DNA of 64,000 nucleotides from Marsupella aquatica (lineage: Eukaryota > Plantae > Marchantiophyta): NCBI GenBank assembly GCA_973895155.1, contig OZ316899.1, positions 8,249,241-8,313,240 of the forward strand, in the 5' to 3' direction. The notes beneath the pieces are model-generated. The model was not told the origin of the DNA. It worked only from the letters and a program-made list of their open reading frames with translations, and searched no databases. Shown piece after piece: positions 1 through 64,000 of the stretch (positions are counted from its first letter, which is position 1; every line of letters begins with the position of its first letter). The translations under genes were made by a program, and so were the position numbers.

Positions 1-1728
1 ATTTGGACTCCCGGCTCGTGTTCCGGTCTCCTTCTCTCCTTGACCCCGGTAAAGGGGTTTTCCCTAGTAAGTTGGCTAAGGCCGACTTTGGGAGCAGTAT
101 TCTGTACCGGTCCCGTTGCCGTTGTCGTTCTCCTTTCCTTCTCCAGCAATTTCAGTAGATTCTGCATGCCTGGTTGCTGCATCGGCAAGTCCTCCTTCCT
201 CGGCCTAAACACCTTCTCGATTGTAGGACTGTCAGGCTGGGTTGGTTTCTCTGTTGCCGGCCTCGGTTCCGAAACCTCCTCTGGTGCTCTTGCCTGCAAG
301 GGCAATACCGGGGCAAATATCTGACTTTGGGCATACCGGCACAACAGCGGCATATGATAACCAAGCTGGGACACGCTTCCCATGCCGATCACCAGCTGTT
401 CCTCCTTCAAGATCTTCTTTAGTTGGGTGAGGAGGTACCCGTTGTAGTCTCGGCTTGGGTTTGGCCTCTCCGCCAGATAGACCTGTGCCTTGCCGATCTC
501 TACCCTCGGCAACTTACAATGCATGGTTACCCGCAATAAATCGATCATTTCTCCTATGTGCGGGTTGCTGCAGGTGTTTTGGAAGAAGCCATTCTTTGTT
601 GATGGCCCTGGAAACAACCGGAACTCCCTGTCTGGCAAGGTCTTCCTGGTATCTACTTTGGTCTTATTGCCCATCGGCAAGCCAAATACTTTGGCAATCA
701 CCCGGGGAGTGAGATAGAAATCCTTCCCATACACCCTTGTGGAATTGGTCTTGGGCTCCCATGATCCCACGAATTCTAGTAAGTCTGAATCCGGCACCTC
801 TTGCTTTAGCCATGGTAACTTAACGAAGGCTTCCAAGCCGGATCCGGCCATGAAACCTTGGTATTTCTGAGTCTGCATAGCCGTAAAGCATGCATCCTCC
901 TCCCGTGCAAAGTGTAATTGCACCTCCTCAGGGAGGGTCGTGGCCCAGCCTTTCTAGGTGTCATCTCTTGTTGGAATGGCATTGATGGGGTCAACCTCCT
1001 CCTCTTCGGCTTCCGCCTGCCTCCTGCTTCCCTGCTCTACTGGTTTCCTGGGTGCCGCCGACCTCGTTCTTTTTGCAGGGGTGGCTTCTTTGTTGTTGTT
1101 CCCTTTCCTCTTCATAGCGGTTACCGTGGATGTTTCTCCTAACACGGTTGCCTTTGTCCACCCCTCCGTGCTACCCTTCAACTGCCAGTGCATGTCGTTG
1201 CAGCGGTTGATGGCCTCCCGGATGCCGACTATTCTATTCTCACAAAACAGAAGATTGTCAGGTTTGTCGGCAGTAGGCGTCCACAAGAATTCAGCCGTAA
1301 TGAGTTCTCCTCCTAAGAAAGTAAACTTCTACAGCTCCCACAGCCGAGCGAGTTCCTGTCATTCTCAAGCCGCTCTCTCCGATTCTTTGTCCTCGTAGGT
1401 CCCAATGTACTCAGTTGCCCATTCTAACAGGCATCCCCCAAAATGAGTAGCTTGATTGACGTTGCTCATACCCTTCTTGAGTTTATTGTCGGTATCTGCT
1501 TCCACCCCGAGTGCTTGCCTGAGCAGCGGACAGTAGTTGGCCTCCCGTAGTTGTCCGCTTGGCTCGTGTTTGCAAATGAGCCGCCATTCCTTGCGCTCGG
1601 TCCTTACCCCCCCTTGGCTGGTCTTCCTTCCCGTTGGTTACCCACAGCCGCCGGTACTTAGCACACCCTAACCCTAATCGTGTTCCCTCCCCCGACGTCC
1701 TTACTTTTGGCCTCGGCTCGGGTTCCAT
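1..1728 (-). pseudogene. Disrupted N-terminal half of the X-LTR-encoded protein
   Basis: ATG at 1728 (MEPEPRPKVRTSGE); ORF pieces 1483-1794 and 954-1286 match the copy 2/3 translations; in-frame stops. Confidence 0.85.
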
Positions 1729-1845
1729 AGTCACCCTTAATTGTTTATATTTCCCTATTTTTGTTACTATACTAAGGTGTTTCCTAGGGTACACTCCTGA
1801 TTTTACTATTTAAACTGGCCTAATGATTCCTGGCTAGGCATCACA
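1..1845 (-). mobile_element. Family-X giant coding LTR, copy 1 (first ~1.85 kb; remainder lies left of the window), inserted in the 5' LTR of element A
   Basis: Reverse complement begins TGTGATGCCTAGCC at 1845, the same start as copy 2 at 10236; colinear with copy 2 throughout; flank CAGCT at 1846-1850 is the expected TSD half. Confidence 0.9.
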
Positions 1846-2333
1846 CAGCTCAAGAGGTTGAGCTTCTGCAACTACGACCCAAGGTTGCAACCGCCGATGA
1901 GTTGTTAGCAAATGCGCATGCCCTTACCGCCTTAGCCGAACAGGCCAAAGCCGGGAAGGAGGACAAGATTGCACACCTCCAAACCCAGGTTGACAGTTTG
2001 AAGAACCAAACTGTCATCTGGCAGAAAGACCTAGAGGAGGCCGAAGAGCGGGCCCAGCGTGACACTACGGAGATTGCCACCCTGCAGGCCGAAGTGGCAC
2101 GGCTTCAAGCCAAAGCCGAGAAACAGACCCAGGTGGTGGACAAGCTGACGAGCAACGCCCAGCAACTGGAAGAGGCATGCCAGGAGGCAGCTGAGGAGAC
2201 AAACACGGTGAAGCAAGAAAACGAGTCTCTATTGGACCAAGTCCAGCTCCTCAAGGCGGACAACGATAGACTCCGTAGACAGCGGGATGGCCACTCCCAC
2301 TCGGACGGCTCTGGCAAGCGCACCAAACATTAG
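1846..2333 (+). pseudogene. C-terminal coiled-coil portion of the protein encoded in element A's LTR
   Basis: Heptad-rich E/K/Q/L/A ORF (LQTQVDSLKNQ...LQAEVARLQAKAEK) cut at its 5' side by X copy 1; same position and composition as the X ORF C-terminus. Confidence 0.6.
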
Positions 2334-2663
2334 CGGAGGGTTAGGCTTAGAATAGACTTAGGAGTAGCTAAAACAGGCTGGTAGGAAAGTGCCGGCCAGA
2401 AGATAGCGGCGCTGACACATTAGCTAGCCTGTGTAGAATAGGTTAGACTAATAGGACAAGCAAGCACCAACTTAGCAAGGATATAAGTTAGCGTAGATTT
2501 GGGCACAACGTCAGGCCGGTCCTCAGCCCTTAGTATTTAGCGGCCCCCCCAGTAGAGGTTAGAGAGGGGGATTTTAGACTCAGAAGTTGGCCATTCACAG
2601 TACGTACGGGGAGTCCCAAACTTGGTGAAGTACCGGAGTACCAAGGGGAGGGTATACGACTAA

Positions 2664-4273
2664 CACTAGTACATTTTGGGGCCTAGTCCGATTCTCACCT
2701 TCCGATGATGCCAAGGTTTTCGATTCTATTCTAATTGGATGTACGATCCAACCGTCCAAGCCAACGCATATCGGACCTTGCCATTAAACTAGAATCGGAC
2801 TATCACCATTTCAACCCAATCACAAACGGGCCGTCACTACGATGTAGGAAAAGTTGGATTGTTTGTCCAAGCCAGAAACAATTGGACCGCTTGGTCTGAT
2901 TCTTCTCCAATGCTAGATGAATTGGAACCCCTTTCCAAAGAAAAATGTAAGCACATTTTCCGATCAAATTAGAATTGGAAGTTGCCATTCAATACAAATT
3001 GGAAGTTTTCAATGCGCATGGAATTGGATATTTCAAGGTTTTCAGGATTGGAAAATTGTTTCCAAGTGGTAGGCAATGGGATTCATATTTGCAATACAAA
3101 TACAATGAGATCTTGGTCCAATTGTTGGTGCAATGGACTTTGTGGTCCAACTCTTTGGGAATTGGAAGTGTGTCTACAATTCATTTAGAATTGGAACCTT
3201 TGGCAAGCTAGGGTCATCCCTCATCTGCCCATGGAAAGTATTGACCGGCCCTGAATCATGTGTAGCATAGCCTTTGTAGTCTGTGTTCCTAGGATGAGAA
3301 ATCTTATGCCAATGGCCATTCCTATCTTTACAATGCACTACCCTATAATGGTTACCAAATTTTTTTGTTAAATTGTAAGTCAAAGCCTTTTGACTCGATG
3401 AAAAAAAATTCTTGCGGTCAACAAAAACAGTTGTCTTCATTGTCATCTAGGTCAAAATTCTATATATATTGTATCCCCAAATGAACTTAACCACGCCCCA
3501 AAAGGAATTGTAGCAATTTGAGGAGGACATAGGTTTTTTTGGCGATCTAACATTGATAGGTAAATTGGTTCCCATATGGTCAACATAGAGCTTTCACAAT
3601 TGACCACGCAACCCAATGTCATGATACGCAAGAATTCATCAATAATTGGCCCAAACTGTGGATCTAAATGAACTCAGAGATGTATAAAAACCCCAGGCAC
3701 TCTATAAGAAACATCAGATGTGCCTAAGGTTGCATTACAATGCAAGAGCTAAGAACTAGGAAGTTAAGCACCTATTGAGAGGAATAGTGTTTGGGATGGG
3801 TGACCTGACTTCTCTAGTAGCCCACAGTCTTGCTAAGACTTGAAGCCTCACACAAAAGAATATGCCAATTAGCTAGTGATATGCAACCCGTGGAGGAGTA
3901 GGATCAGGTCGGGGCAGCGCTAGGGCCGCCGATTGGGGTAATCGCACTTCAATTTTTGATTTGATTCTAATTGGGACCCCTATCCCATTGTAGTACAATA
4001 GCACAATAGTTTCCGATTGCGAAGTACTTGGAAATGGTCATGCCATTCTCACATAATTGGACAATTGTTTGCCATTTCTTTTGAATTGAATGCATCTTTC
4101 CAATACTAGTTTAATTGGACAAGTCCGATCTCGGTCCGATAATGCTAACCCGATTGTTTGGGGATTGGATGATACGATGCGACTTAAATTGGAACATTGG
4201 TAAAAACTGCAACAATCCGCCGAAGGGGTCCGATTTGAGGAGAATTGGATTAAGGATGAATTATGTACTAGTG
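2664..4273. mobile_element. Non-autonomous CACTA (CMC/EnSpm-type) DNA transposon, 1610 bp
   Basis: 11-bp TIR CACTAGTACAT (2664-2674) / ATGTACTAGTG (4263-4273); 3-bp TSD TAA at 2661-2663 and 4274-4276; subterminal AATTGGA/TCCAA motifs; no transposase ORF. Confidence 0.9.
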
Positions 4274-4840
4274 TAAGCTCACTGGGCAAGTGCGGAGCCG
4301 GGCTCCGTTGTAGTGTATACTCCTTGGCCTTGGGCCCGGTCGTTCACGAGGTGTCGAGTCAACCAATCGTAAAGTGTATGATCATAAATGAATGAAATCC
4401 TTTCTCCTTAATTCCTTCGTGTAAATCGTGATTTCTATTATGTATGTATGCATGTATGAGTCTCGTGTGCAAGTATCAATGTTGGGCCGAACATGTTATG
4501 CCAACCGTGCACGGGGTGCAGGATACGGGTACGGGGTTGCGAGCCCGGGTTGAGCTCTTGTACTAACGGATCCGGATCAAAGGCGGTAACACAAAGGCTT
4601 AGAAGTCCGTGAGCCGGGGTCGACCCCGGGTCGACTAAAGTATGTTCCGGCGGCGGAACACAAACTATACCTAGGAGGTGTTTGTACATAATAATAAGCG
4701 CACTTAGCGCTAGTTTATGTGAATTAGGAGCATTCTGTGCGTCCCTCCCTGCTTGAACCCTCATATTCACAAAGGATGTGCCTATCTAAGCCAAAGCCCG
4801 GGTTAAGGCCTAGGCTGACGATGTGACATAGCCTTTTTTT

Positions 4841-4858
4841 TGGCGCTAGATGGAGGGG
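4841..4858 (+). other. Primer-binding site of element A, probably tRNA-Asn
   Basis: TGGCGCTAGATGGAGGGG, one mismatch to the complement of the plant tRNA-Asn(GUU) 3' end as I recall it (CCCTCCTTCTAGCGCCA); identical motif at 45333. Confidence 0.8.
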
Positions 4859-4956
4859 GCACTCTATGTGTAGTAGAGGGGAGACATGTGCGAATGCACC
4901 CGGGCAAGGTACACCAGTCCCCAGTTTGTTACTAACCATTGTCATTATATGAGTAG

Positions 4957-7090
4957 ATGCCCGTCACCCGATCTCAAGCCGCTTACTTGAGAAGATTGAC
5001 CAGCGAACGAGAGAGTGCGGCGACAACAAGCTCCAAATCCTCAAGCTCGGAGGATTTGCTATCGCCTTGACGAATGAACATGCCATCGGGACCTTCGGGG
5101 TCCGGACCAGCGGTCCTGCTCCGGTCCCTGCTGCGCCACCGCTAGCAGTACCAATGGCAGCAGTCCCACCGGCTATGGCTTGCGCTGCCCAAGCTCCCCC
5201 GCAAGTATCGCAACGGTCACGGTTTCATTATTGACCTTTCAAAGGGCGTCATGGGGATGATCCGGATGAATGGTTGGATGAATTTGAAGCCACTGCTAAG
5301 GCCAATGGGGAAGAGGCCATTAAGCTAACCATCCTCCCCGGTGTGATGCGGGGGGAAGCTCGTCCATGGTACAACTTGCTGCCACCCGGGACTACATGGG
5401 CACAATTCCAAGCTGCGTTGCTGCAAGAGTTTTGTGCCATTGGATCAAAGCAACGTTCTTTATTAAAGATTGGCCGGCTTTGCATGGGAAAGAAGGAATC
5501 CTTGCAAAATTTCATTCAGAAGTTTCAGAAACTTAATTACTGCCAAGATCCGGCCCAGGCCAGGGGATGCGCTCCAGCTTACGTGGTTTCTCCATGGTTT
5601 GCCCACGAATATGCAATTTTGGGTGCGCCAAAATAACCCGATTTCAATGCAAGTGGCCATAGCATGCGCCGAAACCTACCGGGAGTCCACTTATAACTCT
5701 CGGCAAAGTCAACGGGCACGCCGACATAAGGGCAAATACAAAACCTTCAGTGATAGTGACTCCAAATCGAACGACAAGAAGAAGAAGAAACGCAAGAAGA
5801 GGAAGAAACATCGTTCGACCTTGTCTAGTTTGGAGACGGAATCTAGTTCTGATTTGACTTTGACCAGCGGACCCTCCACTTCCAACTCATCGGGAAGTGA
5901 TTTGGAGAGCAAGAGCCAGAGCAAGAAGAAGAAGAGGCAAGCTAAGAAGGAAGAGAAGGTCAAGCCTCATGTTCGACGAACGATCCCCGATCCAAAGGCC
6001 GCTGAAGCAGACAAGCTCAATGAAATTATGGATCGTCTCAAAGCATTGTCGGTACACCTTGCGGACAAGCCCGTGGAGAAAAAGAAAACTTCCAAGACCC
6101 GAGCACACGCATGGTGCTCCAAGTGTTTCCAATCCGGTCACGTGGTGCAAGAATGCCCGCGATGGAAGAATAGGGTCCATCAGGTGTAATTGGAGGACGC
6201 TGACAGCCCGGGGCCAGAACCGGAGTCCACCAAATACTTCTTTGAAGACGCCACGGATTCTATCTACCAGATTTCCACGATGGGTCCACGCAACTTAGCT
6301 GGTAGAACGGCCTACCCTTACCCAAACAATGGCAGGAATGTCCAGGTTATGAGTAACCTGAGCATTCCTCCTAAACCCGGGATTTGGTGATCCCCAGTTT
6401 GTTACAATTGTGAGAAGCCGGGTCACTTTGCCAGGGAATGCACCGAGCCAAGACGGCAGGGAGATGGCCGGGGCACTCCACTATGTCAAGTTTGCAAAAC
6501 TAAGGCCCACTCCACGGCCAATTGCCCCTTGGTGATCGCTACCTAAGCAAGCGCAGCCAGGCCGGTCCTGGGAGGTCCTGCTACTAACCATGTCGTCGTA
6601 CAAGTGATCGCTGTAGAATGGCAAGATGATACCACGGAATGGGTGAACCTGGTGGATGTGGTGGAACACCCGAACCTGTCGGACAAAGTCAAGTGCTACT
6701 GCATGGCGACTCGCACCGAACGAAAGCAAGAGAAATAGGAAGAGAAGCATTGGAAGAAGCAAGATACTACCCCAGTGCAGCCAGTAGTAGAAATCTCCCC
6801 AAAGGAGGATGACGACTACCGACAAGACAACCCAAAGCTATTCTTCCCCGTATCAAAGAATTGGTTTAGAAGCAGTTGGAGGCTTATGAAGCACGCAAAT
6901 ACCAGAAGGCTATCGACAAGGATATCAAAGCAGCTGAAGCCGCCCAACAACAAGAGCGGGAGAAGCAACAGGAGGAAGCCCAACAGCGTCCCAAGGAAGA
7001 GAAGAAGGAGGACTACAATATCCGACAAGACGTGAAAAGTTGCCCGGTCACGGCAATAGTAGGGCAATTACTGCACAATAACCCTCAGTA
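4957..7090 (+). pseudogene. gag: gag of element A (capsid-like region, lysine/serine-rich linker, three zinc knuckles), with stops and frameshifts
   Basis: MPVTRSQ start; DDPDEWLDEFE...GEARPWY capsid motif; CSKCFQSGHVVQEC, CYNCEKPGHFAREC, CQVCKTKAHSTANC. Confidence 0.88.
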
Positions 7091-10000
7091 TTGACAACAA
7101 GGCAGTTACTCACGGGTCGACGACGAAGGCGGCTACCACGGGTAGGGACGGCAGATTGCAACATGATCTGCGAAGACCTAGGGGCGCCGGACATATCTAT
7201 TGAGATAAACAATTGCACCATTAAGATGGTTGACCGTGGCGCGGGAGTCAACATCATGACTGAAGAAACGTCGATCAAGCTGGGATATCTCACGTATCAA
7301 CCCACTGCCCGAGCCATCCGATTGGCTAATGGGGCACGGGTCCTTCCCTTAGGCACGCTCACGCGGGTGCTCACTCTTGTGGGGGGCGTTGAGTTCTACC
7401 TCAACTTCCTAGTCATGAGGCCGGTGAGACCATCCTCTTATCCAGTTCTGCTGGGGAGACCATGGCTATACGGGGGCAACGTAGTCACGGATTGGGGAAA
7501 GAAAGAGTTGCAATTTGGAACACCCACCGTGCGAGTGTCATGGGCCTTGGATGACTATGAGGGAGAGACACCACAGGGGCCGGAGGAATATGATTCAGAG
7601 ACCTCGGAGGAAGAAGAGCCCAACATGATAGAGCTCATTTCATCTCTTTCCGAGGAAGATATTTTCAGAATAGAGGCAACACGAGACACCCATCTCATGA
7701 ACTACCCAAAGGAAGACACGTGCGACCTCAACCCGAATTCCTCTAACCTCTCAACTAAGGTGCAGCCCGCCCAAAGTCTCAGCCCAAAGGACACACAGAA
7801 TGTAGCTCCAGCTAAGCAGGGAGCTGAAGCCATTATGCATACCATCAACCCCTCAGGAAGCGAGGCCACCACGACCTCAGCCAAAGCCAAGATTTTGGGC
7901 CCCAAGCAAAGGAAGCAAGTATCCTGGGACCTGTCTATCCCAATGGAAGAAGATGTGGTCGCAGCACCAGAGTCAAACCCTACCCCGCCGACGTACGGAG
8001 GAGTCCGCTTAGCAGAGCTAGACACTAGCCTGGACCCAGGCTTGCGTAATCAAGTAGAAGTCATCAGGAAGGAGCACTACCGGAAGTACACCACGGGGAT
8101 GGATAAGACGTTCAATTTAGGCCACGCCTTGACGGGTGAGACCAAGAAATCCATTCAGTCACTGCTCAAGGAGTATGAGGATGTGTTCGCATGGAGCCAT
8201 CATGACCTGACGGGTATCTCTCTCAAGCTAGGAGAACACACGATCAACCTGAACCTAGGTGCACACGCGGTACGGCAGCGCCAACGGCGTATGAAACTGA
8301 GATATTCAATCTTGGTAAAAGAAGAGATCGATTGTTTACTGGCCACGGATATCATTTACCCGGTAATGGCAAGTGATTGGGTATCTCCCATCGTCATCGT
8401 GCCAAAAAAGGGAGGCACGGAAGGGAAGCCAAAAATCCGCATTTGTCAAGATTATCGTAAGCTGAACAATGCTACCCAAAAGGACCACTATCCGTTACCA
8501 TTCACGGACATGGTTCTGGATATGGTAGCCCGGAATGAAATCTATACCTTCCTTGATGGCTATTCAGGCTACAACCAGATTTGGATCCGCCTCTTGGATC
8601 AGCTAAAAACCACGTTCACTACCGAGTGGGGGACATTTGCATTTCGAAGGAAGCCCTTCGGGCTGTCTAACGCCCCGGCCATGTTTCAGCGGCTCATGAT
8701 GAATATTTTCCATGATTTCTTACGGGAGTTTTTGGAAATATTTATCGATGACTTCGCCATCTTCAGAACGGTGGCCATGCACCCCAAACACCTACAATGT
8801 ACTCTATAGCAATGCCGGGAAGTTAACCTTAAGCTCCACCCAGGCAAGTGTTTTTTTGGGGTAGAAGAGGGAGTGCTGCTCGGCCATCGGGTATCCAAAC
8901 GGGGTATTGAAGTGGACCAGGAGAAGGTAGCAGCCTAGATGCCAGTAGTGTTTCCAGTAGATCAAAAAGTTGTAAGGTCTTTTCTAGGCTGTGTCGGGTA
9001 CTATCGCCGGTTCATTAAAGACTTTGCCAGAATTGCATTGCCCTTAACGGAGATGATGAAGAAGGACGCGGTGATCAAGGAGACACCCCGGAGATGTATT
9101 GCTTTCAAAGAACTCCATAAACGACTCACCACCGCACCTATCATGGTCACCCCGGACTGGAATAAAGAATTCCATGTGTATGTTGATGTGTCCGGGTTCT
9201 GTATTGGGTCCGTGCTCAGTCAGGTTGATGAGAACGGATGTGACCACCCCATCTACTTCGCTAGCCGTCAACTATTTGCAGCCGAGAAAAACTATTCTCC
9301 GACTGATCAAGAAGCTCTAGGTATTATCTACTCATGTAAGAAGTTCCGACACTATCTGCTTGGTTATAAGGTCATATTCCACACGGATCATGATAGCCTA
9401 AGTACATGGTAAACAAAGCAGATGTCACGGGACGGATAGCCCGGTGGGTGTTACTACTGCAAGGGTTTAATTACAAAGTATGGGTTTGACCCGGGAAGGC
9501 ACACCTCAACGCTGATTTCTTTTCAAGACTGGACGGAGTACCGGTTGAGCAACCCATTAACAACACCTTCCCCAATGAGGAATTGTTCCACATCGGGACG
9601 GGAGCGCCAACGTGGTATGGGCCAATCATTACGTTTTCCTTCTGACTGGGCGTATCCCTGACCGCATCAACCAGGAAGCTGCCGCTGTATTCCTTTGAAA
9701 GGCGGGGCCATACATCATGATATGGGGCCACTTACACAAGGAAGGAATTAACGGGAAAATACGACGCTGCCTGGACTACAAAGAAACTCTCATTGTGATG
9801 CGGGCCTTGCATGAAGAGGAAGTAGGAGGCCATTTTGCAGCTATCACCACCGCCCGGAAGATTCTCAACTCAGGGTATTGGTGGCCCACGTTGCATAGGG
9901 ATGTGCAGCGCTTCATCAAGGGCTGTGACCTGTGTCAGCGGGCTGGGGCCCCAAGACGAGCTCATCATCACCCCCTCACGTCAGTACCTCCCTTAGCACC

Positions 10001-10235
10001 TTTCGAAAAGTGGGGTATTGATTATATCGGGCCGTTCACTCCCGTTACCCAAAGATGAAGATGCAGGTACATCCTATTAGCTATAGATTACTCCACGAAG
10101 TGGGTCGAAGCACGGGCTACGGTGAGGGACGATGCCGCCACAAGCGCCCGGTTCTTATACAAGTAGATCTTCACCCGGTTTGGGCCAACCTTGGAATTAG
10201 TAAGCAACCGTGGAACACACTTCCTCAATGATACC
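7091..10235 (+). pseudogene. pol: pol of element A: aspartic protease, reverse transcriptase, RNase H, integrase N-terminal half
   Basis: PR (VDRGAG...VLLGRPWL); RT (SDWVSPIVIVPKKGG, DYRKLN, LDGYSGYNQI, IFIDDF); RH (VYVDVSGFCIGSVLSQ, NYSPTDQEAL); INT HHCC (HEEEVGGHF...CDLCQ) and WGIDYIGPF; several stops. Confidence 0.95.
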
Positions 10236-13200
10236 TGTGATGCCTAGCCAAGAATCACTAGGCCAGTTAAGTGGGGAAATGGAGGTGTACCCTATAAACA
10301 CATTAGTATAGTAACAAAAACAAGGAAAATATAAACAATTAGGGTGACTATGGAACCCGGGCTGAGGCCAGAGGTAAGGACGTCGGGGGAGAGAACACGA
10401 TTAGGGTTAGGGTGCGCTAAGCATCGGCGGCTAGGGGTAACCAACAGGAGGAAAGACCAGAGGAGGAGAGGGGTAAGGACCGCTCGCGAGGAATGGTGGC
10501 TCATTTGCAAGCACGAACTGGGCAGACGACTATGGAAGGCCAACTATTGTCAACTGCTTAGGCAAACACTCTGGGCGGGAGCAGATACCAACGATCGAGT
10601 CAAGGAGGGTATGAGCAACGTCAATCAAGCGGCACATTTTTGGGGATGCCTGTTCGAACGGGCAACTGAGTACATTAGGACTTACGAGAATGAGGAATCG
10701 GAGAGAGCAGCTCAAGAACGGCAGGAGCTCGCTCGATTGTGGGAGCTGCAGAAGTCTACCTTCTTAGAAGGAGAACTCATCAAGGCCGAGTTCTTGTGGA
10801 CTCCTACTGCCAATCAACTCGATGACCTTATGTTTTGCGAAGACAGAATCGTCGGCATTCGGGAAGCCATCAACCGTTGCAACGATGTGCACTGGGAGTT
10901 AAAGGGTAGCACGAAGGGGTGGACAAAGGCAACTGTGCTAGGAGAAACATCCACGGCAGCCGAGATGAAGAGGAAAGGAAACAACAACGAAGAGGCCACC
11001 TCGGAAAAAAGGCCGAGGCCGGGACAACCAGTAATGAAGCCGAGGTACAAGAAGAAAGAACAAGGTCGGCGGCACCAAGGAAGCCAGCAGAGTAGCAGAA
11101 CAGGAGGCAGGGAGAAGCCGAAGAGGAGGAGGTCGATCCCATCAATGCCATTCCAACAAAGGATGACACCTGGAAAGGCTGGGCGGCAACCCTACCAGAG
11201 GAAGTGCAATTACATTTTGCACGGGAGGAGGATGCATGCTTTACGGCCATGCAGACCAAGAAGTACCAGGGCTTCATGGCCGGATCCGGCTTGGAAGCCT
11301 TCGTAAGATTACCATGGCTGAAGCCGGAGGTGCCGGACTCAGACTTATTAGAATTTGTGGGATCATGGGAACCCGAGACCAATTCCACGAGGGTGTATGG
11401 GAAGGATTTCTATCTCACTCCCCGGGTGATTGCCAAGGTGTTTGGCTTGCCGATGGGTAATAAGACCAAGGTTGATACCAGGAAGACCTTACCTGACAAG
11501 GAGTTCCGATCGTTCCCAGGACCATCAACAAAGAATGGCTTCTTTCGGAACACTTGCACCAACCCGCACATCGGAGAGATGATCGATTTCTTGCGGGTGA
11601 CCATGCATTGTAACTTGCCGAGGGCAGAGATCGGCAAGGCTCAGGTCTACCTGGCAGAAAGGCCAGACCCAAGCCCGGATTACAACGGGTACCTCCTCAA
11701 CCAATTGAAGAAGATCTTGAAGGAGGAACAGCAGGTGACCGGTGTGGGAAGCGTGTCCCAACTTGACTATCACATGCCGCTGTTGTGCCGGTATGCCAGA
11801 AGTCAAATCTTTGCCCCAGTACTTCCCCTATCGGCAAGGGCACCGGAGGAGGTTTCGGAACAGAGGCCGGCAACAGAAGAGCCCAACCAGCCTGCCAATC
11901 TTACGATCGAGCAGGTGTTTCGGCCAAGGAAAGAAGACTTGCCGATGCAACAATCAGGCATGCAGAATCTGTTGAAATTGCTGGAGAAGGAGAAAACGGC
12001 ACCGGCAACGGCAATGGCAACGGCACCGGTACAGGACACTGCCCTAGAGGCCGGCCTAAGCCGACTCAGGAGGGAAAACCCCTTTACTGGAGCCAACAAG
12101 AAAAGGAGGCCGGAACACAAGCCAGGAGTTTGAATGTATGTGGGAGCCTCAAGCCCCAAATCGAAGGCAGAGTAGCCTAAGGCTCCTTCCCGTGGAAAGC
12201 AGAGGGAGAGGACAGCCTGGAAACCAGAGGAGGAACCAGAGCCCATGATCTGTGAGGCCGTTTTTACAGCAGGACCAGGGGAACGGAGGGGGAAGTCAGG
12301 AGTGCAAGTAGTGGAGGAGGCAGTGGAGGACTACAGCAATGATAACTCCGGCTATGGGTCGGATCATCATGTTCCAGGAGTACGGACCTATGGCCGGTTT
12401 ATCCCCACGCTTCCAAGAGTAGTTTGAGGGGACCCCACCCAGCAGAGTAGCCCCGAGTCTCCCCCACCAGAGGTTGCTCCCCTGAGCTTTGACGGCATAA
12501 AGCAGACTACACAAGAATTTCAGGAGCGACTTAGGGAGGAAGAGAAAGCAGTCCTGGCTAGGGAGAAAGATTTACCAGGAGGAGATTGGCCGGAGGACAT
12601 CAGGAGGCTTTCCAAAAAAAGAAGCAACCCTCTTGCCACCGTAGAAGAAATCGGCAAGGCGGCTTGGGAACAGAGGCCGGGGTGGTTGATGCCGATGACT
12701 TCTACTTACTCCACCTATGCTAAAGATAGAGCCATGGAGTACGGGGAGATGTGTGGGGACCTGGCGCTCAGCATCTTTGGGGAGGAGTTGGAGCAGGGAC
12801 CTTTTTTCCAGAGGGAGATGTTGGAGAAGCACCGATTAGAAGAAGCGGTGGCTTTGGAGAGAAGCAAGAAGGACGAGGTCATCCGACGGCTTAGGGAGAT
12901 GGAAGCCGAGGTGGAAGACCTGCAGGCGGCCAAGAAAGCCCAAGATGAGCTGCGGATTAAGCGACATGAGCTAAACATCATGCAAGGACAATTGGATGCC
13001 GCTCAGTCTGGCAATTAGATTATCAAAGATAAACTGACTCGGACCCAAGGAGAGTTGGTCGGCGCGGTCAAGGACAGGGAAAAGTGGAAGCAGGAGCTGA
13101 GGGACGCAGAGGAGGCCCACATAACCGCCAACAACCGGGCCATGGCGGAGACTCAGAGAAGGGAGAGGGCGTTGAAAGGAGAGCTCGAGGATATCCGCGG

Positions 13201-15006
13201 AGCCCTTGAGCACAAGGAGGCCGAGTTAGGGAAATCCTATCAAGGGATTATTGCGCTGCAGCAGGAGCTTGCGTCCCTGACGGCCAGCTTCAAGGCCGAC
13301 CTGCGTGAGAAGGATGACCAGCTTGACCAGACTTATGCCAAGATGAATAAGATGGAGTCTGAGGTCGTAACGGAGCTCGACAAGGAGCTAAGAGCAACCC
13401 AAGAGGAGAGGGCTACCTTAAAATTGGAATTGGAGGAAGCCAGAAAGGAGCTGCAGGAGGGACGGAAGGACCTGGAGGAAGCCCAGGAGGAGTTGGAGGA
13501 AACCACCAGGAAGATGGAGAACTTACAGCGGCAGGCCGACAACCAAACGGAGCGGCTGAAGAAATAGGCCGCAGTATTTAAGTGCTTAGCTTCATCTGGT
13601 CCAATTCCAATTGTGGAAACTCCGTTACCAGGAGGGGTACTGGCCGAAGGACAAGCCCAGACACACGCCCCGGTGCCGGAGGGTAGCAAGGGGAAGGGAC
13701 CAGCTACCAAAATAGGGAAGAAGAAGAAGCGGAAACCTTCTGGGTCTGGGAGTTATACGGCTTACCAAGCAGTTGTGACCCAGGAGGTCAACCCCGCACC
13801 AACCTCCGGCATGGTCACGACAGTAGATCCACCTATTGAAGAAGGTGGGGATGGCAAGGCCGAGGCCGGGACAGCTATTGATGAAGCCGAGGTACCGGAT
13901 CCTCCACTAGAACATGCCGAGAAGGCCGAAGCCGTATCGAAGGCCGTGACCGATGCTGAGGCCGAAGCCAAGGGTGGACCCAGTCAAGCCGATGAAGAGT
14001 TGACTTGGTCCGGGGCAGGTAATCTGTCAGGGGACGGACCAACGGCAGTGGCTGCGGGGGAAGCGTTGGGAGCGTCCATTGAGGATCCGCCACCGGTGTC
14101 ATGACGGTGCAAGGGCGCCGTTCCTTTTAGGAAGGACGGACGTGGAGGTAGGAGGCGTGAGTGGGCAGGGCGGGCTCAGATCTCCAAGTTTAGGATTAGG
14201 ATCAAGACCAGGAGACGGCCCTTACACTTAGATTAGTGGGATGGCGGATCCACTGGTAGGAGCAACACTTGTGCTCCTGCCTCATTGTACAATTAGGTAG
14301 ATTACAGGTAGGATAGATTAAGCTTACGCAGCGAAGTTCTGGACAGATCCGCTGCCAGGATGAATACCTGGGCAGCGGGGAGTCTAGGGCCTCTTCTTTA
14401 GCAAGTTTTTAGTTGCACCAGCAGGGCTGGGATCAAGTAGTAAGAGAAGCTCTCGGTTAGTTATACAGTGACCCTTGTGTATATTCATGTTTCCTCATGC
14501 CTAAGAACTGAATAGAGTTGGCCTCACGGCTTAGTTCGCAGAGCTTGTGTATGAGATGTACTGTTTGTATGGCAAGTGCATGGTATAACTCAGTCAGAAG
14601 GAGTCATTTTGCTATTTGTGTGTCGCATTAACTTGTGTGAAGAGTGCCCACATCAATGAAGGGAAGTAGCAAGGGAGTGAGAGTTGGATGTGTCGAGCTG
14701 AGAGAGATCTTAGCGGCTTAACCAAGCCAATTGGGGATCATTCCGGCGGTGGAATCCAAACATACCTAATGGAAGACCAGGAGAGGAATACAAGGGAAGG
14801 CCTAGAATAGGCCGGCTAAGTATCTCATGACCCGATGAAGGATCTATCCAGTATATGTGTGTAAAATGTTAATAGTAGCAGAAGGAGAGTTAGTAGCGTC
14901 CCATGCTGCTAAGCCGCGGAAATGGCCTTGTCGAGGACAAAACCTGCGGGAACTGGCTTGAGCAAGGGGGTTTTCTTGGGTTTGGGGAGCAATGGGACGC
15001 ACCACA
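10236..15006 (+). mobile_element. Family-X solo LTR, complete, 4771 bp, protein-coding
   Basis: Starts TGTGATGCC, ends GCACCACA; perfect 5-bp TSD ATACC (10231-10235 and 15007-15011); removing it restores the host integrase frame GTHFLNDT-IARLTERY; the same 3' end is followed by a PBS at 45328. Confidence 0.95.
10350..14104 (+). pseudogene. X-LTR-encoded protein, consensus ~1250 aa: helical N-terminus, plant-transposon/PMD-like domain, long coiled coil, acidic low-complexity tail
   Basis: ORF pieces 10344-11306, 11204-12133, 12686-13018, 13055-13567 and 13613-14104 join into one frame using other copies (e.g. TGA at 12131 is CGA in copy 4 and CAA in copy 3); motif LPW...LLEFVGSWE...RVYGKDFYLTPRVIAKVFGLP. 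Confidence 0.85.
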
Positions 15007-15063
15007 ATACCATAGCACGGCTTACGGAGCGTTACCTAGTCAAGCACTACAAGACTACCCCGT
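15007..15063 (+). pseudogene. 57-bp piece of element A integrase core between two insertions
   Basis: Encodes (D)TIARLTERYLVKHYKTTP, bridging 10235 and 18324. Confidence 0.9.
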
Positions 15064-15922
15064 TGTCGCGAGGACTTAAAGTTAGGGGCTCCTCGGGCAA
15101 ACTATGCATTTCTGGCTGCGATCGGGACAAGTAACAAGCACTTTTCGGAGCGAACTCTCACTCCTTTATATATATATTTTTACTTTTCTCACAAAGGTTA
15201 CAATAGGTGCCCTAGAGTAAGCTTGCCGGCTTGCAAGAGTCTGGTAGTTGGCCCTACGGCGGGCCGCTACCCCTAACTTGTCGAGTAGAACTCCTCGAGT
15301 GACTAACTACTCAAAATCTGACGGAAAAACTATCCTCCTTAGCTCACAAAACCAAAAACTTGACTAGCTACTCCACTAGTCTAAAACAGCTCGCACGGAA
15401 CTCCGGCCTGGACCAACGAGGCTCCAAACTCGAGAAATCCTTGCCTGGATCGACAAGACTCCAAACTTGAGAAATCCTCGCCTGGATAAACGAGACTCCA
15501 GACTCGAGAAATTCCCCGTCTGGATCAAAAACTCCCCACCTGGATCGAAAACTCACTCAGAACTCCAAAACCGCCACACAATAGTCGAGTTCCGCAGAAC
15601 GGAGCGGAACTCACAAAATGCAACTCAACAGATCTCAATAGACAACTGCCAACCTCAATGAGCTGATGCTCAAGTCTTAAGTAGCATCGGAAACCCAACC
15701 ATCCAGCCTGAGCCAACTGCCAGCAGCGAGGCTCATCTAAACTCCAAGTCTGGTGACTCACCCAAACACCAAACCTGGTGACGACGAGTCACCCAATCAC
15801 CAAACCTCAATCCATCCAACCAAGCAACCCCTCCGAGTCAACATGCACGCAACCCAACCGGGAGGCCTTACCCATCATCCCCTATAAAAGCCATTCCTGA
15901 GCCAAAATCTTTCGGCATGACA
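15064..15922 (-). repeat. 3' LTR of element B (contains ~37-bp internal tandem repeats near 15420-15560)
   Basis: Highly similar to 17471-18323; adjacent TCCTCCCCC (15923-15931) is the PPT on the minus strand. Confidence 0.93.
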
Positions 15923-15967
15923 TCCTCCCCCAGTAAACCTGAGCAGCCTCCGGTCTGCTCCAATCGA

Positions 15968-17310
15968 TCAGATTTCCTCTAAGTCTGAGTCCAAACTTGA
16001 GCCATGCGCCTGGGCCACTTCCTCCTCAAGAAACTCAAACCCAAAGCCTTCAGACTCGGCCTTAGGCACTCCACTTTCCAGAAACTCGAAGTCCAACTCA
16101 TCCGAATCAGAACCAGTAAAGCCACTTTCAAAACTCAAGTCCAACGGATGCGCCTGGACTAGTGCCTCGTCTTCAAATTCACTCAAGTCAGACCTTGAGT
16201 CCATTCCCTTCTCGGTCCTCCTCTTGAAGATCTTCACCCTTTTCGCTGCGTAAGGTACTTGGTGAACTGTTCCATCCAACTCCCGAATAGTGTAGGTTGC
16301 ATTCGCATGAATAGCAACCACCACATACGGACCTTGCCACATCCGAGCAAACTTGTTTTGGCTCAAGTGTTGCTCGTCCAACTTACTTTTGTAAACCAGA
16401 ACCCAATCCCCTTCCTTAACCAAGACAGGCCTCAACCGATGAGTCCTGTCGAACCTGCCCTTGTTCCTTAACCTCGCCATCTTCAATTGCTTCCAAGCCA
16501 CCTCAATCTTTGCGGGTAACAAGTTGAAGTGTTCGATCCTTTGAGCAGCAACTCCTCTCTCAAAACTTCATCTTTCCATCCAATCAATTGCCAGCTGCAA
16601 ACATCTTCCTCGAGTGGCATCATCGGCAAGTGCCCAGTAAGTAGCTCAGCCAGAACGTATCCGGTCACTGAGCTACAAGTCATCCGATCCGCTAACAGAG
16701 CAAGTGGAAGGAGACTCGACCACCTGCCCAAGTCCCCATCACAAGCCTTAGCCAAAGTGCCCACAATCTGGATGTGCCCCCTTTCAGATTTCCCAGTCCT
16801 CAACCCTTTCCTATTCCTCCCGTTTCCAGGTAAAATAGCCGGAAATTGAACCACCTCTTTCCCATCTTTGCTCCGAACCTTCACCATGAAGGTAGTATCA
16901 TCCAGAACCTTCGTCTCCATCCTCCATTCAGTGATGAACGGCATTCCCAGTATCACCGGAAATGACAAGTGCTCATGAACAAAAATGTTTCAAGCCTGCT
17001 TGACATTCCCGAACTTCACCATCACATTCGGACATCCGCCCCAAAGATAGTCCTTCATTGAACTCACCGAGTTCACACTCCAAAGCAACTCCTCTTTCAT
17101 CTTTTGGTCAAAGTCATCCCAGCCCTCAGCTGACTCAACGATGGTCCGCACCGTCGAACTCAACTCCTTCTCAACCAGCACCATGAACTCTTTCACGGCC
17201 GTCCCTTTGTCCAACTTGTAGACAGCTGCTTCTGTCAAGTAAGACTTAAGGTAGCTTGTCACATTTCTCCCATCGAACTCCCATTCTCTTTCAGAACCTC
17301 TTGAAGACAC
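15968..17310 (-). pseudogene. Fused gag / protease / integrase remnants of element B
   Basis: FDGRNVTSYL gag-like start; FPVILGMPF protease end; LPLALLADR...TGY and GDWVLV...WQGPYVV integrase C-terminus; no RT or RH. Confidence 0.85.
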
Positions 17311-17451
17311 CGAGTAGTTCTATTCGCTTCCCTGTTTGCCCTTTCCGACTCAAGCTCTTCCTTCCTTATGGTTCTCATCATCGACATGACGATGCTCGAT
17401 ATCCAATTGACTTCATCATAGTCACCCATCTCATCCAATCGCCCCAAGGAA

Positions 17452-17469
17452 TCCCCAGTATGGTCGCCA
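17452..17469 (-). other. Primer-binding site of element B, probably tRNA-Arg
   Basis: Minus strand TGGCGACCATACTGGGGA, 1 nt inside the LTR; resembles the Arg-type TGGCGAC...CTGGGGA PBS. Confidence 0.7.
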
Positions 17470-17470
17470 A

Positions 17471-18323
17471 TGTCGCGAGGACTTAAAGTTAGGGGCTCCT
17501 TGGGAAAACTAGGCATTTTTGGCTGCGATCGGGACAGGTGACAAGCACTTTTCCGAGCGAACTCTCACTCCTTTAAATTCTTTTTTTCTTTTCTCACAAA
17601 GGTTACAATAGGTGCCTTCGAGTAAGCTTGCCCGCAAGAGTCTGGTAGCTGGCCCTACGGCGGGCCGCTACCTCTAACTTATTGAGTAGAACTCTTCGAG
17701 TGACTAACTACTCAAAATCTGACGAAAAAACTATCCTCCTTAGCTCACAAAACCAAAAACTCGACTAGCTACTCTACTAGTCTAAAACAGCTCGCACGGA
17801 ACTCGGGCCTGGACCAACGAGGCTCCAAACTCGAGAAATCCTCGCCTGGATCGACAAGACTCCAAACTTGAGAAATCCCCGCCTAGATCAACAAGACTCC
17901 AGACTCGAGAAATTCCCCACCTGGATCAAAAACTCCCCACCTGGATCAAAAACTCACTCAGAACTCCAAAACCGCCGCACAACAGTCGAGTTCTGCAAAA
18001 CAGAGCGAAACTCACAGAACGCAACTCAACAGATCTCAATAGGCAACCGCCAACCTCAATGAGCCAAGGCTCAAGTCTTAAGTAGCATCGAAAACCCAAC
18101 CATCCAGCCTGAGCCAGCTGCCAGCAGCAAGGTTCATCCAAACTCCAAGCCTGGTGACTCACCCAAACACCAAACCTGGTGATGATGAGTCACCCAATCA
18201 CCAAACCTCAATCCATCCAACCAAGCAGCCCCTCCAAGTCAGCATGCACGCAACCCAACCGGGAGGCCTCGCCCATCATCCCCTATAAAAGCCATTCCTG
18301 AGCCAAAATCTTTTGGCACGACA
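17471..18323 (-). repeat. 5' LTR of element B
   Basis: Direct repeat of 15064-15922 with TG/CA ends, adjacent to the PBS. Confidence 0.93.
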
Positions 18324-18950
18324 CCGTATCATCCTAAAGCCAACGGGCTGATGGAGAGAGCCAACGATATCATAGGGAAGATCCTCAACAAGACGGTAGC
18401 CGCGCACAAAACGGATTGGGATGATAAGTTGTACGCAGTGGTGTACTCATATAATCTAGCTTACAAGACTACTACAAGTCACAACCCGTACTTTCTCAAG
18501 TTCGGCCAACATTCGTTGGTCCCCATTGAGTTCGAAGTACACACTCCACGAGTCAGCATTTGAGATCGCTTACCCAAACCCGAAAGTTTGTCAGACCGAG
18601 CTTATCAGATTGAAGCCTTAGAAGAGGCATGACTACTGGCAGCTTGACACACCGTGAAGCAACAGGCAGCTTCCAAGAAGCAGCACAACAAAGGACTATG
18701 GAAGATCGACATTGTGATGGGCGATCTAGTCCTGCTGTACGATAGTAGGTACATGCAATTTCCGAGGAAGCTTCATACCCGTTGGTTAGGGCCTTTCCTA
18801 GTCAATCAAATCTACCCTAACGGATCTTTGGAACTTGCAACATACGCCGATGATTTACTCCCCACGCGAGTCAATTACAATTGTGTGAAGAAGTACTACC
18901 ATTTAGATGACGATGCCAATAGTGATGTTTGCGAGGACGCTTCACAATTA
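18324..18950 (+). pseudogene. Integrase C-terminal half of element A (no chromodomain)
   Basis: YHPKANGLMERAN...DWDDKL, GDLVLLYDSR...KLHTRWLGPF (GPY/F module). Confidence 0.92.
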
Positions 18951-18962
18951 AGTAGGGAGCTA

Positions 18963-21818
18963 TGTGATGCCGCTGGTACAGTGGGTAATGAGTGATTTGG
19001 CCTAACGACGCTTAGCACGCACGTTAGGGGTATCTTAGGCCGTAATTATTAGCATAACGACAGTATTTAGATAGCCATTATGAGTAGGAAATCATTAGTC
19101 AATAAGGGGCGTTCATGTTCGGGCTGGTGGCGGGTCGCCATTCGCACGCCCGGGTTGCGAGCGTGTAATGGGCCCTCCACTCTTTCCCCTTGGGTCCGTA
19201 TAACAAAAATTGGGAGGCGGCCACTGACATGCGCTGACCCGGAGTGGCCGATACACTACGAGCATGAAAGGCTCGGCCTATAAGCAACAAGGAGGCGACA
19301 AGCGATCGACAAGCTCTCAGGGTATAAAAAGGGGGCCGATCCTTTGTAGTGCACCAGTTCTTCAGCCCACGCGCCAGCTTCGACCCCAGTTCTCTTGCTT
19401 ATCCTTAGTTGCCTTCCATCTCCTCTGAATGTCGGACACGATCCTTTCCAGTTTGGCCATACAATTTTGGACGCAATTCCTGTCTATCGGAGGGCACTTG
19501 GCCGACTCGTTGAAACACACCAACCCGTGACAATATAAGATTGAACGCGAGTACGAGAGAGCCATCCGCCTAGCAGGCCGCCATCACTATCTCCTTATTA
19601 CTTTGATTACCCATCCCAGATTGAGCTTTACCAACCCAAAGAAATATCAGGGTACTTTGATGGAGGCAAATATATCGGCTTCTGGGAGGCATTGCTTTGG
19701 CTCCCGGACGAGGTCTTCAATATCTCAGGCACGATCAACTTACAGCAGCACCATTTTGACCACATCCCCGCTCGGGTCTGGGACATCATCAACAGCAAGT
19801 CCAGCGCTACCCGATCTACAAGGGCGTCTACACTTGCATCAGAAAACCTCTACCGGCACCTACAAAATTTCATGGCAACCACACCATCGACCACCGGTGC
19901 CAGCCCAGCCGTGCCCGCACCAGCACCAGCTCAGGCTTAGGCTCCGCCTGAGCTTAGCCAACCCCCGCCACCAGTGGCCCCGCCCCTACAGGTGAGATCG
20001 GTCATCAACGCTGTGGACCTCAGCAACGACAAAGAGGCTACCTTACCCTTGCTCAGGCGGCCTAGAGGAGAAAGTACCCAGGGAGCCGGCACTACATCGC
20101 CCCTTCCCCAGGCCCGGACCAGAGTAGCGGCTCCAGAGGACAACACGGTGACCGTAGCCGCCCCGGCCCCAATACTAATGGCGGTGGCACTACCTACACC
20201 CGATCGAGAGGATGGGGAGGTGTCACCCTCCCCGAGCCAGTCTCGGGGAAAGAAGAGGAAGGAACTCGCAGCTATATCTGGGCTACCCATGGCCACGGTA
20301 GCCGCGGCCAAGGTAACAATGCACCGCATGGGGAAAAAGGTGCATAAGAACATCCTCCACCCCAAACATGCGGTGTACTCGAAGACTCAAGGGTTCAAGC
20401 ACCTCGCCTCCCTCCCCTGGAACACCTGCAGATCTACGAGGAGGACATGACGGAGTCGTCAAGAATTATGACAACGTCCGTCAGCATACTTGGCTGCGGG
20501 GGAGGAATATGTCCCTCACAGAGGAGCGGCTCAGGATGATCTTTGGGCTACCCGAGGGCGATCACCGAGTCGAGTCACGAGCTCCCGAGGGCAAGGGAGC
20601 CAAGTACCAATCCTTGAGTTTTCCCTCCGGGGGGTCAGTGGACAACGGGTTCGTGATGAGGACCTGCCTCATCCCCGAGATAGTTGAGCGACTGGAGTTC
20701 CAGAGGTACGCCCTCCACATGATGGAACCCCGGGGCGAGATCTCCGCTGCCCAGGTTATCCAGGTCAAGAACTATCGACCTAGGAAGTGGGCTTCGTACT
20801 TCGCTAAGAAGTTCCATGAAGAGATGGAGCGGCGAAGGAAGTCGCTATACATTGGCGAGAAGGCATATTTTGGGAGCCACATCGAGATCATTCTCGAGTG
20901 GTACGCCCGGTTTGATCGACGAACCCTTCCCCGGGTCAACGTAACTAAGTTGGTCCCGACTAAGTGGATCTTCCCGGCCTTGGAGAGACGGCCTCAACCC
21001 GAGGCCTGAAGTCTGGCGGCGACGCAGGCCTCACCCATCCAACCTCCACAGGTAGCGGTAGCCGTGGCCGAAGAAGTACCGGAAGAGGTAGTGATTGCAA
21101 CCTTAGACGCGATCAACCAGGCCGGGCCTGGTGCAGAAGTTGGGGCGGTGGAGGCCTTGCCCAAGCCCGAGGGTCCAGAAGACCCACTAGTGGCTATTCC
21201 AGAGGACGGCCCGATGGTGGAGGAGGACACTCCAGCCCCTTCCAATACTACATCCCCAGGGCTGGATGTCACTACCCCGGCTCCCACGCGAGTTAACGTC
21301 TGCCCGTGCCCAACTCCAGACGGGCATAACCTGGACCACCCGGAACTCTTCGTATCGAGTACATTTCTAAGTGGGCTTTTGGGTTCTCCTTAATTCCTTA
21401 ATTCCTTTGTGTAAATTGAGATTTCTGTTATGTATGTATGCATGTATGAGTCTCGTGTGCAAGTATCAATGTCGGGCTGAACACGTTATGCCAACCGTGC
21501 ACGGGGTGCAGGATACGGGTATGGGGTTGCAAGCCCGAGTTGAACTCTTGTACTAACGGATCCGGATCAAAGGCGGTAACATGAAGGCTTAGAAGTCCGT
21601 GAGCCGGGGTCGACCCCGTGTCGACTAAGGTATGTTCCGGCGGTGGAACACAAACTATACTTAGGAGGTGTCTGTACATAACAGTAAGCGCACTTAGCGC
21701 TAGTTTACGTGAATTAGGAGCATTTTGTGCGTCCCTCCCTGTCCGAACCCTCATATTCACAAAGGATGTGCCTGTCTAAGCCAAAGCCTGGGTTAAGGCC
21801 TAGGCTGACGACGTGACA
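18963..21818 (+). repeat. 3' LTR of element A, 2856 bp, with a probable internal deletion near 21384
   Basis: Begins TGTGATGCC (same 9 nt as the X LTR) 2 nt after purine-rich AAGTAGGGAGC; TATAAAAAGGGGG at ~19323; ends GACGTGACA like the 5' LTR. Confidence 0.8.
19429..21300 (+). pseudogene. Protein encoded inside element A's LTR; diverged homologue of the X-LTR protein
   Basis: LPW...WLRGRNMSLTEERLRMIFGLPEG...DNGFVMRTCLIPEIVERLEFQRYALHMMEPRGEISAAQV aligns by eye with X LPW...RVYGKDFYLTPRVIAKVFGLPMG...KNGFFRNTCTNPHIGEMIDFLRVTMHCNLPRAEIGKAQV; start position uncertain. Confidence 0.8.
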
Positions 21819-23646
21819 GCATCATCGATTCCAGTCACGGTACTCCATATACCATGGGCAGTTTTGACGTTCCCAATCGTAGACTACTCTGCCATTAGGA
21901 ACTTGGCCATCACATGGATACATGCTAAGGCTCCCTTTCGGCTCCATCCAAGATGTGAGTGCCCATGGCAGCTCTTTCAATACGGATGCATTCATGTTCT
22001 CCTGATTGATTAGAAATCTTGTCACGCACCTCTTTATGTCAATTCAAATTTCCCCGCCTAGTTTCAGTGATTTCTCTTGCACATAAGCTCAATAAAGCCT
22101 TCTGTAGAGCTTTGCAAATCCTCTATCCCGGAAAACTCACGGTACATCTGTGTTTGGTAGGCCTTTGCAGCAAAATCGGTCAAAATCACACAACCAACGT
22201 GGTCAATGTAACACCACATTGACCAGACCGCTAACCAGGATCTAATTGCAGCATCACCATTGCTACGTGGATGGTGATACATACTCTTCTCCTCCTTCGT
22301 TCCAAAATGAGCTTTCAATAGCTTTACTCTGCACTCTGTAGTTACCCAAGCCCCAGCAAACAAGCGGACCCTATCCAAGCCAACCTGTACATTCATCACA
22401 TCCTGCTTGGCATCCTTTGACAACTTGTGATACAGCTGCCGACATACCGGCATGAACTGGTCTCCATTGGCCGGATTCACGTAGGCTGGAAGCTTGGGGA
22501 AATTGTTGTCCCAGGCCTTGCATGCAACAATAATCATTGCCTCCGTCTCCTCCTCAGTTCTCTTCACACTCCACGGGTGCCCATGAGCTGCGTCTTGTGC
22601 CATCTCCTTGGAGATATTGATTTGTTCCGCTTCAATGTTTGACCAAGACATGATGTACATAGCGGCTTCTTTTGTCATATTCTTCGAGTACCAAGTCTTC
22701 CCATGTCCTCAATTTTGGGCCTTCATGAAAGTCTCCATTGTCTCCTTTGACATGAGCAAACTGTACTCCTCCAATGGAGTGTTCAATAGCTTTGCAACCC
22801 GATCAGCGTCATTAAACCAGGACGTCTTCACGACAGTCGCACTTATCCTGAAAATGACAAACAGTACTCATAGCGGCAATTTCAAAGAGGCTCCCCAAGA
22901 TGGCACACAAGGTTTACACAAATGGGTAATCACATTTTGCAAAAAGACGCAAATGAGAGTACTTACGAGTTGAGAGTGTGCATTGCTTGCTCAACCTTCT
23001 TGAATCCGTCACACGGATGGTATTGCAATTGATCTGGATACTCATAAGCAACTGCGGACCAGGCTGTGTATCTGTGGTTTCCATCAAAAACCCAAAACAT
23101 CTTGTCCTTAAGGACTTTGAACTCCTCTAATGTATCGCACTCTTGCTCAAATTGTTCATTGAGCTGAGTCCATAGAGGGTCCCAAAATGGCTTGAAGTCT
23201 GTCACTGTCTGCGTTTCTCCAATTTCATTGAACTCAGTAATGTGGAACTCGTTGAGCTTCACAACATAGTCGCTCTCTTTGAATCCTTTTTTTAATTTTG
23301 CAACCAACTCATCCTGAAGATTCCTCACTGCCTCCATTGGCATGAGCCGGCACAAGGGGATCCAGGGCGGATCCTTACTAAACTTTGTCTCATACTTGGA
23401 GATGATTGACTCCCAGGCTCCCTTCTTAGCAATATCAGCCAATTCCGTCGCTCCAGTAGGCTCAAATGATATCTGCTTTGGCTCAAACTTCCTCCTGGAG
23501 TTGACTGACTCCATAAGTGGACCACCCTGTGAGCACGTCAGTCAAGACATGACTGGCGAAGGAGACTTGGATCATGGTTTCTTACTCCGCTGAGAAGTTT
23601 GGCTGTCGGCAGGTCCAGCTCCAGTCGAGTCTTTCCTCTTCGGCAT
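21819..23646 (-). pseudogene. ParB/sulfiredoxin-like domain gene, copy 1 (intron 22848-22966), truncated by element A
   Basis: IPLCRL...VRNLQDELVAKLKKGF...FWVFDGNHRYTAW; GT-AG phase-2 intron; homologous along its length to 37531-41548. Confidence 0.75.
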
Positions 23647-24692
23647 TTTGACCTTAGATTACATGAGAAATAAAAGAGTTATTACTCGACAATAGCTGGA
23701 CCTATAAACCTGACAAGATCTCAACGAGCCCCGCCGAGAGAGCCAGTTTACAAGGATACGCGGGGTCCAGCCTCTCACACATTTGATTCATCTACAAATG
23801 GATTTGACATATCAAAAAAAGGGGGAGCCAAGAGAAAAACCTCAGAGAATCACCAACGCTCACTGAAAATCACTATCGCAAATGCTCACAAAAAATTGTT
23901 GTTGCAAATGCTCACGGAGAAGCGTCCACTAGCTCATTGCCTCAAAACACCAATGCAATCGAGTAGACATGATAACAGGGTTGCACAGGAGAGTTTACCG
24001 TGAGTGGGACGACTGAAGAAGAGCAAGAACAACGCGGATGTGAGTGCGGAGAAGTGAGAGATTGCACAAACCAATATGCGAAGATTGAGGAAGAGTGCGG
24101 ATTAGAGCGCAAACGAGTAAGGGATTGCGCAGAAGAGTGAGGCAGAGTGAGAAGGTTCTAGGATTAGTGATAAAGACGAGCGCCAAACCTAAGGTCACAC
24201 CGTGGAAGAGTGACGAGGAAGGAACGACATCCACTTCAAGGAATAACGTACCGCAGGTACTGCACAACACTAAAGTACGCAATAGATACGGGAGATCCTA
24301 ACTATACTTCAATACGTACATGTTGTTAACGGCCCAAACAAGAAAGTACACAATGCTAACGCGAGTATTGACCACCACTAGTACGAGAGAGTTTAGGATA
24401 CATTTAGGGTACAATTAGGGACTTCGGCCTACAACTCAAACGAGTCCGAATCTAGGAGACCCTTGCCGTCATTTCATTCTGAGGCCTACTAAGACGTGTC
24501 AACATCTCGGTGCCTCAGCTCAAAGAGGAAATGGTTGCCCACATGCATTATCATTTGGGTGGCTTAACTAAAAGAGGAAATTGGGGTTAAGAGAAGGGGG
24601 AAGAGCACAAGTCGACAAGATCAAGGAGGGTTTGTTGGAGGAGACTTAATAAATGCGGCCAATTATGTTTAGGGTTTTGTTTTAGTAAAGAA

Positions 24693-24713
24693 TTTAGGGT
24701 TTAGGGTTTAGGG
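24693..24713 (+). repeat. Interstitial plant telomeric motif (TTTAGGG)3
   Basis: Three exact copies. Confidence 0.85.
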
Positions 24714-24779
24714 TAAAATATGAGAAGTAGAAAAAAGTCCAACACTCTAGTGAACTTCATGGTAGAAAAGTACGCCTCT

Positions 24780-25820
24780 TGGGTCAAAAAGGTTGCCAGA
24801 TGAGACCCAACCTCTCAGAGACCCTCTCTGAGATGGAGTTGTGGGCATACTTTGGCCAGATGACACAACTTGTGGACCCTCTTAACAGTTTCAAAGGGTT
24901 AGCTACAACATACACTGTGTCTCTCAGAAACCCTCTCCGACATGAAATTAAGGGTATTATGTTTCAAAGGAAGGACCCAAATTGGTTCTATCCCACATCT
25001 GATGTTAGAGACCCTCTCTGAGATGGAGTGGTGTGGCCCGAACGGCCAGACGGAAAAAATTGTCAATCGCGTCTTGGGTGGAAAGGGAAGCAAGATTGCA
25101 ACCCAATCGCTCGGAGACCCTCTCTGAGATGGAGTTGTGTGCCCCAAGTGGCCAGAGAGCAGTTCTCCCAGATGGCCTCTTGGATCAAAAAGGTAGTCAA
25201 ATGAGACCCAGTCTCTCGGAGACCCTCTTTGAGATGGAGTCATGGGCGTACTTTGGCCAGATGACACATTTTGTGGACCCTCTTAACAGTTTCAAAGGGT
25301 TTGCTACAACATACACTGTGTCTCTCAAAGACCCTCTCCGAGATGAAATTAAGGGTATTCCGTTTCAAAGGAAGGACCCAAATTGGTTCTATCCCACATT
25401 CGATGTCAAAGACCCTCTCTGAGATGGAGTGGTGTGGCCCAAACGGCCAAACGGCAAAAATTGTCAATCGTGTCTTGGGTGGAAAGGGAAGCGAGATTGC
25501 AACCCATCGCTCGGAGACCCTCTCTGAGATGGAGCTGTGTGCCACAAGTGGCCAGAGAGCAGTTCTCCGAGATCGCCTATTGGGTCAAAAAGGTTGCCAA
25601 ATGACACGCAGCCTCTTGGAGGCCCTCTCTGAGATGGAGTCGTGGGCGTACTTTGGCCAGATGACACCACTTGTGGACCCTCTTAACAGTTTCAAAAGGT
25701 TAGCTACAACATACACTGTGTTTCTCAGAGACCCTATCTGAGATGAAATTAAGGGTATTCCATTTCAGAGGAAGGACCCAAACTAGTTCTATCCCACATT
25801 TGATGTTAGAGACCCTCGCC
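24780..25820. repeat. Tandem repeat, ~400-bp unit x ~2.6, with four internal GAGACCCTCTCTGAGATG motifs per unit
   Basis: Units begin near 24780, 25181 and 25581 (TGGGTCAAAAAGG...). Confidence 0.9.
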
Positions 25821-26044
25821 AAAATACAAGGATGAACCCAAAAGTGCATGCAAAAGCTGACCGTACAGTACTTTTCAATGTTTGTACAATCTAATTATGT
25901 GTGGATCGCGTGTCCATACAAATCTACCATCTCAGAGAGGCTCGCCAAATACAAATACAGTTGCCCAAATGACCCGAGTCCATCTCAGAGACCCCCGCCA
26001 AGAATAATTTAGGGTGGCAACTAAATGACACTTTGAGTGAGGAA

Positions 26045-26640
26045 GTGTTATATGGGCCGCAAGTGTCCCCAATCCACCACAGACAGGCTTGCCAGATAGC
26101 GCGACCGCATGTCAGAGACCCTCGCCAAGTAGGATTCTAGGTAAAAATCTATGGGAATCCATCTCAGAATCTTGGAGACCCCCGCCAAGAATGACTTGGG
26201 ATGAAAAGTAAATGACACTCAACGACCAAGGAAGTCCCTAATCCACCACAAAAAGGCTCGCCAGCTAGCACGACCGCATGTCAGAGACCCTTGCCAAGTA
26301 GGATTCTAGGTAAAAGTCTATGAGAATCCATCTCAGAATCTCGGAGACCCCCGCGCAAGAATGACTTGGGATGAAAAGTAAATGACACTCAACGACCAAG
26401 GAAGTCCCTAATCCACCACAGAGAGGCTTGCCAGATAGCACGACCGCATGTCAAAGACCCTCGCCGAGTAGGATTCTAGGTAAAAGTCTATGAGAATCCA
26501 TCTCAGAATCTCAAAGACCCCCGCCGAGAATGACTTGGGATGAAAAGTAAATGACACTCAGCGACCGAGGAAGTCCCTAATCCACCACAGAGAGGCTCGC
26601 CAGATTGCGCGACCGCATGTCAGAGACCCTTGCCGAGTAG
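26045..26640. repeat. Tandem repeat, ~170-bp unit x ~3.5
   Basis: AATCCACCACA...GACCGCATGTCAGAGACCC recurs at ~26071, 26240, 26410 and 26579. Confidence 0.9.
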
Positions 26641-27222
26641 GAAGTCGGAAGGCTATTTATTCATCCTTCAAGTCAGGATTTTTGCAAAGGGGATTATAAG
26701 CCACACGACGGAAGAAGAAGAAATGTTTTAGGCAAGACCAGACGGAATCTTGGAGAATATACTACATCCCTAGAGTTTGCATGTACCTTCTTGGCGGCTG
26801 CTGGCAAATATGTACCTTGTACATGTGTAGAATCTGTACCTTCTTGGCGGCTGCTAGCAAATAGGTACCTTCTTTGTGGTACAGTTGTTATATGTACGCT
26901 CCGGATTCTACAATCGTTATATGGTATGCACGTTGTCCGGAACGGTATTCTTGGCGTAAAGTATAGGTACTTTAACATCTGATGTACCGCCCAAGTTCTA
27001 AGCCTGAAAGTGCGGTATTATTGGCATAAAGTGGTACCAAGACTTTAACGTCTGATGTATAAAGCCAAAGGCCTAGGGACTAACATTCCCAGTGTGGATT
27101 TGGGACACATGGCTTCTCTTGTGATAATCCAATCAGTAAGCGGGGATGTTGTTGTTTTTTGTTAGATTGAGGGAGACAGTGTTCGAGTCACTAAGGAGCA
27201 TGAAGTAGCAAGCCGATTTAGT

Positions 27223-27957
27223 TTGAAGGTAGGGGATTTCATGATTTACGAGGAGAGAGAAGATGGGTTGTCCACTTCTGCTAAATCCAAAGGCGATGGA
27301 GATGAGCAAGAGTGGTATCTGAAATGTGGCGTGTCCTATACTATCTGCAAAAAGAAAGCAAGTTCATGCAATGTTAGTGAGGGTCTTGGAGATTTTGCAC
27401 ACTCCCCACAGATTGATGAACCAGGTGAATTATGGAACAATACACCGCGTCAGAAATTGCCCCAATTTTGGGAGGACATTCACCAAGTTGGTAGACCCCA
27501 CTCAAATTTGTTGCCAATGTGGCGGGATGTTGGAGAGGCAGATGAGCCAATGAAGGAGACACCTCGACCCAACGCAATCAATCTCAGAGGGGGTCTTCGA
27601 CATGGTGAACCTTCTTGATTGAGTACACCTAGGTCAAATTCATTCCATATGTGGGAAGATGTTGGAGACGTGGATACACCAGTGAAGGAGAAACCTCGAT
27701 CAAGTGCATTCAATCTCAAAGGGGGTCTTCGAGATGGTGAACCTTCTCAGACAAGTACACCTGGGTCCAATTCATTCCAAATGTGGGAGGATCTTGAAGA
27801 TGGTGATACACCAGTGAAAGAGAAACCTCAATCAAGTGCATTCAATCTCAGAGGGGGTCTTCGAGATGGTGAACCTCCTCGGACAAGTACACCTGGGTCC
27901 AATTCATTCCAAATGTGGGAGGATCTTGGAGGGTATAACCACCGTGCTAGCAAATAG
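27223..27957 (+). pseudogene. Uncharacterised ORF remnant built from 120-bp (40-aa) tandem repeats
   Basis: STPGSNSFQMWEDL...TPVKEKP.SSAFNLRGGLRDGEP repeated ~3 times with decayed copies upstream; one in-frame stop at 27616-27618. Confidence 0.45.
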
Positions 27958-28405
27958 TAAATAGATATTCTCATACGAGCCAATTTTGCCTTGTACAAGC
28001 AAAATTTTGTCTTGTACGAGTAAACAAGTTCCTCCTATGAGCATATCTATTTACTCGTACGAGTTTCTGTTTTCTTGTATGAGTTTCTGTTTTCTTGTAT
28101 GAGTATTTTTTTTTCTTGTATGCATTTTAGTTTCTTCTCTTCACGGTATGTAGCGTCCATATATGCAATAATTGTGCAAACAATATTATGGTGGGTCCCA
28201 CCATTGTACAACATCGGAGGAAATTTCTTGACAATTTCACACAAGGACTCCAATATATTGCCACAAAATATGAAGTCGAAACAAAGTCATACAATACCGG
28301 CGCTAGTATTGTATTATACAAAAAAACAACACTTTAAGAACTCACACTTCTGCCCGTTAGAAAAGACAAACTACAATTGTAGTTGTTCAACGATAAAGCA
28401 ACAGT

Positions 28406-31400
28406 CTACGTTCTCGTTCCCAACTGCCTATCAAGTATGTAACGGACTTCTCCCAACGTTAGAATTGGCTGGCTACATAATGTCGAATCGAGCACATCCA
28501 GTTTGAACACATTCTTGAACACCCAATACACATGTTTGCAAGGCATGTAAGGCTTCCGATAAGTATGCCGATGGTAGAAATCCTCGCAAGAGCAACATGG
28601 GAAACAACATATCTGAACCCAATAAGAGGTGACTGATCTCTCATGTTCATGGGTCCGGATACAAAACTGTTTCCCCGACGCATTTCCACTCGTGATCTCT
28701 CTCTCTCCAATGACGCTCATCACTTCTTTTTCAGAGGCTTCAATTCTCTTCAAATGTGTTTGGGTAAGATGCACTCTTTGCAAGCATTTCTTCCCGTTCC
28801 TTGAAGCGCACCTCACAGATGGGTCAGTTAGGTTGATCCTCTCCGGGAAAAGATTGACATCAATCTGTAACGCAGAAGGCAATGGTGCTTCGATTTCATC
28901 TCCACGGCCTTCAGAGAGAATAAGTCCTTGTTCTTTCAAAAATTGAATCTCTGCTCCAGAAAGATTGGTCCCTTTGGCAATTGGGAGATGTGAAGGAACA
29001 TTGGGAATGTTCGAGACTCCTCTCCTTGTTGTGCTTCGATGATAGTGGTTGTTGGGGCAAAACCATATTTGATCGTTATAAGGTTGCCCCCTGAACATTC
29101 TGCATCCTCTCACGGAAATTGCAACAACACCATCTGGATTCGGAAGGCCAACCTTCTTTACTCAATTTCGACATTCATCACGACTACCTCCCCGTCCAAG
29201 GGTTCTGTTACACATTGGACCCGCACCCCGTTTTCAGGTCCAACGCAACTGCCAGGCACCGGGAGGTACTTCACTTTCCATTGGGGAAACTGAATGACAA
29301 TATGCAGTCTCGACAGGTCTTGCAGGTGTCACTGGTGGGACAGAGGATCTCGTTGCTTGATGCATAGGTGTGTCAATGACCACAACTTCCTCAGAAGCAT
29401 TGCTTTCTGACAAATTATGGACCGCATCAATTCCACCAGCTGAAGGCGTAGAAGGCATTTTCTCGAAATCAGTGGAATGCAGGTTTCTCCTTTTCAAACC
29501 TTTTGTATTTGGTGAAGTAACAAGGATGGTATCATGCCTGTGCGAGTCTTCTGCCGAGACGTTCCCAGTTGCATGTCCTTTTCGTTTCACCGATCGAGTT
29601 ACAACATCACCATTCAATGGAACGCTTCTTTCCAAATCAAACTCAACAGCGTTTGACAGGAGGAGATTGGTGGCTTCCTCAAAGAGACGCGGTGACCCCG
29701 CCAGGTCCACCGATCTGAAGGCAAGCTCAAAAATAGTTGGGTCAGTTCCTCTGCTCAATCCCCTTTTGTATGTAGTATAAGCAGCAATTTGAGCAACCGC
29801 TCTATTTTGGTCCGTTTTGCATCCTTCAAACAGACCAACCTTTTTTTTCCAGTTGCCATGCTTTCATTCCAGCATGCCTAGATTCCGAACTAGTACAATT
29901 AGGAATCATCCCAGCCTCTTCGGCACTCTTGCTCTGAAACATTGCACGCAAGGGTTTAGTACATGTAAGAAATTGCACACAAAAGTGGCAACACAATGGA
30001 AATAACAATAGCGCCAGACGCTAATAAACTGATGATGATATTTCCATGTAAAGAACCATTTAACACAGAATAAAGGTAGTCCTTACATCACTCATAGTCC
30101 AAACGGATTATTAGCGCTCGGCGCTACTATTGCGGATAAGGAACTCTTCTATCTCACACATGCTTCACTAGCGCCAAGCGCTATTAATGGGAACATGCAT
30201 CCTAGAGCAGAGTATAACTCACCAGTCTTATGAAGTTCCCCCATTGTCTCCATTGGACAACCCACCAAGACAGCCACCCTTGCAGCATCCGAAGTTTGCC
30301 TGAGTGACAATTGCCAGACCTCCACCAGTCATCGATTTCCCTCGAGATTCGATATGCTTTCAAGAAAGTTGGTGCGTTCCGAAGACGATCCCACATCTCC
30401 TTGTGCTCTCCGTGCTTTCCATCTTTTACACCTTCTCGGGAATGACGATGAAAAGATTGGAAAAAATGAAAGGCATCTGATCTTTCTCGCTCTGGGTCGG
30501 GTACACCGTCAAAGAACACGTTTCGAACAACATTCCAACCAGCCTGAGCATTGTCCGCCATGAATCCCCGAATTGTAACATCTTGTAAACCATTTTCATC
30601 GGCAACCTCTAACATCAAACGCCAGGCTCTCTCTAGAGATTTTGCATCTTCGGCCTTTAGCTCACAAGTGAATATGGTGCAAAGTGCCCGGTAATGATGA
30701 TCATATACATGGGCACTGAAAGTAAGCCAATCTGCCGTGCTTCGATGCATCACGTCAAAACTTACCCATGAACCCTCTAACGACCCACCAGGTTTCATTC
30801 TTTGGAGCAGGTCCAGACCACTCCCGTCACCTTTTACGGTCATTTTAAAGATATGAGCACTCTCGTCCCGACAGCCTTGACCAGGGAGCAAGAACCTATG
30901 AAGAAAAGGCAGTCGGATACACTTTTGCATCCTCACAAGAAATTCCAGTTCCCCTTTCCCCTTCTGATCTTGATGGACACTCCTTAACACGGATGCAAAC
31001 TTCTGAGGAGATGCAACGACCATTAGGGACTCCCAGATTTCCTTCTCTTCTTCAAGAGAGATTTCTTCAATAGAGACCTCGCAAATGTATTCGTCAGTGT
31101 CTCAGTCGCAGAGTTTTTGATCCCTGTTGGGGATGCCATGGGGTTTGCAGTGAATCCCTTCTCCAGATGAGACCTTGCAACCTTTTCTGCTTCCCTCGAA
31201 AAGACCCGTCGACTGGGATGATTGTGAAATCCCATATGAACAGCTAGTCGCGACATGTGGGCCAAAGACTTAACGTCAACTTTTGCAGATGGATACATGT
31301 AGAACATTAGAGCAGGGCAGGCCTCAACGCACATCGGAGGTTCGGAGCAATGGTGACAAACAACTCCACCTTCGGAGATCAATTCCCCAACTCGGAATGG

Positions 31401-32190
31401 GCCCGAAAGTTTTGGGGTTCTTGCCCACATCTCATTATTTCGAAACTTGTTGTCTTTCCACCACGGACAAACATTATTTTGACACTGCAGCGATCCCTTA
31501 CACTGGACTTTCCCAAAATCCCACATTTTCTTGGGAAGAACATTTGAAGACGTTTTCACAATCCGATTCCAATAATAACAATCCTTACCATGATCCATAT
31601 CTTTCAAACGTTCACCTTTTGCGTTCACACTGTCTACCGAGGGTAACTCAAAAACCACATTCCCATTGTAAGATGTGGGAAGACTAGGCACTACGTGATG
31701 AACAAAATCACTCCCCCTTATAAACCGAGACAATTCACTATGACCTTTGGATTTCAAGATTGTATCCATTGCACTCTGCCGGTACACAGTCAAAGGCACA
31801 ATCATTTCTCGATCCGCATTAGACTCCTTTTTAACCTCAGATGGGTAAACTGGAATCTTCTCTCCAAGAGTAGTTGTCGCTTGCTTATCATCTCCAGAAC
31901 TTTCCGAGAGTTCGATGACATCGAGTTCAGCCGCTGTGGGAGGACGAGTATAGGAGGCCCCAGAATCTCTCAAAACAAAAACCTCATATTCTTTCTGAGC
32001 CTCCAGAGTCCAATATCTTTGACCATGAACAACATCGTAGAAAACTGGAGTCTCCCCCAAACAAACCGACACTAACGAGATCGCTAAAATAGACTCCTTG
32101 GTGACATCAAATCTCACTCCCAAATATTCCTCTGAAACACGCTTTGATTCAGATGATTCGAGGACGGGAATTGTGATTACATCCTGAGTG
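28406..32190 (-). pseudogene. Mutator-like (MULE) transposase 1: GCM-like zinc DNA-binding domain, DDE core, C-terminal SWIM finger; probable intron ~29935-30220
   Basis: CKGSLQCQNNVC...CHHC...C...HMGFHNHP; SFDVMHR / GFMADNA / DAFH / SESRH; CSCEDF...PCKHVYWVF; frameshift near 31030-31050. Confidence 0.8.
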
Positions 32191-32194
32191 TCCT

Positions 32195-35100
32195 TACCCC
32201 TGGTAACTGGGTTCCACCAATTGGAGTTGGACCTGATGAAGCCAAGCATTTAAATACTGTGGCTTGTGTCTTCAGCCGCTCCGTTTGGTTGTCGGCCCGC
32301 CGCTGTAGGTTCTCCATCTTCCTCGTGATTTCCTCCAACTCCTCTTGGGTCTCGTCCAGGTCCTTGCGCACCTCCTCTAGCTCCTTATTGGCTTCCTCCA
32401 ATTCTTTTTTCAAGGTAGCCCTCTCCTCCTGGGTTGCTCTTAGCTCCCTGTCGAGCTCTGCGACGACCACAAACTCCATCTTATTCATCTTGGCATAAGT
32501 CTGGTCGAGTTGGTCGTCCTTTTCACGCAGGTCGGCCTTGAAGCTGGCCGTCAGGGACGCAAGCTCCTGCTGCAGCGCAATAATCCTTTGATAGGATTTC
32601 CCTAACTCTGCTTCCTTCTACTCAAGGGCTCCGCGGATATCTTTGAGCTCTCCTTTCAATGCCCTCTCCCTTCTCTGGTTCTCCGCCATGGCCCGATTGT
32701 TGGTTGCTAAGTGGGCTTCCTCTACATCCCTTAGCTCCCGCTTCCATTTCTCTCTCTCCTTGACTGCGCCGGCCAACTCTCCTTGGGTCCGAGTCAGTTT
32801 ATCTTTGATAATCTGATTGTCAGACTGAGCGGTATCCAACTGCCCCTGCATGATGTTTAGCTCATGCCGCTTAATCCGCAACTCATCTTGGGCTTTCTTG
32901 GCTGCCTGCAGGTCTTCCACCTTGGCTTCCTTCTCCCTAAGCCGCCGGATGACCTCGTCCTTCTTGCTTCTCTCCAAAGCCACCGCTTCTTCTAATTGGT
33001 GCTTTTCCAACATCTCCCTCTGGAAAAAGGGTCCCTGCTCCAACTCCTCCCCAAAGATGCTGAGCGCCAAGTCCCCACACATCTCCCCGTACTCCATGGC
33101 TCTATCCTTAGCATAGGTGGAGTAACTAGAAGTCATCGGCATCAACCACCGCGGCCTCTGCTCCCAAGCCGTCTTGCGGATTTCTTCTACGGTGGCAAGA
33201 GGGTTGCTTCTTTTCTCGGCAAGCCGCTTGATGTCCTCCGGCCAATCTCCTCCTGGTAAATCCTTCTCCCTAGCCAGGACTGCTCTCTCTTCCTCCCTAA
33301 GTCGCTCCTGAAATTCTTGTGCCATCTGCTTTATGCCGTCAAAGCTCGGGGGAGCAACCTCTGGTGGTGGAGACTCGGTGTTACTCTGCTGGGTGGGGTC
33401 CCCTCGAACAACTCTTGGAAGTGTGGGGATAAATCGGCCACAGGTCCTTACTCCTGGAACATGATGATCCGACCCATAGTTGGAGTTATCATTGTTGTAG
33501 TCTTCCATTGCCTCCTCCACTACTTGGACTCCCGGCTCCTCTGCCTCTGATTCGGGGCTTGAGGCTCCCACGTACATTTGCACTCCCGGCTTGTGTTCCG
33601 GCCTTAATCTCTCCTTGGTTCTGGTAAAGGGGTCTTCCCTTCTGAGTCGGCTTAGGTCGACTTCTGGGGCAGCGTCCTATATCGGTGTCGTTGCCGTTGC
33701 CGGAACCGTTCTCTTTTCCTTCTCCAACAATTTTAGCAGATTTTGCATGCCTGGTTGCTGCATCGGCAAGTCTTCTTTCCTTGGCCTAAACACCTGCTCG
33801 ATCGTCGGACTGTCGGGCTGGTTGGGCTTCTCTGGTGCCGGCCTCTGCTCCGGGACCTCCTCCGGTGCCCTTGCCGATAGGGGAAGTACTGGGGCAAAGA
33901 TTTGACTTTTGGCATACCGGCACAACAGCGGCATGTGATAGCCAAGCCGGGACACGCTTCCCACGCCGATCACCTACTGTTCCTCCTTCAAGATCTTCTT
34001 CAGTTGGTTGAGGAGGTACCCGTTGTAATCCCGGCTTGGGTCTGGCCTTTCTGCCAGGTAGACCTGAGACTTGCCAATCTCTGCCCTCGGCAAGTTATAG
34101 TGCATGGTCACTCGCAAGAAATCAATCATCTCTCTGATGTGCGGGTTGGTGCAGGTGTTCCGGAAGAAGCCATTCTTCGTTGATGGTCCTGGGAACGACC
34201 GGAACTCCTTGTCAGGTAAGGTCTTCCTGGTATCAACCTTGGTCTTATTACCCATCGGCAAGCCAAACACCTCAGCAATCACCCGGGGAGTGAGATAGAA
34301 ATCCTTCCCATACACCCTCGTGGAATTGGTCTCGGGTTCCCATGATCCCACGAATTCTAACAACTCTGAGTCCGGCACCTTCGGCTTCAGCCATGGTAAT
34401 CTTACGAAGGCTTCCAAGCCGGATCCGGCCATGAAGCCTTGGTACTTCTTGGTCTGCATGGCTGTAAAGCATGCATCCTCCTCCCATGCAAAGTGTAATT
34501 GCACTTCCTCCGGTAGGGTCGCCGCCCAACCTTTCCAGGTGTCATCGTTTGTTGGAATGGCATTGATGGGATTGACCTCTTCCTCATCGGCTTCTCCCCT
34601 TGTCCTGCTCGGCTGCTCTACTGGCTTCCTAGGTGCCGCCGACCTCGTTCTTTTTGCCGGGGTGGCCTCTTCGTTGTTGTTTCCTTTCCTCTTCATCTCG
34701 ATTGCCGTGGATGTTTCTCCTAGCAAGGTTGCCTTCGTCCACCCCTCCGTGTTACCCTTCAACTCCCAGTGTAGGTCGTTGCAACGATTGATGGCTTCTC
34801 GGATGCCGACAATTTTGTTTTTGCAAAACAGAAGGTCGTCGAGTTGATTGGTAGTAGGAGTCCACAAGAACTCGGCCTTGATAAGTTCTCCTCCTAAGAA
34901 AGCCGTCTTCTGCAGTTCCCAGAGCCGAGCGAGCTCCTGCCGTTCTCGAGCTGCTCTCTCCGATTCTTCATCCTCGTAAGTCCTGACGTACTCACCTGCC
35001 CGTTCGAACAGGCATCCCCAAAAATGTGCCGCTTGATTGACATTGCTCATACCCTCCTTGAGTCGATCGTTGGTATCTGTTCCCACCCCGAGTGCTTGCC

Positions 35101-35428
35101 TAAGCAACGGACAGCATTTGGCCTCCCATAGTCGTCTGCCCAGTTCGTTCTTGTAAATGAGCCACTATTCCTCACGAGTGGTCCTTACCCCTCTCCTCCT
35201 CTGGTCTCCCCTCCCGTTGGTCACCCCTAGCCGCCGACGCTTAGCGCGCCCTAACCCTAATCGTGTTCTCTCCCCCGGCGTCCTCACTTCCGGCCTCGGC
35301 CCGGGTTCCATAGTCACCCTTAATTGTTTATATTTTCCTTGTTTTTTGGTCCTATACTAAGGTGTTTCCAGGGTACACTCCTGCTTACCATGTAAACCGG
35401 GCTTAGTGATTCCTGGCTAGGCATCACA
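32195..35428 (-). mobile_element. Family-X LTR copy 3, 3'-truncated, with its ORF (ATG 35311)
   Basis: Minus strand begins TGTGATGCCTAGCC at 35428, inside GFMAD of transposase 2; ORFs 33974-35107, 33677-33973, 32618-33583 and 32177-32488 match copy 2; homology stops at ~32195. Confidence 0.92.
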
Positions 35429-36632
35429 TCAGCCATAAAACCTTGAATGACAACGTCCTGTAACCCGTTTTCCTTACAAACCTCAATCATAATTCTCCAC
35501 GCTTTCTCAAAGGACTCCGTGTCTTCAACTTTTAGTTTGCATGTGAAGATTGTACAAAGAGCTCGGAAGTTGTGATCGTAAACGTGTGCACTAAAAGTAA
35601 ACCAGTCGGTTGTCACTCACTTCATCACATCAAAACTCACCCAAGCTCCTTCCAATCTTCCGCCGGGTTGCATCTGCCGAAGAAGATCTACACCAGATCC
35701 ATGACCCTTCACTGTCATTTTGAATATATGGGGCCTATCTGCTACACAACCCTGACCCAGCAGGAGGTACCTTTGGAGGAAAGAAATGTTATTTGACCTT
35801 TGCATCCGAGCTAGGAAATCTAACTCACCACGACCAGCCTGGTCCATTCGAATGCTTTGACAAAGCGATGCAAATTTCTGGGGGGTAGACAGTACCATGA
35901 GAGACTTCCAAATCTCCGTTTCTTCAATATCTACTATGTTGTCGACGTTTTTGCAAAGAGCTTTCACGAGCAAACCGGTTGCGGAATTCAAAATACCTTG
36001 GAGAGCGTTCCCTCAATGGGAGGCAGTTCAAATACAACATTTCCGTTGTACTTTTTTGGCAAACAAGGAACTTGCTCATGCCGGAAGTCCCATGCCGAGA
36101 TAAATCTTGACAGTTCACTATGTCCCGTGGCCTTGAGTAAGGCGTCCATCGCACTCCTCCGGTAGACTTTATGACCAACTCCGGAGGTAGCCACCGGCTC
36201 ATCCTTAACAAAAGCGAGAACTGGAACTTTGTACTGCGATGGAGGAGTGGGTGCAACATCACCATCTTCACTGTCAGATATGTCAACAACAACAACAGGA
36301 ATGTACCCAACTGCTGGTTCCGGAGTGACACGTCTGACATTAAGCGTGTAACTAAGCCCGACATTCATATGCCAAAAGCGTACTCCCTCATCTACATCAA
36401 ATGCCGCAGCCCGTTGAAGTTCTCCACTTGTCGATTCCTGCGGAACAATGGACTCAATATCATTCATCCTCAAATCAAATCTCCCGCAAAGGTAGGTTTC
36501 ACTAACTTGCTTGTAAGCATCAGAAACTTGCACGGGGATCTTGACCACGTCTCCGGTACAAGCATGTGTAATTACAATTGAGCGAGATATTGTGGAGAAA
36601 ATGAAGGAATCAACAAAGCAAATTCCTCCCAA
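35429..36632 (-). pseudogene. Mutator-like transposase 2 (N-terminal half, GCM region deleted), cut by X copy 3
   Basis: Paralogous to transposase 1: YRRSAMDALLKATGHSELSRFI, YNGNVVFELP, HIFKMTVKGHGSG, WVSFDVMK, FSAHVYDH, GFMAD. Confidence 0.85.
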
Positions 36633-36822
36633 ATGGAATGCTTATACTAATGCGTGAAGATGACTGACCGTTATAAAAGTTGTTTGAATACGACATAGAA
36701 TTGTGTCCGTTGAAATCATAAATGTAGAGTTTGTCCTTTTTGCCCCGGTAAGTGCGGGTGTCAGGGATATTTTTTGTGTCAAAATGAACACATATAGGCC
36801 AAGATAATTCACATGATTTCAG

Positions 36823-37211
36823 CAGCGCCTGGCGCTACCAAAAATTCCAGTATTTATAAGGTTAGAATTCAGTCACACACCAGACTAGCGCCGGGCGCTA
36901 GCATTACAATGGACACCAATAAGTCTACTTTTTTGTATCCAAAAATGCAATATCGTCCAAATTTAAGCACAATTCAGGGATATATGTACTAGCACCGGGC
37001 GCTAGTATTGGTACACCATATTTAAGGACCAAATCTGATCAAAATTGAACTTCGTACGCCTAAAGTTCTTCATTTTCAAAAATTTCACATAAACTGGGAC
37101 CAAAAACAGAATCGTGAATAGACCACGGAATGGGTAGCGTCGGGCGCTATCTATTGAACACATTAAACTTTATGACAATGTGGGTCAAGTTTGACTAGCG
37201 CCCGGCGCTAG
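36823..37211. promoter_or_regulatory. Cluster of five TAGCGC-N3-GCGCTA palindromes in the divergent transposase / ParB-like intergenic region
   Basis: Copies at 36823, 36886, 36990, 37135 and 37196, each with 0-1 mismatch, in an AT-rich background; function inferred only. Confidence 0.6.
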
Positions 37212-38978
37212 CAATGCATTACCAAGTTTTAGTAGTCTGGTCAACGGTAATATTTAACGGTAACTACGGTTAGCGTGATCTTCACAAAAACAGTTTAGCG
37301 GATTTTACATTGATATCTGTCACAATTCTTAGATTGTCGCTTTGTTTTAACGATAAGTAATACCCAATTTCATCGTAACATCTCTTAAATAGATTACATG
37401 GAGGGAGATAGCACTGATCAATCGGGTATAATACTCCATCAACTATCTATTAATTTGGTACGGAGATTCAGTACTTGATCGTGAGATTTGTAGTGTACGA
37501 CTGTTTGTACAACACTCATCGCGGGAGACGATGGATGCAGTCCCCTCCTCGTCGAGGGGGTATAGTGTTGTTGGGGATCGTGATCGTGGCTATTGCAAGT
37601 CTTTTGAGTCTTCATTTTCAGGTTCAGTGTATACACATCAAGTGACGAGGTCAAGCGCATCGCTTGTTCCCATCTCAAGTAATTTGTTTCCGAAGCCGAC
37701 GCAAAAAAAGATGGAGAATGTTGACACATTTGCAATCGGAGATGTCTCATTCTCGGAGACCGACCTTATTTCAAAACATGTCATGTTCTTTGGGAAGGAT
37801 TTCCAAGGGTTTAACAAGGAGCCTCCTAGGATTCCGCTATGTCGGTTGGTGCACATGGAGGTCGTCCGCACTTTGCAAAAAGATAGCTCCTCCATTGACA
37901 AGTTGAAAGACTCTTTTCGTAGTATGGGATACAATTCGTTGATAGGAATGAGGTTTTATGTTCAGCCGGCGGACGCTGAGGGTGTGACGCTCACTTGCAC
38001 ACAGGAAATTTGTGATACTTGGGATCCAACATGGATATCCAAAAACAAAAAGTTCAAGGAAGAATGTGCGGCAGACCTCGATTTTCTCGTTCTGAAGGAT
38101 AAGATGTTCTCAGTTTTTGACGGGAACTATCGGTTGTACTCCTGGACGCTTGTCACTAAGGAGAATCCAGAAAACACGAAATACCACCCATGAGTGCTCT
38201 GTACTGTCTTCAATGGGGACAAGGGTTCACTGATTGAAATTGAAGTGGCGATGCACACCGTGAACCAGTAAGTTTGTCTTTTTAGCATATCTTGGAGAGG
38301 AATTGTTTTATGAGCGCCCGACGCTGCTTAAATGTTTTTCTAATTGCTTTCTTTTCCTTCAGGCTTGGACAAGCCGTGGTCGAACCGTCATGGATCCTTG
38401 ATGCAGATCGAATCAAGAGGATTTTGATTCACGACCTGGAGTACTATAGTAAGCTCATTGACCCTGCACATTATAAGAAGTTTGAGCAGATCAGGTTGAA
38501 GACGCGGAAAGGATCCTGGTACACAAAGAAGATGCCTCAAAAGGCTCTTGTCTATATTCTATGTGAGAATAAGATTAAATCATATTCTAACCAGTTCAAG
38601 CTTGACATGGAGTCCGCTGCGGCCCTAGGTACCCCTTGGTCGGCCGAGGAGGTTTCCACAAGGCATGCTGTAATGATGAAGGAGGCCACCAAGGAGTGGG
38701 CAGTGAAAACATCAAAAATCACTCCTTTGTTGAGTCCAGAATTTGAGGACTTTCTGTCTACGTGCGTAGAAATGTATGCTGTGACAGAGAGAAATAAGCG
38801 AGAGAAGAAACCAGATACCGTCTTGTGTACGATGGACCGAGCCAGGCTTTTTACTGCTGTTTCCGCACTCGACCCCAAGCTCAAGAGTACTTTGCTTGTC
38901 GCCCATTGCAATCCTGAGCTCCAAAGGCAATTCTTCCATCTGAACAGCGTCAATGATGATCCAGTAAAACAGTGGTGT

Positions 38979-41009
38979 TGTAATGCTGTACATTAGTTAG
39001 AAATGATGGGAATTTTATAAATTTTAAACTTTTTCTAACTCAAAGGTGCAATTTAGTTACCTTTTGTAGTAATTTAGATCAACTGAACACTTTACCTAAC
39101 GTTATGCTTCATCGGAGGCTATTGCCTCTATTGGATAAGGATCGACAATATAAATCCTTGCTCTTTACATGCTACCAAGAAAGAAGACTGGACATCATTG
39201 GAGAAGCAATGTAGGCTAGAAGATTCAAGAACCGGACTCCAAAACACTTCTTCAGCAAGAATGAGCTCTGTGTGCAATTATCACGATCAACCGATCTTTG
39301 CTATTTTAATTAAATAGCTATCATAGTCAGAAAAGTCTCATACTTTTTCAGGAGTTAGTAGTTACACCTGCAAGTTTCATCTCAAACCGACATGTGGTTT
39401 GAAAGTTAGAATTAATTTAGTTTTACTGTTTTTCGCATAGCCGCGACTTCGCCGACGCTTTGTGAAGCGTCCCTTGTATTTTTGGACGCTTTGAGAAGCG
39501 TCCACCCAAGACCACGACGCTTTCTGAAGCGTCCACCACCCAACCAGCTGTACTCCGACGCTCTGCAATCCACATGAGCACCGACGCTCACAGAAGCGTC
39601 TGCTACCCCGAAGGCGACCTCGACACTGTGACGCCCACTGAAGCGTCCCGCCCGGAGCCCAGAAAATGGACGCTGCGACCAAAACCTCAAAATTCAGCCG
39701 ACGCTTTCTGAAGCGTCCATAAAAGTCCTTTGTAGGTTTGGACGCTTTCTGAAGCGTCCACTATGTTCCCGACACTTAGAAAAAATTTCAGTTTTCGCAC
39801 TTTTATAACACCGCCCCACTTTTACCGATTTATTTGAGGCACTTAGAGATCTCAGAAAAGTCTGAAACTTTGTCAGCATATAGACTATATGTAGTAGAGT
39901 ACCCTAGAAAAGTTTCAACTCCTTTCGACTTTTAGTTTAGAAGTTAAAATTAGATTAAGATAACTGTTTATTAGTTTTACCGAAAACACCGACGCTTTGC
40001 AAAGCGTCCGCTCAAACCTCGACGCTTTGAGAAGCGTCCCCTGCATTTTTGACACTTTCAGCAGTGTCCATTCACTTTTCAAGGATGACCGTCATTAAGT
40101 TTATTCAAGACCCTTTAAATATGAAAGGGCATGTCCTTTCTGTATCTCAGTCTCCTTGCGTTCCTGCCAGCCTATATGAAGTAGAATTTGTGTCATTCTC
40201 GAGTGTGAAGAAATAAAGTAGTGCCTATGGCATGTGCTGCAACACTGGAATCACCTTTGCAAAACTTTCGAGTGTTTTCGTATGGTATGGAGCTTGCAAA
40301 TGCAAAGGGATTCTTCTCCCTTCCTTGGTCTGAATGATTGAGAGTTTAGATCATTGAAGTAAAATTACTTGTATGAAGTTGAATCTCAGAAGTATGAGGG
40401 AATAGATTCCTTAAGTGGTGACAACCCATCTTCTTGAGTTCTTGATGCATAGTTTTTGGCATGACATTGCTTGTGCACGGATGCAAAGATTGTTACTCAC
40501 CAATTACCTGTGACTTCAATTTGATCATGATGGTGTTTATTATTCGTGACTCAGAGTACCGACTGGATATCGAAGTGATTGATTACTAGTTTCTTCTGAG
40601 TACCTTTGGAAGGAAAAGTTGAGACGTGTTGATGGCATTTTAGTAATCATCCTAGTACAGTAATCCATTCCAGAAATGTTCTTACAGATTTACCACCCAA
40701 ATAACATCAAATGAAGTATTGATGAGAAGTTACCTTGGTGTTTTCCAGACTCCCTCATTATACCTCAAGATTTCATTGTGTTTTGTTATTTATTTCCATT
40801 TTATTAATTGCATTTACAATGTTAAGCAAACATTCAAATCTATGTCTTGCTGAGCAATCATAGTAAAAGGCTCAAACCTGTGTTTTTGTTACCTTAGTCA
40901 TTCATAAGTGTTAAATGATAGAAAATCATTCCTTTCTTGTTCTTCCATGGGATCGAATACCGAGTTTTGGACATTAAATGCTGATTTATGTCCTTAGTGC
41001 AATACTACA
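38979..41009. mobile_element. Solo LTR C, 2031 bp, non-coding
   Basis: TGTAATGC...ATACTACA termini; 5-bp TSD GGTGT (38974-38978 and 41010-41014); host reading frame restored on removal. Confidence 0.88.
39450..40070. repeat. Dispersed palindromic repeats GACGCTTTNNGAAGCGTC inside solo LTR C
   Basis: About ten copies, e.g. 39454, 39485, 39516, 39700, 39741, 39991, 40021. Confidence 0.85.
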
Positions 41010-41648
41010 GGTGTCATACCTGGATTACGTGGAACAATGTACAGGGGATTGCAGGGGGGATGTTACAGTGTGCTTTGAGAGAGGTCCAACAAATCATTCC
41101 CAAGAATCGCTTGCAAGCCTGGGCATGTGAATCTTTTGAAGCTCTCATTGATATAGTTACTAATGATTTCAAGAGATACAGAGACTCGGTGAAGAGTAAG
41201 TTTTTTAATACAATGTGGCCTTCGAAGTATCTAGACAAAGAGGACTACTCTTTGAAGAACCAGAAGCGAGCAAAAAGGTACCTCTACCAATTTTACATCC
41301 ACATGGAAGTAACTAGACCTGATTACTTCTGGGCATATCCTGTCGCTTTTCAGAAGTGGACAGTAATATCAGAAGGTGACAATTTATCTGATTTGTACTC
41401 TATGTACCCCGCGGAGGGAATTTTCCCAGCGAGACCTTTAAGTGAATGGGAGAGAACCCACTATCCATGGTACCTAGATACATATAGATGGGACTCGCCC
41501 TTTAATCACCGAGAAAAGGATGCTTTCCACAAGCTCTCTAAGTCCTAGGTACCAGTCAATATTGTTTCTGACATGAAGCAGGGACTAGCGGACGATGTAG
41601 ATAAGTCCACAAAGAATTGCAAATGAACTGTGAGACCACAGTTGTTCT

Positions 41649-44600
41649 GACAATCAACTCAAGAAGGATATGAGCAACGTCAATCAAGCTGCTCATTTTT
41701 GGGGATGCCTGTTAGAATGGGCAACTGAGTACATTGGGACCTACGAGGACGAAGAATTGGAGAGAGCCGCTCGAGAATGGCAGGAGCTCGCTCGACTATG
41801 GGAGCTGTAGAAGTCTGCCTTCTTAGGAGGAGACCTCATCACGGCTGAATTCCTGTGGACGCCTACTGCCGACGAACTCGACGATCTTCTGTTTTGTGAG
41901 AATAGAATAGTCGGCATCCGGGAAGCCATCAACCGCTACAACGACATACACTGGGAGTTGAAGGGTAGCACGGAGGGGTGGACAAAGGCAACCGTGCTAG
42001 GAGAAACATCCACGGCAGGCGCTATGAAGAGGAAAGGGAACATCAATGAAGAGACCACCCCTGAAAAGAGAACAAGCTAGGTCGGCGGCACCAAGGAAGC
42101 CAGCCGAGCAAGGGAGCAAGAGGCAGGAAGAAGCCGAAGAAGAGGAGGTCAACCCCATTAATGTTGTTCAGACAAAAATGACACCTGGAAAGGCTGGGCG
42201 GCGACCCTCCCCAAGGAAGTGCAATTACACCTTGCACGTGAAGAGGATGCATGCTTTATGGCTATGCAGACTCAGAAGTACCAAGGCTTCATGGTCGGAT
42301 CCGGCTTGGAAGCCTTTGTGAAGTTACCATGACTGAAGCTGGAGGTGCCACTTATTAGAATTTGTGGGATCCTGGGAGCCCGAGTCCAATTCCACAAGGG
42401 TGTATGGGAAGGATTTCTATCTCACTCCTCGAGTGATTGCCAAAGCGTTTGGCTTGCCAATGGGCAATAAGACCAAAGTTGATACCAGGAACACCTTGCC
42501 TGACAAGGAGTTCCGATCATTCCCAGGGCCATCAACGAAGAATGGTTTCTTCCGGAACGCCTGCACCAACCCACACATTGGGAAGATGATCGATTTCTTG
42601 CGGGTAACCATGCATTGCAACTTGCCGAGGCCAGAGATCGGCAAGGCATAAGTTTACCTGGCGGAGAGGCCAGACCCTAGCCAAGACTACAACGGATACC
42701 TCCTCACCCAATTGAAGAAAATCTTGAAGGAGGAACAACAGGTGATCGACAAGGGAAGCGTGTCCCGGCTTGGCTATCATATGCCGTTGTTGTGCCGGTA
42801 TGCCCGAAGTCAGATATTTGCCCCGGTACTTCCCTTGCAGGCAAGAGCACCAGAGGAGGTTCCGGAACAGAGGCCGACAACAGAGAAACCAACCCAGCCC
42901 GATAGTCCTACAGTCAAGCAAGTGTTTAGGCCAAGGAAGGAAGACTTGCCGATGCAGCAACCAGGCATGCAGAATCTGCTGAAATTGTTGGAGAAGGAAA
43001 GGAGAATGGCAACAGGACTGGTACAGAATACTGCTCCCAAAGTTGGCCTAAGCCAACTTACTAGGGAAAACCCCTTTACCGGGGCCAAGGAGAGAGGGAG
43101 GCCAGAACACAAGCCGGGAGTCCGAATGTATGTAGGAGCCTCAAGTCCCAAAGCCAAGGAAAAGTAGCCCAAAGCTCCTAGTCGCGACAAGGAGAAGAAT
43201 AGATCAACCTGGAAGCCGGAGGAGGAACCAGGACCCGTGATCTGTGAGGCCGTGTTCACGGCAAAACCAGGAGAGCAACGGGGCGAGCCGATAGTCCAAG
43301 CCGCGGAGGAGGCGGTAGAAGGCTACAACAATGATGACTCCGGCTACGGGTCGGACCATCATGTTCCAGGAGTAAGGACCTGTGGCAGGTTCATCCCCAC
43401 TCTTCCAAGAGTAGTTGGAGGGGACCCCACCCAGTAGAGCAGCCCCGAGTCTCCCCCACCAGATGTTGCTCCCCCGAGCTTTGACGGCATAAAACAGATG
43501 GCACAAGAGTTTCAAGAGCGACTCAGGGAGGAAGAGAAATCCTATCAGGCGATTATTGTGCTATGACAGGAGCTTGCATCCCTGACGACCAGCTTCAAGG
43601 CCAACCTCCATGAGAAAGACGACCAGCTCGACCAGACTTATGCCAAGATGAATGAAATGGAGTTTGAGGTTGTAACGGAGCTCGACAAGGAGCTAAGAGC
43701 AACCCAGGAGGAGAGGGCTACCTTAAAAAAGGAGCTAGAGGAAACCCAGAGAGAGTTGGAGGAAGCCCAGAAGGAGCTGGAGGAGGCGCGCAAGGACCTG
43801 GACGAATTGCAGGAGGAGTTGGAGGAAAGCACGCGGAAGATGGAGAACTTACAGCGGCGAGCCTTCAGTGGCGGAACGGAGCGGCTGAAGAAACAGGCCA
43901 CAGTATTTAATTGCTTGGCTTCCTCAGGTCCAACTCCAATTGGGGCAACCAAGTTGCCAGGAGTAGTACTGGCCAAAGGACAAGCCGAGACACTTGCTCC
44001 GGTGCCGGAGGTAAGTGGCAAGGGGAAGGGACCAGCTGCCGAAACAGGGAAGAAGAAAAAGCAAAAACCTTATGGGTCAGGGAGTAACACGGCTTCTCAA
44101 GCCATCGTGACCAAGGAGGTAAACCCGGCACCAACCTCAAGCAGGGTCACGGTAGAGGATCCAACTGTCCTACAAGGCGGGGATGGCAAGGGCAAAGCCG
44201 GAATGCTCGGTGATGAGGCCGGTGTACCGAATCCACCACTAGAGCAGGTCGGGGAAGCCGTAGCCATATCAGAGGCCGTGGCCGATGCTGAGGCCAAAGC
44301 CGAGGGTGGACCCAGTCAGGCCAATGGAGAGTTGACTCGGTCCGGAGCAGGTAATCTGTGAGAGGACGGACCTACGGTAGTGGCTGCGGAGGAAGTGTTG
44401 GGAGCGTCCATTGAGGATCAGCCACCACTACCATGACGGTGGTGGAGGGCTGCTCCTTTTAAGGAGGGCAGACGTGGAGGGAGGAGGCGTGAGTGGGCAG
44501 GGCGGGCTCATATCTCCAAGTTTAGAATTAGGATCAGGACCGAGAGGCGGCCCTGACACTTAGCTTAGTGGGATTGCGGATCCACTGGTAAGAGCAACAC

Positions 44601-45328
44601 TTGTGCTCCTGCCTCGTTGTACATAGGTAGATTACAGTCAGGTTAGATTAGGCTTATGCTGCAAGGAATTGGGCGGATCCACTGCCAGGATAAGTACCTA
44701 GGCAGCGGGGGGTTCAGGGCCTTCTTCCTTAGCAAGTTTTTAGTGCAGCAGCAGGGCTGGGATCAAGTAGTTAAAGAAGCTCTCGGTAGTTATGCTGTGA
44801 CCCTTGTGTATATTCATGTTTCCTCATACCTAAGATGAATAGAGTTGGCCTCATGGCTTAGTTCGCAGATCTTGTGTATGAGAAGTACTGTCTGTATGGC
44901 AAGTGCATGGTATAACTCAGTCAAAAGAAGTCATTTTGCTATTTGTGTGTCGCATTAACTTGTTTGAAGATTGCCCACATCAACCAAGAAGGGAGTAAGC
45001 AAGGTAGTAAGAGTTGGATGTGTCGAGTTGAGAGAGGTCTTAGCGGCTTACCCAAGCCAGTTGGGGATCATTCTGGCGGCGGAATCCAAACATACCTAAA
45101 GGAAGACCAGGAGAGGAGGACAAGGGAAGGCATAGAAGAGGCCGGCTACGTATCACATGACCCGATGAAGGATCTGTCCAATATATGTGTGTAAAATGTT
45201 AGTAGAAGGAAGTTAGCAGCGTCCCATGCCGCTAAGCCATGAAACCGGCCTCGCCAAGAGCAAAACCTGCGGGAATCGGCTTGTGCAAGGGGGTTTCTTG
45301 GGTTCAGGGAGCCATGGGACGCACCACA
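41649..45328 (+). repeat. Family-X LTR copy 4 acting as the 5' LTR of D (first ~350 bp missing; ~690-bp internal deletion near 43536)
   Basis: Colinear with ~10590-15006; deletion joins GGAAGAGAAA to TCCTATCA through GAAA microhomology. Confidence 0.92.
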
Positions 45329-45332
45329 TTTT

Positions 45333-45350
45333 TGGCGCTAGATGGAGGGG
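45333..45350 (+). other. Primer-binding site of element D (tRNA-Asn-like)
   Basis: TGGCGCTAGATGGAGGGG, identical to 4841-4858. Confidence 0.85.
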
Positions 45351-45486
45351 GCATTTCTTAAGCCGTGAGATATGAAGTTAGGAAGCAGCGTAGGTAATGA
45401 CTGAACCTACGTCGAGGGAGGAAAGAGCAATTCAACAGGAGAGAGCTCGTTTGTAGCAGCTCGCCGGGTGGCATGATACACAGCAA

Positions 45487-48390
45487 TTGAGAGGGGCAGA
45501 AAGAGCTAGTAGCTCCGAAATTGAAAGTGGCATCAAAGAAGAAATACCAGAAGAGGAGTCGGTAAGGAGAAGTGAGTCCCCAACCGACATGGGGGAACCA
45601 GAGGCATGGCCAGAAGAGAGGCTAGGAACCAGACTGAGCCAAAGGTTGCGCATTCATTACAAGGCATTTCATGGGAGAGGAGATGAGGATCCAGACGAAT
45701 GGTTGGATGACTTCGAGAGAACCGCTGCAGCAAATGGAGAATCAGCCATCAAGATGTAGATTCTTCCCGGCCTATTCAAGGGTGAGGCGAGGCCTTGGTA
45801 TAGAGCACTGGATGCGGAAGATCAAGCCATCTGGCATACCTTCAAATCACTATTTGTCAAGGAGTTTTGACCCATTGGAACCTCAGAGCTAGCAGTGCTG
45901 AAGTTGGGACGACTTCGGTTCAAGGAGAATAAATCCTTCAAGAAGTTCTTGCAACGCTTCCAAAAGCTGGTAAGACGTACAAAGACCAATGCATCTGAAG
46001 GTATGCAACTTCAATTATGGTTGGTGAATGCTTTACCGCAGAAGATGAGTTTTGCAATTAGGAAGGAGAACCCAAAGACTTTAGCCGAGGCAATTAGGGA
46101 TATTCAATTGTACATTAATGCAGATATCACAAGCCGGAAGAAACAGCTCAAGTCTAAGAGTTCCTCATCGGAGGAAGGATCACCCCATAAGAAAAAAGAT
46201 AAGAAAAAGAAACATTCTAAGAAGTCAAGAAGTGATAACTCAAGCTCGGATAGTGGAAGTAGCAAGAGTGAGTCATCTTCTAGTTCTGAAGAAGAAAAAT
46301 CTAGGAAAAAGAAGGGCAGAAGGAGGGGGAAGTTGAAAGTCAAGCTAGAGGCTAAAACGCCAGATAACATCGTAGCTCTTACCGAGCAGCTTACGGCTAT
46401 AATAGCATAGGTAAAGCCAAAGAAGAAAGTAGTACTGGAAGATAGCTCTGTATGGTGTGCCTTATGTTATAAAACTGGACACCGTAAAGATGCATGTCCT
46501 AAACTCACTACTAGTCATGTTTGGCATATAGCTGAGGTCAGACCGTGTCAGGGAGAAGTAGAGTACTTTCTAGGGGATGCCACTGATAGTGTTTTTGGCA
46601 TCAGTGAGATTGGAGCACGAGACCTATCCAACCAACCTGCATCTCTCTGGTCAGGATTAAGGAACAATCCGGGAGAGATGTATCCTTGGATTATTCAGAA
46701 TCCATCAGTACCTCCTAGGCCGAATGTGCAAAGATTTGTGGCATGCTATAATTGTGGTCAACCTGGCCATTTTGCTAGAGAATGCCCGAATGCACGCAAA
46801 CAAGGTGATGGACAACCAGCTCAGCTATGTATGGGATGCCAACAGGAGGGTCACATGCTAGGACAATGTCCTACTTGGTTGGCAGGACTGGCCGCAAATC
46901 ATAAGCTCTTGCCAGTCAAGGTCTTGCCACCAGGTACTACCCCAAGAGGAGTTCAAATCAACCACATCAAACTTGGATGGCAAACGGATGCCGAGGCTGA
47001 GTTTGGACCATCTGATGATGAGGCCGAGGCCCTATCAACATTTTCAGAAGAGGATTTGGATCATGATTGCTACCGGGTCTCTACTCGATCCACCAGAAGG
47101 AAGGAAAGGTGGGATGGGCTGGCCAAAAATAAAGGGAAGGTTAAAGAAGAAAAGATTGACTCTTCGTCAACATCAACGGAAGGAGAAGGAAGGGCGCCGG
47201 CAACACAGGTAAGCCATGAGCCCACCAGTGAGTCCAATCCTTCACAGGACAGCGACTTCAATCGAGACCACCCTAAGTTGTTCTACCCCTCTATTACGGC
47301 TAGTGTTAAGGAACAACTATGAGAATTGGAAACCCTGGAGAATACCGAAGCCATAGCTAAGGATGTGAAACGAGCAAAAGCATTTTTTGCTTCGGAAGAT
47401 CCAAGGGCTGTGGAAACTAGCGTGAAAAAACAGGCCAAAGCCAATATGAAGACACCGGCAGAAGAGAAGCCGATAGTCCCCTATGACCTGGCTAAAGATG
47501 TACTAGAATCTAGAGTCTCGGCAACAGTAGGTCAACTGTTGAAAAATAGCCCGTACTTCCGGAAGTAGTTAAGGAAGGCCATTCTCGGCAAGCCGAGATT
47601 ACCCAAGGCAGCAACCAGATCCGACGTGCTGATGATAGAAGAAGATCAAGGAGCCCCAACATTACCATTAATGATTCAAGGAGAAATATTACTACGGGTA
47701 CCCATTGATGGAGGATCAGGGGTATGTATTATGATTGATTCAACATCAAAAGGATGGGGACTAACACCGGAGATGACTGAAAGAGTGTTGAACATGGCCA
47801 ATGGGTATCAGGTCATTCCCACGGGAGTGTTAACCGGCATCAAGACTGAGATAGGAGGGATCTTCTTTAGCATTAACTATGTAGTAATGAAGCCCGTAAA
47901 CCCTACGTCATTTCGGCTATTGATTGGCAGGCCATGGTTGTATCTAGCCAAGGTAATAGAAGATTGAGGGAAGAAGGAGTTCACTTTTGGAACCCCCGCT
48001 ATCACGGTATCTTGGGACACCAAGGATGACCGTAGGAGAAGCATCAGGGAGGTAGACGGGTACGACAGTGGACTGGAATCAGCAGAAGAGGTACATTAGC
48101 TAGAATGCCTCACTGGCCTGACCGAAGAAAGCATCTTTGGACCAGAAGTGTCCCCCAGCGGACTATGGCAAGAACCTTTGGAGAGTGACTTGGAGGAATG
48201 TGAAGCAGAAACCGAGGACTGCTTTGCCATAGAGTCCACCTTTTTAGCTTCAATTCCGGAGGAAGCACAAGAGGTGGACCAGTTGGATGAAACGGCTAAG
48301 TGGGGAGCTGCACCCAAGACAGTGGATTTTCCTCAGGCGTTGTGGCAGAGCTGGCAGGATCCACAATGCCGTCTATCATCGGCAATAAAT
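45487..48390 (+). pseudogene. gag: gag-protease of element D with stops
   Basis: DEDPDEWLDDFE...GEARPWY; knuckles CALCYKTGHRKDAC, CYNCGQPGHFAREC, CMGCQQEGHMLGQC; protease PIDGGSG...LLIGRPWL. Confidence 0.9.
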
Positions 48391-49129
48391 TAAATACCAA
48401 GGAATCGGCATACAATCTTATTACAAGGGCAAAACAAATTGAGGCCCTATTAGAAGCTGGAAGAGCACAGCGGCCTGACCCTCAGGAGGCAGGAATGGAT
48501 GAGATGCACCAGCTCGCAAACCTAGCAACCCGTTGCAGCTGTGAAGCTTGGCTGATTACTCCCTCAGTAATAGCACAACCAAGCTCTCCCCAACACGCAG
48601 CGTCCAAGTCCAGCCTTGCTTGCACAGAGCTCCTCCCTGCTGCTCAGTCTAAGTGAGATCACACAACTGAAGTCCCCCCCCCTTGCCTCTACCGGGGGGC
48701 TGCTCTATATACTCTCATACTGAGCCCAAATGGGTGGATACTACGCTGCTGGAGCCCCATCCCAGCCCTAACAGAGCCGCCACTATCTCTAACTACTGAA
48801 CCCTAACTCGCAACTTTATTTCTATCTCGAATTGACTATGTACTTCGGATTTGGCCCTCCTCCATGGTTTTTGCGAGCTTGCGCCTCCTCTCCCGATTTC
48901 TCTATTCAACCATTTGCTGCGTGGATAGCAGCGTTGGAAGCGGCTTGAGCTCCTCTTTCCAGCGAGGTCAATTATAGTCAATTTGGCCAAATACACAAAA
49001 AGTTATGCCCCCGCAACCGAGAGGGGGTACTCATTGCTACGCTAACCCGAGTTACATAGCTAACCCGAGTTCGGCTAGCCTAGCTATCCTATCTAACCTT
49101 AGAAGAGTTAACCCATGGCCTCGGGCTAA

Positions 49130-49460
49130 GCCGCTATCCGTGTCCATTGTCCGTGTCAGTTGTCCGTGTCCGTTATCCGTGTCCGCTATCTGTGCCTGCT
49201 ATCTACTATCCGTGTCCGTTGTCTGTGTCCGTTGTCCGCTATCCATTGTCCGTGTCCGTTGTCCGCTATCCGTTGTCCGTGTCCGTTGTCCCGGGTTTAG
49301 TCTAACCCCAATCTAAATCCGCTAGCCACTAGCCACTATCCGGTATCTGTATCCGCTAACCTCTATTTGCTATCCGCTATCCGTGTTTGCTATCCGTGTC
49401 CGCTAACCTCTATCCGTATCCACTATCCGTGTCCGCTAACCTCTATCCTTATCCGCTATC
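49130..49460. repeat. Degenerate short-period tandem repeat (TCCGTG / TCCGCTA / TCCGTTG)
   Basis: Continuous 6-7-nt units; lies in an unassigned, LTR-like non-coding segment ~48400-50850. Confidence 0.85.
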
Positions 49461-50880
49461 CCGGGTTACACACTAACCCGTCACACTAATAAGATCATAT
49501 CTTTCCTAATACACCTCCGTTTTGAGAGTGTTTTATATCGATTTTACTCGCCTTGACCAGATCTTTCCAATGCTCTTTACAGATCCGGATTTGGTGACAT
49601 ATTGAAAGAGATATGGTCGCCGACCACCCGCGACATAGCTTTTATTTCCCTACTCTTAATGCCATGATTGCCCTTATTCTTGCCATCTTGCTAATTGTTA
49701 TGCAATATCAATAGCTACTCTTTGCATACAGCAGCCTAGTTAATCAGATTAAAGAATAAGGACCATGTCATCGGCGTCACACCAACACTCAACATCTCGT
49801 GCTTGAAGCTAGCTCTTCTAATTCTAGTGCAGCAGTAAGTCTGATCAGTTGCCAGCCCTTCAATTTCATAGCCCACCGTAGCTCATAGCCAGCCAACTAG
49901 CTCTTGATCAGCAGCAGCCTATTCTCCATAGCAAGCAGCTCTATTCCAATTAGCAGCATCGAGGCAACCAGCCAATTCTAATCAGCATCCCATGCCTGAA
50001 GCTATAGCAGCTCAATTCAATTTTGTAGCTGCCTCTTGATCCCAATTCGAAGCAAGCATCTCATGTATTGACCCTTATGGTGTTCCTGACCTCGTGCTTG
50101 AGTCACCCCGGCCTCGTGCTTAAGTTGTGGTCGCCGCCGACGCGGTTGACACTTAGAAAAATTTCGGATTTTTTTGTTGGGAAAACAGTATTTCCAGGCC
50201 GTTTTGGACTGCTCCCAAGAATCACACATGAGTCCAAAATGACTTCTGAGTATATATACATATTCTCTGGACATGGTTTACTAATATCTAAACAAAACCT
50301 TATCACCGATTTTCTAAAATTAGGTAAAGTGGTTCAATTATTATGTTTTCCAAAATTCTTCTCACCTTTGAGATGCTCCCAAAAAGTAACCAAAGATACC
50401 CAGCTTCTACCACAAGTTTCCAGGGATAGAGTGGACCATATTTAACCCACTTCCAAACTTGGAACTCCTAAGTTTACTCATCAACTATTTTTCCCGGGAC
50501 CTGATATTTTGTTAATTTAAGTCACACCAAAACACAAGGAAACCCTAGGTTGAGACCCCACTTGACATCTAACTTTTTAGGGGTGCTCTAGGGACCTCCT
50601 AGCATCTATGGAAAAAATATGAACCAAAACTAAGACTTCAAGTGTCGGGTTGTTTCTCCGGCTCGGAATAGTCGCCTCTTCTAAATAAGGACGGAACGTT
50701 GTATGCCCCATCATAAAGACCTTTCTTATCCCCTGTCACTTGCTTAGAACTCAGTAACCTTCCATTCCACTATCTTTCCTATTCTACCTACTTAAGTTCC
50801 TAAAACCTAGTTACTCCGATAGCACTTAAAACGTCTTTCTTACTATTCCTTGTTCAAAAAGCAAAAAAATAACAAGTTTC

Positions 50881-51250
50881 TTACATAAACCTATATCGAG
50901 CCATTCCACACCTTTGTGGGAATGCGGCTTCATTCTTGGCCCCAGTCTCCTTGAATTTTGAACAATTCAAATTCTGACATTGAACAACACCTGTGCAACG
51001 GACCTTGAAAATAGAGCAGTGGTTGCATGGCTTCAGGTTAGCAGATGTGGTGACCAATCTTGTCCATGGGTAGCCATCACTATCACAATCCATGTCTAGA
51101 AGCCCTTGCCCTTGCCCAAATCTTGATTCCACAGGAGGAAGCTCATAGACCTTGTTTCCATTGTAACTTGTGGGAAGTCCATCAACTTGGGAATCAACCC
51201 ATGCAACATCTCTTCTAAATCTAGCAAGCTCACTAGCCCAAGTAAAATTA
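50881..51250 (-). pseudogene. Third Mutator-like GCM-domain fragment
   Basis: SELARF...LPTSYNGNKVYELPPV...DGYPWTRLVTTS...CTGVVQCQNLNC matches transposase 1; ends at a GTAAG donor-like site. Confidence 0.8.
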
Positions 51251-51259
51251 TAGTGTGAG

Positions 51260-53560
51260 AATTTTGAAGTTGTCGTGTTGCGGATTAAGAAACTGCCATA
51301 CTCCGCTGCCCTAGCTGGCTGACCCGATGTAAAATGCAATAGCCAAGTGAGTTGGTCATTCAATCTATCGGCGGCGGCCAGCCATTCGCGTAGGGCCTTC
51401 TTGTTCCACATCTGGATGTGGTTCTCATCGTAGCAATGGACAAAATGCAATGATCTCATGTCATTGGAGAACAGATGCTGGTGCAAATCGTGCCCGTGCT
51501 CATGGAAAGGGTTTCTTTATTCAATGAGGAACGAGTATCCATTCCTATCTTTGTTGAGCTCGTCCACAATTACGCTGCCCCCGGGTACCAACAATCACTC
51601 CAACCAATCTGTGTCCAGACCCGGAAGAACTTGTTCCCGCATAAGGACGGTGCATTCACTAATCACTGCCATCACCATTTCTCTATAGCGGTCCAGTGTG
51701 ATCGGGTTGCCACACACTTTGCATTATGTGTAACCGGGCTTTGATGGAATGAGATCCGGTCTTTTTGGCTTTTTGCCGATGAGCAAGCAGATAAGGGTCT
51801 GGCAAGAAGAAATGTAGCCAAATGGTGTCTCTATTAGCCTGGGTTTATCCTCCACATATGCTAGAATTGCTCTCGCATCTTTGACATCCAGGTCATCCGC
51901 TGCCGCTTGATTCCAAAGAGTGTGACATAACTCCATTGATCACCGCTTGGCACCAGAATTTCATCATTGACAGCATTGGGGTGACATCTGTGGATTCCTT
52001 CCATGCATAACCAGTGAAGAGCGCGCACGCTTTGAGCAAGGACATGATCAAAAACTGCACAAAAAAAATTGTCCGTCAATTTTTAGGCTACCACCTTCGT
52101 TGGATGTGCGAGGGTCCACAAACCGAGCAACAGGTTGTTTAGGACACTATAGTCAAAGTGGTCTGGGTCTATGGGACCCTCTGGAAGGGACTCCAACTGG
52201 ATCTTTAGTGCTTGGAGAAGGACCTTCAAGTGGTCGGGAGCCTTCACAACGAGGAGCACATGGGACCCTGGAGGATCACATGCAGAGAGCAATAAAGTGA
52301 ACAGGAAATTTGTCATGACCAAGCAATACTCCTCTATCGTGGACTCCTAGAGGAACTTGGTGAATCCCTATGGAGGGTCAGGACTCACAACCAATGTCCT
52401 CACTCTGAAATCCGCCTCAACCAAGACTTTTTGCACAAGCGTGGCATACGAGAGCACAACATCCGGGACCCGTGCATATGGGGAACCTTCCCGGCGAGCC
52501 AAATGCATGGGACCACTGATATTGTTGTACGTTGAATTCTCTGGTATGAGTCCTGCCACAACCTTCACTCATCCAGTGGCTCACAGCCACGCGGATAGCT
52601 CTTGAGCGGGAGGATCATTCTGTGCAGGGAGCATCCGCTCCATCTCAAGAATTGCCTTGGACAGCGCAAACTTCAGGCTTTGGTTGCAACCTTGGGCTTG
52701 GTCGGCTGGACATTGGACTGCAAAGTACTTCTTGCCGACACCTTGAACAAGACATTGAACACTGCTGCAATGCATGGTCATATTGGTAACTTTGCGATGC
52801 ACTTGTATCGTGTGATTATGCATAGTCTTCTTACTTGCGCTATGGTAGGTAGTGCAAAAGGGGCACAAGTAGCCTTTGCAAACAACAATATCGGGGACTG
52901 GGGAGACTAATCCCCAAATACAATGATCCCACACTGCATTGGGGGGGTTAATTGCATCCCCGCAATGGTTGTCGATAGTTGTCGCTCATCTTCTCAACTC
53001 CATAAGCTTCATCCCCCATTTCTATGGAGGGGCGCAAAATCCTTCTAGACATGCCTGCAAATCGTCCTCACGCTGGAATTGTCCTAGATCACATTGCAGG
53101 TAATGCACAAGAGCAATGCCATGCCCTCGTACTTCACCACAGACAAATCTGCTTGACTTAACACCTTTGGGGTGTCCACAAATTCTGAGATTGTTGCCAC
53201 CCGGGGACTTTCATTACTGGGAACCGAATCACCCAAATTGCCTGTTGGGATCAATGCACGACTATGGGTTGTCCGTTGGATGTGTTCTTTGGCATAATGG
53301 TTTTGCAAGCGGTCTGGTCAACATAAGTGAGACAAGCAAGAACGGTGAGGGCAGGGCCAATCATGAGCTACAGACATGCGGACTAAAGATATCATGCCAT
53401 CAGCCTTGATGACACTGCAAGTCGACTGATGAACTACTCTCCTATGAGCGGCTCTTTGAGAAAAAGTAACAAACTCCAATCCAGGACACCCATCACACCG
53501 GAACGTCATCGTAATGTCTGCTAGCAAATGAACAGGCTGGGTAGTTATATGTGGCCAACA
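51260..53560 (-). pseudogene. Fungal-type C2H2 - OrsD/DUF3505 - tyrosine-recombinase-like remnant (N-terminal part of telomere-linked RecQ-helicase-type elements)
   Basis: FRCDGC...HRRVVH; LLLCITC; PVPDIVVCKGYLCPFC...MHNHTIQVH...VQCL...KYFAV; LSAWL.ATGW; LLHFTSGQPARAAEY...IRN; many stops; family from remembered motifs. Confidence 0.6.
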
Positions 53561-53639
53561 ATATCATTCAGCTCCAATCAAGCATGATGATATAATCGCA
53601 CCCACAACCACTTTTTCTTGGACGAGACTGAGGGGGGCG

Positions 53640-53855
53640 CCAGCTTGTCATCCGAGAGCAATGGCAGACGCAACCATTCCCTTTACACCTTGACTAGCTT
53701 GTCATCTGAGAGCTATGCCAAATGCAACCGTAAACCCTTTATACCCCGACTAGCTTGTCATTCGAGAGCTATGGCAGATGCAACCATAATTCCCTTTGTA
53801 CCCCCGACTAGCTTGTCCTCCAGGAGCTATGGCAAGCTTAACCATTCCCATTATA
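53640..53855. repeat. Four ~56-bp tandem repeats upstream of the OrsD-like gene
   Basis: AGCTTGTCATCCGAGAGC(A/T)ATGGCA at ~53642, 53696, 53752 and 53810. Confidence 0.85.
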
Positions 53856-56117
53856 CCCAAAAAAACCAAAAACATTGGTTACCCCTTATTTTGTTGGTCA
53901 TCTCTGTCCCCAATTCCTCTGCATCCTTTCACTTGTGCCCTCACGGTGTACAGGCTTTACTAACTCAAGACAATAATAGGCCTGCAAGGTAGCTTTCGAT
54001 CGACGCTCATTGGTTTATTTTAGTTAACATGGTTTATTTTAGTTAACATGTCCTAGCCTATGGTTGATGATGAGGGGTCTCGTGCAAAGATTTCACCACA
54101 AAATACAATATGGAGCCTGATAAGACCCTGCCCTGTCCGGCCAAGTGAGACGCTCCACAACCACCCCTCGGACCTGGTCATGGCAAATGCAGCTTGAGCC
54201 TGACATTACATAATTGTGCCTGGCAGCTGGCGGCTTAGGACTAATCAATGCAACCTATCATTAATTACCCTTGTCATATTCATTCGCCCTTATTTGGAAA
54301 GACGGTCCATCACAATTCAATGGATCGATGGCTGTACTGGTGAGTCATCATAATAATAAGGACCCTAAACTGGCCCCCATCCTTGTTGGCTCAAAGCAAG
54401 ATAGAGTGGGTCTAAGTTGAGAAAATTTAATACCCATCTCAAGACCTATTTGTAATAACATTTTGAAGCGTACAATAGTACCTTAAAGAAGGGAAGTGAG
54501 TTTGAAAAAATTCAAATTCAAAAGTAGTCCACACAGTAAGTTGTAACTACCAGAGTATTGACTCGTCACAGTACAATGATGAGGGCAACGTGAGCGCAAC
54601 TGCTTTACTAGACTTTGTCCAAGTTATGGTGGGAAGGAATTTGAAATTGTACTACCTCTAATCCATCGTTGGATTATGAAGATCGATGGTGGGAGGTTTA
54701 GGGCGAGCATTGTATGATCCTGACCGCCCTTAGTTTGCAAGAAAGATCAGGACCCTACGTTCATAGAGCATGCGGGAGGGGTATAACCACCGTGCCAGGA
54801 AACAGTAAAAAGGAAACAACAAACAGTAAAATGGATGAGAATTTTTGGAAATGTTTGGGAATTTTTTTGGGAATTTTTTTTTGTGGGAAATTTTCTCCTT
54901 TTTTTTGGTTTGTATTTTTGACAATTTTTTACTAGCGCCCCAAGCTAGTAATAGTAGCGCCTGGCGCTAGCCAAAAATGATCGTTTTAAAAAATATTTTG
55001 AAAATTTTGAGTTTTAATAAGAAATTTTTTATATCTCATTTTTGCTCATAACAGTAAAATTTTGCTCATAACGGGATATTATTTTCCTGTTTCCTGACAC
55101 GGTGTAAAGCCTCTGCGGGAGATTGTTGGTCACGACTGAATGTTTGCCTCCGAAGTTGAGCAAGGCGAACCGATGTGCTGCCGCAATTCTGCAAAGAATG
55201 TAGGCTTGTTGCACATTCAATGGTGCTTCCAAGCTTGTGTGATCGATTGGAGCTTGTAGGTGTGATCAGTAATTGGTGAGCTAGCATGATTGACGGACAA
55301 TCAGACGACATTGGATTGAGTTCTTTGATTGCCAAAGTAACTTTATTTGCGCAGGCTTTGATTTGGTTGCTTTTGATTTGCGGATAGTTGTAAAATTTTG
55401 TTTGCCTCTCCAGGATTTGACATTGTTGGCGCCTTAGCCATTGATGTTACAATTGACATGATTTCTTTGTTGTTTGCAGACCTCATTAGAGCTAGGAGGT
55501 GCGGACGTTGCACGGGGCAAACAACATTAGAGCTAGGAGGTGTGGACGCTGCACTGGGTGCTTGAGCCAAATGTCCCCTAAGCTCAGACAAGACTGGTAT
55601 ATTTTGGTCCTGTCATTATAATCTTTTGAGGCAAGAGGATTAAGCTTAGGTCCGTATAGTATGGCGCTCTTGCCCTTATAATATGTTGAACGCCAGGGGA
55701 TTAAAAGTCCCGAGATGGAGTCTCCTCCATGTACACTAATTCAATTGTGGAAATGCTGCTAGAACTTGCATTTTAGGCGTTCGAGCTAGGACAACATTGG
55801 AGCCGGGAGGTGCGGGAGGTAGAGCCAAACGGACAGGTATACTTAAATGCTCTTGCCCTATAAATCTTTTGACACAAGGGGATGAAGCTCAGGTTTGGAT
55901 CTAGTATGGCGCTCATGCCCTTATCATTGGTTCAACATCAGGGGATTGAACTTTGTGAGAGTCTCCGTCATGTTTATACAATCATCCAGCAGTTGTCAGT
56001 TGCATTAGGCAACATTTGAAATGGGGCAAGAGGTGGAAAGCATACATTTCTCTCGGATGCTCGTTAGTTGTCATTAGTTTCATTGATCCTGGCAGACCGG
56101 AGCAGTCGCTTAGCCAG

Positions 56118-58751
56118 ATGACTATACCACCGCTTGGGGACTCACATTGTCGTGACAAATCTGGTCCGTCTGAGTTGGCCATTTATCCTGAGAAGCATCC
56201 TGAACGGGGGTGGACTGTTGACGACTTTGCAAAGGACCTTGACTACTTCCACCATGTGATTGGCTTGCCTAATGACTCGGGAAAGATCCCAAAATACCTC
56301 ACTGCCAAAGATGTGCCAACTACAGCGTTGGAGGCGCATTTTGGAGTGAAGGACAAGAAGAATGGTTATAAGAAGGAAGGGATTGTGGGGATTCCTGCTG
56401 AGGACATCCACAATCTGATCTGTGCATTAGATGGGATCAAGAAATTCCAGCAGTACACTTTGGAGGTTGCCAGGGGACTATACTATGAGCGCATCTTGAA
56501 GAAGGCAGTGAACTGGGCAGCTTGTGGTGTGGACAAGCACAGAGGGAAACTAAGACTAAGGTTTGTGCGCAAAACTCCTCCGTGGCTTGATTTTCCACCA
56601 TGGAAGCGGATTGAGCACATGTATACCCCGCCTCCAGGCTTAAGTTTGAATGGTGTAAGCGAGTTATCAAAGTGTGGGTCAACAAAAAGGAGTGGAGTTC
56701 CAGAAGATTGCCTTAGGGTCCTTCACAATCCATTGAAGGACTGCAAAACAAAGGATTCAGATGTACCCCTGGATGTAGGAGGTAACAGTGATGTGAAACA
56801 TTTGCATGGTGTGATATTGAGCATTGAGGCACCTCCATCCTTAGCATCAGAGCCTGTGCAAGTGAATATTGAGCAACTGAGCAAGCACGGTGCATCCCGG
56901 CCAAGCAACCAGATCAGGACTTTTTAGGAGGCAAAGATTCTACCTCGCAAGAGGTCACATTTGAAGAGCCAAAGGTACAATGTCATGGCGTCACTACTAG
57001 CACACCTGTTTTAGGAAAGCATGTAGTTTTGGAATCCCAGCTAGGGGTTGTGGAGCGCTGTCTTTGAGAGCTTGGCCCGAAGGCAGAGAAGGCTCAAAAT
57101 GTTGCAGTCACGTGCAAAGCACGGATGGATACTGTTTAACTTGAGCTCAAAGAGCTTGGACTGGTGTTGCGTGAATTACAAACTCATAAGGCTAAGTACT
57201 TGGCGGAAATGGATAAGATACATAGTGCTATGGAGGCAAAGGTGGCAGAGAAGAACCAACTTTCTGATGATATTGCCTTGTTCAAAGCAAAGCTGGAAGA
57301 TCCTGATGACGATGACCCAGAAGGAGGTTCTGATCAGGTAACTATACTTCAATCAAGTTCCTTATGTGTTTTGAAGTACTGGCTTCAATGTCTTGAATCT
57401 TGTTTTTGTATTGTTCTTCATTTTGTGTTCTTCATAAGTAATTGTCGTACATAACATCTGAACCAGTTGGGTTGGGACTTTTGTAGGCAATCTATGAGGA
57501 TTATCGAGCCAGATTTCTAGCGTGTTGCAATGAAACAAATCATTTGAAAGATTCCTTATTGTTGCAAGAGGTGTAACATGAACTTTTACTCCCTTAGATC
57601 CAATCAAAGATGATGGAGTTGAGTAGATTGGATGATGAAGAGTACTTTGGAGTTAGCAATGTGCAAACCTTGTCAGATACTGCAGACAAGCTTACAAAAT
57701 TGTATGATGCGGTAAATGCAGAGTGCTCTAGACTTAAACAGCACATGAGTAAAGGCGTAGTTTATGTAAGCCCTGTTACAATTCTGTGTCCCCTACAGTC
57801 GGAAGAAAATTGTTTCCCCATTACAGAATGCCCAGTTTGCTCTCTTGGCTTCTTTTGTAATAATTGGGTTCCAACACCTTGTGGCTATTGTTACCATCCA
57901 AGTTGTTTGTTTCCCTTGCTCCAAAGGGATGAGAGTATAGCCCCTAAGTGCGAAGCTTGTTCTGAAGTGCTTCATCTAGGACGGCTCGAGTGTTGGGGTT
58001 CACCTCAAATGGACCATGCAGAGGTAGTGAAGTTAGTGGATGAGTGGGGTTTGCAAGAACAGTCCATCTCTTTCAAGAAGGACCTAATTGATTTGTACAA
58101 CAACCATGGCTTCAATATTGAATCTAGGAGGAAGAATCAAGCAGCCAAGCACAAGAAAGTGACAAAGTTTTATTCACAAGTATAGCACCAAACCTGGTCA
58201 GTTGTTGTGAGTTCATGATTTGGCTAAGAAGTTTGTAAGTATTAGTGGGTAGATGGCTTCATGGCTGCTCAAAACTAAATCTGGCATGTATTGTGTTGTA
58301 GGAAAGTGTGAAGAAATCAACACTGTACCAGAAAACTGTTGGAAGAGCTGCGCATGTAGATCATGGACTGCTTAGAGTTGCCGTAGAGAACCCACTTGAA
58401 GTAACCACTAAGACTTGCAATGAGTTTCACAATGCAGCCCGGAAGGTGATGGGTGAGGAGGACCTGGCAATTCTGAAGGTCGAGAAGGGCAATGTTGAGT
58501 CTATCCCAGAACTTGGTTCAGTTGTGCAGAATTTGTCAACTGGTTCTCATCCTGATAGTACGACTCCTACGAAGGGGAGTAAGAGACAGCGAACAGAAAA
58601 GAGCACAGAGTCCTTTGCAGTTAGGAAGAAATTGAGGGAAACTACCATCAGTCAAGGATTGGGAGTAGATGTTAATATAAAGTCAAATCTTAAATCAGTA
58701 TCAGGAACCAGAGGACGAGGAAGAGGTTGTGCTGATGCTAAGAAACAGTAA
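56118..58751 (+). pseudogene. Multi-exon gene remnant: helical N-terminal domain, coiled coil, RING-type finger
   Basis: CPVC...PCGYCYHPSCL...KCEAC at ~57830-57960; putative introns from 57338 and from 58180; frameshift near 56920; probably TE-borne. Confidence 0.6.
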
Positions 58752-58939
58752 TAAGTGAGGTTGATTAATCTAGACTACTGATTGACTTTGTAGTGCCATT
58801 AATACCTTTCCCAAGTGGAGTGTTATCCTTGCAGGTGTGTTTGAAGCAACACCAAGGTCAGCGGCTTGCTAGATGGCCAACTTTTCAACCAAGTGTTACT
58901 ACTTTAGTTTAGTAGGATGATTTGGAGATTATTCCTTAA

Positions 58940-59290
58940 TACTTGACTCAATACTCAGCGGTATTACTGGGTACCAATACTCGAAAGTATTATTTGCCAA
59001 TACTTGGCAGTATTACTCCAATTACTTGGTGGTATTGGTCACCAGTACTCAACGGTATTGGGTAGGTATTAAGCAGGATTGGTCAATACTCTGAGGTATT
59101 CGTCACCAATACTCGACGGGTATTGGATTCTAATACTCGAGGGTATTGGTCAACAATACTTGAGGGTATTGGTCGACAATACTCAGAGGTATTGTCTACC
59201 AATACTCAGCGGTATTGGTCACCAATCTATACTTGGGGTATTGGTCACCAATACTTGGCGGTAATGGTCTTGGTATTGGTTACTTGTACT
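58940..59290. repeat. Array of CAATACT-N4-5-GGTATTG imperfect palindromes
   Basis: More than ten units, e.g. CAATACTCAGCGGTATTG. Confidence 0.85.
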
Positions 59291-59469
59291 CAGGAGTTTT
59301 CCGTGGTCGGGAAGTATGATGTCTGTAGTGGTTACAGAAGCTACTAGTTTATAGTGAAGTGCTTGCCATCCTTTCTTCACAATCAGTATTTGAAACGACA
59401 AATGATTTGCAATCCTTTCTTCTAGCTTGAATTGCTTAATTCAAGTGTTAGTTCCATTCATTTCTGCAG

Positions 59470-60619
59470 GACTCCTGCAGATTGAGGCAGCCGAGAGGAG
59501 CTTGGGACAATGGCTATGGATATGACAATGGTGGAGCATTAATGAGAACCAGGGATACTGGTTCATTTTCTGATGCTATTGTGAGTATTGTGAATTTCTC
59601 GTCAATGTTCCCTTATCCTCGTAGATTTACATACAAGGCATGCCCACACCGAGAAGGAAACGGCCGTTTGTGCTTGCTATCAAAGGAGTTGCGCCCTGAT
59701 TCGTGTGGGCATGGGTTGAAGGGTGTTGACAAGTATCGTTTTGAGGTTGTCATTGTTGATGCGGTTACGGGCACGCAAAACCGCTTAAGGCTACCATATG
59801 GGATAGTGCCTCAGTTTGGTTAGGCTTAGAACCTTCAGAATGGGGTAGCGAGGATCATCAGTTATCACTGGCTGATAACTGATATCAATTGTTGATATCA
59901 GTTCTCAGTTTTGTCGCCTTGAAATTTTTGAATCTCAGTTGAGCAACTGAGATGGGGTCTTCGCACTTCCACGCATCTCAGCCGAGCAGTTGAGATTGAC
60001 TCAATCTCAGCTGACCTTGCCAAGATTGATGCACGGACAAAAAATACGGGAAAATTTTTTTTTTGAAAATTTCTGAATTTTTTTTATAATAAAATTCTGA
60101 CAAAATTTTGTGTCCGTAACGTACGGACACCTGGCCATCTTGGTGGGTCTCGCCAAGATGTGGTGTCCGTACGGTATGGACACATATGGTAAAAAAATTC
60201 AAAAAAAGTTTTTTGTTCTCGATCAAAGTTTGAGAAAAAAAATTGGATTTTTTTTTTGCATTTTTTTTGGCACCGCAACTTGGCGGCCTCTCTGAGATGA
60301 CATGGCGACTGATATCAGGTTGACCGATGGAAACACTGATAACTGATGATGTAGCTTTACTCCTTCAAAATTCAGAGGTTGTAATGAGCAGGAGCAATGG
60401 GATTATGTCCGGGCCGTAGCCTTGCAGGGTCGTAGGTGTGAAGTGGCTCTGCGGGTTAAAGAAGGGGAACTCTCTGTGGAAGTTTTGAATGTGTTGGGGA
60501 CGTATCCTCCCCTCCCCTCCCCCCTCTCATTGAGACCAGTACCACAGGGATCTCCCCTTTTGAAGCAACTGGAGGACATTGTTTTGGAGTTACGTAGGCA
60601 AGAGTTAGGCGAGGCATAG
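59470..60619 (+). pseudogene. RPA1 C-terminal-like (zinc-ribbon OB-fold) remnant, split by a MITE
   Basis: YKACP...C...C.H...YRFEVVIVDAVTG, then after a frameshift ATIWDSASVWLGLEPSE|FRGCNEQEQWDY once 59842-60363 is removed. Confidence 0.6.
59842..60363. mobile_element. MITE, ~520 bp, with G-starting TIRs and an 8(-9)-bp TSD (Mutator- or hAT-like)
   Basis: Left GGGGTA...ATCATCAGTTATCA vs right reverse complement GGAGTA...ATCATCAGTTATCA; TSD TTCAGAAT / TTCAAAAT (1 mismatch); host frame restored on removal. Confidence 0.75.
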
Positions 60620-61819
60620 ATCGCAGCATCTTTGAAGTGTAGCAATGGGAGCTGTAGACTTGCAATACTTGTTTGGCAATTTTCAGAGCAATTTTTGGAT
60701 GCGGAATAGGATGTTCTTACCTCACTTGCCTCGCTCCATTAGTCTTTATAGGTCAGTGAGATGGATTAGATGGACTAGATGTGAATCCATCAATTTTGTA
60801 ACCTGCACATGTCTGTACATATGATGGTACAAATTTTGTATATATAAAGCACGGCAATTTGAGTGACTTACTTCTGAGTGTTTTGCCACAATTTATGTTG
60901 ACCTCTTCCTTTGTTCACAGTCTGAAACTTAATGCCTCGTGGACTAAGCTTCCGGCCTTGTCTTTGTAGTATCCTGATCTTTCCCTAGACCTTTCAGTAT
61001 ATACCTTGCATTCAGGCCTCCAAGCACAAATTATATCTGCAAACTGCCTGTCTTCGTAGACCCTTCAGCAATCTCAATGAACAATTTGAACTCTTAATCT
61101 GAAAGCTTAGTGACCTTGGGAATCAAGAGATGGACATAAATATATGGAATTTAGGCCTGCTTCATATTAGGTTCAGGCTTGCAACCACACACTATCTCTG
61201 GGTCTAAAAGCACTGTATATACTTATCATTTAGTGCAAGAAAATTTCACACTAGGCCTTAGTTTTAATTTGGCAGGCCAACATTCTATTGAACTTGATTG
61301 TGTAGGATACCTTGAGTTCTTAACAATTGTCAAATTCCAGTTGCTTGTTTACAAAGGAACCAATGCATGTGAGGTGAACCAAGTACATGCTCTGAAGATC
61401 ATCATAGAGTCAAGTTATGTACACAATCCATTTTGTTTGATAATAAAGGGACTGCATTTAATAATTCAAGGTTCGAGCTACATTGGAACAATTGCCACTC
61501 AGTGGAATGCTCGTGACACCATGGTTCTTAAAGCTCACTGTAGCTATATTCTGAACAAGGTGCCACTTAGTGGAATATATGCTGGTGACACCATGGTCTA
61601 AAGCTCACTATATGACTACCCGTATGACTAAATTACTGATCAACTCTCATAGTTTTTTTGGTCTCTTTTTATACAACATATGCACCTCTGTAACTAGACT
61701 ATGAGACTTATGCTACAAACAAATTGCATAGAAGTACTCCATCTGAACAAAAGTCATTAAATCAAGCCAGAGTTATATGATAGAGTTATAATCATGCAAA
61801 AATGTTGCATATTGCCGAA

Positions 61820-62260
61820 CAAGTATTACCTAATTATGAAGGTATTGTAAAGTATTGGTATTATGTAATACTGGGTATTTGGTATTAGTATTATCCAATA
61901 CCATGTACTATAGATTATTGGTATTATCTACTATAAGGTATTGAGTACTATGTACTATAAGGTATTGGGTATTGGGTTTAGGGTTTAGGGTTTAGGTATA
62001 TACAGTATTATTGGCCAATAAGTGGTATTGGGTATTATAAAGTATTAATTGGTATTACATAATGACAGGTATTGAGAGCTATGGTATTAGTATTACCAAA
62101 CACTTGGTATTATGGTACTTTAAGGTATATCATATTGGGATGTATTGAGTACTAAAAAAGTATTAGTAATACCGAATAGTATTGGAAGTTCTCCAAATGG
62201 TATTGAGTATTATTGAGTGGTATTGGCTCATACTATGAAGTATTGAGTAGTATTATCAAG
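61820..62260. repeat. Low-complexity GGTATT(G/A) array with an embedded telomeric tract (61974-61996)
   Basis: Dense GGTATTG/AGTATT motifs; GGGTTTAGGGTTTAGGGTTTAGG. Confidence 0.8.
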
Positions 62261-62521
62261 TAGGTAACAGTAAACATAGTGTCATGAACAAAGTAGCATT
62301 GATGCAATATTAACAAAGCAAGTTAAAAGAGGAATAGGCTTAATTAAGGTTTAGGTAAACTTACTTATAGTAGAATGATGCAAACTAGCTATACGAATTC
62401 ACAGTACTCACTTGAGGATTTGCCCTGCACCACACAAAACCACTTGCGATTAAATGCCCCATCATGCACCCGATCATGCAATCTATGATAGATCACTATA
62501 CTTAGAAACCAGTCAATCACC

Positions 62522-64000
62522 TTACTGAAAACAATCTAACTGAATGTGGGAAACGGGGTCTGTGGAAAAATCCTTTAAACACCTTTGTGTTGAAGACAAA
62601 ATTGCATCCAGGGTGGTAGATGATAGTTGGAATCCTGGTGACCCGCTCACAACCTTTGTTGGTACAAGTCCAAACTTGATGTGTACCACAGAGGACACAT
62701 CCACATAACTCAGGCTAGACTTCTGAAATCTAACAAAGCTATAATTCCGTGAGGTGCCATACTGTTGATACCAAGTGCCAGCCAACACTCTATCACCCTT
62801 CAAGAATTTTGCACCATACTCATCAGTGAAGTCTGCTTCAACAACGGCAGCCAAATTTGTGCACAACAAAATGTAAAATTCTGCATTCCAGACATTCCCT
62901 TCCTCAGCTAAAACAACAAAGTAGTCACCAACTTCAACTAGATCTCCAAGGTTATTATCATAGTCAAAATTGTCTGCATCAAGGCCATCATGCATGTCTC
63001 GTATCACGGTAGCAATCTCTCCTGGCTGCAATGGAAATACATGGTCGACATCCCATGGTAGGACCCATGCTTGATTCTCACAAGTGCTATGATTCTCTGC
63101 ATCCACCACACATTCCTCACAAAAACATGCTAATTCATGGCATTTCAGCATCATTGGATTCTCTTTGTTGTATCCCAAGAAGCAATGCATTTGCCTAATA
63201 CCCTTGATAGGCAAGCATTCACTTGTCTGACTTCTCTGAACTTCCTGCACTCCTATCTCCCAAAAGAAACGTCTAACTCCTTGTTTCTTATCATACTCCC
63301 TTTCCCTCCCCAAGCAAAAGCATTCCTTCAAGAATGCCACAACATCCTTTGCACCCTCCATTGGATGCCCTCCTTTTGTTCATAATTGTTCCTTTCAAAG
63401 AGCACTCTTCACACCACCTCCAAGACCATCCTGTGCAATCAAACAGGGGCAGGACAGTACCAAAAAAATTATGGTAAGATCACCAAACTCGAGAAATTAA
63501 TGCAAAATGCATGGGCAAATGTAAAAACATCAAGCATAAATGAAGAGTGCACAAATAAAACAACTTAGGCTTGCCAATTAGTTAGAGTGAAAAAATACAC
63601 TTGTACACCTTTCCCATGCCCCGAGGCATGAAAACACCACATCATCCTTGCTCTATATTTGTGGTAATACTTGGCCACATACAAAAATGGCCGACAAGCC
63701 TTGAATTGAGCCGCACACCCATCAGACCACATGATGTGGTTGTTTACAAGGAAACCCTACTCTTGCATCCACTCCCAATGAAAGTCCAAGCAATGTTGGA
63801 CAAAGAAGGTGTCATGGCTATTGTTGTCAGAAATGAAAAAATGGTAATCAGCTTCAATGAACCTGGCAATTCTCTTACCATTTGTGTAAAAAACAATGGG
63901 GTCATCTTCCTCCTTATCGTGCTGATGCCGGTATGTGATTAGCACAAGAATTGTAATCTGTCGATTGTCCCAATGAAGACTCTGCACCTCATCCTGTACT
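62522..64000 (-). pseudogene. Sola-like (probably Sola2-type) DDD transposase remnant; intron ~63432-63600; 5' part outside the window
   Basis: QSLHW...QITI...HFFISDNNSHD...WSDGCAAQFK...ASGHGKGVQ|DGLGGGVK...GIRQMH...ACFCEEC; in-frame stops. Confidence 0.7.

Follow-up and report, generated by a model that had tools for sequence, protein, structure and literature searches.

A solo LTR in the liverwort Marsupella aquatica with a long ORF under purifying selection and a predicted VANC/plant-mobile-domain-like core

Long terminal repeats (LTRs) are normally non-coding DNA. Among retroviruses, coding frames of the U3 region that are present in both LTRs are represented by sag of MMTV and by the overlaps of nef and of foamy-virus bel. 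In plants, extra ORFs have been described from Athila/Tat elements, namely the env-like ORF of Athila, the PMD ORF of Ogre, the TRP28 and SMC ORF of Retand, gene23 of Grande and ORF0 of Retrosat2, and in the available portions of the corresponding papers these occupy the internal region, either 5′ of gag or in the interval from pol to the 3′ LTR (PMC7264820, PMC6317226, PMC11963269, PMC3485330). The function of the extra ORFs of plant Ty3 elements is treated as a long-standing question in the accessible parts of reviews. VANC, which contains DUF1985 (PMC5735166), has been described as dicot-specific and MULE-borne, and VANC and Athila-domain proteins have been modelled as coiled-coil oligomers (PMC13547354). 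The plant mobile domain (PMD) of type C resembles DUF1985 and opposes Polycomb (bioRxiv 2024.09.27.615353). In the literature covered, which comprised openly available papers, some of them in part, no LTR retrotransposon of plants or other organisms with a long gene inside its LTR was found.

The window analyzed here, a stretch of 64,000 nt from contig OZ316899.1 of M. aquatica, contains such a candidate, hereafter called the unit or copy A, with the following features:

10231..10235, + strand: target-site duplication ATACC, left
10236..15006, + strand: solo LTR of 4,771 bp (copy A) with termini TGTGATGCC...GCACCACA and with empty-site and terminus joints in public contigs
10236..10610, + strand: non-coding leader of the LTR, with TATAAA at 10330 and TTAGGG repeats
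10611..14104, + strand: LTR-borne accessory ORF, ~1,149 codons, ~73% of the unit, broken in copy A
10611..10940, + strand: N-terminal predicted helical segment (low-confidence model, pLDDT 49; no atlas match)
11008..11054, + strand: 47-bp insertion private to copy A, causing a frameshift and resembling 13856-13895
11126..11830, + strand: conserved core domain, dN/dS 0.09-0.19, predicted VANC (DUF1985)/plant-mobile-domain-like fold
12851..13564, + strand: long predicted coiled coil with heptad 21-bp repeats, sub-threshold coiled-coil families, dN/dS 0.18-0.29
14105..15006, + strand: LTR tail, non-coding, with a dN/dS of 0.76-1.02 across three frames
15007..15011, + strand: target-site duplication ATACC, right

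Copy A begins with TGTGATGCC at 10236 and closes with GCACCACA at 15006, its TG...CA termini forming a short inverted repeat (TGTGATGC / GCACCACA). These ends and the perfect 5-bp duplication ATACC had been reported in the first-pass annotation and were confirmed, together with two further observations: the integrase frame of a sister element reaches the left duplication and continues past the right one, being split by copy A, and contigs from public runs join the site free of copy A at 10232>15009 (X3, X5) and 10233>15020 (X2, X3). The same annotation had noted no gag, pol or internal LTR pair, and this held as well, with no gag/pol family in the six long ORFs scanned, no primer site or inner LTR pair in copy A, and inner repeats limited to 16 short families that neither pair the two ends nor form a terminal direct repeat. 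Across the 64 kb, TGTGATGCC occurs at only four sites, all of them LTR termini (three copies of the unit and the sister 3′ LTR), and three independent insertions open at this same TGTGATGCC, 375 bp upstream of the ATG. The identification of 10236-15006 as a solo LTR is supported by these observations. Neither an element carrying the gene in both LTRs nor an integrase and purine tract of the unit's own family was seen in the window, which also lacks a tRNA gene. The exact termini of copy A were also found joined to other places in the contigs (5324>10236 in three of four runs, 15006>12401 and 15006>11781), all with short sides and the usual caveat for repeats. As a side observation, the contig joints have the appearance of repeated insertion of the unit into sister-family or own-family sequence.

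Three further copies and remains of the unit's own family were identified:

1..1845, − strand: copy C, 5′ terminus as in copy A, runs off the window
32195..35428, − strand: copy B, 5′ terminus as in copy A, 3′ part cut by a MULE-like element, 4 stops in 1,039 codons
41650..45328, + strand: copy D, 5′-truncated LTR with ORF, followed directly by primer site and gag
45333..45350, + strand: primer-binding site downstream of copy D (2 occurrences across the window versus 0.01 expected)
45380..48000, + strand: gag and protease of the unit's own family, both broken, with 26-50% identity to their sister counterparts; pol absent from the window

Copy D places 3.7 kb of the unit, including the ORF, 5′ of the primer site. 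Its end at 45328 is followed by TTTT, the primer site, putatively of the tRNA-Asn type, and a gag region that includes a zinc knuckle, together with a protease-like stretch. A PBS and gag-protease beyond this end had been noticed before; the accompanying claim of an identical 3′ end applies only to the terminal bases. Since copies A and D share 84% identity over the last 1.8 kb, their 3′ ends are nevertheless homologous. The flanks at the 5′ ends of copies B and C are unrelated, and no integrase and purine tract was seen there. All four window copies of the unit are broken or truncated.

The long frame of copy A contains 6 stops in ~1,015 codons (11093, 12131, 12173, 12425, 13016 and 13565), compared to 24-40 in the other five frames, and shows third-position bias. 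It had been proposed to extend from 10350 to 14104 with ~1250 codons. While a long, selected frame is real, its start has to be moved: in 10350-10610 the synonymous to non-synonymous changes are 6:16, 6:22 and 9:23, versus 14:11, 24:16, 21:17 and 24:18 downstream, and because this first part changes like non-coding DNA, the selected part begins at ATG 10611, which is kept in all four copies, and the gene comprises ~1,149 codons. The dN/dS values were 0.23-0.40 over 10350-10996 and 0.14-0.25 over 11126-14101, with 0.90-2.03 for shifted frames of the latter stretches. A dN/dS near 1 on internal branches had been named beforehand as an argument against the gene; the single internal branch (408 codons) carries 30 synonymous changes, 7 non-synonymous changes and 1 stop. 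Private and shared changes differ as a trend only (64:39 versus 35:9, P = 0.054). Judged from these substitution patterns, purifying selection on the unit ORF, internal branch included, is supported. The 47-bp insertion near 11008 is absent from the other three copies. As copy A is broken by a frameshift and six stops, the earlier description of a “deletion-proof” gene was overstated. No transmembrane helix was found over the ORF read-through (maximum 19-residue hydropathy 1.0), and the product is in this respect not env-like.

Of 1.84 billion representatives searched, 60 proved to be relatives at E ≤ 0.001; of 10 that were looked up, the 4 named ones all belong to Calypogeia fissa, from which the proteins CAM6082161.1, CAM6082530.1, CAM6105325.1 and CAM6090539.1 are of interest here, and several relatives end in coiled-coil-like stretches. 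The structure of the core was modelled with a pLDDT of 88 and a pTM of 0.85. For this model, both Foldseek (E 0.39, TM 0.41, not significant) and VIA (Z 7.7, rmsd 4.8, 211 aligned residues; next match Z 2.1; 48,161 chains) returned the VANC21-DNA structure as top match, and a further comparison with VANC21 gave a Z of 8.1, with an overall rmsd of 4.6-4.8 and 9-12% identity over 211-213 residues. This is the only clear match of the model in the PDB, yet a middling one. The atlas features of the core are DUF1985 (0.90) and PMD (0.89). No Pfam family exceeded the threshold for the core, and the plant mobile domain PF10536 neither matched any window protein nor was among the 25 families listed for 48 aligned members. 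A candidate identity as Transposase_32 was rejected, with 3 of the 48 aligned members showing this family below threshold (best E 0.0058), and the core profile did not match a Transposase_32-bearing polyprotein. A sequence search of the PDB gave two chance rows only, a viral fold library contained no match to the core model at E ≤ 0.001, and no relative of the core domain or of the RT was found in viral contigs. A primer-site scan of metagenome contigs yielded four loci, none similar to the window or to the domain profile, and word-index searches, whose weight as evidence is weak, returned no long relatives. In the four non-coding stretches checked for a VANC-type target motif, no 8-mer occurred more than twice, the internal region of the family being mostly missing from the window. 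A shared fold with VANC21 shows by itself no function, the fold of the host proteins MAIN/MAIL1 serving in silencing as well as in anti-Polycomb roles. Still, an anti-silencing role, originally a guess in the first-pass annotation, gains support from the modelled structural match. Because the best match to the predicted fold of the selected ORF is VANC21, the elements likely carry a predicted chromatin-acting gene in both ends.

The sister element that hosts the insertion allows a comparison with a second family:

4405..4828, + strand: 5′ LTR remnant of the sister element, 93% identical to 21395-21818
4841..4858, + strand: sister primer-binding site, same sequence as 45333-45350
5070..18949, + strand: sister gag-PR-RT-RH-INT, into which the unit and, at ~15064-18323, a nested LTR element are inserted
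18950..18959, + strand: short sister purine tract AAGTAGGGAG, lying where the integrase ends and separated by 3 bp from the 3′ LTR, a putative PPT
18963..21818, + strand: sister 3′ LTR, 2,856 bp, TGTGATGCC...GTGACA, TATAAAA at 19323
19429..21393, + strand: ORF within the sister 3′ LTR, broken, with the homologous core at ~20390-21006 but without the long coiled coil, start codon uncertain

Here the integrase is followed by the purine tract (9 of 10 purines), by the same 9-bp start TGTGATGCC and by an ORF inside the 3′ LTR, without a spacer between pol and LTR. This ORF matches that of the unit with 29% identity over 143 aa (E 7e-14). For the N-terminal parts of both ORFs, a homology that was plausible by eye was rejected at a score of 26 versus a shuffle mean of 26.8. 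The sister pol contains RVT_1, RT_RNaseH and Integrase_H2C2 only, corresponding to the order RT-RH-INT without an added RNase H. In the RT tree, the sister falls into a clade of 15 rows whose named members are all from liverworts (100/98), with Calypogeia nearest (92/96), a placement made without lineage-labelled references, so that Phygy or an unnamed clade is conceivable in place of Athila. In three of four runs, contig depth was 3.3-5.9 times that of the sister pol for the sister LTR ORF and 18-26 times for the unit, and the tail/ORF ratios were 0.89, 1.46 and 2.69 for the unit and ~0.5 for the sister; as contig depths cannot rank parts, these ratios count neither for nor against any reading. 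Under the same limit on contig depths, two of the three unit ratios lean toward the tail being commoner.

We favor, as the better supported though by no means settled explanation, that 10236-15006 is the solo LTR of an Athila-like Ty3 element whose LTR holds a selected gene of ~1,150 codons for a predicted VANC/plant-mobile-domain-like DNA-binding protein with a long coiled coil, which would likely counter the silencing of its own family. A contrasting explanation, which sees in the frame either a piece of a captured gene that decays neutrally or an ORF that arose by chance in GC-rich repeat DNA, could draw on the stops in every copy and on long low-complexity stretches, but is already refuted by the selection signal, unless selection acted before capture only, and has a negligible probability: dN/dS of 0.09-0.25 with third-position bias, the 30:7 ratio on the internal branch, the homologue with 29% identity in the sister LTR, and the 60 relatives with a confident fold all contradict it. 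Improbable as well is that only the tail (~0.4-0.9 kb) is the true LTR, the ORF being an ordinary Athila-type extra ORF between pol and the 3′ LTR and the 4.8-kb unit a derived non-autonomous or aberrant insertion. Extra ORFs at this position are common, purine-rich stretches follow the ORF stop in copies A and D, and the sister LTR copies have only their last 424 bp in common, beginning right after the stop codon of the ORF. However, these 424 bp open with a pyrimidine run instead of TG and are not preceded by a purine tract at the 3′ copy, TGTGATGCC, 375 bp upstream of the ATG, is the shared start of three independent insertions, a perfect duplication flanks copy A, which has no inner repeat, and copy D retains 3.7 kb of the unit including the ORF upstream of the primer site.

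It is also unlikely, but deserves somewhat more consideration, that the gene lies in the U3 region and is read only from the 3′ LTR via a spliced or internally started transcript, as in retroviral U3 genes, with the element promoter in the tail and, therefore, a promoter-less and silent gene in the solo LTR. The usual U3-R-U5 order would lead one to expect the promoter of a long LTR toward its 3′ part. In the two families, the ORF is indeed followed by 0.9 and 0.4 kb of non-coding tail and every window copy is decayed, but the TATAWA boxes of both LTRs, consensus matches only, all lie upstream of the ORF with none in the tails, and the leader TATAAA at 10330 is kept in all three copies that have a leader. 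Comparably unlikely is that the gene in the LTR serves integration targeting, chromatin tethering or self-repression. The PMD proteins MAIN/MAIL1 have been described as silencing factors (PMC5418596), and the ORFs of Retand with TRP28 and SMC likeness are, in the available part of the source, DNA-binding by prediction only (PMC11963269); the joints with the unit repeatedly inserted in sister-family or own-family sequence would fit targeting as well. Against this, the sole solved structural match is an anti-silencing factor, PMD-C opposes Polycomb in later work (bioRxiv 2024.09.27.615353), and nesting is expected in any repeat-rich region.

Returning to the LTR-borne gene with a likely anti-silencing role, the leader 10236..10610, with two to three TTAGGG per leader, may represent promoter and 5′ UTR of the gene; a bacterial promoter scan was empty, which is irrelevant here. 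It is probable that the gene is driven by the TATA-containing leader, which in both families lies inside the LTR and 5′ of the ATG, and a fresh solo LTR could then express the gene in trans until it decays. By analogy to VANC, the protein might, with a slight lean in favor, oligomerize via its coiled coil and bind a family-specific DNA motif. In the proposed course of events, a VANC/PMD-like accessory gene would have moved into the LTR of an Athila-like Ty3 lineage, presumably when the plus-strand primer shifted upstream to the integrase end, by which an Athila-type sense ORF between pol and the 3′ LTR and its promoter would have become LTR sequence. Reverse transcription would then copy the gene into both LTRs, and unequal recombination would delete the rest, leaving one gene copy as a solo LTR. 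A more far-reaching version, which we regard as tentative and rather doubtful, is that the LTR of this liverwort Ty3 lineage combines promoter and gene in one self-contained cassette, whose product would be an anti-silencing protein of VANC-like type and sequence-specific action, with two copies per insertion and a dispersed pool of solo LTRs, left by LTR-LTR recombination as the chief way in which the host removes elements, that aids full elements in trans.

The LTR-borne gene is real and unusual. Annotation tools and models of LTR turnover take LTRs and solo LTRs as non-coding, whereas two divergent families have a selected gene in ~70% of the LTR here. The structural link to VANC21 offers a specific, testable function for such additional ORFs in plant Ty3 elements, and it suggests a single old fold, already present in liverworts, behind VANC, PMD and the accessory ORFs of retrotransposons. 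Should solo LTRs be expressed, a family would keep its counter-defence despite recombinational removal. If the LTR indeed acts as a self-contained cassette, VANC-type systems would for the first time be known from a retrotransposon and from beyond the angiosperms, and plants would have their first example of a large LTR that encodes a protein.

Compared with known systems, the locus resembles Athila/Tat (OTA) elements in the non-chromovirus-type pol of the sister without an added RNase H, the 5-bp duplication of the unit, the large LTRs (up to ~5 kb in Athila/Tat according to the available part of PMC6317226) and an accessory ORF that combines a coiled coil with a domain of the PMD-like or Transposase_28/32-like type. 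It differs from them in that the TG and CA termini enclose the unit ORF and that the sister ORF lies inside an LTR that starts directly after the integrase. With VANC21 of the MULE VANDAL21 it shares, as far as a middling structural match goes, the predicted core fold (Z 7.7-8.1), as well as DUF1985-like features, a coiled coil and the nature of a transposon accessory gene; in contrast to VANC21, identity is only 9-12% without a profile match, the gene is encoded in a Ty3 LTR of a liverwort and not in a VANDAL/MULE DNA transposon, and no tandem target motifs were seen in the unit LTR. The likeness to the plant mobile domain, as in PMD-A of Gypsy elements and in MAIN/MAIL1/MAIL2, is based on the atlas feature (0.89) and the published structural link between PMD and DUF1985, and PMD-A is retrotransposon-encoded as well; unlike PMD proteins, whose described range is the angiosperms and for which a location in an LTR is not reported in the accessible portion of the literature, the core has no PF10536 match. 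Finally, sag of MMTV, nef and bel are unrelated proteins of vertebrate retroviruses with genes of ~1 kb or less, whereas the gene of the unit spans ~3.4 kb, encodes a predicted chromatin protein and resides in a plant retrotransposon.

The unit at 10236-15006 (copy A, 4,771 bp) begins with TGTGATGCC at 10236, ends with GCACCACA at 15006 and is flanked on both sides by ATACC. It splits the integrase of another Ty3 element (the sister element, from ~4405 to 21818), the frame of which picks up again past the right duplication, and the empty site is present in contigs from public runs (junctions 10232>15009 and 10233>15020, each in two of four runs). Termini, duplication, split integrase and empty site confirm the LTR-type unit described by the first-pass annotation. 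Within copy A, neither a terminal direct repeat nor matches to gag or pol families were detected. Three further copies are found in the window, with identities of 82-91% among copies:

35428-32195, minus strand: copy B, 5′ terminus in common with copy A
1845-1, minus strand: copy C, 5′ terminus in common with copy A
41650-45328, plus strand: copy D, 3′ terminus in common with copy A

After copy D come TTTT, then a primer site, and then a gag with zinc knuckle and a protease-like stretch; the primer-site pattern has two matches in the window vs 0.01 expected. An identical 20-base primer-site-like pattern sits within short dispersed repeats of unrelated metagenome contigs (L001-L004). Since homology of copy D to the unit starts only 20 bp 5′ of the conserved ATG, its leader may have been deleted or replaced by another sequence. 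The stretch upstream (40985-41649, plus strand) contains an unrelated open frame of 187 aa, and TGTCATACC at ~41012.

That this LTR carries a gene under selection is very likely. The ORF frame contains six stops in ~1,015 codons, the other five frames 24-40. Pairwise dN/dS of copy A against B, C and D was 0.19, 0.09 and 0.11 for the core, the conserved domain of the encoded protein (11126-11830), and 0.25, 0.14 and 0.24 for 11126-14101, compared to 0.90-2.03 in shifted frames of the same stretches and 0.76-1.02 in the non-coding tail (14105-15006). Selection along internal branches, which the first-pass annotation had named as a test of its claim, was found as well: the branch AB|CD carries 30 synonymous vs 7 non-synonymous changes and one stop change in the 408 codons common to all four copies.

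The ORF had been described as ~1250 codons beginning at 10350. Between 10350 and 10610, however, synonymous:non-synonymous changes amount to 6:16 and 6:22 (B vs C 9:23), which is the ratio of non-coding DNA, whereas from ATG 10611 onwards, a start codon preserved in each of the four copies, they amount to 14:11, 24:16 and 21:17 (B vs C 24:18), as in coding DNA (contrast in ratio: A-C P=0.003, A-B P=0.08). Because the coding ratio begins only at this ATG, the predicted gene comprises ~1,149 codons (73% of the LTR) and is preceded by a 375-bp leader. The ORF is thus a real, selected gene, but shorter than proposed, and in copy A it is broken by the six stops and a private 47-bp insertion near 11008. 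Copy B has four stops in 1,039 codons, and copy D several frameshifts and a 687-bp deletion.

The protein consists, in this order, of a helical N-terminal segment (structure model of too low quality for use), the core, a low-complexity linker, a long coiled coil and an acidic tail; no transmembrane helix was found in it. The core profile was searched against 1.84 billion proteins and retrieved 60 with E<=0.001; four of ten relatives looked up were named, all from Calypogeia fissa, and no Pfam family reached the threshold. For the core model, generated from 48 sequences (pLDDT 88, pTM 0.85), Foldseek ranked VANC21-DNA first, though not significantly (E 0.39, TM 0.41). VIA-align against 48,161 chains gave VANC21 a Z of 7.7 (rmsd 4.8, 211 residues; 8.1 in a repeat comparison) and its sole other row 2.1; a Z near 8 may reflect a common arrangement, but the match spans the whole domain and has no competitor. 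A separate method, an atlas search, scored DUF1985 at 0.90 (152 of 256 features in common) and PMD at 0.89, with unnamed plant clusters ranking ahead. Two distant core relatives (P0056 and P0057) show sub-threshold matches to DDE_Tnp_4 (Harbinger-type), hinting that DNA transposons may bear this domain too.

As TATAWA boxes occur in the two LTRs only ahead of the ORF (in copy A at 10293 and 10330, the latter kept in 3/3 copies; in the sister element TATAAAA at 19323), with none in the tails, the gene probably has a promoter within the LTR. The leader of copy A contains three TTAGGG (10335-10440), those of B and C two each and the tail none; they are telomere-like boxes, presumably of the liverwort repeat type. 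Telomere-like boxes recruit TRB/PRC2 in Arabidopsis (bioRxiv 2024.09.27.615353).

The sister element carries RT-RH-INT, its primer site (4841-4858) is the same as that 3′ of copy D, and its gag and protease are 26-50% identical to those following copy D. Its RT shares 69% identity with a Calypogeia protein, and the named members of its clade are all from liverworts, which makes a liverwort host likely. The integrase terminates at a short purine tract (18950-18959), with TGTGATGCC 3 bp later at 18963; the window has only four copies of this 9-mer, and each of the remaining three forms the 5′ terminus of copy A, B or C. The 3′ LTR (18963-21818) ends in GTGACA and contains a broken ORF with a core homologous to that of the unit (29% over 143 aa, E 7e-14). 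Since the ORF of the unit family lies between TG terminus and primer site (A, D) and that of the sister element between purine tract plus TG and the CA terminus, the sister element complements the unit family in the argument for an LTR. The main fact against a gene within the LTR is the sister 5′ LTR, which matches the 3′ LTR over its last 424 bp only (93%), beginning at the ORF stop. Because this match neither starts with TG nor has a purine tract ahead of it, the break is read as a later rearrangement. The homology breaks off at 4402-4405, exactly at the position of the 3′-LTR ORF stop, and 2660-4404 is AT-richer and unique within the window. Within the window, no element was observed to carry the gene at its two ends, and no relatives were found among metagenome or viral contigs.

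Several other elements surround these copies. A second LTR element (15064-18323) interrupts the sister integrase ~50 bp beyond the unit. Its two 860-bp LTRs share 93% identity and enclose ~1.5 kb, pol was not matched, and the empty site is joined in all four public runs. A MULE-like element (28409-32190, minus strand) cuts copy B at 32195; judged by eye, it has transposase-like ORFs (31026-32249, 30205-31101) and a SWIM-type Cys/His motif (28409-29161), with no Pfam match at E 0.01. Copy C is inserted in a region made up of the end of another coiled-coil ORF (1846-2333, plus strand) and the non-coding stretch after it (2334-2660), which may represent an LTR-borne gene of a third family (weak profile match, E 0.048). 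Three tandem or near-tandem repeat blocks (units of ~400, 170-190 and 130 bp) occupy 24773-27931.

With its position in an LTR-bounded unit and selection established and its fold predicted, the gene would be copied into both LTR ends by replication, and recombination would leave one copy. We slightly favor a protein that acts on chromatin, most likely to keep its own family from being silenced, although a search for a target motif gave none. Selection can work only via replicating lineages; as all copies in the window are decayed, with private changes trending towards more non-synonymous ones (P=0.054), solo copies would be a temporary reservoir at most. Of the deletion-proof accessory gene proposed earlier, the solo LTR with a selected gene therefore stands, but not its durability. 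Because the pol-to-LTR spacer is missing, the plus-strand primer is proposed to have shifted to the integrase end, by which an Athila-type downstream ORF would have been absorbed into the LTR. As a whole, this is moderately probable as the best explanation.

A precedent for a gene in an LTR is given by the U3 genes of retroviruses, for example MMTV sag. In the literature covered, which includes few subscription papers, no retrotransposon was found to harbor a long gene within the LTR; ORFs are unmentioned in the passages covered of PMC12885004, and VANC in PMC13269885. VANC contains DUF1985 and binds short motifs, upon which methylation is removed (PMC5735166), PMD-C is similar to DUF1985 and counteracts Polycomb silencing (bioRxiv 2024.09.27.615353), and Gypsy elements encode PMD-A (PMC5418596). 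In a further study, VANC is MAIN-like, termed dicot-specific and, like the Athila domain, modelled as a coiled-coil oligomer (PMC13547354). The gene of the unit is predicted to resemble VANC/PMD-type accessory genes, while differing from VANC by its host element and from standard Athila by the position of the ORF.

Follow-up and report, generated by a model that had tools for sequence, protein, structure and literature searches.

Organization of the locus

The window analyzed here, a 64,000-nucleotide stretch of contig OZ316899.1 of the liverwort Marsupella aquatica, consists almost entirely of nested repeats, and all of its genes are pseudogenes bearing stops, frameshifts, and insertions. The region is a broken, decayed copy of a Mutator-like cut-and-paste DNA transposon (element A), accompanied by a second element of the same layout (element B) and by another transposase-bearing element (element C). 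The features are as follows.

21819..23646, minus: ParB-like gene copy 2 (element B), with stops and a frameshift
23647..27108: spacer of element B (3.46 kb), which contains 401-bp and 169-bp tandem arrays
27109..27930, plus: third transposase, N-terminal domain and repeat linker, truncated by element C
27931..27947, plus: 17-mer, likely element C terminus
28406..32198, minus: transposase 1 (element C), near-complete and frameshifted, with zinc-binding region, catalytic residues, and SWIM-like finger
35429..36590, minus: transposase 2 (element A), 5' half of a Mutator-like pseudogene, 40 to 64% identity to transposase 1
36591..37530: spacer of element A, holding five copies of the palindrome TAGCGC-N3-GCGCTA
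37531..38267, plus: ParB-like gene copy 1, exon 1, predicted ParB/Srx-fold domain, start at 37531 or 37711
38268..38362, plus: genuine 95-bp intron (GT..AG, phase 2), colinear with the Riccia proteins
38363..38978, plus: copy 1 exon 2, first part, conserved middle region
38979..41009: solo LTR, 2,031 bp, inside exon 2
41015..41648, plus: copy 1 exon 2, second part, stop at 41546-41548

MULE DDE transposases have two Asp residues about 65 to 70 apart, followed by (C/D)xxH and then Glu. Transposase 1 shows this pattern, with Asp at 30756 and 30555 (D-67-D), DxxH at 30477 (DAFH, 26 further), and Glu at about 29885 (TSSESRH), besides a SWIM-like CxC..CxH pattern at 28594-28532. The gene contains an intron (30009-30183), and its 5' end is truncated by a retrotransposon at 32199. 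In Atlas, the 10 best named matches were all members of the MULE clan, with a top score of 0.93 among the named ones. Thus, the Mutator-like identity proposed in an earlier sequence-only reading is supported by motifs and Atlas, although the Pfam MULE, SWIM, and GCM families had no match in 24 open reading frames of the window or in 23 relatives and pieces; the "GCM" label given in that reading was confirmed by no library.

The 17-mer at 27931 has a second copy at 54779, flanked by other sequence, and no inverted partner of it was present in the window. Neither inverted ends nor a target duplication (9 to 11 bp in MULEs) bounding element A or B was seen, all elements being truncated by insertions. 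We rejected GGCGCTAG at 4842 and 45334 as an element motif; it sits after LTR ends, and both occurrences look like primer-binding sites.

In element A, transposase 2 (36590 to 35429) and a gene with a DGN(H/Y)R motif (plus strand, from 37531) form the divergent pair that had been described. The spacer between them, given as about 0.8 kb, has that length when measured from stop to stop but is 0.94 to 1.1 kb between the likely starts. Transposase 2 has a frameshift near 36000 and a stop at 35617-35619, and an LTR retrotransposon whose end lies at about 35428 truncates it at the second catalytic Asp. The motif reads DGNYR in copy 1 (38119-38133) and DGNHR in copy 2 (23085-23071); in all four runs compared, essentially all contig depth carried a His codon at position 38128, indicating that the Tyr is private to copy 1. 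An in-frame stop lies in exon 1 of copy 1 at 38191-38193.

The gene had been regarded as spliced, and indeed it contains one real 95-bp intron, which has the same position and phase in copy 2 (22966-22848). The 2-kb gap at 38979-41009, however, is a solo LTR, with TG...CA ends, a 5-bp target duplication (38974-38978 and 41010-41014), many copies, and an empty site (38973 joined to 41010) in two contigs of run X2 and two of run X3. A small DNA transposon considered at 39327-40070 was rejected, as it lies inside this LTR. The proposed gene end at 41548 did not hold either: similarity to full-length relatives passes the stop to about 41599, and copy 1 is truncated at 41649 by a retrotransposon fragment, upstream of the position of the methyltransferase-like domain of its relatives. 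Record 15 of run X2 covers 41255-41647 of exon 2.

The second diverged gene copy was likewise substantiated, exon 1 being 42% identical to that of copy 1 and exon 2 matching with an E value of 5e-22. It is truncated at the 3' end by an LTR ending at 21818, and no lost 3' end was found beyond the retrotransposon (1850-4450). Copy 2 had been placed near transposase 1, from which it indeed ends 4.8 kb away, but we rejected transposase 1 as its partner, since the third transposase, previously overlooked, starts head-to-head with copy 2 at 27109 on the plus strand. The N terminus of the third transposase was recognized with an E value of 4e-9 (0 of 5,000 shuffles; E value of 3e-6 against the whole window). 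Two deeply diverged elements therefore have the same layout, both pairs lying start to start with no foreign coding sequence between; the transposase N termini are 26% identical, compared with 42% for the ParB exons.

Predicted fold and methyltransferase-like relatives

The front domain of the gene is predicted to have a ParB/Srx fold, as had been proposed. Its model reached a pLDDT of 94.3 and a pTM of 0.88, and all 11 VIA matches among 48,161 chains were of ParB/Srx type (best Z, 7.2, within the range graded middling; rmsd, 2.6; 92 aligned). The 10 best Foldseek rows, led by 7BNR, were ParB, Noc, KorB, or sulfiredoxin, with probabilities of 0.85 to 1.0 but E values of 0.02 to 0.08. The Arg ... 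GxxR ... Asn pattern of the superfamily occurs in the domain family (in 87 rows: R, 80; G, 82; N, 86; H, 82; R, 77; terminal N, 58), and in the model GxxR sits where strand 124-128 ends and helix 130-142 starts. We take this site to correspond to the ParB boxes. Pfam, NCBIfam, and PDB sequence searches returned no ParB match for the domain, and PHROG gave one in only 2 of 87 members. Fungal DUF3723 appeared at Atlas rank 9, in 14% of members.

A HMMER search found 188 relatives, and a word-index search for long relatives returned none from 826 candidates. Full-length relatives from Riccia and Adiantum carry a C-terminal domain resembling beta-class DNA methyltransferases with a non-canonical catalytic motif. 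For this part, PHROG DNA-methyltransferase families were matched in 19 of 24 members, Pfam N6_N4_Mtase aligned to a 1,207-aa Riccia protein with an E value of 5e-5 (score below the cut-off), and the best Foldseek rows were CcrM, M1.HpyAVI, and M.MboIIA; the model of the methyltransferase part was poor (pLDDT, 44.5), and the domain profile matched no solved structure by sequence. The motifs follow the beta order IV...X-I-II. The SAM-binding motif I is present, reading D-F-A-G-G-W in 16 of 22 sequences counted, which suggests that the cofactor is still bound. Catalytic motif IV was non-canonical in all 26 counted, mostly D-L/M-P-S/T-G, with an aromatic fourth residue in only one; canonical (D/N/S)PP(Y/F/W) was found in 0 of 26, the nearest being DVPF in one Adiantum protein. 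We therefore term the domain "methyltransferase-like" and do not count it as an active member.

Among the 12 named Riccia genes with the ParB part, 8 are fused to this domain or lie within three locus tags of it, and three fern-like proteins, two of them named Adiantum, contain its start. In a quick, midpoint-rooted tree of the ParB domain (88 of 163 rows, those covering most of the domain), both window copies and the Riccia fusions fell in one starred 36-row clade that did not include the fern fusions. No close prokaryotic or viral relatives were found in viral contigs, GTDB genomes, or phages, and none of 22 ParB representatives looked up by name was algal. The "ParB-fold NTPase/nuclease accessory gene" of the sequence-only reading thus covers the front part alone, since the intact relatives are fusions of ParB and methyltransferase-like domains; judging from these relatives, the intact form of the gene in the window lineage likely had a methyltransferase-like end as well.

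Palindrome arrays, linkage, and a possible function

Each spacer has its own palindrome array. The palindrome of element A (type A; 36823, 36886, 36990, 37135, and 37196) matched nine times in the window, where 0.03 matches were expected (0 of 100 shuffles). Three type-A palindromes are located in the intron of transposase 1, and the type also occurs near the two likely termini (28299 and 54955). The spacer of element B holds an imperfect palindrome, TCTCAGA-N7-TCTGAGA, in 10 copies within 24813-25743; its 13 matches in the window, against 0.37 expected, are tandem-array copies and not independent. The arrays are densest in the shared promoter region.

On balance, we favor with moderate confidence the reading that the locus represents a Mutator-like transposon with a head-to-head, spliced ParB-fold accessory gene, whose intact form likely ends in a methyltransferase-like domain and whose product would likely bind the element's own palindromes, marking the DNA or shielding it from silencing. 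Much like ParB at parS, a dimer would load onto the palindromes, and the conserved Arg/DGNHR/Asn site would bind a nucleotide. The C-terminal domain might deposit N6-methyladenine or N4-methylcytosine marks in the vicinity; a catalytically dead domain might simply occupy DNA. Marking or occupancy would then sustain the activity of the shared divergent promoter.

Bridging and spreading along DNA is an established behavior of ParB proteins, and canonical Mutators transpose without a ParB-like accessory gene. The former property, together with the uniformly non-canonical motif IV and the type-A palindromes near likely termini and in the intron, would suit a true accessory gene for transposition, in which loading and bridging at the palindromes aid transpososome assembly or target choice, the methyltransferase-like part serving as a catalytically dead module that binds DNA. 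We consider such a role unlikely, given the independence of canonical Mutators from such a gene, the well-kept SAM-binding motif, and the concentration of palindromes at the shared promoter.

It is still less probable that the window lineage encoded a ParB/Srx NTPase or nuclease lacking the methyltransferase part altogether. No methyltransferase-like sequence was found anywhere in the 64-kb window, the closest relatives (P0001-P0004) are single-exon fragments, and 9 of 16 ParB-domain proteins of at least 500 aa had no match to the Riccia methyltransferase profile. However, retrotransposons truncate both copies about 500 to 700 residues in, before the point (residue ~950) where the domain starts in relatives; for two of the nine proteins the domain is encoded at the adjacent locus tag, and a third shows the SAM-binding end; and the fusion is found both inside (Riccia) and outside (Adiantum) the clade of the two copies.

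That the gene accompanies a transposon family is supported by the two independent head-to-head pairs and by flat multi-copy cover, although no element ends were seen. Median cover in run X2 was 780/477/818 for transposase, spacer, and gene of element A and 508/454/630 for gene, spacer, and transposase of element B, summed contig depth not being equal to copy number. Contig cover never falls between the paired genes, with long diverged X2 contigs at depths of 13 to 24, while known insertions stand out (cover 3-fold higher at the solo LTR and, in X3, 2.5-fold higher at element C). The transposase start and the spacer are joined in one contig of X2 (depth, 119; 6 differences in 295 bp); no piece among those listed spanned both transposase and ParB-like gene. 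The element A palindrome is, besides, common to another transposase of the family. Outside the window, linkage is only indirectly supported. Two observations speak against it: Riccia was absent from the 47 transposase matches (30 to 508 aa searched), compared with 26 Riccia methyltransferase-like clusters, and the contig of the single Calypogeia ParB protein found contained none of nine Calypogeia transposases. The metagenome loci (4 of 243 stretches, only 1.2 to 1.8 kb) showed no transposase. Chance nesting of a gene from a separate mobile element, which the repeat-packed window, the unseen termini, and the lack of linkage by gene names in Riccia or Calypogeia might suggest, is very improbable in view of the two start-to-start pairs, the shared palindrome, and the flat cover.

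The favored reading, self-binding by a ParB-fold accessory protein, may be extended. It is possible, if rather doubtful, that liverwort Mutators and related fern elements carry a ParB-parS-like self-recognition system with subfamily-specific palindromes, a ParB-fold clamp, and a divergent but active amino-methyltransferase writing 6mA or 4mC. If so, land plants would have, besides VANC, a second system that counters silencing in a sequence-specific way, and also an origin of non-5mC DNA marks that is carried by transposons and independent of DN4MT1.

Comparison with known systems

Bacterial ParB/Noc/KorB CTPases, sulfiredoxin, and SspE/GmrSD-type DGQxR proteins have the fold predicted here and the same Arg ... 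GxxR ... Asn pattern, whereas the domain described here has about 177 residues, of which about 90 align, and DGNHR rather than GERR. VANC, the accessory protein of VANDAL Mutators, acts on short motifs in non-coding parts and induces 5mC loss. Ours would likewise be a Mutator-borne protein acting on motifs accumulated in the element's non-coding parts, but VANC is unrelated in sequence, causes loss of 5mC, and has no ParB or methyltransferase domain.

Accessory genes of the ParB-methyltransferase kind are already known for algal Sola, Plavaka, and Mutator elements (PMC12477816; 10.1101/2025.02.11.637652). According to the available text, the Sola1-1_Ec32 element of Ectocarpus encodes, on the strand opposite the transposase, a 1,104-aa protein with ParB-like and N4C/N6A methyltransferase domains, for which binding and modification of the encoding element have been proposed (PMC12477816). 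The 1,207-aa Riccia relative has the same domain order, as compared by domain description, although Sola1 is an element of a brown alga and ours is Mutator-like and in land plants. The Plavaka accessory genes PAG2 and PAG3 of Bostrychia have homologs in Chondrus Mutator elements and, in the text available, are described as moving between transposon superfamilies, including Mutators (10.1101/2025.02.11.637652). Their ParB-like domain has 7BNR, the top Foldseek row for the window domain, as its best HHpred match, and inverted-repeat arrays adjoin the gene as in the window elements; PAG3, however, combines ParB with a 2OG-oxygenase and PAG2 an N6 methylase with SET, whereas the Riccia and Adiantum relatives have the ParB and methyltransferase-like parts in one gene. 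The window elements share with the algal type the strand opposite the transposase and the adjoining inverted-repeat arrays, and the Riccia and Adiantum relatives share the joining of ParB and methyltransferase-like domains in a single protein, the window copies being truncated upstream of that part.

Our literature searches found no land-plant report of such genes. As far as the available text of the algal papers goes, self-binding or modification by ParB-bearing accessory proteins is a proposal (PMC12477816; 10.1101/2025.02.11.637652), and one of the two names VANDAL as the only proven case. With a land-plant version, the proposal can be tested in liverworts, which are open to genetic work and for which Riccia proteins of apparently full length are available; the different palindromes of the two elements provide an internal control for specificity. 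Such a version also has a bearing on the possible origin of 6mA or 4mC in seed-free plant DNA. Marchantia MpDN4MT1a/b, a host sperm gene pair with canonical TSPPY (10.1101/2021.02.12.428880; ParB is mentioned 0 times in the available text), is similarly a prokaryote-type beta-class amino-methyltransferase in a liverwort, whereas the genes described here occur as a dispersed repeat and have a degenerate motif IV in the relatives' domain.

Nested elements and divergent gene pairs

The window is eukaryotic and consists almost entirely of nested transposons, as follows.

36590 to 35429, minus strand: transposase 2, cut by an LTR retrotransposon at the second catalytic Asp
From 41649: retrotransposon fragment, 3' of the similarity of ParB-like gene copy 1
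50932-51342, minus strand: zinc-binding region of a fourth transposase, a fragment with 46% identity to transposase 1
51343-53000, minus strand: decayed ORFs adjoining the fourth transposase fragment; they hold a TSGQP-like motif and match OrsD/PF12013 weakly (E 6e-4)
54779-58750: recurrence of the transposase-1 element's likely terminus, then type-A palindromes (54933 and 54955) and plus-strand ORFs, one with a weak RING match (E 0.05)
62525-63430, minus strand: open frame of 285 aa that has a Cys-x-Cys-x2-Cys cluster, with a DG-GGG-VK motif before it
1-1849, 10236-15006, 32199-35428, and 41649-45328: repeat in four copies, 82 to 91% identical, with a TG start and a long ORF opening within about 100 bp

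We take the TSGQP-like motif to be as in fungal helicase- or recombinase-linked elements. The stretch at 54779-58750 could represent a further Mutator-type element that carries other cargo, and the frame at 62525-63430, which has no Pfam match, presumably resembles the end of another DNA transposase. The four-copy repeat encodes coiled-coil proteins with no Pfam match, and at the end of one copy stand a gag-like ORF and a site resembling a primer-binding site; we read it as an LTR or the 3' part of a Gypsy-like element.

In element A, minus-strand transposase 2 and the plus-strand start of ParB-like gene copy 1 lie about 1 kb apart, confirming the divergence described in the sequence-only reading. 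Exon 1 carries DGNYR and an in-frame stop. The codon at position 38128 is His in essentially all contig depth (all four runs), so the family motif is DGNHR; this His is kept in 82 of 87 aligned rows. The intron (38268-38362, 95 bp) matches in place and phase the 119-bp intron of copy 2, and a GT-AAG donor occurs at the equivalent place in three metagenome loci. The 2-kb gap previously regarded as an intron is instead a solo LTR within exon 2, since it runs from TG to CA, has a 5-bp duplication on either side, is absent from two contigs in run X2 and two in run X3, and has about 3 times the cover of the gene. Short inverted repeats of the GACGCTT...AAGCGTC type form an array of several copies within this LTR (39327-40070). 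Similarity to Riccia proteins does not end with the stop at 41548 but reaches about 41599. The copies in the window are dead.

Copy 2 (21819-23646, minus strand) had been paired with transposase 1, but this did not hold, because the two are in tandem, 4.8 kb apart, and a third transposase starts at 27109 on the plus strand. This ORF, the N-terminal domain of the third transposase, shares 26% identity with transposase 2 (E 4e-9; 0 of 5,000 shuffles); it and copy 2 point away from each other, with 3.46 kb between them. The cut in it lies at 27930, at the point where a 132-bp repeat breaks off and a 17-mer, found again at 54779, begins; the 17-mer probably marks the terminus of the later-inserted transposase-1 element. 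Just inside this likely terminus lies an imperfect 100-bp hairpin (27956-28055; 80%). The ParB exons of elements A and B are 42% identical.

ParB-like domain and the methyltransferase-like end of its relatives

We found 188 ParB-domain relatives (150 listed); the 22 representatives checked by name included 6 from Riccia sorocarpa, 3 from Adiantum, and 1 from Calypogeia. Together with the Calypogeia fissa names among the transposase relatives, this makes it likely that the window comes from a liverwort. The ParB/Srx fold proposed from the sequence is upheld as a prediction for the exon-1 domain, modeled by reading through with X at the stop (87 sequences; pLDDT 94.3). The best ten Foldseek rows were ParB, Noc, KorB, or sulfiredoxin, none reaching E 0.001. 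VIA-align reported 11 chains among 48,161, all ParB/Srx-type, headed by KorB (Z 7.2; rmsd 2.6; 92 aligned) and including PadC, sulfiredoxin, pNOB8 ParB, Atu1540, SerK, SbnI, SspE, Spo0J, and BrxU; although the Z score is middling, the structural list for the model is unanimous for ParB/Srx. Neither Pfam nor NCBIfam named the domain. Conserved positions in the 87 rows are an upstream Arg (80/87), GNHR, and a terminal Asn (58/87; 14 gaps), which we take to be counterparts of the ParB nucleotide-binding boxes. The segment at 37714-38190 showed a feature similarity of 0.91 to a fungal cluster (Atlas rank 9), 14% of which carries DUF3723. This domain turns up in many Starship papers and could itself be a ParB-like accessory domain found on mobile elements of eukaryotes.

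The first 540 to 700 residues of the full-length Riccia relative P0153 (1207 aa) align with the two window copies, and its C-terminus is an N6/N4 DNA-methylase-like domain (Pfam E 5e-5, below the cutoff). All 26 clusters of this domain are from Riccia; the contigs bearing them fall into 8 lengths, a dispersed-repeat pattern. PHROG DNA-methyltransferase families were matched by 19 of 24 aligned members, and the motif order is beta-class; the domain model was poor (pLDDT 44.5), with CcrM, M1.HpyAVI, and M.MboIIA still the top structural matches. Catalytic motif IV is noncanonical in all 26 sequences, so enzymatic activity is putative, though the SAM-binding motif is conserved. Among 12 named ParB-part genes of Riccia, fusion to the domain occurs in 4; in another 3 the adjacent locus tag carries it, in 1 it lies three tags off, and the remaining 4 have neither. 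Three fern-like proteins (two named Adiantum) also contain the beginning of the domain. In a quick ParB-domain tree (88 rows; midpoint root), both window copies and the Riccia fusions fell in one starred clade with the fern fusions outside, which would make the fusion the simplest ancestral state. Another relative, P0061 (Adiantum capillus-veneris; 1176 aa), has an annotated C-terminal NIF/FCP1 phosphatase-like domain (E 2e-12); either a fused gene model or additional cargo could explain it.

Palindromes, linkage, and proposed role

Against an expectation of 0.03, the window has 9 occurrences of TAGCGC-N3-GCGCTA: spacer A holds 5, the transposase 1 intron 3, and the vicinity of the second terminus 1. 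It is absent from spacer B, where TCTCAGA-N7-TCTGAGA occurs 10 times as part of a tandem array (the whole window has 13, with 0.37 expected). On sequence grounds, different palindromes beside diverged ParB genes fit candidate element-specific binding sites. We slightly favor a mechanism in which transposase and accessory gene would share a divergent promoter with many palindromes, at which the accessory protein would likely be loaded as a dimer, in the manner of ParB, with its DGNHR site using a nucleotide. The methyltransferase-like domain would thereby be brought onto element DNA, where 6mA/4mC would be written, or the element would be plainly shielded from 5mC silencing.

The palindromes could equally be transposase sites, and that the accessory protein acts in transposition itself is possible, at clearly lower probability. 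A ParB-only protein is more doubtful; in its favor, and against an ancestral fusion, the window contains no methyltransferase-like sequence. Chance nesting of ParB gene and transposase is very improbable, the head-to-head layout being common to two elements, as the third transposase start lies opposite copy 2.

Neither pair shows a break in contig cover, which stays roughly level, with run X2 medians of 780/477/818 (element A) and 508/454/630 (element B), depth not being equivalent to copy number. Long diverged contigs in X2 have depths of 13 to 24; near-identical contigs (119 to 309) lie on both genes, and among the listed pieces none spans both. Outside the window, linkage gained no support. 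The species-named transposase relatives were all from Calypogeia fissa (8/47), with no Riccia protein among the 47 matches (30-508 aa range searched). None of 9 Calypogeia transposases lies on the contig of the one Calypogeia ParB protein found. By analogy, the Riccia gene may be carried with another transposase, as red-algal accessory genes are.

Comparison with known systems

No land-plant report of such accessory genes was found in the openly accessible full-text literature. DN4MT1 (10.1101/2021.02.12.428880) looks unrelated to the methyltransferase-like domain described here. ParB-linked adenine methylases are reported in chlorophytes, with few in land plants, in PMC4738411. For red-algal Plavaka elements, 10.1101/2025.02.11.637652 reports accessory genes of the ParB-oxygenase and the methylase-SET type; these have homologs in Chondrus Mutators and are adjoined by arrays of inverted repeats. 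The feature studied here is real, and is a land-plant Mutator variant of this recently described class of transposon accessory genes, whose role is still a proposed one.

Follow-up and report, generated by a model that had tools for sequence, protein, structure and literature searches.

Conserved palindromes in the non-coding DNA of a plant Mutator-like transposon group, candidate binding sites of an element-encoded ParB-like protein

The window analysed in this work, a stretch of 64,000 nucleotides from the liverwort Marsupella aquatica (contig OZ316899.1), is a nest of plant transposons, and the element copies in it are dead. An array of five palindromes sits between the transposase gene of one element (B), on the minus strand, and a divergent gene for a ParB-like protein, on the plus strand (Table 1). 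The transposase homology is 224 bp away from the start of the array, and the ParB-like ATG follows 321 bp after its end. Two further elements, A and C, and a miniature element lie in the same window, and C has a head-to-head layout like that of B, with the ParB-like gene running from 23481 to 21834 and the transposase starting at 27109. The window covers neither the partner gene of A nor the ends of B, so the terminus, transposase, sites and ParB-like gene are never seen together in one element.

Table 1. Coordinates of the transposon genes, termini and palindromes in the window
Feature	Position	Strand	Remarks
Element C ParB-like gene	21834..23481	-	second broken copy; divergent from transposase C
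Element C intergenic region	23720..26640	.	20 copies of an imperfect palindrome of about 25 bp, consensus CATCTCAGAGACCCTCGCCGAGATG, mostly in tandem repeats
Element C transposase fragment, P0007-type, 5'	27109..27930	+	interrupted by element A at 27931
Terminus of element A	27931..27946	+	GGGTATAACCACCGTG
Subterminal palindrome of element A	28287..28314	.	partly deleted in the window; other copies have the missing 7 letters
Element A transposase gene	28406..32207	-	putatively Mutator-like; D-D-E candidates and C-terminal CxC...CxH (SWIM-like) finger
Three palindromes (30009, 30112, 30169)	30009..30183	.	in transposase A intron (about 29934-30222)
Element B transposase gene, 5' part	35428..36599	-	putatively Mutator-like; broken, cut by retrotransposon fragment at about 35428; tblastn with relatives P0002/P0003
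Palindrome 1	36823..36837	.	cAGCGCC-T-GGCGCTA
Palindrome 2	36886..36900	.	perfect; 17 bp counting flanking C/G
Palindrome 3	36990..37004	.	single G>A at 36994, not in most other copies
Palindrome 4	37135..37149	.	single C>T
Palindrome 5	37196..37210	.	perfect; 17 bp counting flanking C/G
Element B ParB-like gene	37531..41548	+	broken; exons about 37531-38269, 38343-38990, 41020-41548; stop at codon 221
335-bp miniature element	54779..55113	.	terminus as A, imperfect inverted ends, 8-bp target duplication TGCGGGAG

The transposases of A and B are 64% identical in amino acids over 174 residues and 66% identical in nucleotides, and their N-terminal regions diverge widely (49-63% identity by block). 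No Pfam match was obtained for the transposase. In the ESM Atlas its best score was 0.88, nine of the ten best family-bearing matches fell in one family or clan, and MULE/SWIM clusters were listed. The protein contains D (FDVMH), D (ADNA), DxFH and an E candidate (SSESRH), which we take to be MULE motifs, and its assignment as Mutator-like stands at the level of a lead only. The earlier note had spoken of a GCM-type transposase; an N-terminal Cys/His-rich region is indeed conserved, but neither Pfam nor PDB sequences gave a match that would confirm the GCM label. Elsewhere in the window, a broken gene on the minus strand (51270-53600) is fused to a transposase fragment (50923-51234) and contains HFTSGQPAR, presumably a motif of RecQ/tyrosine-recombinase-linked elements.

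The ends of the elements were examined by comparing the region 27850-28550 with contigs of four public sequencing runs. In all four, 6-11 contigs per run depart at 27931 into unrelated flanks, empty-site contigs are also present, and overlapping contigs continue from the 27931 terminus into the last transposase exon; 27931 is therefore taken as the end of element A. This defined terminus, seen for one end of A, recurs at many loci. The first 16 letters of the miniature element equal the A terminus, with 88% identity to A over 34 bp. The duplication on both sides of the miniature element, a single case, lies within the range of 8-11 bp given for Mutator-like elements in a passage of PMC6446971. 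A terminus-like sequence, CACGGTGTACAGGCTT, related to the end of A and of the miniature element, was also found at 53942-53957.

Contigs of public runs also bear on the state of the palindromes in other copies. The stretch is present at 30-43% of sampled words in two organisms and at 8% in a third, and the region 36300-37700 gave 225-268 aligned contigs per run in three runs and 16 in the fourth. Position 36994 is G in most of the depth in all three runs covering it, and this is the only arm change among the differences listed (40 of 272). At 28296, all four runs have contigs with the 7 letters that the window lacks, and these complete an eleventh palindrome. Other copies keep intact sites. 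In the run of the third organism (X5), palindrome 5 with some downstream letters (37193-37239) reached a summed depth of 1378, compared with at most 31 elsewhere; this module may sit in another repeat in that organism. One diverged contig, whose match seemed confined to sites 3 and 5 plus some short blocks (depth at the joints 29.8), was discarded, as its sides span 25-38 letters and palindromes may match anywhere.

The motif of the array is TAGCGCC-N-GGCGCTA, that is, two 7-bp arms and a 1-nt centre. The five palindromes are present where the earlier note had placed them, but the variable 3-nt centre that it described is in fact a single nucleotide, with position 7 being C in nine and position 9 being G in eight of the ten window sites. 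With up to two mismatches, the whole window has these ten matches against a shuffle mean of 0.70 and a maximum of 3 (0 of 100 shuffles reach 10), and the 931-bp intergenic stretch has five against 0.005 (maximum 1 in 200 shuffles). Nine of the ten sites have at most one mismatch, and five of the six single mismatches are C>T or G>A, an excess expected of methyl-cytosine decay. Outside each arm there is a weak extension, S-Y-A-W-W. The spacers of the array are unrelated, as had been proposed: self-BLAST of the intergenic stretch returns the palindromes alone, and flank identity among the five array sites is 9-23 of 46 positions over ten pairs. Within the window, this dyad motif with unrelated spacers upholds the look of dimer-binding sites, and tandem duplication was rejected as the origin of the array. 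Helitron 3' hairpins were also rejected since no CTRR follows the sites, and TA-flanked mini-insertions since the flanks extend as inverted, not direct, repeats. Six of the seven window spacings deviate by no more than about 0.15 turn from whole turns of 10.4 bp, a weak hint of helical phasing from a post hoc test (p = 0.045 for the best period, 0.076 with 10.5 fixed) in which a 6.9-bp period fits equally.

A tRNA or primer-site origin was considered and set aside; two primer-site-like stretches of retrotransposons (4842 and 45334) have the half-site as well, but not the dyad. One primer-site-like stretch, TTTTTGGCGCTAG, follows an LTR-like copy ending at 45328 and is accompanied by a zinc-knuckle gag; the similar one at 4842 comes after a different LTR. 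Four pieces of one LTR-like repeat of about 5 kb, with coiled-coil ORFs, lie at 10236-15006, 32195-35428, 41650-45328 and 1-1849.

Beyond the array, five more sites and the partly deleted one, absent from the earlier note, occur elsewhere in the window. By place, the 11 sites are divided into five in the B intergenic region, three in the A intron, one subterminal in A and two in the miniature element (54933, degenerate, and 54955, perfect). All 11 are non-coding, so the proposed confinement to non-coding parts of one transposon group is borne out within the window. The motif count is zero in the coding DNA of transposase A (1986 bp), in the ParB-like gene of B (4018 bp), over 7.4 kb of retrotransposon sequence, in the left 21.8 kb of the window and in the intergenic region of element C. 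The motif is nearly the sole DNA common to the site-bearing non-coding regions, the other shared piece being the terminus of A and the miniature element. The motif is real, conserved and linked to the elements, a plant Mutator-like transposon group in whose non-coding DNA the palindromes are kept.

Exact 17-bp scans found 3 viral and 112 metagenome loci, 80 of the latter with full flanks. Among all 115 loci, none matched the window (blastn) or the element proteins (tblastn) at E<=1e-4, and related loci were found neither by a ParB-like search of viral contigs nor by a transposase search of viral and prokaryotic genome contigs. The loci comprise 106 with one site, two with two sites, six with one common GC-rich three-site sequence and one (L104) with four sites. 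The six (L007, L015, L017, L030, L056 and L094; GC 0.52-0.55) carry the same sequence with three clustered TAGCGC palindromes, which is probably bacterial and unrelated. L104 is an AT-rich metagenome contig of 1310 bp with four B-type palindromes at 196-477.

The L104 sites derive from a duplicated unit of about 165 bp (75% identical) and include one hairpin of 31 bp; some window sites also extend into longer hairpins, such as 28287-28314. Such cases would suit palindromes whose role is structural, in DNA or RNA (hairpins, cruciforms, nucleosome phasing), or which are left over neutrally from an old hairpin duplication, a reading that we regard as quite improbable. A 1-nt loop makes a poor hairpin, the flanks in the window are unrelated, and sequence is kept rather than symmetry alone: arm positions 4-6 do not vary in any of the 20 half-sites, and pair changes of a compensatory kind were not seen.

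Binding of the sites by the Mutator-like transposase, as internal transposition enhancers or in self-regulation of the two divergent promoters, appears rather unlikely. Its gene is the only one seen near every autonomous cluster in the window, the miniature element retains the ends and two sites, and the distance between the terminus of A and one site is about 360 bp. The terminal sequence of A and the miniature element is, however, without the motif, and the motif is common to A and B although the N-terminal regions of their transposases diverge. A Mutator transposase can be a sequence-specific activator according to part of bioRxiv 10.64898/2026.08.24.746577, but in the same source the AtMu1c transposase peaks at terminal repeats, whereas 8 of the 11 sites here are intronic or intergenic.

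The ParB-like protein is the other candidate of the element. The B copy of its gene is collinear with residues 150-705 of P0170 from Riccia, and a retrotransposon cuts it before the methyltransferase-like domain. Exon 1 has relatives in 150 clusters (HMMER), and among ten clusters looked up six were from Riccia sorocarpa and three from Adiantum; a short-word search for longer ParB-like relatives returned 0 of 715. Neither Pfam, PHROGs, NCBIfam nor PDB sequences gave a significant match to a ParB or helix-turn-helix domain. The protein modelled was not that of the window but the Riccia relative P0172, 31% identical over exon 1, with a mean pLDDT of 62 and values mostly above 85 over residues 11-170. 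Foldseek returned no match to this model at E<=0.001. In VIA-align against 48,161 chains the top two were KorB-CTP (Z 7.6, rmsd 2.6, 95 aligned) and PadC (Z 6.9), and in a second look ParB/Noc chains reached Z 7.2-8.6 and true ParB chains 8.3-8.6, against 5.7 for sulfiredoxin, all values being near the tool's stated background for large models. ParB 7bnk aligned with Z 8.6, rmsd 2.2 and 94 residues. Three ParB/Noc chains align through the DNA-binding region, loosely (rmsd 5.4-12.5), and others by the N-terminal domain only; 179 of 180 residues of Caulobacter ParB 7bm8 align to model residues 21-359 (rmsd 5.6), and 196 of 199 of Noc 7ng0 to residues 25-392 (rmsd 5.4). A helix-turn-helix match is absent among the best 50 rows of the wide fold search. 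The earlier note had called the parS analogy speculative as no such domain was recognised. This doubt is partly relieved by the model, in which the relative has an N-terminal ParB/Srx fold and matches ParB/Noc, loosely, in the DNA-binding region too, and by the methyltransferase-like tail of the family.

Several residues of the family are conserved in 80 aligned rows, three of which are downstream exons without the N-terminal domain: R42 in 70, G126 in 73, N in 75, H in 73, R129 in 69 and N175 in 64. The nucleotide-pocket motif of ParB is GERRxR (passages of PMC7333895 and PMC11790492), and its glutamate is crucial for CTPase activity (PMC11790492). The corresponding P-motif of the family is W/F-D/E-G-N-H-R (DGNHR), or DGNYR in window copy B; GERRxR(A) does not occur there, and the crucial glutamate is missing. 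In the exon-2 alignment, D-R-x-K/R-x-F marks a conserved helix, preceded by a stretch in which B and C are not alike. As a lead from the ParB consensus, we take helix and stretch to resemble a ParB DNA-binding domain with a long insertion. No ParA-like Pfam match was found among 39 scanned ORFs of the window, in which the elements are truncated.

Liverwort and fern relatives of the ParB-like protein end in a DNA-methyltransferase-like domain. The tail of P0168, P0171 and P0170 matches PHROGs at E 1e-7 to 9e-7 (9e-7 for P0170), and the matches of relatives to Pfam N6_N4_Mtase, at E 9e-6 to 5e-5, are below the curated cut-off. The model of the domain had a pLDDT of 34.5 and was left out of the comparisons. 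In P0170, a motif IV-like sequence at 961 precedes the SAM-binding motif I DFAGGWG at 1131, in the beta-class order. The catalytic (D/S/N)PP(Y/F/W) is replaced by DLPTG, DMPSG, DMPTG or DVPFG in all five relatives with the region, and in Marchantia DN4MT1 it reads TSPPY (part of bioRxiv 10.1101/2021.02.12.428880). The motif being degenerate, marking by the tail may not be enzymatic. Both window copies of the ParB-like gene end before the tail, which the window gene probably once had.

We propose, with a probability of roughly 0.55, that the palindromes are family-specific binding (loading) sites of the ParB-like protein encoded opposite the transposase. This protein is favoured over the transposase as the reader because of the ParB/Noc alignment of the Riccia model and the methyltransferase-like tail. 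A dimer would read the two 7-bp arms. If it behaves as ParB and KorB do, nucleotide binding (probably of CTP) would be followed by closure of the protein and sliding along the element. The methyltransferase-like tail would then modify or shield the element DNA, or regulate the two divergent promoters. Sliding, marking and shielding, which are drawn from the analogy, are less certain than the dimer binding. A bolder prediction, which we hold only tentatively and consider doubtful, is a working ParB-type nucleotide-switched clamp that loads at the palindromes of its subfamily (TAGCGCC-N-GGCGCTA for A/B, CATCTC...GAGATG for C), spreads over the element and, by the methyltransferase-like domain, marks or shields it from host silencing.

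Element C, the more distant of the three, provides a comparison, with a different palindrome in the place that the array has in B. This palindrome occurs in 20 copies against a shuffle mean of 0.065, the pattern having been derived from the same copies, and three further copies lie in the transposase C fragment (132-nt coding repeat, 27583-27865). The ParB-like gene of C is diverged (30-64% identity by block), and together with the different palindrome this fits a reader and site that diverge together, as judged from one comparison of two elements in which the C repeats could be a separate insertion. The zero count of B-type sites in C, with another palindrome instead, speaks against a host transcription factor used for element expression, e.g. 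in germline tissue. Such a factor would suit the position of the array close to the starts of both genes, the four-site array of the same motif in the unrelated contig L104 and the motif common to diverged elements, which is expected if the reader is a conserved host protein. The sites in an intron, at a 3' end and in a gene-less miniature element are, on the other hand, harder to explain in this way, and to our knowledge no plant factor has this 15-bp site. We consider a host factor unlikely. An insertion at 39327-40070 inside ParB-like gene B, probably another small DNA transposon, has ten GACGCTT-N4-AAGCGTC palindromes, several about 31 bp apart, and no ParB gene was seen in it; such arrays are therefore not specific to ParB-bearing elements.

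The idea of a ParB-like protein with target repeats is already in print for red and brown algal transposons. In Bostrychia Plavaka transposons, inverted-repeat arrays beside PAG3 (ParB-like with 2OG oxygenase) were proposed as binding sites (part of bioRxiv 10.1101/2025.02.11.637652). Both cases have a DNA transposon, a ParB-like accessory gene and neighbouring inverted repeats. The algal one has an EnSpm/Plavaka transposase, an oxygenase tail and tandem arrays beside the gene, whereas here, in a land plant, the element is Mutator-like, the tail methyltransferase-like and single sites are spread over intergenic, intronic and subterminal DNA and the miniature element. The Ectocarpus element Sola1-1_Ec32 has an accessory gene with ParB-like and N4C/N6A methyltransferase domains, for which self-binding and self-modification were proposed (PMC12477816). 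The two domains and the strand opposite the transposase are the same; the brown algal element differs in its Sola transposase, the passage names no target site, and the plant relatives have a degenerate catalytic motif.

With ParB-parS, Noc-NBS and KorB-OB the system has in common the ParB N-terminal fold, as modelled, candidates for the conserved arginine and asparagine, and a palindromic site (passages of PMC7333895 and PMC11790492). In the oligonucleotide of the KorB operator, TAGC and GCTA likewise enclose a 1-nt centre, but the arms here are 3 bp further from the centre and the resemblance may be chance. In contrast to ParB systems, no ParA partner and no replicon were seen, DGNHR stands for GERRxR, and there are long helical insertions. 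VANC motifs of VANDAL Mutator elements (YAGTATTAY) are 8-9 bp long, of one orientation and spread by tandem repeats (part of PMC5735166). VANC and TnpA are accessory proteins that read motifs of their own transposon, and the VANDAL motifs and Spm TnpA clusters are, like the sites here, family-specific and short and lie in non-coding parts such as upstream regions and introns (parts of PMC5735166 and bioRxiv 10.64898/2026.08.24.746577). The VANC analogy of the earlier note thus holds for placement and fails for form: here there are a 15-bp dyad, unrelated spacers and a candidate reader with a ParB fold, although the other motif of C does sit in tandem repeats. Further background came from passages of PMC1702500 and PMC4738411. 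At most, the system works like ParB-parS, and we do not file it as ParABS, VANC or an active methyltransferase.

A land-plant transposon with a ParB-like gene and target palindromes was not found in the literature searched, in which subscription journals are thin and preprint supplements (Bostrychia Table S6, Ectocarpus Supplementary Material 3) may list cases. The land-plant variant of this emerging class of candidate transposon accessory system appears to be new. If the palindromes are docking sites, the element could use them to tell its own copies from other DNA and possibly to mark them. If binding and sliding are both true, a bacterial chromosome-partition mechanism would have been reused for self-recognition by a plant transposon, with a possible programmable spread of a chromatin effect from a 15-bp site. 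A true clamp would mean a parS-like load-and-slide system on eukaryotic chromatin, whose sites and reader diversify together as in VANC/VANDAL. The candidate site offered by the locus is short and exact, the second subfamily, whose site differs, can serve as a control for specificity, and protein can be made from relatives that are annotated at full length in Riccia and Adiantum.

Other repeats were observed in the window. Near a transposase-like ORF (62522-63379) lie a cluster of several unrelated hairpins of 19-27 bp (59850-60130) and a repeat with a 23-bp unit and GTATTGG/CCAATAC dyads (58948-59277). A TGTCCG satellite with a 13-bp unit occupies 49134-49467, and telomere-like TTTAGGG repeats occur at 24690-24720.
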